DNA of 64,000 nt from Oikopleura dioica (lineage: Eukaryota; Animalia; Chordata), in contig OU015568.1 of NCBI GenBank assembly GCA_907165135.1, positions 5,208,001 through 5,272,000 on the forward strand, written 5' to 3'. Position 1 is the first letter of the stretch. Each line of letters opens with the position of its first letter. Positions 1-64,000 of the stretch are shown piece by piece. Under the pieces are notes generated by a model. The model was not told the origin of the DNA. It ran no database searches and worked only from the letters and a program-made list of their open reading frames with translations. Both the position numbers and the translations under genes were made by a program.

Positions 1-1132
1 TTTCAAGCGATTACCAGCAGCTTGTTCCCAAGTACTCTTTCAATGCTTTAAAATCACTAGATCAAGAACAATTATTCCTCAATTTTATTTTATATTTGAT
101 CAAAGAACATAGAAAATATCATTAGGAAATAAATTTTGTTCAGACAAAATCATCATAAACAGTGGATTTTTCAGTTTCATTTTGAATGATACTTGAATGC
201 TGATCTTGGTTCTTTTATGCCTTTTGGCAAGATGCTGCAAATTAATCGGTCTTGATTAGAATCTGGGTTTTTTTGAGTATCGAAAATTTCAATTTAAAAT
301 TTTCCGCTTTGCTTTCAACAGCAAAGAAAAAAAAAAGCATCTTTCGGCCGCATAAAACAGTGTTTTCGGTGCTCACGTCAACAAGAAGCTTGACATAACC
401 CTGCATATCTTAATATTTGCGAGATTCTTTGTTCAAAAAAATATTCTTCAAGAGAAGCGAAAGACATACTTGCTACAATCTTTCACGTTCTACAGAGCGC
501 ACCTGTCATGTCAAAGCTGACACCCTTTTTTTTTCACTAATCGGAGGCGCCTGAGAAAATCAGACTCAAAAAGGGCTTCTTTCTTTAGTACAGTTTTAAA
601 ATAGATAAGTAAATTTCTTCGAAACCCGGATTTTACGCAATAATTCCATGAAATTCCAAAGATTTTTCAGCCATAAAGATTTTTCATCTGTAAGCGAAAA
701 AAAAATAGATTCCTATCAAAACCGTTAAATTCAGACCATCTTGCCGATTCGCATAAAAAGAAGAAGCCTTTTGATAAATCAGAAAGATTATTTAAATGAA
801 ACAATTTTTATAAATTTTGCTTGAGTTTTCACGTTTTGATTATTTGCTGATGATGATTTTGAAATGAAACTTTTTCATTTGCCAGTCGATTGTTAATAGA
901 ATGGGATTTTAAATAAATTGCTCTTTTAAATGAATCAATACTATTTTCAGTTATGTATTTTTTTCCTTCAGTCATTTCTGAATAAAAAATGAAACTATTC
1001 AAATAGAGATGTCGGCTCAGATTATTTGATCATAAGAAAATCAACGAAGTGGTCAATAAGAAAAGCATTTTGTTTTTTCCTCATTTTTATTATTGTTTTA
1101 ATTCTGGCAACATGCAAAAACGTAGTGTCTAC

Positions 1133-2990
1133 TCACACGCGTCGTTCTATGCAATAAGAGTGTAAATTGCGACAAAGTGTGTTCTTAGCTTTGGAACGCT
1201 CTATTCGCTCATCACTGGCCATTTGTTGCCGGTTCCATTTTTGGGACAGCGCACAAATTGACGTGTTTTTCAACCCAACGAGAATTGTTTTTCCAATCAA
1301 TTTTCGCATTTCAGTCGAAAGAGGGTAACTTTGTTCTATCAATTTTCAGGCTTTTTCTTTCTCGAAAATCATTGACCAAAACTTAACATAGGGACACCCT
1401 ATTAGTTCTAAAAATAAGTTTCATTTTTGTAAATAATTCAAATAGATCAAGGGCCAGCAGTCTGTAAACAAACCTGAATTAGAAAAAACCCATAAATAGT
1501 CGCATAGCGGCTTTTTAAAAAACGAAGCCGCAGGGCGGCTTTGCCAAAGTTCTCTAGAAAGTCAACATCAATTTCTGCCGAAGCCGCGTTGCGGCTCCAT
1601 TTTTTGAAAACCCGTTGCGCGGCCTTTTTAAGGGCTCTCTTAGAACCCTGACTCAGGTTTTTACGCAGGTTACCTTATCCTAACCTTCGCCATTAACTTA
1701 ACCCCAAACTAAGCACCTTTCGAATAACATGTTTCTATAAAGAATACTTTTGAAAATAGATTTTATTTTGAAGAATAATAACAGGCTAATCAAAAAATTG
1801 ATAAGAATTTTTTGAAAATTCGCTTTACAAAACTCGCTAATCGATCGTTACTTTCTTCGGCAGCCAAGCAAATTCGTATTTCATCTTATCTTCGTTGTAG
1901 ACTTGCTAAAATTGAACTTGAATTAGTTGGGCCGCTTTCTAAGGAGCATTTTAATTTCTCCGAATAATTCGCGCTGTTGCCCTTTTTTGATCGGATAGAG
2001 TCCCCTTTGGCTCTCCGGTTTCATGTTCGTAAGCCGCCGAGTAAAGCCGCTGCGATAGAACCTGCGACGAAAACGAACGCTCTCTGTATTCTCTGACCAA
2101 GCACCAATTAAAAGTTAATCGCCTCTTATCCTTCATAGAACTCAATTGATAACAACTTAAAGGGCTTGTTCCTACAATCACTAATTGACTTCTTATCAGG
2201 CGAAGATAATGACGTTTTTTGTTGATGGCGATGTCGATTTTTGCTGTCATCAAAATGCGATTTGAAGGGGTAGGCAGCGAAAGAGTGGAATATGGGCTGA
2301 AATTCAGCCCGGCTGAATATATTGGCGAAACTAACAAAGTGACACCCTTAATTTCAAATTACCAAATAGGCTTTGATACTTACAAAGAATTTTTTTAATT
2401 CTGAAGATTAACATGGTGACCCCCTTATTGTTGACGATCAAAAATAGCTTGGTTGATTAGTATTCTATTTTTCAAAAAAATAAGGGAGTCACTTTGTTAA
2501 ATATAAAAGAAAAGTCTGTGCTTGATAGGATTTTCTATCAATGATAATATTATGACACCCTTATTATGGGTGTCATTTTATTATTTTTTTCGAGCCGTTA
2601 TCATCCATTTTTGCAAGAAAAATGATAGTTTTATGAGGTGAAAATCTATCTGTCATCATCAAAATAATAGATTTTTATTGTTTTCGATTTGCCATAAAGA
2701 TTAAACTCGAAAGTGCCATCTCAGCACAAGATGAACTCAAATGAACAAGTCTTTCTGGCAAAACGGATAATTTCGTTATTCAAGAATAATTCTTGTGGAA
2801 ATTGTAAATTTTGCGCCGCGCCAACATGCTCGGCAAATCTGTTTCGGAAGTGGCAAATAAGATCAGCCGCAGTCGCCTCTCCCAGAAATGAAATTTTGAG
2901 GTTTCGGGCACCTACCGAAAAGACGCGTAACTCGACTTTTTTTGCTTTAGAAGGTGACTTACTCAACCACGTGGCTAGACAGTTACGATT
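1133..2990 (-). CDS. Probable multi-exon gene(s) of unknown function (exon fragments ~2721-2990, ~1951-2160, ~1133-1340)
   Basis: Three minus-strand open segments read as protein (KVELRVFSVGARNLKISFLGEATAADLICHF; WCLVREYRERSFSSQVLSQRLYSAAYEHE; PLSTEMRKLIGKTILVGLKNTSICAL). Exon linkage not resolved and no family recognised. Confidence 0.3.
1500..1671. mobile_element. Partial copy of the CCTGASTCAGG palindromic element family with internal AAGCCGC..GCGGCT repeats
   Basis: ccctgactcaggtttttacgcaggtt at 1644-1671 matches the right end of the copies at 15581, 16221, 46059, 59426 and 59915; preceded by GCCGC/GCGGC mini-palindromes. Confidence 0.6.
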
Positions 2991-3713
2991 TCAGGGAAAA
3001 ATTGTAACCACAGGACATCAAGAAGATCATCTAGAAGAAAAATTCCTAGAAAATTTCAATATAGCGAATAATATATCAGAAATTGAGCTCGAGATTGTCG
3101 ATTTTGATGATCAAAATCGGCAATTTTGGAGGAAATTTTATCAGAAATGCCCAAATTTGTCTACTAGACATCAACAATCTTGGTCAAAGATTGCCAATTA
3201 TGCTTCAAAAATATGGCCTAAGATTGTCGATATCGGCCAATCATAGGCCATTATTCGATTACAGAATCGACAATCTTGGGTCTTACTAAAGAAGCATTTT
3301 TGACAATCTTTGACTAATATTGTCACTGTTTATTAGACAATTTAAGGGAAGCCCTATCTTATCGCAAAATTTGTTTTATCACTTTATTTGTTAATTTTCA
3401 CCGAAAATAATTCGATTTTTCAACCCGTTCGCGCCTCAAAACAAATTGTGAAAACATTTTCATTTGCCAAAATACGCCCGATTCTGGAATTGAGTAAATA
3501 GACCGCGTGGTACATTTATAAGATTTACGAAACTGGCGCGGAGAGAGTCTTAGAGTCGCCGTTTTCCGAAACGGATTTTTGGCTAAACACCTTCAATTTT
3601 GCAACTCACGTTGGCCGGGGCGATTCGAGGGGTTCATCCAAAAACGGAAAAACAAGGGATTTCCATGAATAAGAATTTGACTAAATATGATACCGCGGAG
3701 ACGAAAATAAGGG

Positions 3714-3865
3714 GTGGCGTCAGGAACCGACAGAAAAATTACGACAAATTTTGCGTGGGCGACTAATCGGCTGCTGATTGGCTGGTTTGCCAATCCAGGC
3801 TTCTGAATGGTTGAAAATTTCCACGCAAAATTTGTCGAATTTTTTTTTTCTGGGTTCCAGACACC
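3714..3865. mobile_element. ~150-bp MITE (copy 1; copy 2 at 62850-62996)
   Basis: Terminal inverted repeats caggaaccgacagaaaaattacgacaaattttgcgtg / cacgcaaaatttgtcgaatttttttttctgggttccag; closely similar sequence at 62850-62996; internal ctgattgg boxes. Confidence 0.75.
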
Positions 3866-3948
3866 TCCGGCAAAAATCAAGGGCAAAAATCAACGATGTT
3901 TAAAAAAAAAACCGGAAGAGAAAGTTTTCAGACAACAAGAAATAAATC

Positions 3949-4180
3949 TCAAAATTGACCTTGATCCCTCTGAAACCCCGTGATTGCATGTTTTTACGTA
4001 CCGTGAGGCCGAGAAGATCTTTGAAAAACCAAAATAAGAAAATCATAGCTCCGTAGCCAATCGCCAGATACGCCAAGGTGTGCGCCATTACTGGATTCTA
4101 GAGGACACAAAACAGTCATTTCTTTACCCTGTTCAAGGACTTACGGCCGAACTGGTGGAGATTTTTGCATTGGCAGCCAT
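3949..4180 (-). CDS. Small single-pass membrane protein (~50 aa, 3 exons)
   Basis: ATG 4180. GT-AG intron 4144-4098 (47 nt) joins MAANAKISTSSA in frame to NPVMAHTLAYLAIGYGAMIFLFWFFKDLLGLT. A probable 32-nt GT-AG intron 4001-3970 then gives RDQGQF-stop. Confidence 0.6.
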
Positions 4181-4702
4181 CTTTTTTGCTTTCTCTCTTT
4201 AATTTTCGCTTTCGTTTTCGTGAAGGATTAATAGTGTCGAATCTCCTGAGCTCGTAAAAGTTGGAAGCGTCAAGCAGACTCAGCCGAACTCGGAGAGTCA
4301 TTAAAATCGGTTGACTCTGGGAATCGTGTGGCGAATGGATTTGAATAATTTTTGAATATCAAAATAAAATTAACAAAATTGAGTTTTTCTTTGAATCAAG
4401 TTCAATTATTGTACGATAAAATAAACATTCCATATGCGTTTCAAAGTAAACTTGTCTTATTTTCCGCATCAATTATCGAATTCAAGGTCAAGAATAATCA
4501 AGTAAAGATGGTGATATTAGTGCATTTATCGGTAAATCGAATCCGTTGCCAGCAGAATTGGTAAATACGGTATCTCATTGATAGTCTTCCGGGTCTTATT
4601 CCGGACTCTTTATAATTGGCTTGTTTTGCATGAAACTGACTAAAATTTCCGAGTCTGTTTCAAAATGGACGCGTCGAAAAACGAGGACATAGCTCCTGTA
4701 AA

Positions 4703-5647
4703 ATGGAGCAAGAAGAGAAAGATTGGATTTTGGGCTTCGGTTATTTGTATGTTTTGTTGATAAATTCTTGCTTTTTTAAGTTTTTAGTCGTTCTTTGTTG
4801 TACCATCGGCGCCATTCTTCCTCCAATTTTAACTCGATCTTCAAAAACAACGCCGTCGACCACGACAACAACTCCATCGACGACAACAACTTCAAAAACT
4901 ACGATTTCGACTTCAAAAACAACAACAACGATGCAGACCTCTCAAAGCACTGAAAAAACAAAAACAACGAAAGAAGATACGACAACCATGATAACCACTG
5001 AAGAATCAAAAACAACAGCAATAAATTCTCCACCACAAAAATTCGGACACATTTGCAAGGATTATGATGGCGATGGTTGTAATGGGGTAATCTGCATTGG
5101 CTAAAAATTTCAAATCTCATGCGAATCAATTTTAGAGATATATGACTTATTATGATGGATATCTTTATGCCGATAATGATGCTTTGATGCGCAATGCATC
5201 TGTTGTCCTATTAGACAATGAACATGTCAAATTTGGAATAGTCGACCCTGAATATGATAATATCTATTATGCCTACCGTTTTAATGGGTACGAAGATGGT
5301 GCTTATATAGAAACGGATACTAATGACCATGGTGAAATGTCTACATGGAAAATCGTCTACCACCAAGCATTGGTTTATATTCACAAAATCTCAATAATCC
5401 TTATATTTCAAGAAAAAATATATTTAAGCTGAAAAGTAATGTAACATAACTAATATTCCTTAGTTAGAAATCCTTACTCTTATTATATAAGAAAAACCTT
5501 TCGAAAGATGGAATAAGCTTCTATATTTTCGATGTGGAAGAAGAGTATGGCCTGTTTGATCCTGCAGGAGATGAAATGGCGAAACTAAGGCTCTATAGTA
5601 ACAATGAAAAGTACGCTCGCTGGGTTTTTGTTGAATTGTCGGACTAG
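4703..5647 (+). CDS. Type II-like membrane/secreted protein with Thr-rich mucin stalk and acidic/aromatic C-terminal domain
   Basis: MEQEEKDWILGF|VVLCCTIGAILPPIL (hydrophobic anchor after an in-frame 48-nt intron), TTPSTTTTTPSTTTTSKTT stalk, CKDYDGDGCNGVICI, a GC-AG intron at ~5100-5137, DMTYYDGYLYADND..., final exon ...YARWVFVELSD-stop at 5647. Confidence 0.7.
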
Positions 5648-6455
5648 CGCTGTTTTTGCAATAAATTCTCTATATACTGCTGTTGACATATATGACCCAA
5701 TAAATGAAAATTATTTTTGTTTAAAAAATTTCTAAACGCTCAGAATAAATGCTTGTTAACGCGTTATCTAAAAACAAAATTCTCTAGTCTACCTCGGCTT
5801 CTATAAGTGGCACCTTGAATGGGCGGCGTTAGGGATGTTTTGGAAAGATTGGACGGCTAAGGGTTAACCGCAGCTACCGTTGGAAAACATTGCGTGAACT
5901 GAAAATGTACGTTGCGGCGGGAGGGACGAAGAGAAGCTCAAATTGGGAAGCTAGCGACTTCCGCAACGCTAGTTCGGAAAAAAATGATAACGAAAATAAG
6001 AAGGGCCTTACAGACAGAAACTTTCGCTTTCGCAACTTCAGTTTTGAGAAAAATTTTTAATCTCCAGTTTTAAGTTCATGCGATTCTGGCATCTTTTATT
6101 GATAAGGAGGATGATGGAAGTATTTCAAGAGCTGATAAGAGAGCGATCGTATCAGTAGCACTATCGGGATCATTTCAAGCACCTGCTGCGCGAAAAAACG
6201 GTTACTAAACGATCCTTGCGGTTTTTAAATAAGGCAAGCATTATTCCCTTTTTTGAAACCGAAAGTGTCGATTAGAAAAAGTTTCGGTGATCCCCTTAGA
6301 TCAGCAAGATGTTGTTATTGATGGGCGAAAACGGAGCTGTGGAGGGATAGAATGTGATATCATTGTTAGTCTGGGCAACTTTGCATGGCGGGCATTGGCC
6401 AAGTTCTCGGTGAACTGAGATTTCTTCAAAAAAAGGGTTGAAAAGTGCAAAAGAT

Positions 6456-6537
6456 CGCTGCGAACAGGATTCGAACCTGCGCGGGGAGACCCCAAGAGAT
6501 TTCTAATCTCTCGCCTTAACCACTCGGCCATCGCAGC
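6456..6537 (-). tRNA. tRNA-Ser (anticodon AGA), 82 nt, long variable arm, intronless
   Basis: Reverse complement GCTGCGATGGCCGAGTGGTTAAGGCGAGAGATTAGAAATCTCTTGGGGTCTCCCCGCGCAGGTTCGAATCCTGTTCGCAGCG has the acceptor stem, A box, GTTCGAATC B box and AGA anticodon loop; TTTT Pol III terminator lies a few nt downstream. Confidence 0.97.
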
Positions 6538-7379
6538 TGCGAGCATTTGGCGCTAGAATTGCGACAGTATCGGTCGTGATTTTACGCTTTCGATTTTAGA
6601 ACAAGAAGAAAGGTCAGGCAGTAATCTGTTGAGCGAATGAAACTCGCAGCGGAACAGGAAGAAACTGGTCACGTGAGTTGGCCGAGGCGCAATAAGCTTC
6701 TGGGTAAGCTGCGGTCTACCCGCCGCAAGAGGTATTCTTTAGGCTCAACTCAAATGCAAAACTCGCTCTCTTGAGCTAATTTGGTCAGAAGCAATTATCG
6801 GAAGGACATTTTATGTGGCCACCAGCCGCTTTTCTGTTTCACTCCACCTTTTATGAGTGAATATCTTTATTCGAGATTTGCTCAAAAGAATAACACGGTG
6901 ATGCCCTTATTTTTAATATAAAAGTCCCCATTTTAAGGGGCAAGACATCATTAATCGTGGTTTTCGAGATAATTTTTCGGGTAGAAATATTTGCTCAATG
7001 GCCCATTGACAATGGGGACCCCTTAATTTTTGAATAAAAACATGGGCATTTCTGCTCAAAAAATTCGCTTATCGATATTCTATCGATTATTCTTACGAAA
7101 TAACCTCTAAGCCAGCCAAAAAAAAGCCGCTGAAACATTTCCCCCGTGTCAAGTGCCGCCCTCGAATTCAGAATCGTGTGTTTTTCTTCTGTCTGAGAGC
7201 TGGGTACAGCCGCGTGAGGATTGTGACTCCAGTAGAGACTCGTCCGGCCCCGGACATAGCGAAACGTTGATAAGGCGTTAGTTGGCTTTTTTGTCCAGCG
7301 CATCCGGACGTTTACATGTGAATTAACCAAAAACTGGAGCCCACTCCTTTCCCACAAAGAACAAGAAGATATGCTATTG

Positions 7380-7410
7380 AAATCAAGAAGCCGCTTGCGG
7401 CTTCGAGGGT
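7380..7410. repeat. AAGCCGCTTGCGGCTT mini-palindrome family member
   Basis: aatcaagaagccgcttgcggcttcgag is the same unit as at 15808-15910, 37390-37420 and 45330-45400. Confidence 0.6.
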
Positions 7411-7778
7411 AACATGAGGAAAAAGCCGCGCTCCGTTAAGGAGTTTAACTGAAAAATAGAGTCTTTCCCCTTTGAATGAGAGTTTTATTCAAAGTACATG
7501 ATAGATGAGCGGAGGTTGAATAAGCGTTTTCCAAGTTGGCGGTTTGGAAGGGATATCAATAAAAGTTGCATGTCGTGGCTCTCAAGAGACATCCGACGAG
7601 CCGCGGAACAGGATCATCCGCGGATAAGACCAAGCGCTGCAATGGCTACGTAACCGCCTGTTCGGAACCCGCTTTTGGCATTCTGATTAACCCTAATCAC
7701 GACTTTCTATACAGGAAAATAGAAGTAAAATAGAACCATCAAAAGGCTCGTCCACCCTCTGATTTTTCTGATTTTTCA

Positions 7779-7875
7779 CCTGAGTCAGGAACCTGTATCA
7801 AAACCTGTGTCAGGGTCAAAAATGAATGCGGCTTTGCGTTTCAGAAAAGCCGCATTGCGGCTTTAAGCGGCCTTT
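7779..7875. mobile_element. Partial CCTGAGTCAGG-family element plus GCCGC/GCGGC array
   Basis: cctgagtcaggaacctgtatcaaaacctgtgtcagggtc followed by gcggctt..aagccgcattgcggctt. Confidence 0.55.
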
Positions 7876-8328
7876 TTCGGACTCTTGTTTGATTTCCGAA
7901 AATCTGTTGTCTAGAATACAGTTGCGGGATCGAAATTATACCACTGAACTTCGCTCAATCCTGAACCTATGTAGTAAGCAAAAATTGCCCTGTCAAAAAG
8001 TCAACGTGCCTCTAGTAATTATTTTGGCATATCTGATGTACGCGTGTAAGCGGCTCCGCTCCAATGATGTCTCTTTCAGCTTTTAGAAATAAGCGCACTT
8101 TTTTGATCAACGCTCGCTCTATCGCCATGTTTTGCGTGGCAGTAATCGCTGTACTTACAGATTAATTACATCAAAACCGCTTCGACCTACCAACTTTCCA
8201 TTTTCATAATTTATCAATAGTTTGAACTTAATTTGAGTTTTGCTTTGCAGATTTTAGTGTGTGCGGAGGTCTAAAAGTTTCAAAAGCGGATTGAGTACCG
8301 TCGACCGTTATCGCCAGCCAGGTGCGGC

Positions 8329-8580
8329 TCAGGCTTCTTTTAGAAAAAGCTCAATTATTCCACGAGCACTTTCCGAGCGAAACGTGTTCAATACTAGGAA
8401 CAGACAGTCAAGAGCCAATTGGTAATAAGGAATTAAAATTGAAGAAGAATCTTTATTTTCAAGAAAATTTAAGTTATCAACGAACATAGTTGAAAATGTA
8501 AGATTCACAAGAGTTGATTGAATGAAAACATTCCGAATTGCCTGTTCTTTCATCTTCAAATAAATAATAAATCCCATTGC
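8329..8580 (-). CDS. Possible terminal exon of an unknown gene
   Basis: Open minus-strand segment ...AIRNVFIQSTLVNLTFSTMFVDNLNFLENKDSSSILIPYYQLALDCLFLVLNTFRSESARGIIELFLKEA-stop; upstream exons not resolved. Confidence 0.3.
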   Translation of the reverse strand, partial: AMGFIIYLKMKEQAIRNVFIQSTLVNLTFSTMFVDNLNFLENKDSSSILIPYYQLALDCLFLVLNTFRSESARGIIELFLKEA

Positions 8581-9216
8581 ACTTTTTTTTTTGAAAAAAT
8601 GCATCGAAATTTTCTTTTTATAATCGTCTCATTTTAAATTCTCTTGAAAAGGCAAGGAAAATGCTGCTTTTAAACGAGTTTGATAAAGATCAGCTAGAGT
8701 TTTTCAAGAAATTTAGGCCTCTTTTATTTAAATACCCCAGTTTTATTCCATATCAATGATATGAATCTCAAATAAGCGGCAAATAGGCCAGTAGATCCAT
8801 CTCGGCGTAAGATTTGTTTGCATTCTACTGTAAGAAGCTTTGAAGTCTAATACACTTAGAAATTGTTTTGTTGAATAAAACAGTATCTCCACGAATTCAG
8901 TAATGGGATAATTTCGTGCGAAAGAAGCTCAATTTAGTTTTGCAAATTGTTTTGGATCTTTTGTCGCATAAAACGTGAATACGAGAAAGCTCGCATGCGC
9001 CAAGAAATTCGTTTTTTCTTTATTCTTGGTCGGCGAGGCGGAAGCTTCTGTGAATTTTTAACTTAGCGCGAGTTCCACAGATATGAATCTTTTTGTCATT
9101 TTCAAATGACCTAAGCAACTTTTCTCCTGTTTCCATGACCTTGTAAATAGAATGGTCGTCTCTAGAATTAGTGTTGAAGATGTTGTGGCGACGGTAAAAG
9201 TAATCAGTTACAAGTT

Positions 9217-10976
9217 ATGAGTTATTTTGACGACTACCAGTTCGGCGATGGAAATAAAGATCAGTGGGGATCAGCCTTTGATTCTGACTACGGTTTCGGG
9301 CAAACCCCTCAGGATACAGCTGTTACAATGCCGCAGGCAGCAGAGACATCGCAGTGGGCTCCTGTCGCTCCCATGAATAATAACACAAGCTCTTCATTCA
9401 ACACCAATTCTCACTTTTCTCCAGTCCAAGCAGCTCCACTCCAAGCTGCTCCGATCCAAGCTGGTCCAGTGACTCCAGTCCAAGCTTTACCAGCCGCGGC
9501 CCCTCAAGAACATGTAGAAATTTATCGAGCGCCGATTTTACGATCTCATGCAGATCTTGTCATCGATCCAGAAATGAAACTTTTGTATAAATTACAAGAG
9601 AAATTCAGGAAATCGAACTCAATTTCTTGACCTCGAAAACCGGAATAAAAAATTAAAATCGATTAAAAAGAGCCGAGAAAGGAGCCGACATTCAATTGCG
9701 AAAAGAAAGACTCTATCAATTTCTACTGATCATTCAAAGCCGAGATATAAATTTCGGCGATCGTCCGGCCTCGTTTCCTCTAACAGCTGCGAATTTCCGA
9801 GAAGCCAGCCCAAGTTTTGTGAGCTACGTTATTGGTGGAGTCCTTCCAGGTAGAATAGCTACTTATGGCTTACGGACTAGAAGTGATCGACGTTCATAAA
9901 ATCTTTCTTTCAGGCGTTCAACAAGATTTGGCTCCATGCGCTAACTCTTCTTACGATGATCGTCTCTATCAATTTCCGGTAGAAAAAACCTTTTGTGGAG
10001 ACAAACCAATGTGGGACGAGACAAAGCCTCCTTCAGAAGAAGACATGATGATCATGGAAGTTGTGAGTTAAGGACCCCCCCCATCAAGATGAATTTCGTC
10101 AAAATTTTCTTTATTTTTTGGTCTTTTTGGGTTATTTAGACAACGAGGAGAAGTTTTTATGTTGAAAATTTTTTCGCTGCTTTAGAAATTCTTGACGAAA
10201 ATTGGCTTTAAAAAGTGGAAATTTGCATTATATTTTTTATGAAAATCCTTGGTTTGCTATTTTTTCATTACAATTAAGGGTATACCCATCTAAAAATGCA
10301 TTTCCATCATAAAAACGGTAAGAAAAACATAATCGAAGGCAGTTTATTAAACAAAAACAGAAAATGGAAATCTGGAAATTTGCCTAATATTCGACTTATA
10401 AGTTTTTAAAAGGGGTGTCCTCCTTAAGTTCGTTGACCAAAAACTCTCAAAAGAGGAACGGTCGTAGCTTAGGGCCTTAACTTTATCCTGTAAAAAAATT
10501 AAGGGTATACCTCAACTAAAATTCTAAAAAAATCTTTCACTAAGCAACTTTACCTTTAATGGCCTGTATACCCTTGTAAATTTGTAATCGAGAGATCATC
10601 ATAAGGGGAACGGTTGCAGCCGAGGGTTGGATCTAAAGGTAGCAAGTGAAAATAAGGATCTACCTAAGATAGTTTCTGAGAAAAACTTTCACTAAAAAGG
10701 CTCATTTTCACGATTCTTGATGGGGGTCCTTAAAACTCAATTTTTCAAAGAACAGCTTATTTGATATTTTTTAAGACTGGTTGGAGCAAAGAACAACTGT
10801 ACGCAGGAATGAAGGAGGTCCAAACAGCATGTGAGAAATTTCATGTTTTGATTTTTACTTAAAACCTTAATTCAGTGACCTATCAATACAACGCCTTCAT
10901 GATCATAAGATGTGCTGCGCCCTTCGTCTTTTTCATATGGCTCATGATGGCTCTCAACGGTAGAGTAAGAACTTAA
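9217..10976 (+). CDS. Unknown protein, tandem paralog A (Gln/Pro/Ala-rich N-terminus plus conserved C-terminal domain)
   Basis: Shares LRKERL.QFL.IIQSRDI, FPLT..NF.EAS.SFV..VI, DDRLYQ.PV..TFCG, MIME(V/I)|TGWSK.QLY.GM with paralog B. Introns at 9609-9670 (GA-AG), ~9851-9881 and ~10063-10776. 3' end approximate. Confidence 0.8.
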
Positions 10977-11144
10977 AAACTGAAGAAACAATTTCACTGA
11001 AACATAATGAATTTCATAAATCGTCAGAATAACTCGTCAAAATAAAAAAAATAATGACTTTGATGGATTCCACCTATTATCTCTGCATCGGTTCTCTAGA
11101 ATTTATTTAAAAATATTATGAAGGTCTTAAAAATCTAGCCAGTT

Positions 11145-12014
11145 ATGAGCCTTTTCGAGGATCACAATGAGAGACGAAATGATCAGTGGTCGTCAGTCGA
11201 AACTTATCGAGTAGCACCAATAGAAATTGACGACAATGAAAATATTTTGCACAAAATCCAGAAGAAATTCAGAGCTGACGAGTTTGCCCATCTTCGTTTG
11301 CGAAAAGAAAGACTTCGTCAATTTTTACAAATTATTCAAAGCCGCGACATCGAAATGTTCCCTCAAATAGGCAATAAAAAGGGACCACCGAAATTTCCCT
11401 TGACTACTGAAAATTTCATAGAAGCATCTTCAAGTTTCGTTGCTTTTGTTATTCATGAGGTTTTTCCAGGTTTATCAATATCAATCTATTTATTTTCAAA
11501 ATTTTGTAGGTGATCCTGCGAATAACAGTACTTTTCGTATCTCAAATCGGCTTTGTTATCCTGGCTGTTTACTGAGGGTTTGTTGTTGCTGGAATTCGCA
11601 CGACGACCGACTTTATCAATACCCAGTGAAAGCGACTTTCTGTGGAATAAAATCGGCTTGGGATGAAACAATGCCGCTTTCGGATGAGAATCGGATGATT
11701 ATGGAAATTGTGAGTTAATTAGTGACTCAAAACTATAGTTTTTCTACATTTCTTTTGGCACAAAATTCACTTTTTCGTTTAGACTGGTTGGAGTAAAGAC
11801 CAACTATACAATGGAATGACAGAACTTCAAGAAAAAGTAAGGAAAAAAAACTAATGTCTATAAAAATAATTTTAGTCAATAAACGGTTCCGAAATTTCTT
11901 GATTCTCCGAATTATTGTCATCCTCGTGCCAACTCTCTATTTGACAGCCATAATCTCGAGCATCATCATAAGAAAGAAAAATATCGAGTCAGAAGAAGAA
12001 TGAAAAATCACTAG
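11145..12014 (+). CDS. Unknown protein, tandem paralog B
   Basis: Motif-by-motif similarity to paralog A. The apparent GTGAGTTAA 'stop' is a splice donor leading to exon TGWSKDQLYNGMTELQEK, then a last exon ...HHHKKEKYRVRRRMKNH-stop at 12014. Confidence 0.8.
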
Positions 12015-12169
12015 AAGAATATTTGTCATTATTATTTATAATTCATAAAGACTTTGATTGATAAATAAATTCAATTTGTTCGAATTTATTCAAAACAAGC
12101 TAGGGCAGATTGAAAAGTACGTTTATTTCTAATTTGAGGATGTGTCAAACACTGCAAATTGGTGGCAAA

Positions 12170-15100
12170 TTACTCTGATACAACCTCAGAAACATGGTGT
12201 TCAGAAAGTAAGGGCTGATCGTCTTCGGAAATGTTTTTCTTTGATTTGATCTTGTTTGATGTGTTCATTTCATCGTCATTTGCCAAGTGAGCTAGGTGCA
12301 CCATCACCATGCTTCCAACTGTGAGCAGAGTGAAGGGAATTAAGGAGACCAGCGCCTAAACGAACAATTAAAAAACGATGGTACACCCTTAATCCCAATT
12401 TTAGCCGCTGCTGCGTCTAATTCTTGACCGGTAGGGATTATGAAATGTGTATTTGAATGAATCGCTCTCGGGAGGACTTTTCAAACAATTCTAGCACGTG
12501 GCGGAGCAGCTGATCCCCGAGTGACCGCATCCACGTATCTTGAAAGAAACCCCCTCAAAAGTTCGAATTCACCGCAGTTTGAATCTAAAAAACATCTTCT
12601 AGAGGACGAAAAACGCTCATTTCTTTACTGCAATTCTTCAAAAGAGCCAGAAAAACGGCTAGAAAAGGCCTAAAAGTAGCCTTTTATATTAGTTTAAGAG
12701 AAATTCTAGAGCTTAAATCGCCTTTTACGTCATTTAATGACCAAAAGAAAAGGTTCACTACGCATTTTTTGGTTGAAAGAAAGCCCCGTTGGCCCTCGAA
12801 AATTGCGGTTGCCGGATAACGAGTCGCTGCCTCTTAAGTTCCTTCCCAGGATATGACTCGATCGATTTCCGAACCCGAAACCAGAAGGCCTTATGGACCG
12901 TTGAGTACCTGAAGGAAAATCATCTGCGCCCAGATTTTTTCGCAGCGGATTTCTCCGAACTCCAGCGCCCAGCAGAAATAGTAGTTGATGATGTACATGA
13001 CGATGAAGAGGGCGAGGAAGAGTTTTTCTTGCAGCGGTCCTTTTGGTTTTTGAATCGAAAAGGGCAGCACTAGAATTTCGAGTTTCATAGGGTTCCGGAA
13101 GGAAAGAAACTTACGCTCAAGAATGAGTCCAGAAATGTGGCAGACGATGTAGAAAAATGGTCCAAAGATGAGATAAGCTGAGGTGGTGTGGCAAAAATTA
13201 ATAAAGAGTAATTTTGAATTCGTTTACCTTCCTCGATCAGGTCATGAAATAGTACCATTTTACTAAGAAATTATTATTTTTTTCTTCAAGATAGGTAAAT
13301 GTCATCTATAAATTCAATTGCTTGTGTGATGCTTTGATTTCATTAATTTTTATATTTTAAAAATAGAAATTGATAATTAAAATAATAAAATTCAGGTTTT
13401 CAAAAAGAAGTTTATTTTTGAACAATTTCCCACACGTTCAAATGACCTTTTGCGCCGCTCGACAATTACATCTCGGCTCAGAGACGGGATTATCTAACAG
13501 TGGCAGAGTGGTCAACAAGGTTAAAACACGTGTGTAGAACACGTGCTTGTCCCCCATGAAGTCACTGACAATAATTCAAGGGGACGTCTAACTGACATCA
13601 GGCCCGGGCATATTTCCGCTTTACGACCTTACTACATGCTTCAAGCTTCTTTTCAGAAGCTCCTTTTTTTCTCCTTTTGAGACCCTTAATTTTTCTTTTA
13701 CGAAATTTTGGAAATTTCTTTCTCCTGAAAAAGGACCGGATAAGGGCCAAAAACTCAACTGCGCAAGATGTTTGGAAAAGGAACAGGGTCCTTTTTCACT
13801 CGAAATTCACGTTACTTCTAAATTCTAGTGCTCTTTGGCCATGTTTTTGCCACACGGAATTGAGGGAATTGCAATTAGCTGCCAGAGGTCTTGAACTCGA
13901 TCGGGGAGGAACCAGTTGGAACAGTAGGCAAGCCAGATGACGAAGGGGAAGAATCGGACGAGGGTCGAATTTTCTCGCCACCAGAAATCAAAGGTGAAGA
14001 TCCAGGCGATCACAAGAACTAAAATTTTTATCAAATTTCGATTTTTTTGAGAAAATCAACAATGATTTCTAAAACGCTACAGCTTGCTCTTGTTATAGTG
14101 AAATTTCTCATCAAGCGTTTTGATTGGTCAATAAACACGATATAGCTCAAATCAAGTGCTCTGATTCGTCAATTCATTTGGCTAATAGCTCTTTGGAAAA
14201 CTTTTCTATTGGCCAATCAGAGCGCTGAATGAAACATTTCGTTATCGAGAAGAGACTGGGTAGAATTTTTTATCTTGAGATTTTCTGAATATTTGACCCG
14301 ATTTCTAACTTCCGAAAATCGAGGATGAAATATGGAATAAGAAGGTTCTTACGTGTAGGAAGGAAGGATTAGGTACCTGTAGTGAAACCAAAGAAGAAAA
14401 TCGGCCACAAGTCTTCACGTTGCGGGAGATCACGATTGCCTGTCTGATAAGCGATAACGCAAGAATGAATGAGGGGCCATAATTCGATAAAGAACGTCCA
14501 TTGTTTCGTCTGAAGAACTTTTTTTTAGAAATCTTTTCTCAAAAAAAAGGCAAAAAAACTGCCGACTCAAAATTCGAGCAAATCACTGATTTGAAATCAG
14601 CCAGATTTGACGAGTATGACAGGCGCGAAGCTATTTAATAAAGTCGGCAATTGCACTTGTTATATTTTGTTGCTTCGTGTTTTCGTTTATTTTGGAAATT
14701 GATGTTTATACGAATGTAGAACGGATAAAATGGAGTTTTGAAAACACGGATTAACCATTGAACATAGCATAACGCAAACTAGTTAGCATGAGTTTTAATA
14801 CTCTTACAGGACTCAAGGTCAAAAACATAAGTTTTCGAGTATTTTCACACATTATACCGGTATTTATGCAGTATTATATGACTCATATAATATGAGTCAT
14901 ATAACATGAGTCATTGACTATGAGTCATAGATTATGAGTCACAGACTATGGCTCATAGACTATGACTCATAATCAATGACTCATCGTTCTCTGTCAATTA
15001 AAGGATCTAAATCTATGATGGTGAATTTTAGGCAAACTGATCTTGATTACTATTTTCAACAATTTGTAAGGTCATTTGGTAATTCCCGCTCGCTGTCACA

Positions 15101-18100
15101 TGACTGTCGAAAAAGGGCAAATCTTGTGAATTACTTAAAATTACGAAAACGTGAGTGCGTAGACATAAAGAGATCAGCAGTGGCGACAGGGGTTGATACC
15201 CGCGCTTTTCATTTTCAAAACGCGAAAAGTCCTAAATTGCACCCTGCTGGTGACAATTTCAATTTCAAGGTTTTAGAGAACGAAAAAACGAACAAACAGC
15301 GTTTTTGTGGTTTTTGAGGCTTGGAAACTCGAGAATACGTACAACGTGCATTTTTGTGTAGATCATCGAACTCTGGAGGAAACACAAGCATCCGTTGGTG
15401 AATCCGAGAAAGTGGCCGGGAGTAGATTCCATTGGGTGGTACCTTATTTTGCTGAGGAAGCAGGGGAAGTTCAACGAGGGGGTTACTTACCAGAAAGTGT
15501 AGCAGATGCCCCAGAAGATGACGTAGCCATGATATCTGCTGATGAACCACTAGAAAGAAAGAATAAAACCCTGGGCTCGCCAACCTGTGTAGAAAACCTA
15601 AGTCAGGGTCCAAAAAGCCGCTACATGGCCTTTTTTTATCGGAGCCGCAAAGTGGCTTTTCTGACCCTGACTCAGATTTCCTTCACAGGTTGTTGAGGAA
15701 AGGTTAAACCTGAGTCAGGGTTTGAGAGAACAATGACTCATAGTCTATGACTTTGACATGACTCATAGACTATGACTCATAGTCTATGAGTCATAGACTG
15801 TGACAGAATCGAGAAGCCGCTTGCGGCTTCGAGAAAAATAACGGGGAGAAGCCGGACTATGCGCGGCTTATGGCATCTTTCGCTCGAAGCCGCAAGCGGC
15901 TTCTCGATTTTCAACTGTTCGAAGTTCGAACAGTAAAAATACTAACAGTACTGCTGTAGAACTGTAAACAGTCTTTGCTGAATTTGAGACGAAGAGATTA
16001 TTCACGTTTGACTCACCCTTGCAAAGCTCGGTTCGTTTTCACGTAGATCGGGCCAGCCGAATAAGAAACCGCGGTCTGATGTGGGGTCAGCGCGCACTCA
16101 CGCCAGAAACATGCCCTTTTCGCTGACCCCGAAACGAAAGTGCCAAGTACCAAAATGATGCAGCCCATTAGAATAACAGATGCTAAAAAAGACGGTTATG
16201 ATTAAGGAGACCCCTCGCCAAACCTGAGTCGGGGTTTTTCAATTAGCTGTTATTAAAGCCGCGCAGCGGCTTTTTAAAAATCGAAGCCGCAATGAGCCCT
16301 GACTCAGGTTTTAGCACAGGTTGTAGACAGTAGATTTTGAGCGGTTTTAAGGGTGTCGGAACAATAAATTCATTTCTAAATGATAAAATTGATTGATAGT
16401 TGATGCAATATTTGGTAATAACAGTGCACGAAAAAATTAAAATGCGCATTCTCAGACGCCCTTATAGTTTGCTGACAGCATTTTTGAGGCTTTCTCAAAA
16501 TAATTTTTTGAATATTTTACCTTGAGAAGTCGATTCGGCGACGGTTGGGGCCAGGCCATCATATGAAACTAAATTTCAATCATTTATGAGTCTGTATTAT
16601 AGAATTTTAAAAGAACATTTTAGACGATTATTTTTCTCGAATAAAATGATTATAAATAATGATAAACGGACAGGAAAAAACGTGTGTAAAACTCGCGTTT
16701 TTTATAAATAGTGAAATACCTCAGTTTAGACTTACTGTGGGTGATTACCAAATGAGCAATCACGAAAAACACGTTCGCTGCGGTCAGAAAGTAATTGAAG
16801 CTACTCAGCTTGGTTGTAAATTTCGCCTCGACGCCGATATCGCGTCCTTTCGTAACGTTTTGCAATCAGTCCAAAAATTCAAATTAATCAAAAATTAGAA
16901 AGATGCGACCCCGGAAAAGACTAAGATTAATTAGCTCTCTAATAAGGGTCTGATCCCCTTATTTGAAGTCAATAAACTCAGTTGTCTTTGACTATTTATG
17001 GACAAAAACACTAGCTTTTCTCCATAAATTATAATTTTAAGACCCCCGATTGGTCAAAATTTAAATTTGAATTTTCGACCAATCAGAGGCAAAATTTTCT
17101 ATCGCGAGATTTTTTCTGTAGGAATCGATTTCAATCTCGAATTTTTTTTCCACAGAAAAGACTTTCGATAACGAAGATTACATCAAGCCCCCTGATTGGC
17201 TTCTTTCTACATAAGAAAACTGGCCAATCAGGGGGCGTGATGAAAGAATCTGTTATCCAGAAAAGATGAAATTGCAGATATTTTTGAATTTGAAAATTGA
17301 AAAAATTTGAAAAGCCAAAAAAGACGCGTGAAATCTTCAATTGAAAGAAAACTGGCATTCTTGATTTCTTGCACTTTTGATTTTTGGAACTTTGCTTCTA
17401 ATACTCACCTGTCCAAGGCGCCATAAAATCGAAGAAGCTGAAAAATGTGCGCTTTGAAAAATACTAAAATCGGCCGGATGGGCAATGATGCGCCTTCCGC
17501 GAATCAATCCTCCCTCGAATTAGAATTACAAATGCCGGAAAAAAGCGCCGAAATGCAAAACGTTTTTGACCCGAGCCGAATTCCGAGTCTTTAAGTTTCT
17601 GAGCGTAGAAGACTCCAGCCCAGACAGTAATTTGATGCATCAAATAAAAAGCCCATGGGATGACATAACTCCAAGCCAATTCTGGTCTGAGCTAAATTTC
17701 GGGGCTCCAAAACAACAATTGCCGGAATTCGTGTAAGGGGCAATTATCTGGGGCAGATGGCTTGATAGTATCAGCGGAAAAATTTCGCAAGCAGGGGCCG
17801 GAAAGATGACAAGTGTATTTGGTAGCGCAAGCTAGGGCGATTATTTGAAACACGTGTTCGGAGCCCCGTTCCTTCCAGTAGTACCAACGTGTTACACAAC
17901 CAGGGCCATAGTAACCTCCGCCGGTTAGTTATTTATCATTGGTCCACAATCCCTTTATTCTTTTTTTACACGAATAAAGATATTCTGGACAGAATGATAA
18001 AGATCTTATTTTAACCCTTTAGCGCAAAAATGGTCATTTCTGGACTTCTGTGCGCTAAAAGGTTAAAAATGACCATTTTATTTCTTTGGGTATTTTTAAC

Positions 18101-18674
18101 CCCCTAGCGCAAAATGGTCATTTCTGGACTTCTATGCGCTAGGGGGTTAAAAATGACGATTTTATTTCTTTGAATATTTTTTATCCCCTAGCGCTAAATG
18201 GGAACAAAATTGTCAGAGTTGGCCAATTTTCGAGCCTCATGCGCCAGGGGGTTAAAAACAGTCCATTTTCATTTCAAAGAAGAAATTCATAACCGGACCT
18301 ATCTCAGTAGTGTTACACAAGTCGTAGTCCATTTCGCACTCGAGAGGCCCTTGTTCAAATCTTAATGTATTCCTCTTTTGTTTTCTCTAAACATTCTCTG
18401 TGGTACCGTTCTCTGCTGTTTTCCTGCCCTGGCTGGTTGTAAACGGTTGGCGATGGAGCGTACCAACCAGCTGCTTCGCCCCATTCCAGCATCGCCCAAA
18501 GAAAAGAAAAGCTACGAATGGCTATTTATGGTGATTTTTCTTAAGGGTATCCTACGTGAAAATGATTCCGCCGACAAAGAGCTTTACATCTTCTCTAGCT
18601 TCTTCCTCAGCTTTCTTGAATTTCTCGACTTTTTCATACTCAGAATAAATTTTCTTTTTCGACTTGATCGCCAT
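12170..18674 (-). CDS. Polytopic (about 9-11 TM) His-rich membrane protein of an uncharacterised family (WYYWK / YDGLA / RYHGY / FWYHPME motifs)
   Basis: About 16 exons joined with consistent phase from ATG 18674 (MAIKSKKK...): TRWYYWKE, FYLMHQITVWAGVFYAQ, NVFFVIAHLVITHISYDGLAPTVAESTSQASVIL, RGFLFGWP, SRYHGYVIFWGICYTFWYHPMESTPGHFLGF, WTFFIELWPLIH, LWPIFFFGF, IAIPSIPSY, ending ...SEVVSE-stop at 12170. Motif order matches a bacterial/invertebrate hypothetical family from memory; a few junctions unresolved. Confidence 0.85.
14876..14990. repeat. Minisatellite of ~14-bp units each containing TGA(G/C)TCA
   Basis: tatgactcatataatatgagtcatataacatgagtcattgactatgagtcatagattatgagtcacagactatggctcatagactatgactcataatcaatgactcat; intronic. 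Confidence 0.85.
15581..15803. mobile_element. CCTGASTCAGG-family palindromic element with adjacent TGASTCA minisatellite
   Basis: caacctgtgtagaaaacctaagtcagggtc ... gaccctgactcagatttccttcacaggttg inverted ends (15581-15692), an extra half at 15706-15724, then an atgactcat array to ~15803. Confidence 0.8.
15808..15910. repeat. GCCGC/GCGGC foldback unit
   Basis: aatcgagaagccgcttgcggcttcgag ... ctcgaagccgcaagcggcttctcgatt inverted arms. Confidence 0.75.
16221..16323. mobile_element. CCTGASTCAGG-family element
   Basis: aacctgagtcggggt ... gccctgactcaggttttagcacaggttg with internal aagccgcgcagcggctt. Confidence 0.7.
18011..18255. mobile_element. Three tandem ~83-bp hairpin units with TTAA-CCC...GGG-TTAA ends (piggyBac-like MITE array)
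   Basis: ttaaccc(c)tagcgcaaaatggtcatttctggacttct.tgcgctag(a)ggggttaa occurs twice almost identically, plus a diverged third unit; intronic. Confidence 0.8.
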
Positions 18675-20860
18675 TTTCTACGGCAATGGAGAAAAAGGGG
18701 AGTAGGCAAAACTCGATTTGCCGGAAAATTCTCGACAGATGGAAAATTTCTCAGTGTTTTTGAGATAACTTTGTTTTATTTGGATCTTGTAACTTTGAAC
18801 TATTTTGCGTTTTTTACCGAGAAAACTTAAAATGGAAGAGTTAGATTCTTACTTGTCCATTAGTAATGGACCATTACGCTTTTTTTGTTGCCATTTTTGC
18901 CGATATCTTTTCATGCCGCCCAGAAAAACCCCGCGCGGCGGGTTCTTATCTTCTCTGGAGCAAGACACAAAATTTTCTTATCGAGAAATTTTGTACGCTG
19001 AGCCGAGTATCTGGCGATAGGATTAGCTTTTGCAGTTCTAAAGCACGTGTTCCCTTATTGTGGGATTCCAGCGTCTTATCATCAGTTGGCTTACAAGGTT
19101 AATTTTTGATGGTAAAAGATATTTTACTCGAAAATGCTGGCTGAGTATTAAATATTTTTTGATAAGCGGAGAAAAAATTTCAAAGTTGAATATGCTAAAG
19201 GTTAAGGGTATACCTTCTTATATAATTTTACGCTAGATTATTTGAATGAAAGCGTTCTTATTGGTCAATAAGACCCATATTGTGAGGCTGCCTAGGGTTA
19301 GCGAATAAGAACAGATTTCGCCTCCTCCAATCAAAAAGTCGTATTTCAAATTATTGAGAAAGCTCTTCCTATTGGTCGATGAAACTCATATTATTTTCTC
19401 AAGCCAATCAAAACTCACTTTTTCTTATCTCCATGAATTCAAAACGCCCCGCGAATCAATTTGAATTTTTCAGTATCTTCTATTCTTACCTTTTTAGCTA
19501 GGTAAGTTATGGATACCTGCATTTTTATCGCTCAATTATCTCATGCTCTGAGTCTCTTTATGCAACTATCTGTATCTGTATCTGCTGATCATTTTTTAGA
19601 ACACACAAGGAAAGATCTGATTTTCGTATTTTATTTATGCGAAAGCTTTATACAAAAGTGGCACAATGAAAATAAGGGAAACCCCTATTTCGGTATAAAT
19701 AGACATGTAAGATTTTAACTGAACGATAAGGGTTTACACGCAGTGCCAAGAAAACGGGCAGAAAGATGATATGAAAGAATTAAGGGTGTTTATCGCACCT
19801 GGAAACAAAAAACTTCGAAAAATTTTTCGAAAAATTTTTAAAATTTCATTATTTCATCAAAATCTTGGCCGTCGACTTTTAGATTAATATTTACAAACTT
19901 GCCAATTTAAGACGCTAGACCCTTAATTTAAGGGAGTAGCTCTTGAAAGAAGAAAAAGAATTGGCGTTTTTTAAAAAATTTTGCGAGGCAAACTTTTATG
20001 AGCAAAACTGTCAAGCAGCTGCTTTTTTAGAGTAAAAAACATGGTTTAAATAGTATCTGGAAGTGTCCTTTAAGTTTTGTGACGCCCTTTATTTTTTCAA
20101 TTTTTGCGGCTTGGAAAATAATGACTCGAGAAAGATCAATTTGGCAGGTTTGAAAAATTAAAATTTAGGAGTCAATTTTGAGAAGCCTTAAAATTTCAAA
20201 CTCCTTAAAAAATCTTAAGGGTGTACCCTGCTTAAAGACTTTTTGGAGCGAAATTCTGTCGTTCGAAAATACCGCGCTTTTTGCCCTAGGAAATGACAGA
20301 AATTCGTTATTTTTCGCTTTTTCTTCGTTATTTTTTTGATTCTGGCTCGAGAAAACTTAAGGGTATCAACTTCCATTCGCGAGAGCAGAGAAAGAAGATA
20401 TGGGTATGTGTTTTACAAAAAGTTGAATTGTACAAAATGGTGGCAAATTTGGTGAATCGTTTTTAAAAAGGATATAAAAGCAGAATAAGGAGCCTTTTTA
20501 AGGGTATCTTCTCGATATTAAGATATTTACAGTACTCGCCTGTATCTTAGCAACATGAATGTTTGGGTTGATTAAGGGTGTTTCCAGCCTATTGCGATTG
20601 AAAGAAAGGGTCTTGAATAAGAGATTAAGGTTTGGGTTCTGTTATGGGCGAGTTTGAAAAAAAGACTTTGAACTTAAGGGGGTACCGTGACGTTACCTGG
20701 CATAGATAATATTATAAAAAAGAATTGAAAACGCAATAATTTTTTGTTAATAAAAAAGATTTAGCCGCCTAAAGTTGGAAATGGTTTTTCAACCTTCCAA
20801 ATAATAAGAATAGAAAAGAGTAGAGGCGGGGGTACTAAGGGTAGGGACTTAGTGAATAAC

Positions 20861-23800
20861 TTAGTATGGGTTGAGGGCGTTGTCGGCTTCCCAGAGCGAG
20901 TAGTACTTGGATCCAGCTGGCCCGTCGATGCACCGCGGTGGGCAGAGGGTTTGGACGGTGAAACGCATCGAGTCGGAGGAACTGTTGCAGTTGACCTTGC
21001 TGTTCTTATTGTCGATGTGGATCTCCTTGACTTGAGCCAAGAGTTGTTGCTTTTGAATCTTCAAAGGGATAGAAACAGTGACTCTCTGGATGAAAAAGGG
21101 GCCGTGTATCCCACCCCACACCCTTAAATTTTGGTGAGATATTGAGGTGTCCCCACTTTAGAGTCCAAAAGTTATCATTTTATCGAAATTAAAAGCTACT
21201 TTGATTGAAAAATGAGCAATCAAAAGAAGCTCTAGAATCCATCGAAAAGTTCTAAGCCCGGGGTTAAGGAGCGTATGCGCAAACTGTCGCCGAAATGCAT
21301 CAAACGTGAAGGCAACTAAGTAAAGGTTCTTAACCCCGTCAAGGAATACCGAATTAGATCTTAACCCCCCGCATAAGTCACGCTTCAGGTAAATTTGCCT
21401 CTCTAAGCATTTTCTATTTCATTTTTGATCCTCATTTTTTTTTCGTGAACTTGTCGAAAATCATCATTAAAATGAACTTTTAAAATTTCAACTTCCATTT
21501 TTTTCCTTAGGAAAAGCAATTTTAAGGAAAGTTGTTTTAACCGATGTTCCGAAATTGAAAATTGGCGATTCAGCTCCAGAAAACAAACCGTTAGACGGTG
21601 ATTTTATAACGAACACGACCTCAAAATTACCACGCTCGCGAATTAAGGAGCCCGAATTCAATTGGATTGAGCTCTCTCGCTTTTTTACCGCGCGGTTGAG
21701 TACCGTAAAAGCGATAAGGAAAGAAGAAGGGGCGGATGAGTAGATTTTGTGATGAGTGGAGTCTTTTTCTATCCCGTTCCTGAAGTGATCGGCTCTGAGA
21801 GGCGTATTGAGCAATGCTGATTTCGTCGTTGTTGTATTGCTCGTCGAGGACGGAGAGTTTTTCTTCGATGGCGTTCAGCTAAAGTTTCACATAAAAAATG
21901 GTCATAGGCAGTCAGAACACGAACGAGCAAATATTCTTGATTTCCTGCTTTTTGATTGGCTCAAACGACAAATCATCAAATTTGATTCGTCCTATAACGA
22001 AAAGACGTTGACAAGCCAATCAGATCACATGATTCATAAATTTTATGTTTTTCTGTTTCTTGATTGGCCAAAAATAAAATCGTCAAATCTGATTGGTCAG
22101 AATTTCAAAAGAACGTCTTTGGCTAAGAGATTTATTCTATTCAGCGAATCAGAAAGCTCAAAAACCTGTGTTTTTTCGAGATTGATATTTGATTAAACTA
22201 TTGATATGTACCTGGTCCTCGACAGAAGTCGATCGTCGCTGTCGTCCCTCCTGCGCTCGCTCGTCGTCGATAGCTTGGTTGATGCAAACGCTGGATCCCT
22301 CGGTGTAGCTGCCAGTCAAAGATCGGAAATCGCTGACTTCGAACACTTGGTTCTATAAAAAGGTGTGATTTACGAGCTGCTCGAAAATGTGCGAAGTCTC
22401 TCACCGTTTTGCCGTTAGCGATGATGTTGAGTTCTTCCTTGACGATTCGCTTGCCTACGCCAACGACGATGACGGCTTCCGTCTGTTGGTGGTTGTGGAG
22501 TCGGGCGGCCGATTCTGGGAGTTGATCGTTATCGTTCGCTCGGCCTAAGGAAGGAATGGTTAGTTCGCTGCTTTTCTCTATTGGTAGCTTCTTCTTTTTC
22601 TTTCTCTCTGTACTACTTACCATCAGTGAGGACAAGGACAGTATTGGGAACATCAGGCCGATCTCCAACAGACTCAAGGAAAGCGTTCTCGACGGTGAAA
22701 TCTGAAAAGCAAGTTAGTTATATATCGCTCTGCTGCGCTGCCGGATTTTACGATTAGCAATAATTAGAGCAGAGACGCGCAAAGATTGGCATTTTTAATT
22801 ACGAGTCTGCGGTTACCCAACTATCTACGTATTCCTCGACGTCACAATAAATTGCGCGCTGATTTGCAATGAGAAGATCAAAACGAAAGGGCGAGTGGTT
22901 TTGGATGATGATGATGTTTTAATGGATTTTTTTGACGATGAACTTAGTGTACAAAAAGATAATTATTCAATGAATCATCAAAAGACTTGAAAAAGAAGCT
23001 TTTTTACCAAAAAATGAGACTTTTGCAAAAAATTTTTGTTCAAGAAAAATCATCCTTTTTTACGATTACGATGGCCAGCTGGGGCAAATTACGATTAGCG
23101 GGCTTGAGACCCTTGAGTTCGCTGATATTTGCTGATTTTTCTACGCCTCGTTCCTACCCGTTCCATTTTTAATCCCCGCCACAAAATCTCAATCCCTTGT
23201 TACTTATCCCATGCCAGCTCGTAATTACGCGACAAACAAGTTACGCGCCAGTTACACCGAGCCGGGTCAGCTCACGTGGTGGAATGAGTGAGATATTATG
23301 AATCAAATAATCCCGCGCTTGTAATTAGCCAAAACACAACGTTTATTACACCAACCAATGTAATTACCAGAAATGTAGCTCGAAGTAATTATCGATTCGT
23401 TGACACAAAATATGACTTTCATAATCTTAGCTTTACCTTACGAAAAAACGTGGTTTTTGGTTTCCCAATCCTTTTTTATCGAAAAAAAAATCCGACAGTG
23501 CTGAAAATGTCACGAACGTCACAAATGTCACGAATGTCAAAAAAAATTTTTTTTTGTGACATTTTCAGCAAAATCGTGACATTCGTGACATTCGTGACTT
23601 TTTCAGTACTGACCAAAAAATCCCCTTTTTCGGGTCAAAAACAAGCATCATCAATGAGAATCATCATCATCAAAAATGAACTTAGTGTCCAAAGAGCTTT
23701 AAATTTTTATGCTACCTCCATCATAAAAATGGACAGACATGCGGCCATAAATTTATCGCCCCTTCATAAATTCTGAAAAAAGTACCCACTAATCGTAATT

Positions 23801-25597
23801 GTTACCACTTCCGTTCTACACCATTTCATCTCTTTCAAGCTATGCTTACCGAGGGCCCTAGCAGTCTTGGTTCCTTTTCCTTCGTATGGGATATTGGCGA
23901 CGGCTTCGAGAAGATCGGCTTTGGAGTAGTAGTCGTTGGGTTTGATTCGGAAAATTGGCTAGAAAACGCGTCAAGGGTGTCAAGAACAAATTTGCTGAAG
24001 AGAAAATTTTGAGCGAGTGTTATGGAGAAAATTTGTAAAACACGTTGAGTCAAAAAGATAACATGCGTGTTTTGGTCGGTGCTTTTTCGATGAATCTGAT
24101 GGGGCGGGAAAAGTTTTAAATGTGTAAGGAGAGAAGTTTACTTACATATTCGTTGAAAGTAATCACACCGACGCGGGTCTTGTTTTCGCCGATAGGGAGC
24201 GACTTGATGAGTCCGATGATGTATTCTCGCACGTACTGAAAAGTGGGGATTAGTGAAAGGCACACCCTTAATTTGGGAGAAGATAAGGATATCTTTTTCT
24301 CGCTCAGGAAGGTTTAATAGTAAGAAATAAGGTAAACAGACGTCAAAAAGTCAAAAATGAGGATTTCTGTCGGACAGACAATTGGATTGTCTGATAGACA
24401 AAAAGCCGTAGAATTTCAAGTTTCATCCAGATATTGTTTATTTTTTCTCAAATGGCTTCATGAAGCAAGGCATCAGCTAAGCGAGAATAAGGGTAGGGAC
24501 TTACGTTGAAGTTCTTGTCCTTGATCGATGAAGAAGAATCGATGACAAAGATAAAGTCCATCTTCATATTAGCTGGGCATCCGTCTCGCATGCAGCATTC
24601 TGGTGCATCCCCAACCCAGTCACCATTTTCGCATCTGTAGTTCGGGTTGTCCGGGATTTTAATCTAAAAAGACAGTCAGGAGCGAAAATTGATTGTGTCT
24701 TACCTTGTAAGGTGATGGACACTGGAAGGTGCACTGGGAGCCGTGGTTGGAGAAATCGGTGCAAGCGGCTTCCATCTGGTGCGGGAGCCACATTTTGCGT
24801 CGGCAACTATTGGTATTGGGATCCATGGTTGTCTGGACGGTAGTTGGTTGCCAAGGCTCGGTGGTGAAGTCCTGAAGATAGCGAGTAAATAAGCATGTTC
24901 AAAAAAGTTTCAAAAAATGAAAACCATAAAAGACTATTGTTGACTGTCGATCTGGACTTTTGGACAATTTTTTAAAAACTGAGCTCTAGAACTTAGAATT
25001 GTCTTTAGGTTAGGGGTCTAGGTGAGTTGACCTTATTGACAAACTTCCAGAACTCTATGTTTACTTACATAATCAGAGTACGATTCAGTATGATCGGTGT
25101 AGTCAACCTCGACAGCGTTGCACTGGGTCCATCCTAAAAAGGTCACGTGAATACCAAAAGCAAGAGCAGAATATACGCGCGTGCATATTAAACGAGCCGC
25201 ATATTCCAACTTCGTAAACAAACTTGCCGTCCAAAACGTGGGTTCGTTCCGTTTTAGAAAAAAAAATTCGTACCTTTGAGAGTTGACTCGAATACTTTGC
25301 AGCTGAGCTCGCAGCAGAAGCTGGTTGACTCGTCGTAGAGCTCGCCGCAGCAGCAGCCCTGGCCGGGGAAGTAGGGCTTGCCAGTTGGGTCGCCAGCAGG
25401 GCAGCAGCCGATTGCGCGGGGACCGATTGTTGGATTCTGAAAGGAAGAAATGAGGAAAATGGCCGAAAAAGGGGGTGTTTTGAGACTTGAAATGATTCGC
25501 TCAATTGCCATTTGAAGCAAAATGGCCAATCTGGACCTCGATTTTGATTAATCCTTCGGGAAGTCGCAAAAAGCTTTACAGGACAAACGGATTTCAT
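20861..25597 (-). CDS. Secreted matrix-type protein: Cys-rich (galaxin/usherin-like) repeat + Thr linker + Sushi/CCP + VWA + furin site + C-terminal domain
   Basis: GCCPAGDPTGKPYFPGQGCCCGELYDESTSFCC; CTDFSNHGSQCTFQCPSPYK...YRCENGDWVGDAPEC (CCP); DFIFVIDSSSSI..NF, KTRVGVITF, IPYEGKGTKTARAL, PNTVLVLTDG, VIVVGVG (VWA, intact MIDAS); RQRR. Mostly GT-AG junctions in phase. 5' end uncertain (25600-25810). Confidence 0.85.
23496..23611. repeat. Foldback element with internal 9-bp (tgtcacgaa) tandem repeats
   Basis: cagtgctgaaaatgtcacgaacgtcacaaatgtcacgaatgtc ... gtgacattcgtgacattcgtgactttttcagtactg; in a long intron of the VWA gene. Confidence 0.75.
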
Positions 25598-25935
25598 TTT
25601 TAATTAGAGCGCTCTACCGTTAATTTGGCGTCATGAGGCTCATTTATTTTAGGCCCTTCCAATGGTGGCCTCCACTGTCTTTTCCTTCATTCCATAAAAA
25701 AACGCACACGCCGCTGGGCAAGACAATTTTTTCCTAATTACTATTAGCCAAACATTGAGAAAAAAATACACATACACAGACGGCAACAGGCCATTACAAA
25801 TACGCGCGCCATTGTACTCCGGCTCCTTATTTTGCTTTCGCAAATATGAAAAAGTGATCTTGAAAAAACGACGAATTTGAACAAAGAACATCGAAAATCG
25901 AGAATGAGTGAAGATTAGGAGAGAAAATAAAGAAG

Positions 25936-28670
25936 ATGAATACGGAATTGTTACTGATTGGATTACTGTGTGGGGCGATTCTGGGGTCGAGTTTGATACT
26001 ACTGGGGATTTACTGTCACTGGCATTTTACGAGAAAAAATGGTAAAAAAGAGTTTCGTGGGTGGCCAAAATAAGGGGATATCCTACCTTTAGGCCTGGTT
26101 TTTCACGTAATTTCGACATAATTAGCAAAGTGACACCCTTATTTAAAATTCTAGGCGAAAAAATAATGACTTTTTTGAATAATTTTTTGTAAAAACTTAT
26201 CAAAAAAAACCTGAAAATAGTATTTTGAGATGTATCTTCTATTTGATCACAGATCTTAATTTAGTATGAATACATATAGAAATGATATGCGGAGAAGACA
26301 AATCGGCTTCTGAGTCGATTTTACTTCTGTTCTAATTAATTAAACTCAAGTATCCGAATCGATCATCGGCGCATAGAATGCGCTTCAAATTTAATGAAGT
26401 ACGACAGGCCTCGGCCAACTGCGTTTGATTTCCCCCGAGGCGCGTGCGCGCTTCTCATCCCTAAGAGTAGTAGTGAGCCTCCTCATCATAGATCTTTCTT
26501 TTTCACACTCAGAGTCTGGCAAAGGAAGAAAAATAGCAAAGACTATACATTTTTAACGAGAAAAACAACAAAAATGATGAAGATCAGAAAGAAATTCAGA
26601 ATATTACCACTTTTTCATTCAGAAAGGGGCAGAAAGAAGAAATCGACAAAAGAAGAAAATGGCAAAAATAGGTGAGGATACCCTTAAATTTAGCTTTTTA
26701 TTTCTTTATCCTTTTTTATCTCTTTTTTGGCCAGTGATAGTCATTTTAAAGCCGATTTTCATCATAAAAGGTCATTAAAATCCGGTCGAAATACCCTTAT
26801 TTAAATGAAGATACCCTTAAGTTCTGACCTTTATTTCGACCTTCAAACCTCCCTCGAACCTGTAGGTAGAAGACAGTATAATTTGAGTGGCTATTTGCCC
26901 ATTTTATAACCTATTTGAAGTCATATGAAAAAGCCATCAAATCAAGTGCCCGCCCCTTAGCCACAAAGCTCCCCAGGCAGCGCCTCAGTGACAAAGAAAG
27001 TTAAATGGCCACTTCACGTGGATAGCAAATATTGAAATTCGAATAAGCATGACTGAAGGAACCGATTTTTTTACGACTTCCGGTTCTTCTTCTTTTTTTT
27101 TCAAAGGTCGAAATAAACCAGTAATAATTTAAAAAAGGCAGCGTTATCGATTTTGTGTTTCAGACTGAGCCGAAGTCAAGAATCGACAAAGTGTCAGCAA
27201 TGCCAGGTAACTGTCCCGTTTTTTCAATAATCCCTTAATCGAATTTAATCTACAGTCGCCAGTCATGTGTGCTTCCAAGAGCTTGCTGACTCCTAGCGGC
27301 AATATGGAAATCGGAAGAGATAGGAGGAAGGACAGTGTTTTTACTGAGATTGACATGAGAAGTTCTACCATTGAATTGGTTATTCACAGGAAAGGGTTAA
27401 CTTCCAACTGCAAAAAGGGGTGAATTTGTGTATTTTGGCACAAAAAGGGCCTCTTTCTAAAAATGGGTTAAAAATTTCTTCTCGGAAATTAACCCTCTAA
27501 CACAGGTCCGATGGAACGCTCCAAAGGAAGAAATACAATCACGCCTCAGCGGGAGCACCGAGCAATAAGAGCCGCGCCAATCACTCTTCTTATCAGTCTA
27601 GTTGGCATCCTGCCGATATGGAAAATGGCCCCTTATTGGGCGATAACCAGACGCCATTAGAAAACCACATGCGTAGTCTTCCCGAGTTCGGCTACGTCGT
27701 CGCGCAGCAAAATGGAAAGGTAACGAAACTAACGATAACAATCGCTTCTAATTCTCTTTTTAAAACTGACCCTAGAATTTGAACCGTAAACTTAGCAAAT
27801 ATAACAGCAGCAAATATTTATTGCTGACGCATATTTAGGCAAAATAAATCAAAATCTGCCGACCAAGAAGTTTTATCAAAATATTCACTAGAAAAGCCGC
27901 TCGCGGCTTTTTCAAATTGTGATAAACATGAATATGCTTATGGTATCCTGTCTGGTAGACAAATAATTTTGATTCTAGCGCGCTTCAATCAGCTTTTCAA
28001 CAACTGGGTTGAACACAACTCCATCCACTCCGGCAGGATTTTCCGGCCAACTGGAGAAGACATCGACAAGCTCACTGCTCGCTGCGAAACGAACAGACAT
28101 CAAGCCTCGTTTATCCTTCCGCTCGCGCGACTACCAGATTCTAGTTCCCGAGAAGCCGCCCGGCGAGAGTCAGATCATGAGGCGTAACACATCCGCGCCC
28201 GTCACCGGCTCCAGTCCGAATTATAGCACGAGGAGTAGCGGATACGAGTCCGCTGATTTGGCCAATCCAAGATCTCCGTCGCCCATTTCTCCGACCAGAA
28301 TGAGGTGGCTTCTTTTTTCTTCTCCCTTTTGGACCCTTTTTTAGAACTTTGACGAGGAGAATCACGGAGATTCAGGCCGCTCAAAAACGTTTCAAAAGAT
28401 TTGCCTCGCTGCCGAATTATCGAAGTGGACAGGTTAAGAATTTTTAACCCGTTGGGATCAATAGTTTCTTTTTAGAATATTAACCCGACCATACCGGAGA
28501 TTAGCGATTCGCCCGCAAATCAAGAGGCCGTCAAGGTCAAATCTTCCACTCCCAGCTCTTCTTCGACCCTTTGTCTCGGTCTGGTCGGCCGACCCGGTCC
28601 GGTCCAGAGCTCTGAAACGAGTCCCAGGCCGGCCGAAGATCCAGAAAAAGACCCTGGAGGAACAAAATGA
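25936..28670 (+). CDS. N-terminally anchored single-pass membrane protein with long Ser/Pro-rich disordered tail
   Basis: MNTELLLIGLLCGAILGSSLILLGIYCHWHFTRKN (TM plus basic stop-transfer), then exons at ~26280-26430, ~27170-27380, ~27510-27720, ~28010-28310, ~28345-28430 and 28476-28670 (…PEKDPGGTK-stop). Some junctions unresolved. Confidence 0.65.
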
Positions 28671-28857
28671 CCCAGGAATCGGGTTAAAAATGGCTGCAAA
28701 GTTCAAAAGGTCACAGAAAAACTGCCAATTTCAAAACTGAATCGCTAGCCGACGAAATTTGATGCGTTCAAATATACTTTCACTGCATTACAAATAATAA
28801 ATTATTTAGCCAAATATCGTCATTGCAAATTTTCGGGCAGACTTAAAAAGAGAAAAA

Positions 28858-31800
28858 ATGAAGCTCTTGGGCTTGATTTTAGGTCTAGTTTTGGGCCAAG
28901 ATTGCCCGTTTTATGCAGAAGGAACCAGTGGAAGTTACAAGGTTTATAGGCGGAATGCAGGGAAAAGCGGTAAGGGCGTCAATTTTTATCCTGAAAAACA
29001 GGTGAGTATGCCACTTAAGGACCTACACTCCTGTTCGATGAGGCGGTGGGTGCCATCCTCTCGACCGGTTCTGGCAATTTAGAAATAAAAGACCTTCGAG
29101 GGCAATTTTGGGAAAGCGACTTCACTCGCCAGAAAGAGGTTCGTTAAGGGCCTCCCCTTTCACAAAATAATAGACATAATGTAGTCACATGTGATCACGA
29201 GCACCGAGTACAAACGGAACTCTCTTCAAATTAACTTTGGCGAAAATATTCATTTATCGCTAAATTGCCTCGACACGAGCGCACAACTGGTTCAATTAGC
29301 GGTCGAGAATGGAATGGATAGATTTTGGCTTCGCTTTGCGGCAGGAAAGGGTTAAAAAGACGGACAATGCAAATAGTTCTGGAGGGTTAACAGAAGAGAA
29401 AGACACAAAATGTGTCGACTTTGCTTTAACCGGTTAAAAATCTGTCACAAGAAGTGCCATATTAGTTTCAAATGGTTAAAACGGAAGGATGAGCACAAAA
29501 TGTGCCAAAGATCAAATTTAACCCAATCAAGGCAGCGCGGAAGAAGGTGTTTACGGCGGTGGGGAACAATTTTCCTACTTTAACCTGCGCGGCAAGAGCT
29601 TCCAAATGTTGACCCGCGAGCAAGGCGTCGGCCGTAACGCGTCCGAATTAGGTTTGTTTCAAATTGCCGAGGGAAATCAACTTAACTCCACGTTTGCCTT
29701 TAGATACAATGGTGCATTGCACCTTCTGTGTTTACCGAGTTTAAAATTTCCGAGATTTTGTGGCTTGATCAGCGAAAAAACCAAAATAAAAGGCGGCTAA
29801 ATTTTAACTCCTCAAAGCACGATGGTCAAATCGGTGCCTTAAAGTGACAAAAATGGCCATATGCCGCTCGAGGGTTAAGATTTTCTAGCCGATTTTTAAA
29901 GAAAATAAGTTTGTCGAAGTTTTCGTATTTCGCTGACCTGCCAAAATATCTAGAATTTCAACCCGTCGCTCAATAATGTTCTTTTTCTAGTGAGCTTCGT
30001 GAGCGAACGATGTTGCCGAACAGGTGGCGAGTATCACCATACGTACTGGCCGCAGCCAACGTGCGTAATTTCAGGAAGCCGCCTCAGCTCACCTCCTCCT
30101 CCCTCCGGTTTACGGTGTTGTGTCAATCGCACAATCATTCCGGAGCCGGTTCAAAGTCATTTCTTCCAGAAAAATTACGCGATCGCGCTTTTTATCTGAT
30201 CAAAGACAGGATTTGACAATGAACCCGCTGCGCGAAAATGACCAATTATTTGGTAAAGACGGAAAATGATGCTTTTTCCAAATAATTGGTCATCTTGCGC
30301 CAGCGGGTTAAAGAATAATTTTTCAAGTTTGAGAAAGAAGCTTGAATTTATCCTGGACTTGAATTAAATTCACAACCAAGTTGTTCTACAAACTTGAAAA
30401 GAAAAAAAATAATAATTTTCCGCTGCGCCGCGCGTTACAAATTTTTTCGAAATGAATTTTTGGAAATTTTGTGTAACGTGTGTGTTGCTCCAAAAAGACG
30501 GAGAGAAGTGTTGCTGAGCGGTGAGTACAGGCGGAGCGAGCAGGAATTTTTACATCAACTTCTGGGCACCGCACGGGCTTTGGCATTCTGCTACCGCCAC
30601 GGTACATTCCACCAAACGAGAAAATTTGAAATTCTAAATTTTGACAAAAGTACACACGTCAGTAAATTTCCAGGCAAATTTCAAACTAGCTTAATTTAAG
30701 ATTTTACTGTTATTTCTTTTTTGATCTTAAGGGAACCCACTTCAATATTTTCATAAATTTTTTTATCAAAAATAATGATTAGGAGGTCCTTAATTCATCA
30801 AAAAGAGAGCCAGAAATTTTGACCAATCAGAGGGCGAGAAATTGGAAAAAAGCGCCATCTACCGTAGAAATTTTTCAAAATTGCCTAGGCACGTTATTTC
30901 TTAAATTTATTCATCTCCAACACGCATGTACGTTTTGATAACGCTCTCCCCTTCCTTTTTCATCCTTATCAGTGTCGAATGGCATGAATATTTTTTCCAC
31001 CACGTGACTCGAAAAGCGATAGAAAAGCCCGGTAAAAAGCATGACGAGTACTCGGTCTTCGATTTGACGCAAGAAGAATTTCACGAGTTTGAATTCCATG
31101 TTTCGAATCCAAAACAGGAGCTGCTGAAATTCGAAATGGACTTTGGACAGGGTAAGTGCGGTAGTGCTCGGTTCTGGAAACGAAGGAAACCCCAATTCCA
31201 ACTCAGCCAATGTCTGCTGAGCCGCTTTTCGTGTCCGATTTCAAATCCGCTTTTCCTATCTAGCCTATCCGTTTCTCTATCCCTTTTTGCTGCAACAAGA
31301 CTGGTCTTGTATTGGGAAAGTAGAAGATAAACGATTCAATTCGGTAGACTCCATTAACTCAGTGATACCCTTAAGACTACGCGGACACAGTTTCAAAACT
31401 CGCCCTTTCATACGGCAAGCAAAACAAGCTTCCTTCCTGGGTCACCACTGGCTCTATCGTCGGACTTCAAGGCGGAACCGACCGGGTTCTAGAAATCATC
31501 GAAGACAGCCAAAAAATCGGCGACATCGACATTCATGGCGTTTGGATCCAGGACTGGTCTGGGCAGATTTTCACGGACTTTGGAGACCGAGTGTTTTGGA
31601 ACTGGCAGTGGAATAAGACACAATATCCGAGCTTAGGAAAATGGGCGGGAAATTTAAAAAGGCTTCGATGGCGCGAAATTTTTTTGAGACGAAAAATGTC
31701 TAAAATACGCAATTAGCGAGTCAAAATTGATTGCTCGGAAGAAGCACTTTTTGACCAACCATTTTTAACCCATTCGCGCCCGGCTGATTAGATACAATCC

Positions 31801-34630
31801 TCCCGGAAATGGCCGAAAAGGGCGTCTACTTTCTAAATTACCTCAATCCGCATCTCCTCAACACACCCACCTCTGATCTCTACCTTTACGGCGAAGAACA
31901 TGGCTACTTTGTCAAGGTTTGAAGAAAACTCTCAGCTGGAAATCAGAAATTCGAAAATTCGCGTAAAAATCACGTGGTGAATTTTGACAAAGTGTTCACA
32001 CTGTGCGGCGCGTTTATTATTGGAATTTTGATTTTCAGTGTTGTCATAAGGGCACGTAAGCGAGTTTCGTGAAAATTACAATTTTTCGATTTTTGAGTCG
32101 AAATTCTTCAAAGAATCTGTCGGAACTCACTGCAAAATCATAAAAACGCGAACTCGAACAATCATTTAACTAGAAATCTCAAAAATAAGCACTGGCCAAT
32201 CAGAAATATGGATTTTCAAAGTTGACCAATCAGAGCAATTTAAACAGCGCCATCCATCGGAAAAAAAGAAAAGATCGACAATTAAGCTTGTTTTTCTCAA
32301 GTTTGAGTTTTTGATTCAAAAATTCGATATTCGAGTCGAAAAAACAAGCTTTCAGAATTCGCTTCAAACGTGCCCCGCGAAAACAACCTCGCGAACAAAA
32401 TTTTCGGCATATTTGCTCGAACCTCTTAACCCTTGAGCGCGTCTCTTTCACCCCATTTAGAACAAAACCACTGGACAGACGTTGGAACAAGTGTTTGGTT
32501 TCGAGCCGTTTTTGGTCGTCACTGTCGACCTCAGGTTCTAGCGGTTCCAGCGAGTTGAGATTTCGCACGTACGCGAGAGCGAAACCAGCCGCAGCGCTTT
32601 GTTATCTCTTTGCGTTTTTGCTTTTTCGCGAATTGGTGATTTTCGAATTTTTTTGAATATTTTACTGGAACCGTGGTTAAAGCAATCCAGAGGCCGCGGA
32701 GTGGTTTAAAAACGAAGTCATCATCAAAAATACCATCGAGTTTGGATTCAAGGGTGAGAGCTTTGAATAAATGCTCGGTTTTGAATAAATTAAGGGTGGA
32801 TGGCGGACTTTGGAGAGTACCTCCCTTATTCTGATGATGTTTTGTTCTTTGACGGATCAACAGGAAATGGACTAATAACGCGGTGATACCCTTAATTTGG
32901 CTTGAATCGAGCTGATTTTCAAGCTGTAATTTCTCGAAAATTTTTCATAGTGATACCCTTATTTTATCTTCACAAAAGATTTTGGAAACCGTTGTTAATG
33001 TTTTTGCGAAGCGCAAAATCAGCAAAGAAATCAAGTTAAGGATATCTCTACCATAAGAATTTCGCAATTGAGTCCACGAAAAGGCAAAGACTGGCACAAT
33101 AAGTATAGCGAAAAGTGGGCAAATTTGAATATGCAGGTAAGATCCCCTCGGTTTCGGATGACAATCCCTCGTCGCCGCAGTTTTTGTTAAGGCTCTATCC
33201 TCTTTCGACTACATTTTTTCGCCTAAAGATCAGAGGCGGGAGATCCTTAATGAAACATCATCATTGCGTTTTCCGGTTGTGAATAAGTCGACCGGGGACT
33301 TAAGGGAATCGCACCCGGAAAACGCGGCTTTTCCGTATGCATTTCGCACTCTTTCCCACGTCCATGATGAATACTGGAATTGACGGTACAACCTTAAGGC
33401 CCTCGTGGAAACTGGCACGCTTGGGGATTGCTTTTTCTTCTCCCGAGCGGGCTGGAATGGCATGCGGGCAAGTTCAACTGTCGCATGGGCTGGCGATCAA
33501 AACGTAGACTTCTCCTATGGCGATGGTTTATTCACGACAATTCCAGCCGCCTTAAGGTACCCCCTCTCTTCTATCCGCTAATGCGGGTACATTAAAACCA
33601 CTTAAGCTTGGGAGCAAGCGGATTTGGCATAACACACTTCGATATTGGCGGTTACACTGGTATGCCGCCGCTGATTAGAACCGAGGTGATATACCCTTAA
33701 TCCCTCAACCCTCTTCATCCTGCTTTAAGGAGCTCTTCCTACGATCCGCTGAGGCAGCGATTTTCACGCCGATCATGAGAACGCACGAGGGAAATCGACC
33801 GTTTGAAGGATTCCAGTACTATTGCAACATTTGCAGCAAGAAACTCTTCGGCCGATTGGTCAAGGTAAGCATAAGCATGGTGACCCCTTTAACTATTTTT
33901 AAGGTCCACAACGTGCTAGAGAAGTATATCGACTTTCTAATGGGCGAGAACGCTGAGCAGGGTAAACCGATCCAGGTAAGTCTCAAAATGGATTTTGGAT
34001 TCGCTCGCGCCGAGAGAAAAAAAAAGTGTTGAAACGGGTTAATTCTAGAGACCAATGATCTGGCTGGAAGACAAGGAAGAACTCAGATCGGTTGATACTC
34101 AGTACTACTTTGGAGATGATATGGTAGTTGCGCCGGTTTTGAGGGGAGGCATGGAGAAACATACGCTTTATATTCCAGAGGTAAGGGATTGAAAATTAAC
34201 CTGTTGTTGCGGAGTATCCAATTTTTTGGCAAGACTGATTTCGAGATCAATTTCTGGTGTTTTCGAGATCAGAAACTAATTTGCCAAAGGTTTGGTCAGA
34301 ACGACAAAACGGGTTAATAGGAACTTAACCTGTTGGAATTCAAAATCGCTTAACCCATTTAGGGAACCTGGGTTTGGGTTTGGAACTCAAACGTGCAAGT
34401 GACGGGCCCAGGAAAGGATCAAGCGATTCCCCTACGGTGATCCATTCGCTCATTTCATAATCGAAGAAATTTTATTCGCGATCCCGGGGAATCACTGATC
34501 CCCCCAATTTTAAGTGAGCAACTTCGAAATCGAATCCCCGATCGGCTATCCCGCCGCCTTCTATCGGCTTGGCTCAGCTTTTCAGGAGAGTGAATTGATC
34601 CCACTGGCTTTAATAAGTACCGTACCGTGA
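28858..34630 (+). CDS. yihQ: Secreted GH31 sulfoquinovosidase-like alpha-glycosidase (YihQ-type)
   Basis: Signal peptide MKLLGLILGLVLGQ; VYGGGEQFSYFNLRGK, EQGVGRN, GGEYHHTYWPQPT, LPSWVTTGSIVGLQGGT, GVWIQDWSG, DRVFWNWQWN..YP, FLNYLNP, VDLSNPEAAEWF, GWMADFGEYLP (nucleophile), AWAGDQNVD (acid/base), THFDIGGYT, FTPIMRTHEGNRP, VAPVL, PIGYPAAFYR. All are collinear with E. coli YihQ as recalled. The symbol denotes the bacterial homolog. 3' end 34630 or 34679. Confidence 0.92.
30222..30309. mobile_element. 88-bp hairpin MITE of the (T)AACCC...GGGTTA(A) family
   Basis: aacccgctgcgcgaaaatgaccaattatttgg ... ccaaataattggtcatcttgcgccagcgggtt; intronic in the GH31 gene. Related ends at ~29340-29530, ~29800-29880, ~34820-35020 and ~43905-44190. 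Confidence 0.75.
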
Positions 34631-34728
34631 AATATATAGAAATAGAATGAGAGAATGGGCTGAAATAGAAAGAGATGAATTCGATTAAGAACGATTTTGA
34701 ACGGATTCAGGAGTTCTACGATCTACCC

Positions 34729-36062
34729 TTAGGATGCAGAGACTTCAAGAACATCTTCCCAAATTGCAATGATTACCTTCCAGAAGGAAAAATCAAAAGA
34801 AGAGCTCAATTCAGGAATGCGTTTTTAACCCATTGAGACAGAAAAGCCTTTTTTGTACAAAATGTCACAAAAAGGGACATAACCTATCACACGAATAAAA
34901 AATTTTTCGGGAGAAATTTAACATTGTGAATGCAATCTTGATATTTAACCTGTTGAGGTAAAAGAGGCCGTTTTTGTACAAATTGTGAAAAAATGTCCGT
35001 TTGGTGTCTGTGGGTTAAAAATGCTAGAAAAAGCTATGAGAAAGTAAAATCTGATCTTATTGATGAATTGACCTACGAATTTGAGAATCATTTCAAGTCA
35101 AAAACTGAGCTCTAGAATTTTAAATCTTTGAATAAAATTCAATAAACTTACAATATCAAGTCTTTCGGTTCCTTTCGGTCCTCCGCCACCATGAGGCTGT
35201 GGAAATGGAGCAGGTCGCGGATCATGGACGCAGACGAGTTCTTCGGCGCTTCTCGCGTATCTAGAATTAAAAACCGGGTTCAGGGTGTGTTGCACGTTAT
35301 GCAAAGGAAATAAAGTGACGTGAGGACGAAAATTTTGTATGATAATGATCGTGTTATGTTATTGACGTCCGAATATGGCGATAACGTCGGTGGCGGTGCA
35401 CGTTTGCGGGTTAAGATTGAGGAGACAGGGATTATAGACGGCAGACGGCCGTGGGTTAAGATTATATAACAAAAAAATAAACGAACAAAAATGTCTGACA
35501 AACATTTTAATTTCTTAGATTTCTCCAAGTTTTCTTCCTTCCAAATCTTTCTACAGTAGCGGGTTAAGACTTAACCCATTCATGCTACGGCGGTATATCC
35601 GCCCTCGTGTGTAACGTGCATAAAACGGGGCGATATGCACACACCAAAGGTACTCAGTGTTGCAAATACCTTCCGCAGCGCTAGCTTTCTAAAACGCGCG
35701 TTTCTTTTTCTTTTTTACTCACTCACTATCGTTGCATAACGATAGGGATCAGCAAAGTTGGGAAAAAAAGAATGTTGAGAGCGTAAATAATACCACTTGT
35801 TTCAAAACACAGAAGAAATAAAACGGCTCAAAATCGTATTTTGATCGATAACAAGTTTATGAAATACTATTCCAAAGAATTCAAAATAGATGAAATACGG
35901 GTCCTACATTTGAAAATTAAGGGTCTATCACGTCGATTGAGGTCCTTACCTTGGATCGAGAACTCGCATGTCCGAGTAGGTTATCACATTGTTATCGTCT
36001 GGGAGAAGGTAGGCAGATGCCTTGAGCATCAGGGCCCCGTAGAGCTTCTTCATCATCACCAT
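34729..36062 (-). CDS. Probable multi-exon gene of unknown function, convergent with the GH31 gene
   Basis: MVMMKKLYGALMLKASAYLLPDDNNVITYSDMRVLDPR|gtaagg; ICNTEYLWCVHIAPFYARYTRGRIYRRSMNG|gttaag; YARSAEELVCVHDPRPAPFPQPHGGGGPKGTERLDI|gtaagt. Full path unresolved. Confidence 0.45.
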
Positions 36063-37245
36063 CGTTAAGGGGGTTAACGGTGTTTTTGTACAGTTGTGAT
36101 TGGTTTTAGATTAATAGCTTCTTGTTAAAGAATCAATCAATCAGAGCTGAAAATGAGTAGTGAGTATTTGTTTTTGAAAAAATTTAAGGGTGTACACAGG
36201 ATATTAGAATAAGGAAGGGAGAGCCTTAAATCTTCAATTTATGAGTTGGACAGTTTTCTTTAGATAGTACGGTGTCTCGAGGCAAGAAATATAGAGACAC
36301 TTGTGCGAGTTTCTATTGTGCCGCGGCGGTTATCCCTTAATTAAGGGTGTAGCGCGCGCGGCTGGGGCGGGTGAATCTTTTTTTAACGTGAACGGGTTGT
36401 TATCTGCTACGACGAATTACTAAACTGCATTCTTACGCGCAGTGAAATGCCGCGCGACAAATTTATAACCAGAAATGCTTAGACGTTTATTGACGAGCAT
36501 TTCAGAAGGAAAAATTTAAAACAAAAATAAATCCTGTTATACCCTTATTCTCATAAATCTTTCAAAAGCAAAAACAATTAAGGGTCTCTCCCCTAAATTT
36601 GTATCAGAGAAAATTTTCGATTTCTCTTTGTATACCCTTAAGAAAATCGATTTCAAACGTCAATCATATCTGAAATTTCCTTTGTGATACCCTTATTTTC
36701 ATCAATTCTTTGATAAAAAATACTCTTAAGAGTAAACGTTTTTGATCTTTGACTAAGCTTGGTATACCCTTAACAAAAGAAAGCCCTAAGACATCCTTCT
36801 TCGGAAAAAAGACGACATCCTTAATTCATCTATAAATCCTCATAATTGTTCATAATCAAACACGCGTCCCAGTGGCAACAAACGTTCCCTCCCTTATCTT
36901 CGAAAAAAAGAAAGCGGCCAACCCCGCCCTAATAATAAATTCCCGAGCGGATTATTTAACGGTTTAGCTGATTTACGAAACGCCGTCTGAAATGAAACAC
37001 ACAACATCTTTAGCGAGGCTTCTCAAGCTGGCTGTGTTATGGGTAAAACATGGCTCTAACTGAAAAAACGTTTTATTACTGTTTTTGGCGAAGGTGAAAA
37101 AAGGGATAAAACGAGACCGCGAAACAGGTGGATACGCGCTACCAAAGAAACAAGCTATAATTAGAACTTTCAGAGTTTATATAAAAAGATAGCACTATCT
37201 GAACTCTTGGCTGGAAAAAGAGAACGTGAGAGCACTAGAAAGAAC

Positions 37246-37485
37246 ATGATGATACTTTCTTGTTTGAGTACCAAAAAATTTCGTGAACCTGATTTTCATC
37301 AATTTTTGGCTCAAAATCGAGAGCTCTCTCGCGACTTCTGGCAAAAGGAAGAAAAAGCCGCGCTGGGCGCGGCTTAATTCTCGTTTTACTCGAAGCCGCA
37401 AGCGGCTTCTCGATTTTGAGCCGAAAAATTGATGAAAATCAGGTTCACCGAACTTTTTGGTACTCAAAGTAGAAAAACTCATCAT
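37246..37485. mobile_element. 240-bp foldback element with ~60-80-bp inverted arms and internal GCCGC palindromes
   Basis: gagtaccaaaaaatttcgtgaacctgattttcatcaatttttggctcaaaatcgaga / tctcgattttgagccgaaaaattgatgaaaatcaggttcaccgaactttttggtactc. Confidence 0.85.
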
Positions 37486-40400
37486 GTGAGAAAAGTGAGG
37501 GCGAATTAGCGCTTGACAAGATTTGTCACTGACAGGAGCTTATTTAGACGCGATTTAGCCATTCTCGTTCTACACCGCGCTTAATCCTCGCAGCTTGTGA
37601 CGAGCGACCGGAAGTTTTTGGGCTCAATCAGCAGTTTTTTGTTCAAATGTACAAAATCGGCTATCGAAAACTACGATTTTGCGGTTTCAAAAACATGGTT
37701 GGACTCATTCGATGAATTTTTAAGTAGAAATACCTTAATATTTTTGACGCATAAGGAGGTAGACCCTTAAATGGAAATACTTGTTTTTAGAGGGGGTGAA
37801 CCCTTAATTTTTTCTTCAAAAATTATTCAGTGCTTCTTTTTCGTCTACCCAAACTTTGCATGAAAAAAAACAACGTGCGGGTAGGAATTATCCCCCGATC
37901 TGGGGAATAAATTCAACCCGTGCGCGCGTTCATGCGCTTTGTCCGTCGCATTTTTTGGATTAATTGAACCTCTTTGCGCATTCATTTTCGAACCTCAAAA
38001 ATGCTGCTCCATGTCCCGGCGGTAGAATCGGCCCAAAATAGACCACCACAAGCTTGAAATTATTTTCCGAAAATTTTGTTTTATTCTTGACATACACCCT
38101 TAATTTTAAAATTATAAGAAAGACAATTTTTGAATAATTTCCGCTGCGAAAACGTGAACTGCTGCGGGAGAATTATCTCCCGTGAGCAAATAATTTATCC
38201 TGTCGGGTTATACAAACGCGCCAAAAATTTGGTGAATGTTATGGAAATAGTCTGCTGATAGACGGAATTATTTAGAAAGGGGTTCACTTCGGCAATTAAC
38301 AAACTTGGGCAGGGGCAAGCCATAATTAACAAGCTGATTAAAGGTGGGCTCGCTGAATTTTTTTCAATTAACGAATTTTATGTCCAGATAAAAATGGAAG
38401 GATCGACCGTAAAGAGTTAAAAAAAAGAGGACCTCCCGCTGAGTTTTCGATAAGGCTCGGTTTAGAAGGACGGGTGGTGGCTCCTCTATCGAAGATTCTG
38501 GCGGCAATTTGCGGTGGTCACCATGCCATCAAGCTAATCATTTTACTGTCGTCCTTACATTTTTATGGTTGACGAAAAGTAGGCCGTACTCATTACCAAC
38601 CCAGCAAAATAAAAGTCTACTTGTCAAATAAAGGAAATTTGAAAAAAATTAACCTTGGGGATACCCTTAAGTCAATGTCTAAATCAAAACCGAAGGAAAA
38701 ATTAAGGGTGTGTAGGAAAGTTCGCGCAAAAAGGGGTCCTTATTTTAACTGGAAAATAAGGGGGTAACCAAGTTAAAATGAGGACCTATGATTAATGGAA
38801 GGGGTCACCTTAGGAAGAATATTTTTTTCTTTGTTTCTTCTTACCTTATGAATTATATCAGCATAAAGAAGTCGTTTCGTAAGTAATAAGAATAGTTGTT
38901 ATTGAATAGAAGTTATTTTTCAAATGGTAAATCTAAAAAAAGAATTGTTAGTTTCTCTTTCTTTCTCTTCCTCAATTTTTTTCTTCATTTTTAAAATTCT
39001 AGCACATTTCCGCGCGGCGACGGAATGGCAACTGACCGACTTCATTTTCAGTTCCTGCCCCGCTGCTGGCTCTAAGCTCTGAGAGTCGGCCAAAGGGGAA
39101 AATTGATTTTCAGAAAGAGGATTTGGGAATTTTCGCAGATTTACAAAGAGAGAAGTACGGGGAAGAAACTGGGATAATCCCATCCGTTTCGGCGGTAATC
39201 GGAATACATGTGAGAAAAATCATACGCCCGGGTCCTTAGAAGATGAATTTTTGGACCAATTTAAAAGGCAATTTATAAGATTGACACCCTTATTTTTGAA
39301 TAAACTTTCTTCAAAATAGGCTTATTGAAAAAATTACAGGACTGTCTTTTGGAAAAGTTAAGGGTATCGTGAAGTTATTGAGAGTTTTTGAACCTGTTAA
39401 AAACTCATTTTTCATGGCCTACTCCCTTATTTCTTGAGCAAATAAAGAAACGAATCGAAAAATGGCTTATATTTAGGATTTTTCTTTTGAATTAAGGACC
39501 TACCATCATCCGAAAAGAAAGAAATAAATTAATTTTAAATCAATCAAAATCAAAGCTTACCCCCTTAGAGCACGCCTGAGAATTCGGAATCTGTCAACTC
39601 GTTATAATATCTAACCGCGATAAGGTCAAGTGACTTGAAATAAATCAACGACATGCAACTACTCATCCCTTCGAAATTTTCAATTCTAGTGCTTCATTAT
39701 TCATCGTTATTTTAACCATAAATAGCGATTATTGATGATTCGGCGCGAGGGATAACGTGGTATCGTGAGTAGATACGACAAGTTATCGAATCCTGCTCTA
39801 AACAATTTTTCCGTCGCATTTTTTCCCAGCGCGTGCGAGCGGGTTAAGTTGATTTGAGGAATATGTAAATTTCATTTTAAGAATTTGTTGACATTATTGA
39901 ATAAGGAAGGATCGGCGAAAACGGATAAATTTGATAAAAAAAACGGTTAGAAACTCCCTAAGGGTATCGACTCACAGTTCAGACTCAACAAGGATGTTCT
40001 TTAAGAAAGAACTGACATTCAGTAAAGCCAAGAGTTACTGTCATTTTTGACTCAAAAATCAAGTTCAAAGCAATTTTCGTAGTTTCTTTTCGGAAACTCG
40101 AAAATGATGAGTTTTGTAGTTAAAAATAGTTATTTTTCAATATCGAAGGGTATATCCTTAATTTTCGAAATAGCGGCAAAAAGGCAGTTTTTTTCATTTC
40201 GGCAGAAAGAAAGCAGCTCGCCGAGGCAAGTTTGAAATAGATCTGATTTAGTGCAGTACTTGAGTGCTAAGAAGAAGCTCCCTGGCTTAACTTGGCGGAT
40301 CTGATTGCTCCCTTTTGGGCAAATTCTTTGCTCGAATGACCGACGATTCACAAAATCCGAAATGCTTTCAGATTCTTGTTCATCCAATCAGATTTGCAGC

Positions 40401-41905
40401 TGCTCAAAAATATCGAAAATCGCCGAAACTCAAAATCTTTCTTTCAATTTACTATCAAAATCTGTTTTCTCGTTGTTTTTTCTTAAGGGTATCCGTATCT
40501 AACTCGCTGAAATTGTCAATTAAGAACTTAGCTTTAAAATCAGTGTTGACGCCCTTAGGAAAAAACAATTCGTTACCCCCTTATTTGTGCTACAGAAACA
40601 CAACACCGCGTATTTACTGAAGAAAACTGAATTACCAGCTTTTTTCTTAAGGGTATCCCTCCTTTAATAATATCAACCGAATTGTTTTTCTTCGAGCAGG
40701 AAAATCACTGTCTTACCCTTAAGATAAAACACTTGGTTACCCCCTTATTTACGCGTCAAAACTCAAAAGAGTTACGTATATGCCCCCACTTATCTCCAAA
40801 ATACTTCACACTCCAAATTACTCAAAACTCCAATTATCGCCGCTCGAAACAATTAGTAAAATCTTAAGGAGAGTGTCCGAGAAAATGTGTTGTAAGTTGA
40901 CAATCAAGACATGCGGTAATTCGTTATTACATTTTTTTGTTACAGAAGTACACGAGTAAATTTCCCCCGCCGCAAATTCAAAACGTAACGTTTTGTTTTT
41001 TATGTAGACAAATTTTTATCCAGCGCTAAGGGGGTAACAACTGTGGATAATTAAGAGAGGGGTCATCTAAAAGAAAATAATTCAAAAAATCTTTTCAAAA
41101 TAAGACATTTATCTACAATAATTTGTTCGAAAAAAATTCTTGAGACTGAGCTCTTTCAACGCGAATTAAGGGTATACCCTAAAATTTTTTCGAAATTTTG
41201 AAGGTTCATTAGAAAGAAAACGTCTTTATCTAAGGATATCTTCAAGAAAATATAAGTTTTATTAAGGGTATCAACCATGAAATGACTGATTTGTTGTTTT
41301 TGATTAAGGGCATGCATCAAGAAATGCAATTTATTGCTATAGAAAATTTTTAACGGAATTTCTTTATGAAAGAAAATTATGAATTTAAGGGTATCTATCT
41401 ATAAAAGGCGATTAAATCTGCAAAAACTCAATAAGAAAGGGATATCCTTAAGAAACTCCTTCTAATCTCGCGTTGTGTACCCCATATAATTCCGATTACC
41501 GTCGATTTGCAAAAATTAAACCCGTGACCGCGCAGATATGGCTCTAAAAATCGACGTACCTTTTAGAGTAAAACGCTAGAATCAGCCTTATCTCTTCGAT
41601 AAAACAAAATTCTAGAAAGAAATTCTAAAGCCTAAAGATTTTTTAAAAGGTTTCTTCGTTTTTCTTCTCCTAAAAAAGCCTGATTACAAACTGATGGTTA
41701 CAAACTCGAGCTTCTGAGTTGATTGACGAGTTAAGGATCTCTACTGTTTTGTTTCTCCACCTGATAAGTTTAAAAAAGATAAAAGGATCTTCGTTCTCTT
41801 GATTTAAAAAAAGAAGGGTTGAAGCCGTAAATTACGCTACGGTTCGTTTTTCTTTCGTGCGTCAAGGTCAGATCAACACAGGGTTAGGCACTAAGGGAGT
41901 CGACG

Positions 41906-44900
41906 CTAAACGAGTACGCTCAAAGTTGCCTCAGCGGGAGACGGCTCCAGCGCGCCACCGAGCGGCAGCGCCCAGCGAAAATCTTCGCCATTTTTTTTTT
42001 CTCGCTGCCACGCGGCGGCGCTACTTTGAAAAACATGAGAGCGAGGGAGTAGCTCGAGAGCGACCCCTCGCCAGGTCAAGAACTGAGGAATTTCAGATGC
42101 AAAGGGATGAAAAAGGCGATCAGAAAACAGATCAAGCAGATGAGCAGTTAATTGGAGGAGGGAGACGAAACTACTGATAAAAATTTTTTCAAAGGAAATC
42201 ATTTTGATTTGAACATCATAAAACACCTCTAATTTCGTTGGTATCGTATTTTTTCTCGATAAAGATTCCTTGATTTCCCGCAATAAATAGATCAAATAAT
42301 GGAACAATTTTTTTCATGTTCGTGACGAATATGTTTCTCAAGCATTAATTTTAAACTTATGACTGAAAAAGTTTGCTAACCTTCACTAAAAATTGTGATA
42401 ACCAACAACGTGGATTTCTCCAAAAGTCGCGGTCTTAAATTTCGCACATTAATCTATCATTAACCACATGTGATGTAACTTTTCGCTTTAGTCTTTAAAA
42501 ATCTTCGAATTTCAAGATTAAAAAAATCGGGCCTATGTTAATCCGGTGGTAGTCTTATGGTGCTTGTAATAAAACACCGATATGAAAAAGTTTTTTACAA
42601 TGCTATTGTAAAAAAAGCGCCTGATGGACATTTTCTGCCTTCCTTTTTTTTCTTCTGAATTTTGGACAATTTTGACCCGTGTGCAAGCTTGTGTATTTCC
42701 TGCTTCGTAGTCCGCGATGAGCTCATTCGTAAAAAGAGAGAAAGAGCGCCTGCCACAAAAGGATTATGTTTACTCGGGTGACTGTGTGTTGGCCGCAGTT
42801 TCCTCACCGCCAATCGTTTTAACCGGTTGTTACATGGAAACGCATCCCCTGCCAAGAACTTGTTCCAGAACTTTTTCCGACAAAAAGTTTATTTTTCAGC
42901 TGCAAGTTGAATAAATTCAATAAATTAAGAAATAGGCTATTTATGATCCATAAATCAGCTTCTTCTTTCAAATCGCCGTTTTCTGCTCTTTTGCGATGAT
43001 GACACTAAAAACGCGATTTAGTGAAATTTATGACGCATTCGACTCGAATTTTGTCAAAATGTTTTTAGACATTTGAAAATTCAAGCTCTAGAAAGCAAGA
43101 TAAAGACCTCATCTGTCTTATGGCAAGATAAAATAAGGGACTTCCTATCTTAATTCTATAAGAAATATCAATTTTTAAATCGGGCTATATCGATGGCTAT
43201 GCCCTTAGGAAAGCTATTATACGGTATGATATCTTTCCTAAGGGCGTAGCCATCGATATACCTAGGGGGTGAACGGTGAAAAAATTGATTTTTTTATCAT
43301 CCTCTAATAGATCTACATGAGAAAATTGGCGTTTATGATGGAAAACAGCGTTTTTTTAATTTACAATTATTGAATTAAATGTTTTTTATGATGTGTTTTA
43401 TATATATACATCGATTCAAATTAGTTTTCTAAACTTTTAATTTTGCTCATTTTTTCACTGTTCACCCCCTAGATATACCCCTATCTAAAAGAGGATATTT
43501 CTCATAGAAATAAGAAAGGAAGACCCTTATTTTATACCTTATTATTTATACCTTTCACTTTTGACGATAATACTTGGAAGCGGGCGAACAATGTCTTCTG
43601 GAATCGGGCCACTGACTGGTCCCAAATAAGAGCTTCTAGCGGTCGATCCGTCAGGCGAACTCTCGTCGCTGAAAAAAACACACGTCAGTTGAAAGACTGT
43701 AATTGAAGAAAAACGCTACCTGTAGAGATTAACATGAATGTGAGACGGATTATAACAGACTTGTTTCACCGAGTTCTAAAAAGATCATCAAAAGGGTTTG
43801 AAATTGAGAGCCGGGCTTACTTTTAACTCGCGGTTGTATTTGATCTTGTTCTGCGTCTTCCAGAAGATGAACTTTTCATAAAGATAAAAATATATTGGGG
43901 AAAAAATTTTAACCCCCTGTCGCGCAGAAACCAAGTTTTCGACAAAAATATAATTTTTGGTAAACTACGCCTTTTGTTGTTTTATGCAAAAGGTTAAAAA
44001 TAGGTTAAAATTCTGTTGTTCAAGAATGCTTTCTCAAAATTTAACCCATCGACGCAGCATGACCAATCTTTTGTCCGATGCTTATTTAATTTCTGCGGCT
44101 TATCTGACACCTTTCAAACAAGCCTTAATTTTTGATTTGCCCTTTTTTGATTTGCCAAAAAATTAGTGAAGGCGCGCAAATAGGTTAAAAATTCATGAAG
44201 GAAAAAATTTTTATCCCTTCCGAAACGCTGATAAAAGCAAAAACGAAGCCCAAGGTGAACATGATTCGGCTCTTTCTTGAGGCCGAGAATTATGAGATCT
44301 AGTTGCTTTACTAAAAGCTCGGAACGTGGCCGGAAATTCCGCGAAACATTGAAATCTCAAAAAGCCTTGCCTGACCTTTAATTAGGCTCAAATCGCGCAG
44401 AATTTTGGACGGGACGGGAATACTTTTGTGGAGAGAAACGCTTTAGACAGGACTCCATTTCTTGATACATGAGATTTTGAAGCAATTTCAAGAAAAACCT
44501 TAAGGGTATCACCAAAATAAAAAGATTTCCGAAATCCGGTCGCGGTTCCGTGAAGTTTTCAATATTTATTGAAATTCTTTTTTAACGATTTTCTGAAAGA
44601 AATTTTTTTGTTAGTGATACCCTTAAAATTTTTCTCTAGAATAAGGGTATAACCCTTTATTCTCCAAATTAAAGGAACCTTACAATTTCAAGCTAAATTT
44701 CAAGCTTTATTTTACGCCACAGTTACGAGTTCTTTCAAGAGTTCTTTCCTTCTTACTTTTTATCTCTGTGGATACCCTTAGCCGTTTATCGAATTGAAAA
44801 TGAGTAAATACAAAAACCATAATGACACAATCTGCTCTAGGGTCCTCACTGATAAGAGCGCTAATACTGCCCGTCCAGCGCTTTAAAATTAAAATGGAGT

Positions 44901-45156
44901 CCTTCCTGTATGGGTTCTGAAGCATAAGCTTTTCCAGCCAAAACAAACCGATGAGACCTGAAAGAAGATAATAGCTAGAACACGTGACTCGCGGTGGAAG
45001 CGCGCTTTTTCGTGAGAAAGAATTTAATTCAAAGTGGAATTCCGAACGTGGTGATGACCCGCTCTTAGATCTTGCTTGTTGCTCGGATTCTTGCGATTCT
45101 TCGAGACATGGGGAAGGCCTTTCAATCTTCAAGGAGGGGCCAAGAACAAGGAGCAA
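41906..45156 (-). CDS. Probable multi-exon gene of unknown function
   Basis: In-phase GT-AG chain TQNKIKYNRELK|NSVKQVCYNPSHIHVNLY|SDESSPDGSTARSSYLGPVSGPIPEDIVRPLPSIIVK|RDAFPCNNRLKRLA|LIADYEAGNTQACTRVKIVQNSEEKKGRQKMSIRRFFYNSI (43880-42605). Further open segments at 44707-45156 and 41906-42100. Ends unknown. Confidence 0.5.
43186..43260. repeat. 75-bp hairpin element (28-bp arms)
   Basis: tatatcgatggctatgcccttaggaaag ... ctttcctaagggcgtagccatcgatata. Confidence 0.85.
43263..43471. mobile_element. 209-bp hAT-type MITE with 8-bp TSD
   Basis: TIR TAGGGGGTGAAC(G/A)GTGAAAAAA at both ends; identical 8-bp flanks GATATACC at 43255-43262 and 43472-43479. Confidence 0.88.
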
Positions 45157-45199
45157 TTAAGCCAAATAGTTTTCATCGAAATTCACGCTCAAAATTTAG

Positions 45200-45400
45200 C
45201 TGCGTGCGGCTTTTTCAATATAATTGAAACTAAATAAGCCGCGCCTTTTTTTTATTCGAAAAAGCCGCGGTTATAATTTTAATTGCGGTTTTTTTGACTT
45301 TCTTTTGAAAAAACTGCGGCTTCTTTTTAAAAGCCGCTTCGCGGCTTCGAAAAAAAATATTTTTTTTTTATTTTTCTGAAAAGCCGCAAGCGGCTTTTTT
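45200..45400. repeat. Array of AAGCCGC/GCGGCTT mini-palindromes in poly-A/T spacers
   Basis: gcggctt, aagccgc, aagccgcttcgcggcttc and aagccgcaagcggctt recur several times within 200 bp. Confidence 0.7.
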
Positions 45401-45920
45401 AATGAAAATAAAATTTTTAAGGTAAAATGGATTGAAATTTGAAATTTTGATTGGGATTTTTCCCATTCCCTTTTTCGTATTTTTCAAATTTATGAAAATG
45501 AGAGTTTTGTGCCGCGTATTTTTCAGTCGGTCCACGTTGAACAGGCTTAGTCAGTTGCCTTCTAACTCTTTTTGGAATTCAAAGCCCGCGACCTGGCGAC
45601 TTTCCATCCGATTTTCTCGAGAAGGGTCACCGCCACCAGTTCCTTCAAAATAAACCCGAGAAGCCTTTTTCTTACCTGCGAGGAAGAATAACACGCCGAG
45701 GGACAAGGAGATGCAGATGACGGAGTTTAATTTGTTGAATTCGGGCCGGTTGGAGTGGGAAAGGACCAAAAGGGTGCGAAAGCTTTTTGGAGAGGCGACT
45801 CCGCTTGCTTTCAAAAATGGTCAGAAAAAATTTGAAATCAAAAAACTAAAAAATTTTTGGAAAAATCGCTTGAAAACGACAATTTGCGGAAAAAAATAAA
45901 TAAGAAAAAAAGTTTCGCCT

Positions 45921-46290
45921 AAAAAATAAGGACTTCCTCCAGAAAAAGGATATTTTTTCCAGATTTTTATATACAAATTTAATAAAGTGACACCCTTACT
46001 TCAAATCAGAGCTCAAACACTCATCATGGATGAGTCATCTAGGCTCGGCATTACCAAGTCGGCAACCTGTGTAGAAACCTGACTCAGGCTTGTGAAGACA
46101 TCAGAGAAGCGAAGCAGGACCCTGACTCAGATTTCTACACAGGTTGCCGAGCCGAGATGATTCATCATAGTCTATGATTCATAGATGAGCCTTTCGGCGC
46201 ATATTTGAAGTAAGGGTATCACTTTATTAAATTTTTATATTAAAATCTGGGGACAAACATCCTGATTTCTCAGGAAAGTCCTTATTTTTT
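45921..46290. mobile_element. Composite symmetric element: ~85-bp outer inverted arms enclosing TGASTCA repeats and a CCTGASTCAGG-family core (46059-46150)
   Basis: aaaaaataaggacttcc...aaagtgacacccttacttcaaat / atttgaagtaagggtatcacttt...ggaaagtccttatttttt; core tcggcaacctgtgtagaaacctgactcagg...ctgactcagatttctacacaggttgccga. Confidence 0.85.
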
Positions 46291-47260
46291 CAACAAAGCA
46301 TATGACAGACCGACTTGATTAATTTTTAATCGACTGGAAATGCCATTTTGTCGCCCTTATTTTTCTCCCTAACCGACCTCGGAAACGTCTTTATTTTGAC
46401 TCCTGAAATTATTCATCCCCCATTTGTGCAATAGACGGGATGAAAAACAGACAGGTAGTGGTGCAACTCTACTATTCCACTAAGACTGTCGCGGTACTTG
46501 AGCTTGAGCCCTCGTGCCCGTATAAGTATTTAATTGAAACGCTCTTTCTATTCTATGGTTATTTTTGGAAGTTGGCGAAAAGGGGGAGATCACGTGACTT
46601 TCTTTTTAGAAAAGTACAAGGCGCTTTTTCAAAGAAATTTTTTAAAAAATGGAAAAATGATTTTTTTTTCGCTTTTTTGTTTTTTTTTTGCGTTGTTTAA
46701 ATTAGGTCATAAAAGAAATGCTTGAAAAACGAAACAGTTCAAAACGCCGTGTTTTGGCTTTGTTTTGAGCTGGCTCCTAGCGGAGCCGAGCTGAGCGATT
46801 AGACTGCGCGGCCTTGTTTGTCCAAAAGCACCTCTCTAATTACCCAATACAACGGCACTCGAAATAACGACGCCAAGATCGCATGATAGTACGCGCTTCT
46901 ATTACTGTACTTTTAAAAGACAGGGAGTTCTTTAGTGGTTAGTATCGTGCTCCTCCAAAGTTTTGATAAAAAATTTTGAAAATCTTTCGCGAATTTTCTT
47001 TCAAAAAAAGGGGAAAACATCAATTTAAATGAGGTTTCCCATCGTTTTCTACCTTTGTATAGAGACACCCATATTTATTTTATGAAATGAAAGGCTGAAT
47101 CTTAGTTTTGAAGAAGAGGGGGCACGAATCGACCAAATACGACGATCCTGGCCAAAATTTTGGTCAAATTCAAGCCCTATCCGATGTCCGCGGTAGGCCA
47201 ATTTAAATTTCAGAATGGTCAATTTTTCTCTAGAAAAAGAGTCTTTCTGACCGTTTCCTC

Positions 47261-47644
47261 TTGTTTCCGGCCTTGAGCCAGGCGCTTCTACCGCCATTTT
47301 TTCGTCTTTTTTATCTGGCTTTGTTCTATCTTCACTGTAGCTCTGACTGTTTCAGTCTCCCTCTCTTACTCAGTAGTCGAGTACTACAAATGCTCGCCGG
47401 TTGCCCAGAAAAAAAGTGCAACTGCGCTGATGGAACCTGTCGAAATGAATATTCTAGCGCGCCAATTGCCAAAAGATTAATTAATGAACCAATTTCTTCC
47501 TACTCTCTTTTGCAAAGAAAAGTTCTTGAAAAAAAAAAGTTGGAAAATGAAAAACGTCGAAATGAATGGGACAGCCGACACTTAGTTCGGTATTCATTTA
47601 TTTTTCAGAAAGTGGAAAGCTTGAGCAGTTTTTCGAGGAGGTGA
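47261..47644 (+). CDS. Possible coding exon(s), frame ambiguous
   Basis: Two frames read plausibly: ARRFYRHFFVFFIWLCSIFTVALTVSVSLSYSVVEYY (TM-like) or MLAGCPEKKCNCADGTCRNE...KKLENEKRRNEW. No linkage established. Confidence 0.25.
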   Translation: MFPALSQALLPPFFRLFYLALFYLHCSSDCFSLPLLLSSRVLQMLAGCPEKKCNCADGTCRNEYSSAPIAKRLINEPISSYSLLQRKVLEKKKLENEKRRNEWDSRHLVRYSFIFQKVESLSSFSRR

Positions 47645-49123
47645 CAGGATGTCCTCAAAAGTAAGGAGCAACAGATTTGAAGAAACATCATTCTTGTAAA
47701 TTGACAGAAAACTAAGTCATTTATATTTAATCAATTACTCTATCAACTCACTTTAAAAATAACCAAATATGAGGAAGCATTTCATTTATTTATAAAATCA
47801 AAATAACGAATCTTATTCGCATAAGCATAAATTATGCTTGTGATGTCATTAAATTATGCTGCATAATTCTACCTTTTATCAAGATACTAAATTTAAACAT
47901 TTAACTCCAAATTACGATGTCAGTTTTCAAAACGTAATGGATCTCAATGAGATCATCTCATTTTAAGTCTAGGTTCGTACAGTAAAACCAGTACATCATA
48001 TCTAGTTCGAATGGTTTTTAGTACCAATTAACTGTCGTCGGCATTTAAACGCTCAGATAGTTATCGATGTCGCTGATTTCCTACGGTTTTCAGGAGATCT
48101 GGATATTTTCTATAAGGTTAACATCAAGTCACTTAGTTGTTTTCAAAAGTCGCTGATGAAACCTTACCTTTGATTTTCCATGACAATCAATAAAGAATTC
48201 AAAATCTCTTTTTCATCATAATTAGCTATTAACAGTAATCAGCATTCAAGCGCTCTTTACTGATTTATAACTGTTCTCTTGCATTTTAAGAAATATTCAA
48301 AATTGGTACGCACTTTTATACCTAAGAAAAAGAAAGGTGTGAAATGATAAAAAATCTATTTTCGACCTCTGGTCCCTTGAAAGTCCCGATAGCACAGATG
48401 TGCCAGTCCTCTTTTTTTCTAAAGCAGGAAATACCAAAGGCCCTTTATAAAATTGCGGAAAGGATGACAGGATTGTGGCGTTGAATTGAATCAAAATTTC
48501 GCTTTTCGAATTTTGTTTTGGGCTGGGTCCGTAACTTTTGCGCGTCATCTCGGGCGGCTCTGGGTCCGTTTTATCTCAAACAAAGTGACATGCTCCGGAT
48601 AGACACTTCGAAGCCTTTTTTTGCTGCTTGATAACATCCCACTAAAATACGCATACTGTAAGTAAACGTAGGGCATATACAGTCATGCAAGTTCATTTTC
48701 GTCATGGATTTTTTATGATTTCTTGTGGAAATTTTTGTCTAGAAAAAAGTTCAGACTAATTATTCCAAATCTTAGATCTTCGATTCGAGCATTCGTTAAT
48801 TGGTCTTAAGGGGGTTTGTTCTATAAATAGCGATAAAAAACGCGGCCACGTGCTTAACGAGCCCGATGACGGCATGGGGCGGCACAGGGGGGCTCGTAAG
48901 TGCCTGGCGCGATAACCTTTATCAATTATTTGGCAAACGAGACAATGCAACTTTTAGAAGGCGCCCTGCCGTGCGATAAACCCTCCTCCCAAGTGCCCAA
49001 AGCTTCGAATTGCTCCATCCAATTATTCGATATACATTTTTAACAACAATTTTTATTAGGAAAGTGACACCCTTAATTTATTATTATTTTATTAAAAAGA
49101 TAATTTATTAAAAAAATAAAGAT

Positions 49124-51350
49124 TTAAAAAGAAGCTTCCGTTGTTGGATCTTCAATTCTTTCAAGACCTTCGTTATCATCGACAACTTCTTGAGCCGCTT
49201 GAATCTTATTCGGATTTTTATAAAATTCTACCGCCTCTTCGATTGTTTGCAAAATCGGCCGACCCTAAGAACAAAGAAAATCTAAAAAGCCGCAGAAGAA
49301 AAATCGACCGACCTTCACTTCAGGAAGCAGAAACATGAGCGCGCCGCCGACGATTCCAAAAATGCCAAAAATGAGATAAATGACCAATTGACTTTCTATT
49401 TGGATAATGAAAGGGCTGACGAAACCGCCGATTCTGCCTGTCATTGAGGCGAAACCAATTCCAGTGGAGCGGACTTCTGTTGGGTACAGCTCGCCGGCAT
49501 AGACGTAGATTGCGCAAAAAGCGCCGCTGACAGCGAATTTGCCTAAAAAATTGGTCATTTTTCGGTTATTTTTGGTCAAAAAAGCGCACGAACCGACGAA
49601 AGAAAGCCATCTGACTGCCTCATCCTCCCCCACTTCTGCTAAAATCGCGCAACCAACAGAAACGATTCCTCCAAAAAGCATCAATCCACCCGAACACCAC
49701 TTTCTTCCAACAATATCGAGAGCGAAAGTGACCAAAGAATACCCCAGCAGTTCCATGATTCCATTTATCGTATTGTTCAAGTACAAATTTCCACTGATGC
49801 TGGATACATTGAAGGATAAGCCGTAGTAGGAAAGAACTGTGGAAATGAAGCCAAAACCCATGATTAGGGCAACTTTTCGCATTTCTTTGTGTTTGAGCAA
49901 ATCCAAAATCGTGAACTTCTTCACTTCTGCTTCTTCTTCTCCCTTTTTCTCCTCAACTTTTCGGATCTCTTCTTCCAAATGATTGAGGAACTCATCGTCA
50001 AGGGACTTGTTTGTTTTCTCGGAAAACTCGGTCAGGACCTTCCTCGCTTCTTCATCCAATTTTCTTGAGTACAAAAAGCTCGGTGACTCGGGAAAGAAAG
50101 GCGTGACAACGAGGAAGATCAAGTGAGCCATGGCGACTGCAAAAGTCAATCCTCGCCAATCCGGAAAGAAATACCCGAAGCCGGAGAACATGATGTATCC
50201 CATTGCGTAGTAAACATGACTGGTTGCTCCAGCTACAGATCGTTTCGTTGGGCCGAGAACTTCCAGGGAATAAGCAACGAAAGCGAGCCAGGAAGTATGG
50301 TGGGTTCCGTTGTTGAGGGTTCTATAATTGAAGATGCGGATTGAAATCAAGGAAGATTACCTGAGAATCAAAAAGCCCCACTTGTCCGGCATCAAAGAAT
50401 GAATAAAGAGCAAAACCATTGTTACAACATGCCAAACAAGCAAAGAATTTTTTCTTCCGAATCGATCTGAAAAGCAATGGATGGCATGTTTTAGAGAAAA
50501 AATTGAAAATACTCATTATTTAGGTATCTTTGTTTCCATTTTGATTTTGTCTATTAGAGTTTGAGTTTGTGTTTGTGACTGTATTTTGGATTGCTATTGT
50601 GATTGTGATTGTGAGTTTTTGTATTTGAGATTTCTTGAAACTGAAGTTGTGGAAAGAAATTAAGAACGTTCGAATTTCGTACCTGTGTAAATGCCAGAAA
50701 TGAAAGCGCCGAGCAGAAGGCCAAATAAGCCCATGGCTGTTGACAGAGAGTCAAACCATTCCATTCCGCAGTGCAAAGTAAACTGGGGGACCGCAGTCTC
50801 CCATGGCTCTCCCTTGTCGAACATCAGATTCGTGACATTTTCACGCAGCGATCGGTCATATTCGTAACTCTCGCAAGCGACCCACTCTGATTTTTCTTGT
50901 GCATCTTTAACCAGGCAAGCTTTGAGGCTGTCAAAGCTGGAAGAGTCGCAGCCAGCGACAGTTTCGTTGGAAAAATTGCAATGGAAACAACCGCCATCTT
51001 GGGAAGAATCGAAGTTTTGACAAGATTGAGTATCAGTTGATAGTTCGAAGATTTCGTCGAAAGAGAATTTGTCTGCCAGACCAAGGTGGTCAAAAGCGCT
51101 AGTGCATCGATACGGAGGCTAGCGCAATGGTTAAAAATCGAGGGGCTACAGTAATTGCTTACAGTATATTGCGCGAAAACGGGGTACATCGACATGAATC
51201 CTCCAGCTAACGAAGCTACCCCGCCAACAGCTGTGATTCGGAACTGATACCATGAAAGATGCGGTAGCCGATCCCACACAAGGTCGAAACCACTCTTACT
51301 GTCTGAATCCTCTTTTGTTTTTGCTTAATTTTAAAGATCTTACCTGCCAT
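49124..51350 (-). CDS. SLC22-family (MFS) organic cation/anion transporter-like protein
   Basis: MADSKSGFDLVWDRLPHLSWYQ, Cys-containing first loop, DRFGRK, LEVLGPTKRS, FPESP, LSYYGL, DIVGRK, YAGELYPTEVRSTG, LLPEVKGRPILQTIEE, ...EASF-stop at 49124. Canonical introns. Confidence 0.93.
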
Positions 51351-51625
51351 AAGAAAAAATTCTCTGTCTGCGAGTCAAACTTAGCTCTTTCAGTACAAAG
51401 TTGTAGGTAAATTTGAGCAACAAATAACACTCTTCCCAGAATAAATCTCATAATAGACGGGTTTTATGGTCAAAACCGTGCGTATTTGACCGTTCTGTAA
51501 ATACGAGTAAATGACCTGTACTAATAATAAGATCTTGTGGGCGAATCTCATTGAGCAAATTTTTTCTTAGCAAATACAGTATAACCTGATACTAAAAATC
51601 ATTTCCATCATGCATTTGTCTCAAA

Positions 51626-53258
51626 ATGTCGCGAAAAAAGGGCAAAATAAGTGTTGAAAAAGAAGAGATTCCCGCAAAATACTTGACTGGAAATTACTAC
51701 TTTGAGAGCGGGGCATTTACGAAAGGAAAGACCTTCGTGAACAAGTGCAGAATTTGTGAGTAAGTCATCATTTCTGCACTTTTTTTTGCCATATGATAAG
51801 TATTCGTGATTTAATTTTAAAGTGTAATTGCGATAAAATTCTATTGCAACTTTCAATGTTCCAATGGAGAGCCTGCGAATCATGTTTACTGTATGGATTG
51901 TTTGTCGCAGCAAAATTTTGTTCATAAGCCTTAGGGTGGGCAAAATTCTTCATTGAAAAAACACGCGAATACTTGCAAACCCTAGTAGAGGCCAAACTGT
52001 AATTGCAGACAGTTTGATTATCGAATGGATCTTTGTCATCTTTTGATGCAAATTCGCTTCAATTGCTTTTACCTCGAATGCAAGGAATCCCTGACTTTCA
52101 CAAAATTCCTCCAACATTATCAACGCTGCGAATTCGCTCCAACCAGGGGTCTGGATTTTGGCCGAAAATGAAAAGCGAAAGCGAAAATTTTCTGAAAATT
52201 AAAAGCGAAAGCGAAGCGAAGCGAATCAAAATTACCAAAGCGAAAGCGAAGCGAAGCGAAAATTTTTCTCAAAAAGCGAAAAATCGCGAAATCTTTCCCA
52301 ATTCTTTGGAGGCTAAAATTGGCCGAATCGATAGATTATTTCTTTCAAATTCAGCGCTGCTATAGGGTTTACAACTGTAAATTTTCAACTTAAACCCAAA
52401 AAATTTGACTTTTTGACTCCAGGTAGCTTCAAGTGACGAATAAATTTTAATTTAAGACGGATAGAATCCAAAAAATTCACAAATCAGTTGATTTTTGAAT
52501 TATTTTCACACATTTTGTGTTCTGAAAAGTTAAAAAAAATTTTTTTGTGAAAAGCGAAAGCGAAGCGAAGCGAACTGAAATTACTAAAAGCGAAAGCGAA
52601 GCGAAGCGAATTGAAATTACAAAAAGCGAAATCGCTCATGAGCGAAATCGCTAAGCGAATCCAGACCCCTGCTCCAACAGGCCGAGCTCGCTTTCCTGAA
52701 GATCAAGAAGTCATACCAGTGAATGAAGGCAACAAAGAAGCAATAGAAGCTCGTCTTCCTGATGGCTTCGAAAGAGACCTCAACTCCCGAGAAAATGAAC
52801 TGCAATCAACGAGGAAAGAATTTGAGAAAATTTTCAACGAAGAGAAATCGCTATCTGATCATCTGAAGTCAGTTGACAAGAGGATAAGAGATAACTCATT
52901 AAAGACAGAAAATCTTCTGCAGGAAAATGAGGTTCTTACACGAGACAAAACTGAAACTGAGAAGAAGCTAAATATATTAAAAGAAAAGCAAGAATGCATT
53001 CGAGAGAAACCTGCAGCTCCAGCGGCCTATGAAGGTAATAGAATAACAGCTCATTTTTGTATTATTTCAGGACAAGCGGACGAAAACTCCTGCAAAATCT
53101 ATTTTCTTCTCTTCGATACAAATCTTCACCAGCGTTCATGTATCACGACATGCGGCCATTCTTTCTGCAAATCTTGCTTGAACGCTGTCGATCCAAAGAT
53201 CTTCCCGATTTGTAGAACACCATTCAGGATGAATGAAATCATTCAAATTTTCTTATAA
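51626..53258 (+). CDS. RING-like / TRAF-like zinc finger / coiled coil / degenerate C-terminal RING-HC protein (paralog X)
   Basis: MSRKKGKISVEKEEIPAKYL..CRIC|DV..C..HVYCMDC..HK|PNCNC..RFNCFYLECKESLTF..HYQRCEF..|RFPED..coiled coil..CKIYFLLFDTNLHQRSCITTCGHSFCKSCL..IFPICR. Introns ~51763-51822, 51928-51990, 52149-52680 and 53035-53070. Confidence 0.85.
52144..52671. mobile_element. 528-bp hAT-like TIR element that forms an intron of paralog X
   Basis: Perfect 14-bp TIR CAGGGGTCTGGATT / AATCCAGACCCCTG; direct repeat CTCCAAC on both sides (52137-52143, 52672-52678; 8 bp if the terminal G is shared); internal (AAGCG)n arrays at ~52172-52260 and ~52552-52610. Confidence 0.9.
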
Positions 53259-53544
53259 AAAAACGCTCGTTTTCAAATTTCTATATGATTCTTCTTCTTT
53301 TGTTGACCTTCACATTTATCCAATAAAATTTTATAACGACATCATTTATTGTAACGAATTTTGGAAAGACCCGTTGTTGTCACTGAAAAATTAAAGATTT
53401 GACCTTTCCCGTCAAAAAATATTTAATTTTAAAGATTTAATTTGTAAGAATTGAAAAACGTGGCTGCCCGTCACCCGAATGAGTAGACTCCTCCGGCGAA
53501 TTTCGCTTGGCAAATATTAAGCGATATTAAAAAACTCCTTCTCC

Positions 53545-53581
53545 CTCTTTCGAACGCACGTTTTGTCGTTTATACGCAGAT
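53545..53581 (+). promoter_or_regulatory. Putative trans-splice (outron) acceptor immediately upstream of paralog Y ATG
   Basis: Pyrimidine-rich tract ctccttctccctctttcgaacgcacgttttgtcgtttatacgCAG ends 2 nt before ATG 53582, about 320 nt after the paralog X stop. Confidence 0.45.
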
Positions 53582-54540
53582 ATGTCACAAAAAAGAGGCT
53601 ATTTGAGTATCGAAAAACAAGAGATTCCAGCAAAGTATTTGGATGGTAATTACCGGTTCGAAGAATACAATGATCAAATGCATTCGATAGAACAGAAGCG
53701 CGTTTTCAAATGCCAAATCTGCTCGTATGTTCTGTAGAAGTGAAACGGAAAGATATTTTACTCTTTTAGAGTGGTTCCAGAAAAGTCTTACAATAATTTA
53801 TGCAGTTCGCGAAGAAATGTCAACAATTTTTGCATGGATTGCGTCGCAACGCAAAATCTCAAGCACAGAACAGACTGCGGCTGTGGAACTCGTAATTTTC
53901 ACACAATTAATCCATCCCAGCTTACCACACGATTCAAATGCTATTTTATTGAGTGCAGAGCTTCTTTGACCTTTAAAGAATTTTTTGAACACTATAAACG
54001 ATGCGAATTTTCGTCAGGCGGTCTTCGTTTTCCAGAAGATGATATTGAGAGAAACCTCGACTCCCGAGAAAATGAATTGCAATCATTGAGGAATGAGTTA
54101 GGGAAGATTTTAATCGAAGAAAAAGAGTTATCGAAACAGCTCACCACCATTGACAAGAAGATTTATGATAACACCTCCAAGATAAACAATCTCGAGCTGG
54201 AAAATAAGCAGCATGAACGAAATAAAAAGGATATCAATGTGAAAATGAATTTACTTACTAAGAAAAAAGAAAAACTTCGGGAGAAAACAGCAAGTCCACA
54301 ACTTACTAAAGGTTGATTAAATTCAAAAGACTGTTGCTTAAAATATTTACAGATCAAGTAGACGAGAACTGCTGTAAAATCTGCTGCCTTCCCTACGATA
54401 CAAATCTTCATCAACGTTCATGCATCATAAAATGCGGGCATTCTTTTTGCAAATCATGCTTGAATACAGTCAACCCGAAGATCTGCCCGAGTTGCCGAAA
54501 ACCGTTCAATGTGAATGAAATCATTCAAATTTTTTTGTAA
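53582..54540 (+). CDS. RING-like / TRAF-like zinc finger / coiled coil / RING-HC E3-ligase-like protein (paralog Y)
   Basis: MSQKRGYLSIEKQEIPAKYL..CQICS|V..FCMDC..DCGC..RFKCYFIECRASLTF..HYKRCEF..RFPED..coiled coil..CKICCLPYDTNLHQRSCIIKCGHSFCKSCLNTVNPKICPSCR (complete C3HC4). Two GT-AG introns. Confidence 0.9.
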
Positions 54541-55293
54541 AAATATAATCATGCTTAAGAAATTCATCTTGATTCTTTATTGTCCATCTTAATATGTCCT
54601 TAAGGGTAATACCTTCGATTTCCGCAACTTTCCCATTGAATAACTCGGAAAATGTCAAAGAAATCGGAAATCCAATGGGGTTTCTAAGTAGATCTATCTT
54701 AGATCATTAATTTGTCAGAAGCGTTTTTGGAGTGCTCAACGAAAAATTGGTTAAATTTTAGGTCAAAGTGGTCAACTATGTCAAAATTGACTTTATTCAC
54801 GGTCGAATAGCTCGGAAGTTAGTCTGTTAACATGGCCTTCTTTAATTTTTTAAATGTACAATAGAGCTTTATCTTCAATGTGTCAGAAGGATTTGACGAT
54901 TGAAAGCAGAAAGACACTAAAAATAATTTTTTGAAAATTGTGTATCGGTAATTTTACCGAAATTGTGCATTTTTCAAAAGTTTGCGACACATTTTTGCCT
55001 CTAGAATCTAAAGTATGTTACTGAGAGCATTTTTAAGCCCACCAAAATACTCCCCTTGCTCTAAGCTTTCAAAAAAGCCCTTACTCGAGAAAATCGAAGA
55101 CCAAAAATTTTCTCCGAAAAAACTTCTAGAGCCCATATCTTGGGAGTGGTCAAGAATTTCAAAATTCTTTCAATATCAAACTTAGATAGAATTTTATGTA
55201 GAATTTATTTTTGAGAACCACTTTTATGTCCTTTGGAGATAAAGCCTATTTTTAAAATCGAAGGTAGTACCCTTAATGGTCATCCAATAAATT

Positions 55294-58200
55294 TCAAATC
55301 ATAAAACTCTGTTTAAATGTTTGAATTGATGAGAACAATGATGTATAATCGTTTGTCATGTTTTGATGGGTCTTCCGAGCGGGAATGCTATTTTCGTTCT
55401 TGAAAACAAAATTTGGACGGAAATCGGGAAGCGTCAAATCGTGAATTGTAAAACTATAAAAAATTTTAGATTTGAATGAAGGCTGACGACTCGTCAGTGA
55501 CGAGGCTGCATCTGCAATAATGATTGGCAATTCAATTTCGATCATTTCTGGCGGTGCGTGCACACAGCAATGTCCAAACAGAATTCAACGACTTGATTTC
55601 GAAGAAATTGATCAACCAACGAGTAATTTCATCCATTTTCGAAGGTTTTATTCCCATTATTTTTGAAGTTCCTGCAAATGACTGTGTGTAAAATTTAATC
55701 CGTTGTTTTTAATCAGATATTTGGACTGTATATTTGGGCAACTACTATTTGGAGTAAAATTTTTGTAGTCAATTTTCATTTTAATTATAAAACTGGTGAT
55801 TTTTTTTTCTGGACCATTTTCTCAAAAAAATTCGTCGATTCCATTTGGACCAAAAATAGCACCTTGTTCAGATCGATTTTTAAGGGTGTTAGAGTAATAA
55901 TTAAGGGTATCTGACTGGGGCATAAGAAAGCCCGGGCCCCGAGCCGGGTTTTCATCAGGGTTTTAGGGGGCCGGGAGGCCCTTAACACCCTTAGAAATGG
56001 GTTTGAACAAGGTGTATTTTTTGGTCCAAATGGGATCGGTGAAATTTTTTGAGAAACAGGTCCAGAAAAAAAAATCTCCAGTTTTATAATTAAAATGAAA
56101 ATTGACTACAGAAATTTTACTCCAAATTTTTCAAACTCCAGAAAATAGTAGCAGCCGTATATTTGACTGATTTAATGCCTTGTGTTTGTGCAATTAGATA
56201 GAGCTTATAATTTTGCTTTTCTTGGAGAAGTTCCAGTATCGACAATTTAGCCTTAGTAGAAAATAATCTCATTATTTGGAAAATTAGTACGATTTCCGTA
56301 TTTTCTCAGGGCGCGCCCGGCTGATCGCATTTACGCCTAATTCAATCACCAAAAATGCGAACTTGACATTGGCCTTCTTGGCGCGTGGCCAAGACACAAC
56401 ATTTGAAAAGCGGAAATCACCGCGCGGTCATTATCGCCGGTAAATTCTAACGAGCACTCAACCAACAAAAACACTACCATTCAACTTCTCAAGAACAGAA
56501 ACCATCGTGGCTGGAACTGAGCCCAAGTTCAAGTCTAGACGGAAGTGCAAGTTTTGACGGCTCAAGTATGATGAGTCTAATGAGCTGAATATCAAAGCTT
56601 TTCTCTTAAACCGGGCTGGACAACTTATCTAAAAGCCTGATTTAAGGAGGTAGATATCGAGAATCGCCATTTTCCGTCATACTTTTCTCTCAAAGTTTAA
56701 ATAGTAACACCCTTATTTTACTTTGGCGACAAAAACTTTAGACCTTTTTTAATCTCTCATAGAAGCCGAAATTTCCGATTTCAAAAAAATTTTGAACAAA
56801 ATTTTTCGTCAAAGAACGCGAACTTTCCTAAAATGGTCATTTTGGCGACAATCAAAGGTGACTGATTTGCATTGTTGCTTCTCGAAAGCTCAAGATATCC
56901 AAATTTTTGGCTTCCATAGGAAAGAGATAATTGTCTGAAAAGAATTTTGAGCAAAAAAATAAGGGGGTCAATTTGTTAAAAATTTGACAAAACAGTGACA
57001 GTAAATCCGATTCTCGATATCTACCCCCTCAATGAGCTAAATAGGGTGACTTTTTACGCTCTGCAATCTGTAAAGGAGCTTGAATAAGAATGTAGCGATA
57101 AATTTATTCGTGACCTCTAAGAACGATATTTACGGGATTATGTAAGGCGGTTGATCGTAAACCTTCAACCCTTCTCCCACCGCCGCCGCGCACACACATT
57201 TGCATATTCTGTTTGATGCGAAAACAGAAAAACGAAAAAGGGTTGACGCCGCTCAAATTTGAAAATGTTGCGCCTTTTCGTGGAATCCTTTCGAGTTGCA
57301 ATTTGAACACTTGAAAGTCGATAAACCGACGGATCAGTTTTGAGCTTCATAAATAAGAAAGGTGAATATATCGCAGGGTTTAAGTATATTTCGAAGCTTT
57401 AAATTCAAACATAAGAAAGACATTCGCAGTAGTCATGCTTTGACACTGAAAGAGTTGATTGATTTCGATGTCGATAATGCTGTTGATAGAGTTGTTCCGG
57501 CTCCAACTCGTTAAGTTTTCGATGAAAACAGGTGAAGAAGAACAAAGCTCCCTGAAAAACTAGAAAAATCATCAAATTTTTTTTTGATTTTGTCCCTGCC
57601 ATCTTACATTCAAAGAAAAGGAAGCCAAATATGAAAGTAAAATGACTTACGATCAACAAAATTGACGGAAGAAGTGGAAAGATCATTACATGCCAAAGCC
57701 TTAATTCAGTTTCATTTTGCTTCTAACTAAGCGCTTATAAAATAATTGCTTGAAACTTTCCTTTGAGTTTGTCCCTCAATATCCATACTTACTGTATTTG
57801 GCGTGGTCCTTAAGAAATTCCGAAAAATCGAATAGTAAGTGATGTTCTTTGGGTCACCAAAGTTCGGGTTGTTCAAGCACGGCTCCGTCTCTTTTATTGT
57901 CCATTAAATTTGTCGATATTTATCAAATTTTAAATGTCGATACGCAATGAATTTTACATGTCGGATTTCTCGAGTTAAGCCGATATTTTATATACTGTTC
58001 GTCGATTTGGAAGGCATCGAGAATGTAAATAAGAAATAAGCATAGTAAAAATAATTGAATAGAAAAGCCCTGATTTTGATGAAGGACCTTTATTTTTACC
58101 AGGAAGGAGGAAATTTCAATTTTGTGTACTTAGGAAAAGACAAAAAGTCCTGATTGTCGATTGTCGTGTTTTTTGCTTGATTGAGCTCGTTAATTAACCG

Positions 58201-58353
58201 GTCCATTATTGCTCCTGTCACGTGTGTTTGGAATACAACTTCGACCCTTTCTTGGGACGAGATGTTAACAAAAGTCGACTCCGGCAGCTTTTCCGAGGAA
58301 AACTCTAATCGGTGCACTTTTCCCGTCATGTTTTTTGAACAGACGATTGACAT
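55294..58353 (-). CDS. Probable multi-exon gene(s) of unknown function
   Basis: Open, splice-flanked segments: MSIVCSKNMTGKVHRLEFSSEKLPESTF..; LKTDPSVYRLSSVQIATRK..; ICKCVCAAAVGEGLKVYDQPPY; VSVLEKLNGSVLLVECSLEFTGDNDRAVISAFQMLCLGH; MDEITRWLINFFEIKSLNSVWTLLCAHAPPEMIEIELPIII..-stop at 55294. May be more than one gene. Confidence 0.5.
55748..56126. mobile_element. ~380-bp foldback element with ~140-bp inverted arms and GC-rich centre
   Basis: tttggagtaaaattttgtagtcaattttcattttaattataaaactgg...ccatttggaccaaaaatagcaccttgttca..taagggtgtta / taacacccttag..tgaacaaggtg..ttggtccaaatgg...ccagttttataattaaaatgaaaattgactacagaaattttactccaaa. Confidence 0.88.
56647..57030. mobile_element. TIR-bounded element (~385 bp)
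   Basis: gaggtagatatcgagaatcg at the left and cgattctcgatatctacccc at the right. Confidence 0.65.
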
Positions 58354-58970
58354 GCTACTAAAAGTAGTACTAAATAGGTAGATAGCTAAAGCAGAGCCAA
58401 TAAAAAAGATAAATTTTCAATTTTTTTTTCTCAAAAAGATAATGAAGCAACACCCTTATTTCTTCGAGATTCAAGAAAAATGAAATCGAAAATGATCATT
58501 TTGAAATATATTTTATTGATCAGTAATTTTTATGTCAACAATGGGTGGAATGGATTCCGCCTCTGCATCAGAAAGTCAAGTTTCATTTTATTCTCTTTTC
58601 TTTGTATTCAAAAATTTCATAAAAATGATTTCTTCAAAAGAATTCATAAATGGTTAAGTTTCATTTTATTCAATTTTCTCTTCTACAGGTCTTATAATGA
58701 ATAGATTCAGAATGGGAAAAAATTGTGTCACCAAAGCTCACTTCCGGCAACAAAATAAACTAGTTTATATAAAGTTGAAGCTAGAACTCTTTTAACTTTT
58801 AAGAATAATGACTTATTTTGGCAATATTTTGCATAGAAAGAATGATATTTTAACAATCAAAAAGTTGATTCCTCTTTGAGGCTCTTACAATGTTTGAAAG
58901 TGGTCACGTGACCAAGGTCAATCATCATCCTTTGGATCATTGAAAATAGGGTCCTCAATTCAACGTCAAG

Positions 58971-59408
58971 ATGGTGCGAAAATATTTGTACGAAAGAGGT
59001 TCAAGGGCTCGTAGACAATATACAAACTCGCCGCAAAATGGGTTCAGCCAATATTGAATATTGTAAACCCAGGTGGAGGAGAATTTATCACGAATTGATG
59101 TGTACTTGGGATTACGGCTGGCTTACCTTTTCACAAGCAAAACATATGCTCGAGCTTATTTCATAAACTGGTCGTTATCGCGTAAAACTTTCGAAACTTT
59201 CGAAATTTTTGAAATTTTAAGGCGCGCCCAAGTTTTCAAGTTCATGTTTAAAGATTTTGTAAACGCGGCTGGAGATAAGCTGGGACAGGGTTTACATAAC
59301 AGCTTCGCGCGTCGAGTGTCCGAGTTTGATAATGACCGACCGCTACTCACTTCCGATTCATTAGCGGATGATTTTGGACACCGGCCAAGCCAAATCGAGG
59401 GGAATTAG
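58971..59408 (+). CDS. Possible small multi-exon gene of unknown function
   Basis: MVRKYLYERGSRARRQYTNSPQN|WRRIYHELMCTWDYGWLTFSQAKH|RAQVFKFMFKDFVNAAGDKLGQGLHNSFARRVSEFDND..GN-stop; second junction needs a GC donor. Confidence 0.35.
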
Positions 59409-59425
59409 TTTGATGAGGGATCAAG

Positions 59426-59570
59426 TCGGGAACCTGTGTCGAAAACCTGAGTCAGGGTTTGAAAGATTCGAGAATGATCTTTCAGACTCTGACTCAGGCT
59501 TTCGACGCAGGTTGCCCGATCCTGTCATACAGTATGAGTCATACAGTATGACTCATACAGTATGAGTCAT
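59426..59570. mobile_element. CCTGASTCAGG-family element with adjacent TGASTCA minisatellite
   Basis: tcgggaacctgtgtcgaaaacctgagtcaggg...ctctgactcaggctttcgacgcaggttgcccga then gtcatacagtatgagtcatacagtatgactcatacagtatgagtcat. Confidence 0.82.
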
Positions 59571-59914
59571 AAACAAGAAAATAAGGCTTCAACTACAGTA
59601 ATATTTTTTACAAAAAAGGCGACACTCCTACTGATCGTTTTGAAAACACGGAAATCCTCATTCAAAAACAAAGACGCGTGAAGAAAAAATGTTCAAAGAG
59701 TCTTTGCTCGCTCGAGCGAATTCAGCGCGACCTGAAAAGGTCAGAAAAGCTTCGGAGAATATCAATAGAAAAAGGGGTTTTCTTTCGGTAAAATAATAAT
59801 ACCCAATAAAGAATGTTGACAATACAAATTTACTCAAGCTAATCAGTCGGCCGTTCTGCCGGGGGATCACGTGTCAATTGTCGGTTTTCGCTATTTTTCA
59901 GACCTGAGCTCCGA

Positions 59915-60016
59915 AACCTGTGTAGAAACCTGAGTCAGGGCTCTGAAATGGCAAAGACAGAAAGCTCCATAAAACTTTAGCCCTTTTAGGACCCTGAGTC
60001 AGGTTTCAACACAGGG
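59915..60016. mobile_element. CCTGASTCAGG-family element
   Basis: aacctgtgtagaaacctgagtcagggc ... gaccctgagtcaggtttcaacacaggg. Confidence 0.78.
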
Positions 60017-60367
60017 TCCCAAAACAGGAAGCCCAGGTCATCAGTTGGGCATCAAAAAAAACCTTGAATTTCCAACTCCTATTGCCTCAAAATTCACCTT
60101 GATCCGGAAATATCGCGCACTAATTACGCAACACCAGCGAGTCGGAAAAAATCTAGGAAGGACTCGATTTTTCGCGGCGGGCGGAAGTTGGCACTGATCC
60201 CACCTTTGACACTTTTCCCGGTTTTTGCAATTTCCGACGCCTGTGAAACACAATAAAAAACACACATGAAAAAAGTGAAAAAGCGAAAGTCAACTCTGTC
60301 AAGTTTTACGGCGTTCGCAGATTTTCCACTTCCGAAAAAAAATTAACGGAAAAACTTTTATTTTTGT

Positions 60368-60631
60368 TTATTCGCATTCTTGAATGATTTCAGAAATGGG
60401 GCCAGGCTCGAACTTCGACTTTCTCGGGACCGTCGCGACCACTTCTTCATCGTCCTTGTTGTGTGCCCTCCAGACTTTCTTCCCAAAGTAGCAGCAGCAG
60501 CACCAGATCATCACGATCCAAGCAATCACGCAACTCACCGCGGTCATGAAGGCTTTTTTCTGGTAAAAGGGGATGGTGTAGCCATCGACTCCCTGATCCT
60601 GGCTTTTTCCGCCATCGAAGCCCGTCGTCAT
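60368..60631 (-). CDS. Intronless 87-aa single-pass membrane protein with juxtamembrane Cys cluster
   Basis: MTTGFDGGKSQDQGVDGYTIPFYQKKAFMTAVSCVIAWIVMIWCCCCYFGKKVWRAHNKDDEEVVATVPRKSKFEPGPISEIIQECE-stop; ATG preceded by an A-rich leader. Confidence 0.7.
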   Translation of the reverse strand: MTTGFDGGKSQDQGVDGYTIPFYQKKAFMTAVSCVIAWIVMIWCCCCYFGKKVWRAHNKDDEEVVATVPRKSKFEPGPISEIIQECE

Positions 60632-61953
60632 TTTTTTCTCTTTTTTTTTTCTTGTGTTCTTGAGTTTTACTTTGTCATAAGGAGGACGAGATTGCGACCA
60701 AGGGATTTCTCGTGACATTTTTATTTGATCCGGTTTTATTCACTTTTATGGCAAAAACGAAAGAAGAAAATTTGCTCTTACTCCGGTTTTAGATCATTTG
60801 TAAAAAAGTAAGAGCTTTTTTTCTTCGATAAAAATAATATTTTGGATACTTAAAAATTCCCCGATGACCACAAAGCCTTCCTCCGCTCCAAGGTCATTGT
60901 CTAATTCCCGTCTTACGCAAAAAAGCCGCGAGTGGAATTAGCGCAAAAATTCTACATTTCAAAAAGCGCGCCGTTTCTCAAGGTTCAAATTGGGCGCCGA
61001 AGCGGCTCGAGTGCAATTTGAGTACTTGACCATTTTTTTTCGAGCTAATTCTAATAAGCAATTTGATAATAAGTACAGGCGAGGTGGTGATGTAATCTCA
61101 CCTGCTTCCGAAAGGGGGAAAATTGCGATTAGTGGGGAGAGAGAGGGGATTAAGGGGTAGCGCCGAGGAAATGCGGTAAGGGGATCAAGGCTGATTAGGG
61201 CCATTAAAATTTTCAAGGAAATATCACGAGATGCATTTTTTCAAAACTCTTAAAAAAAGGATTTTGCCTGCTCGATACCCTTAAAAACAGGAGATATTCA
61301 ATGAAAGCTTAACTTGTCCGTCAAAAAAAATTTCTTCCGAAAATCATGAGAAAAATTGCCCTAATCAGCCTAATTAGCAGCTTATCACCCCATTTATCGC
61401 CCCCTTTATTTATGGGAAATCCCCTTACCGCTTTCGATTTCCCGGTAATTTGCCCGCCCCGACTTCCGGTTATTACACAATCTCTCGCCTTGTAAACCGC
61501 CAGATTTTGTTTACCCTTATCTCATCCTTTTTCTCTTCTTTCCCAGCTGGAGCTTAAGTTTTAAGTCTCAAGAAAGAGGAGTGAAAGGTTTTGACATTTT
61601 TGAAGGAGGGTACCGCCTTGAAACTCTTAAATCCTCACCTGATATTTAGGGGAGGTTGCATAAGTTGTATATTTAGGGAGAGAGCGCCTTAAGCAGCTGG
61701 GAAAGAAAGGGGATCACAAATTGCATAAGCAAAAAAGCTCAAGTTTGATCAAGTTTGGGAGAGAACTTGAAAGGGATAGAAAAATTTAATAAAAATACAG
61801 CCGGAGAAGAAAAGAGAGATAACGAAATTTTAAGGGTATCTCGTCGTTAACCCCGATTTTCGAGCGGGCTTTTCTGCCGAGGTTTCATTATAAAAGCCTT
61901 ATTCTTTAAGTAAATCTGCCTCCTTTCAACCTTTTTTTCTCAATTCAGGCTCA

Positions 61954-62283
61954 TTAAACCCCCCTCAAGTCTGGCTCATTGTCAGTCTTGAAAAAACAGA
62001 GGCTCATGAAAACAGAAAACCAGAGAAGTCCGAGTTTGAGGGGATACTCATCTTTTTGAAACTCATATTCGTACCACTCGAGACCACTTCTCAATAAACT
62101 CTTCATCCCTTTTTGCGCTGAAAAAAGGACAATTCTTCTTTCAATATTTTGGGCAGGCAAAACTCATAAAGCAGATGTTTGAAAACATCGCACAAGGGGT
62201 CAGTGAACACACAGCTGAGAAGAAGAAGAAATAGTGGAAGCGAGACACGTGACCATTTTATTTGAGAATTGTTGCTCGGCCAT
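61954..62283 (-). CDS. Possible small membrane protein
   Basis: MAEQQFSNKM|LCSLTPCAMFSNICFM|TQKGMKSLLRSGLEWYEYEFQKDEYPLKLGLLWFSVFMSLCFFKTDNEPDLRGV-stop using two short GT-AG introns. Confidence 0.35.
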
Positions 62284-62849
62284 GGGAAACAAGGAAAGAG
62301 CAATTATTGAATATTGAAAAAGCTCGGTCGACAAGTTTTTGGACAAAATTGAACAGCTGAAAAATCGAGTCGGAAAAGAGGGATGATTTGAGATCGTCAT
62401 TTTCCCGTAATGATGCGATTTTGCAACATAAAAGGTGCTGAAATCAAACAAAATCCTCCTTTTTTCGCCGCGCGGAATGGATTTTCTCTCCAAATATCGT
62501 ATTTTTCGCTGACCGGATGGACCTACTTTTGATCGGCCCCTCGAGTTTTGACGGATTAGCCAATTGATCATCCCTTTTTTGACAAATTTGAAATTTGGAA
62601 ACTCAGAAGGCAAAAAAATACCGAGGCATCAAACGCGGGGAAAAAGACACTTGAAAATACTTTTGGATTAGGGGAGCTACTGAGATAGAAAGAGGGGAGC
62701 ACCTGCAGAAATACACAACTTCGAGACAGGAAAATAATGAAGAGGGGGTATCAAAGGCAAATTAGATGGATCAAAGAGCAGTTTTAAAACCAGTTAGTTT
62801 CTATCAAAAATGATCCGAGAATTAAGGGACCCCCCATCGTTATTCTGAA

Positions 62850-62996
62850 GGTGCCTGGAACCGACATAAAAATTCGACAAATTATGCATGTGCGGCTACT
62901 CGACTGTTGATTGGTCAGTTTGCCGAATCCGTGCTTCTGATTGGTTGAAAATTTCAACGCAAAATTTGTCGGAATTTTTTGTCGGTTTCTGACAAC
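62850..62996. mobile_element. ~150-bp MITE (copy 2 of 3714-3865)
   Basis: ggaaccgacataaaaattcgacaaatt ... ctgattggttgaaaatttcaacgcaaaatttgtcggaattttttgtcggtttctgac. Confidence 0.75.
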
Positions 62997-63181
62997 ATCC
63001 CAATTTTTCGAGTCAAAAAAAAATTTTTTGAGTCAAAATTACAAAAAAATTCATCGTTTAAGTTGTCGAAAAATATTTTCTTCGGATTTTTTGTGTATTT
63101 CTTGAGAGCCCAAACAAACCCCTTTCCTCGGAAATGAGTGACATAATCACATGCAAATAAAATATTTTGGCACTCGGCGAT

Positions 63182-63400
63182 TCAGGAAGGGTTTCGCTCG
63201 AATTTGCCTAAAACTTCTTTTTCGACATGATTTGGGATTATTGAAAAGTGCTCAAGTATAATCCAGTTCAGCCTCCGCCGAGCTGCAAGAATCTGTCGAA
63301 AAGGCGCGAATTTCGCAAGCATCGCTGATTTTACCAAGTCGAAGGCGAGTTTCAAACGAAATCTTTTAGTAGCCTTGATGTTAGTTATTTCAAACAGATT
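63182..63400 (-). CDS. Possible last exon of a gene extending off the window
   Basis: Open segment IKATKRFRLKLAFDLVKSAMLAKFAPFRQILAARRRLNWIILEHFSIIPNHVEKEVLGKFERNPS-stop. Confidence 0.3.
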   Translation of the reverse strand, partial: NLFEITNIKATKRFRLKLAFDLVKSAMLAKFAPFRQILAARRRLNWIILEHFSIIPNHVEKEVLGKFERNPS

Positions 63401-64000
63401 CCAAACTTGACAGGGGAAATAATTCATTTGAAGAAATCTTTAAATCAAAAGCTTCAAGCTACGATGCTCGAGAAGATGGTCGATTTTTCGGTCGGATTGG
63501 TCGAAAAGTGAACCCTAACTTTAATAAAAATTATGTCGATTAAAAATAATGAAACTTGTCATAATTATTTTTTACTAATTTCTTTGATTTTCTGCCTTTT
63601 TAATCGAATTTTTAGCATGAATTCAAAGTTAAAAAATATCATTTGAGCCAAAAACTGCGATTTTGTCTGGCGAGCTTATTTATTTCCGAATATAAAGACC
63701 ATAATATATTTGAAAATTTGAGAAAGCTGCATTTTACATACTGAAATTTATCGACAAGCGCAAATTATCAGAATTATCTCGAGGTTCTTGTTCATCTTGA
63801 TTTTCTTTATCATTGATAAACTATCAATCTATTAGCAAAAATAACCCATGCGCTGGCGCCGCGCCATCGAGTGGCCAAAGATGGCGCTCCCGAGAAGAAA
63901 AAAGTTTTCAGCTCGGTGGCAGCGCGCCAACGACGTTCACTTGGATTACTTTGACCTAATCTTAACTTGAATTTTTACGTTCACCTAATTTTTCTATTTT

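Follow-up and report, generated by a model that had tools for sequence, protein, structure and literature searches.

A gene for a predicted 703-aa GH31 protein lies on the + strand at positions 28858-34630 of the window, the whole 64-kb stretch of Oikopleura dioica DNA that was analysed. The host record is the chromosome-scale sequence OU015568.1 of assembly OKI2018_I69 (GCA_907165135.1), to which the DNA on either side of the gene is 100% identical. In the spliced model, the coding sequence (2112 nt, 703 codons) is distributed over 20 exons and contains no internal stop. The exons are separated by 19 predicted introns, including three of the GA-AG type, which is a known trait of O. dioica (PMC7072748). 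The exon model is a prediction, in particular for these three GA-AG introns, for a 36-nt mini-intron, and for a few acceptor choices. At 31637..31791, no GT donor preserves the frame and the homology together. The features of the gene, in window coordinates, are the following.

28858..28969 (+): exon 1, with the start codon at 28858 and the signal-peptide-like leader MKLLGLILGLVLG/QDC; leader kept in larvacean transcripts P0411/P0422
Between exons 1 and 2 (+): intron 1, 50 nt, GT-AG, joining the leader to the remaining protein in frame
29020..29138 (+): exon 2, beta-sandwich domain at the N-terminus; modelled from a spliced alignment with the L002 orthologue as guide
29185..29350 (+): exon 3, spliced model
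29544..29651 (+): exon 4, VYGGGEQFSYFNLRG...TREQGVGRN block; 57% identity to YihQ in tblastn; NF007746 positions 130-161
29991..30060 (+): exon 5, spliced model
30973..31151 (+): exons 6a (30973-31003) and 6b (31040-31151), spliced model
31004-31039 (+): probable mini-intron, 36 nt, in-frame GT-AG; homologues and orthologue transcripts have no insertion there
31376..31636 (+): exon 7, Gln271 (31468), Gln298 (31549), Arg311 (31588), and Trp314 (31597); PDB matches only to four solved sulfoquinovosidases
31637..31791 (+): GA-AG intron 1, donor AG/GAAAATGG; splicing restores an Asp codon aligned with YihQ ...YPQL-D
31792..31916 (+): exon 8, spliced model
32461..32534 (+): exon 9, spliced model
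32683..32753 (+): exon 10, spliced model
32795..32863 (+): exon 11, putative nucleophile Asp421 (32806) in WMADFGEY; LFFDGST stretch conserved with the unbroken exon of the orthologue
32864-33083 (+): GA-AG intron 2, after exon 11, predicted
33084..33136 (+): exon 12, spliced model
33399..33556 (+): exon 13, putative acid/base Asp490 (33495) in WAGDQ; spliced model and YihQ alignment
33607..33685 (+): exon 14, Tyr526 (33653) in DIGGY (YihQ Y508); spliced model and alignment
33730..33864 (+): exon 15, His555 in RTHEGN (YihQ H537); spliced model and alignment
33904..33975 (+): exon 16, spliced model
34049..34180 (+): exon 17, GH31 C-terminal beta-sandwich (PF21365)
34363..34411 (+): exon 18, spliced model
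34412-34514 (+): GA-AG intron 3, donor AG/GAAAGG, after exon 18, predicted
34515..34630 (+): exon 19 (last), stop codon 34628-34630; no transmembrane or GPI-like segment in the tail

Family assignment and active-site residues

In a full-length blastp comparison, the O. dioica protein is 40% identical to E. coli YihQ over 646 residues (E = 7e-147, 437 bits). At the sequence level, this match is far above chance. The protein aligns over its full length to YihQ and to animal sulfoquinovosidases (SQases), and the GH31 architecture of an N-terminal beta-sandwich, a (beta/alpha)8 catalytic domain, and a C-terminal beta-sandwich is supported. Its best blastp matches outside larvaceans are found in hemichordates, a crinoid, and amphioxus. 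For eight exon pieces, the NCBIfam YihQ equivalog NF007746 is either the best-scoring family or the one family matched; these pieces are colinear over positions 130-633 and sum to about 313 bits for about half of the protein, the cutoff of 553 bits being that of a whole protein. Pfam models PF21365 and, weakly, PF13802 match exons 17 and 4, respectively. That the protein has a single catalytic domain (PF01055-type) is seen in the alignment and in the Pfam matches of an orthologue from a second larvacean, described below. With a local HMM built from 14 bacterial SQases, the O. dioica protein scores 580 bits and the larvacean orthologue 590, as compared with 196 for YicI. Assignment to the alpha-xylosidase YicI type or to the alpha-glucosidase MalA type was rejected. 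Indeed, identity to the E. coli GH31 xylosidase YicI is 22% (E = 3e-28, 113 bits), this protein lies far off in the tree as an outgroup, and NF007940, corresponding to another GH31 type, matches one exon of the gene weakly.

In a multiple alignment, the eight functional residues of YihQ all fall in ungapped conserved blocks of the O. dioica protein. Q271, Q298, R311, W314, D421, D490, Y526, and H555 correspond to YihQ Q262, Q288, R301, W304, D405, D472, Y508, and H537. The columns of the two catalytic Asp (Asp421 and Asp490) are invariant across 43 aligned sequences. The Gln/Gln pair is carried by GLQGG (Gln271) and WIQDW (Gln298), Arg311 and Trp314 of DRVFW make up, with Tyr526, the predicted sulfonate-binding triad, as do Arg301, Trp304, and Tyr508 in YihQ, and His555 of RTHEGN is encoded at 33784. 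An earlier note on this DNA had described a YihQ-type GH31 enzyme and had set an alignment of the Q-Q-R-W-Y residues with YihQ as a check beforehand. The seven residue coordinates that it gave (31468, 31549, 31588, 31597, 32806, 33495, and 33653) are all exact in the spliced model and the Q-Q-R-W-Y residues do align in ungapped blocks. Both catalytic Asp are present as well, and its assignment stands at the sequence level.

The O. dioica protein and YihQ (PDB 5AED/5OHT) thus have in common all eight residues and the length and order of the three domains. However, YihQ is a cytoplasmic enzyme without signal peptide, whose gene belongs to the yih sulfoglycolysis operon, whereas the O. dioica gene has a predicted signal peptide, 19 introns, and no sulfoquinovose catabolic or sulfoglycolysis genes as neighbours within the 64-kb window. 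A. tumefaciens SmoI and the E. rectale and B. megaterium SQases (5OHS/7OFX, 6PNR, and 8R56) are PDB matches of exon 7. SmoI has a Lys/Glu pair where YihQ and the O. dioica protein have Gln/Gln (bioRxiv 10.64898/2026.02.11.705467).

The integrity of the reading frame makes an unexpressed or decaying gene copy very improbable, since the 703 codons run over 20 exons without stop or frameshift and the catalytic and binding residues are intact. Such a copy would agree with introns that are unusually long for O. dioica, the longest reaching 912 nt, and with the finding of no transcript or annotated protein for the exact O. dioica locus. However, the representative library was clustered at 50% identity, so that absence from it is uninformative.

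Origin of the gene and its larvacean orthologue

The O. dioica SQase gene is a native tunicate gene, because it has 19 introns, three of which are of the O. dioica-typical GA-AG type. In the trees, the protein nests with 100/100 support within an animal “sulfoquinovosidase-like” clade, which is the sister group of the bacterial YihQ clade, YicI being a distant outgroup. The placement inside the animal clade therefore speaks against both contamination and recent bacterial transfer. Bacterial contamination or recent horizontal transfer, as proposed for bdelloid rotifers, might have been suggested by the identity of the protein to bacterial SQases (38-41%), about as high as that to other animals (37-43%). 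It is nevertheless contradicted by the spliceosomal introns including the GA-AG ones, by the location of the gene in a chromosome-scale O. dioica record, by the tree, and by the presence of an orthologue in a second larvacean, and it is hardly conceivable. Introns, record, and placement also bear out the view of the earlier note that the gene belongs to an animal, a tunicate.

Within the animal clade, the larvacean pair groups with protostomes (support 99/98) on a very long stem of 1.7 substitutions per site. This grouping, unexpected in a chordate, probably reflects long-branch attraction; a deuterostome placement was not rejected (AU p = 0.23).

The orthologue of the second larvacean was found in Tara Oceans, JGI, and Logan data as a genomic sequence (L002) and as transcripts (P0411/P0422), showing that it is transcribed. 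It is 58-59% identical to the O. dioica protein end to end, with the same leader and the same eight residues. With 12 short introns in about 3 kb, its gene is compact; it has only one intron position in common with the O. dioica gene and shares a transcript with an amino-acid transporter gene that lies upstream. The orthologue passes the NF007746 cutoff (634 bits vs. 553) and scores 137 and 94 bits on the YicI/MalA-type models, the cutoffs of which are 606 and 800. A fold was predicted for the orthologue P0411 (pLDDT 88). It matches the SQases of E. rectale, B. megaterium, E. coli, and A. tumefaciens (6PNR, 8R56, 5AED, and 5OHS) at TM 0.93-0.95. The next GH31 structure comes at E ~1e-46, an E-value higher by about 30 orders of magnitude.

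Animal sulfoquinovosidases and proposed function

“Sulfoquinovosidase-like” is the NCBI name for homologues in many invertebrates. In February 2026, a preprint by Uchida et al. described “animal SQases”, proposed to be secreted and digestive, from 65 species, amphioxus among them, and suggested that aquatic invertebrates contribute a step to the marine sulfur cycle (bioRxiv 10.64898/2026.02.11.705467). Since these names and this study came first, the premise of the earlier note that an animal enzyme would be a surprise is outdated. Tunicates are mentioned neither in the text of Uchida et al. nor in part of its supplements, nor in the literature searched. The O. dioica locus contributes a tunicate, specifically larvacean, member, the family itself having already been described in aquatic invertebrates.

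[quoted passage not shown] The O. dioica leader, MKLLGLILGLVLG/QDC, combines a basic N-terminal part with a hydrophobic core of 11 residues (mean Kyte-Doolittle value 2.75), and its positions -3/-1 are occupied by V/G. Judged by eye from composition and hydropathy, it is signal-peptide-like, in agreement with the signal peptide claimed previously. Unlike some chordate and echinoderm SQases, the O. dioica protein shows no transmembrane or GPI-like tail on sequence inspection. By its clade, residues, domain, and leader, the predicted protein belongs to the animal SQases as defined by Uchida et al. (2026).

From its sequence and by analogy with YihQ, the O. dioica protein is probably a native member of the metazoan SQase family, a retaining GH31 alpha-glycosidase with a signal peptide, acting on dietary sulfoquinovosides. 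As in YihQ, Asp421 would attack the anomeric carbon of the alpha-sulfoquinovoside with Asp490 as general acid/base, Arg311, Trp314, and Tyr526 would bind the sulfonate group at C6, and recognition of the sugar hydroxyls would fall to the Gln271/Gln298 pair. The signal peptide would allow entry into the secretory pathway. Sulfoquinovose would then be released from sulfoquinovosyl glycerol or SQDG of the phytoplankton and cyanobacteria eaten; the glycerol or lipid part would be retained by the animal and sulfoquinovose most likely voided. The substrate, the secretion site (gut lumen vs. lysosome), the expression of the O. dioica gene, and the ecological role are what we infer.

A signal peptide proves ER entry only, and a true SQase might work inside cells, in lysosomes or endosomes of the gut epithelium or in the ER/Golgi, rather than in the gut lumen. 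Acid alpha-glucosidase, another animal GH31, is lysosomal. Moreover, the larvacean orthologue is extended at its C-terminus by about 40 residues, the last of which, -DEL, are similar to an ER-retrieval signal. However, the O. dioica protein has no such extension and no transmembrane or GPI segment, and other animals show digestive-organ expression and predicted secretion of their SQases (bioRxiv 10.64898/2026.02.11.705467). An intracellular location is thus the less likely one, though a serious competitor of secretion into the gut lumen.

It is considerably less probable that this SQase-clade GH31 has a different animal substrate, for example another anionic 6-substituted alpha-glucoside. The literature searched holds no biochemical assay of any animal SQase, and in the alignment some animal members (Lytechinus, a Branchiostoma copy, and Orchesella) have Phe in place of Tyr508, hinting at tolerance at the sulfonate-binding position. 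The O. dioica protein, for its part, retains Q-Q-R-W-Y together with D/D/H. In addition, bacterial SQases do not act even on sulfofucoside, which is epimeric at C4 (bioRxiv 10.1101/2023.08.01.551581), and the animal family occurs mainly in aquatic species that feed on algae and detritus (bioRxiv 10.64898/2026.02.11.705467).

Larvaceans and possible sulfolipid cleavage

The protein may be the first tunicate SQase. [quoted passage not shown] Few grazers of SQDG-rich picophytoplankton are as abundant as larvaceans, through which a considerable fraction of the small phytoplankton passes and which export material as pellets and houses. If the enzyme is active, larvaceans would release free sulfoquinovose into their faecal pellets and abandoned houses, from where it would reach bacterial sulfoglycolysis on sinking particles. 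The O. dioica SQase leaves the concept of animal SQases unchanged; with it, the family gains a member that is experimentally accessible and carries ecological weight. As a model animal, O. dioica can be kept in culture and completes its life cycle in 5 days. Expression, localisation, and knock-down studies are thereby feasible, so that animal sulfolipid cleavage becomes directly testable, and O. dioica could be the first animal for a genetic test of SQase function.

Gene structure and splice sites

The gene lies at positions 28858-34630 of the window, on the forward strand (positions in record OU015568.1 of GCA_907165135.1 are window positions plus 5,208,000). With the E. coli sulfoquinovosidase (SQase) YihQ, taken from NC_000913, as the tblastn query, the whole window gave only colinear plus-strand segments, between 29.5 and 34.6 kb. 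The gene was modelled with a custom protein-to-genome spliced aligner guided by YihQ, six animal homologues, and a closer larvacean orthologue, and all doubtful splice junctions were checked directly in the DNA. The resulting coding sequence comprises 2112 nt in 20 exons (703 codons), from an ATG at 28858 to a stop codon at 34628-34630, and contains no internal stop. Contamination is excluded by the 19 introns and by the chromosome-scale record in which the gene lies.

Sixteen of the 19 introns are of the GT-AG class and three are GA-AG introns, a type that O. dioica is known to use unusually often (PMC7072748).

Intron features of the gene
31637-31791, + strand, GA-AG intron
32864-33083, + strand, GA-AG intron
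34412-34514, + strand, GA-AG intron
31004-31039, + strand, 36-nt in-frame segment with GT...AG ends, at a point where all homologues lack residues

No GT donor saves both the frame and the homology at any of the three GA-AG introns. Their common donor context, AG|GAAA(A)(T/G)GG, could provide a usable consensus for O. dioica genes overlooked by standard predictors. An alignment restricted to GT-AG introns was abandoned once the GA-AG donor was recognised: it had left out exon 31792-31916, whose homology is clear, and had run on through 20 codons without homology. Other junctions were also rejected: 32843/33058 and 32843/33073 for exons 11 and 12 would remove a stretch kept in an uninterrupted exon of the orthologue, and a donor at 34403 for exons 18 and 19 would lose a conserved TGP. 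Finally, segment 31004-31039 is probably a mini-intron, among the shortest in the gene, since the homologues have no insertion there. Alternatively, it may encode an optional insertion; if kept in the mRNA, it would add 12 residues and leave the protein otherwise unaltered.

Assignment to the sulfoquinovosidase family

The earlier note had read the gene product as a YihQ-type GH31 enzyme, and this reading is correct at the sequence level. In full-length blastp, the protein is 40% identical to YihQ (E = 7e-147) vs. 22% to the E. coli GH31 xylosidase YicI. In exon-wise searches, NF007746, the NCBIfam YihQ equivalog model, ranks first or is the only family matched for eight exon pieces, and these matches are colinear. 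A local HMM built from 14 bacterial SQases gives 580 bits for the protein, 590 for the larvacean orthologue, and 196 for YicI. Moreover, exon 7 (31376-31636), whose 87 amino acids include the Q, Q, R, and W of the QQRWY motif, matches six PDB sequences only, all of them SQases, from E. coli, A. tumefaciens, E. rectale (6PNR), and B. megaterium (8R56).

The seven key residues that the earlier note had located in the DNA are all found exactly there in the spliced model, together with the equivalent of YihQ His537 (window 33784). In a MAFFT alignment of 13 sequences, the proposed correspondence of the QQRWY motif and catalytic Asp residues with YihQ holds, in ungapped conserved blocks: Q271/Q298/R311/W314/D421/D490/Y526/H555 align with YihQ Q262/Q288/R301/W304/D405/D472/Y508/H537. 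At the position of the sulfonate-binding Tyr508 of YihQ, some animal sulfoquinovosidase-like proteins (one Lytechinus copy, one Branchiostoma copy, and Orchesella) carry Phe; the O. dioica protein has Tyr.

The signal peptide proposed earlier corresponds to a leader that is signal-peptide-like in composition: its start is basic, and a hydrophobic core of 11 residues and then V-x-G precede Gln14. No other segment of the protein is hydrophobic enough for a transmembrane span, the C-terminus leaves no room for a GPI signal, and three N-glycosylation sequons are present. Most likely, the protein is a functional sulfoquinovosidase of the secretory pathway that acts on dietary sulfolipid.

Animal relatives and the orthologue of a second larvacean

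Relatives were sought by HMMER with exon 7 among 1.84 billion representatives and, with a homologue from a sea urchin as the query, by word-index search. The closest full-length relatives are animal proteins, already named "sulfoquinovosidase-like" by NCBI, from a springtail, brine shrimp, limpet, scallop, lobster, and barnacle, as well as from echinoderms, hemichordates, amphioxus, a brachiopod, and a bryozoan. In a preprint, "animal SQase" was described from 65 species in nine phyla, Chordata (Branchiostoma) among them; these proteins mostly have signal peptides and retain the same seven key residues, and expression is found in digestive organs (Uchida et al., bioRxiv 10.64898/2026.02.11.705467, February 2026). 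In a giant clam, no downstream sulfoquinovose pathway was found, and the authors already proposed that animals take part in the marine sulfur cycle (same preprint). According to Uchida et al., animal homologues had been noticed earlier by Speciale et al. (2016). Neither the text of the preprint nor the supplements consulted, which include no species list, mention tunicates. A 2025 study on marine SQases is confined to those of bacteria and algae, and a search of the available literature linking sulfoquinovose with Oikopleura or tunicates returned nothing relevant. The gene is a new, tunicate addition to a family that databases already name and that a preprint has described; it is not a first animal SQase. 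The value of the locus lies in larvacean ecology, in the place of tunicates beside vertebrates, and in the experimental tractability of O. dioica.

Maximum-likelihood trees were computed from 70 rows (LG+G4) and 42 rows (LG+C20+F+G4). In both, the O. dioica protein and a second larvacean sequence are nested in an animal clade (100/100), which is sister to a bacterial clade containing YihQ. The best non-larvacean blastp matches are in hemichordates, a crinoid, and amphioxus. Given this placement and these deuterostome matches, a recent bacterial transfer was set aside. Within the animal clade, the larvacean pair groups with protostomes (99/98) and its stem is very long; joining the pair with deuterostomes is not rejected by the AU test (p = 0.23). 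We read this as vertical inheritance, the protostome grouping being a probable long-branch distortion.

The top match of exon 7 (67% identity) is to Tara Oceans contigs L002-L005, which carry a compact orthologous gene of another larvacean beside MCM7, trypsin, and amino-acid-transporter genes. A cluster look-up with one exon of the orthologue retrieved full-length proteins of 743-755 aa from JGI metatranscriptome and Logan contigs. This orthologue is transcribed and spliced, because the transcript contigs align to L002 as exon blocks. It is 58-59% identical to the window protein over the whole length, and the leader and eight residues are common to both. It scores 634 bits on NF007746 (cutoff 553). 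Its AlphaFold2 model (pLDDT 88, pTM 0.90) matches all four solved SQases, with target-normalised TM of 0.93-0.95 and rmsd of about 2.0-2.5 Å; other GH31 structures come next, at E of about 1e-46. For the window protein, the NF007746 score, predicted fold, and local HMM score of the orthologue are support by proxy and not direct evidence.

Only one intron position, the first, is common to the O. dioica gene (19 introns) and the orthologue at L002:8895-11915 (12 introns); as modelled, intron turnover between the two larvaceans is near-complete. A 4.1-kb transcript contig (L008:57-4114, Logan SRR27980861), colinear with L002:5836-11932, contains a complete ORF for an amino-acid transporter (513 aa), then 257 nt, then a complete SQase ORF (752 aa), a layout suggestive of a bicistronic, operon-type transcript in that larvacean. 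Upstream of the SQase gene, the O. dioica window has no such transporter. Two orthologue proteins from transcripts (P0411 and P0422) carry a C-terminal extension of about 40 residues ending in -TDEL or -IDEL, resembling an ER-retrieval signal, whereas the O. dioica protein lacks it and ends in ...LALISTVP.

Genomic surroundings

Against the 64-kb window, tblastn with YihO, YihP, YihR, YihS, YihT, and YihU of the E. coli yih cluster gave no match. When 20 long ORFs in the window were scanned against Pfam, 18 had no match, including all those between 19 and 48 kb on both sides of the gene; the other two gave an exon of an MFS transporter and, at 52611-53258, a weak match to a RING finger. A search for an annotated counterpart of ORF 25103-25597 gave no match. 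For the SQase gene itself, cluster look-ups with fragment hits yielded nothing but unnamed metagenome sequences, and the public annotation, followed from the adjacent transporter gene, was covered as far as window 39124.

Other features of the window
49265-50350, - strand, MFS/organic-cation-transporter-like exon, matching OKI2018_I69.PAR.g9887
6456-6537, - strand, tRNA gene (Rfam RF00005, 60.7 bits)

The MFS gene, 15 kb downstream of the SQase gene, is its nearest recognisable neighbour. The ORF is 95% identical to an O. dioica OKI2018_I69 protein, whose genomic locus is 100% identical to window 39124-60516, and several O. dioica paralogues share 48-57% identity with it. In the public gene table, the stretch 39124-49000 (L006:11394-21393), about 10 kb long, is empty of genes; for a genome as compact as that of O. 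dioica, this is unusual.
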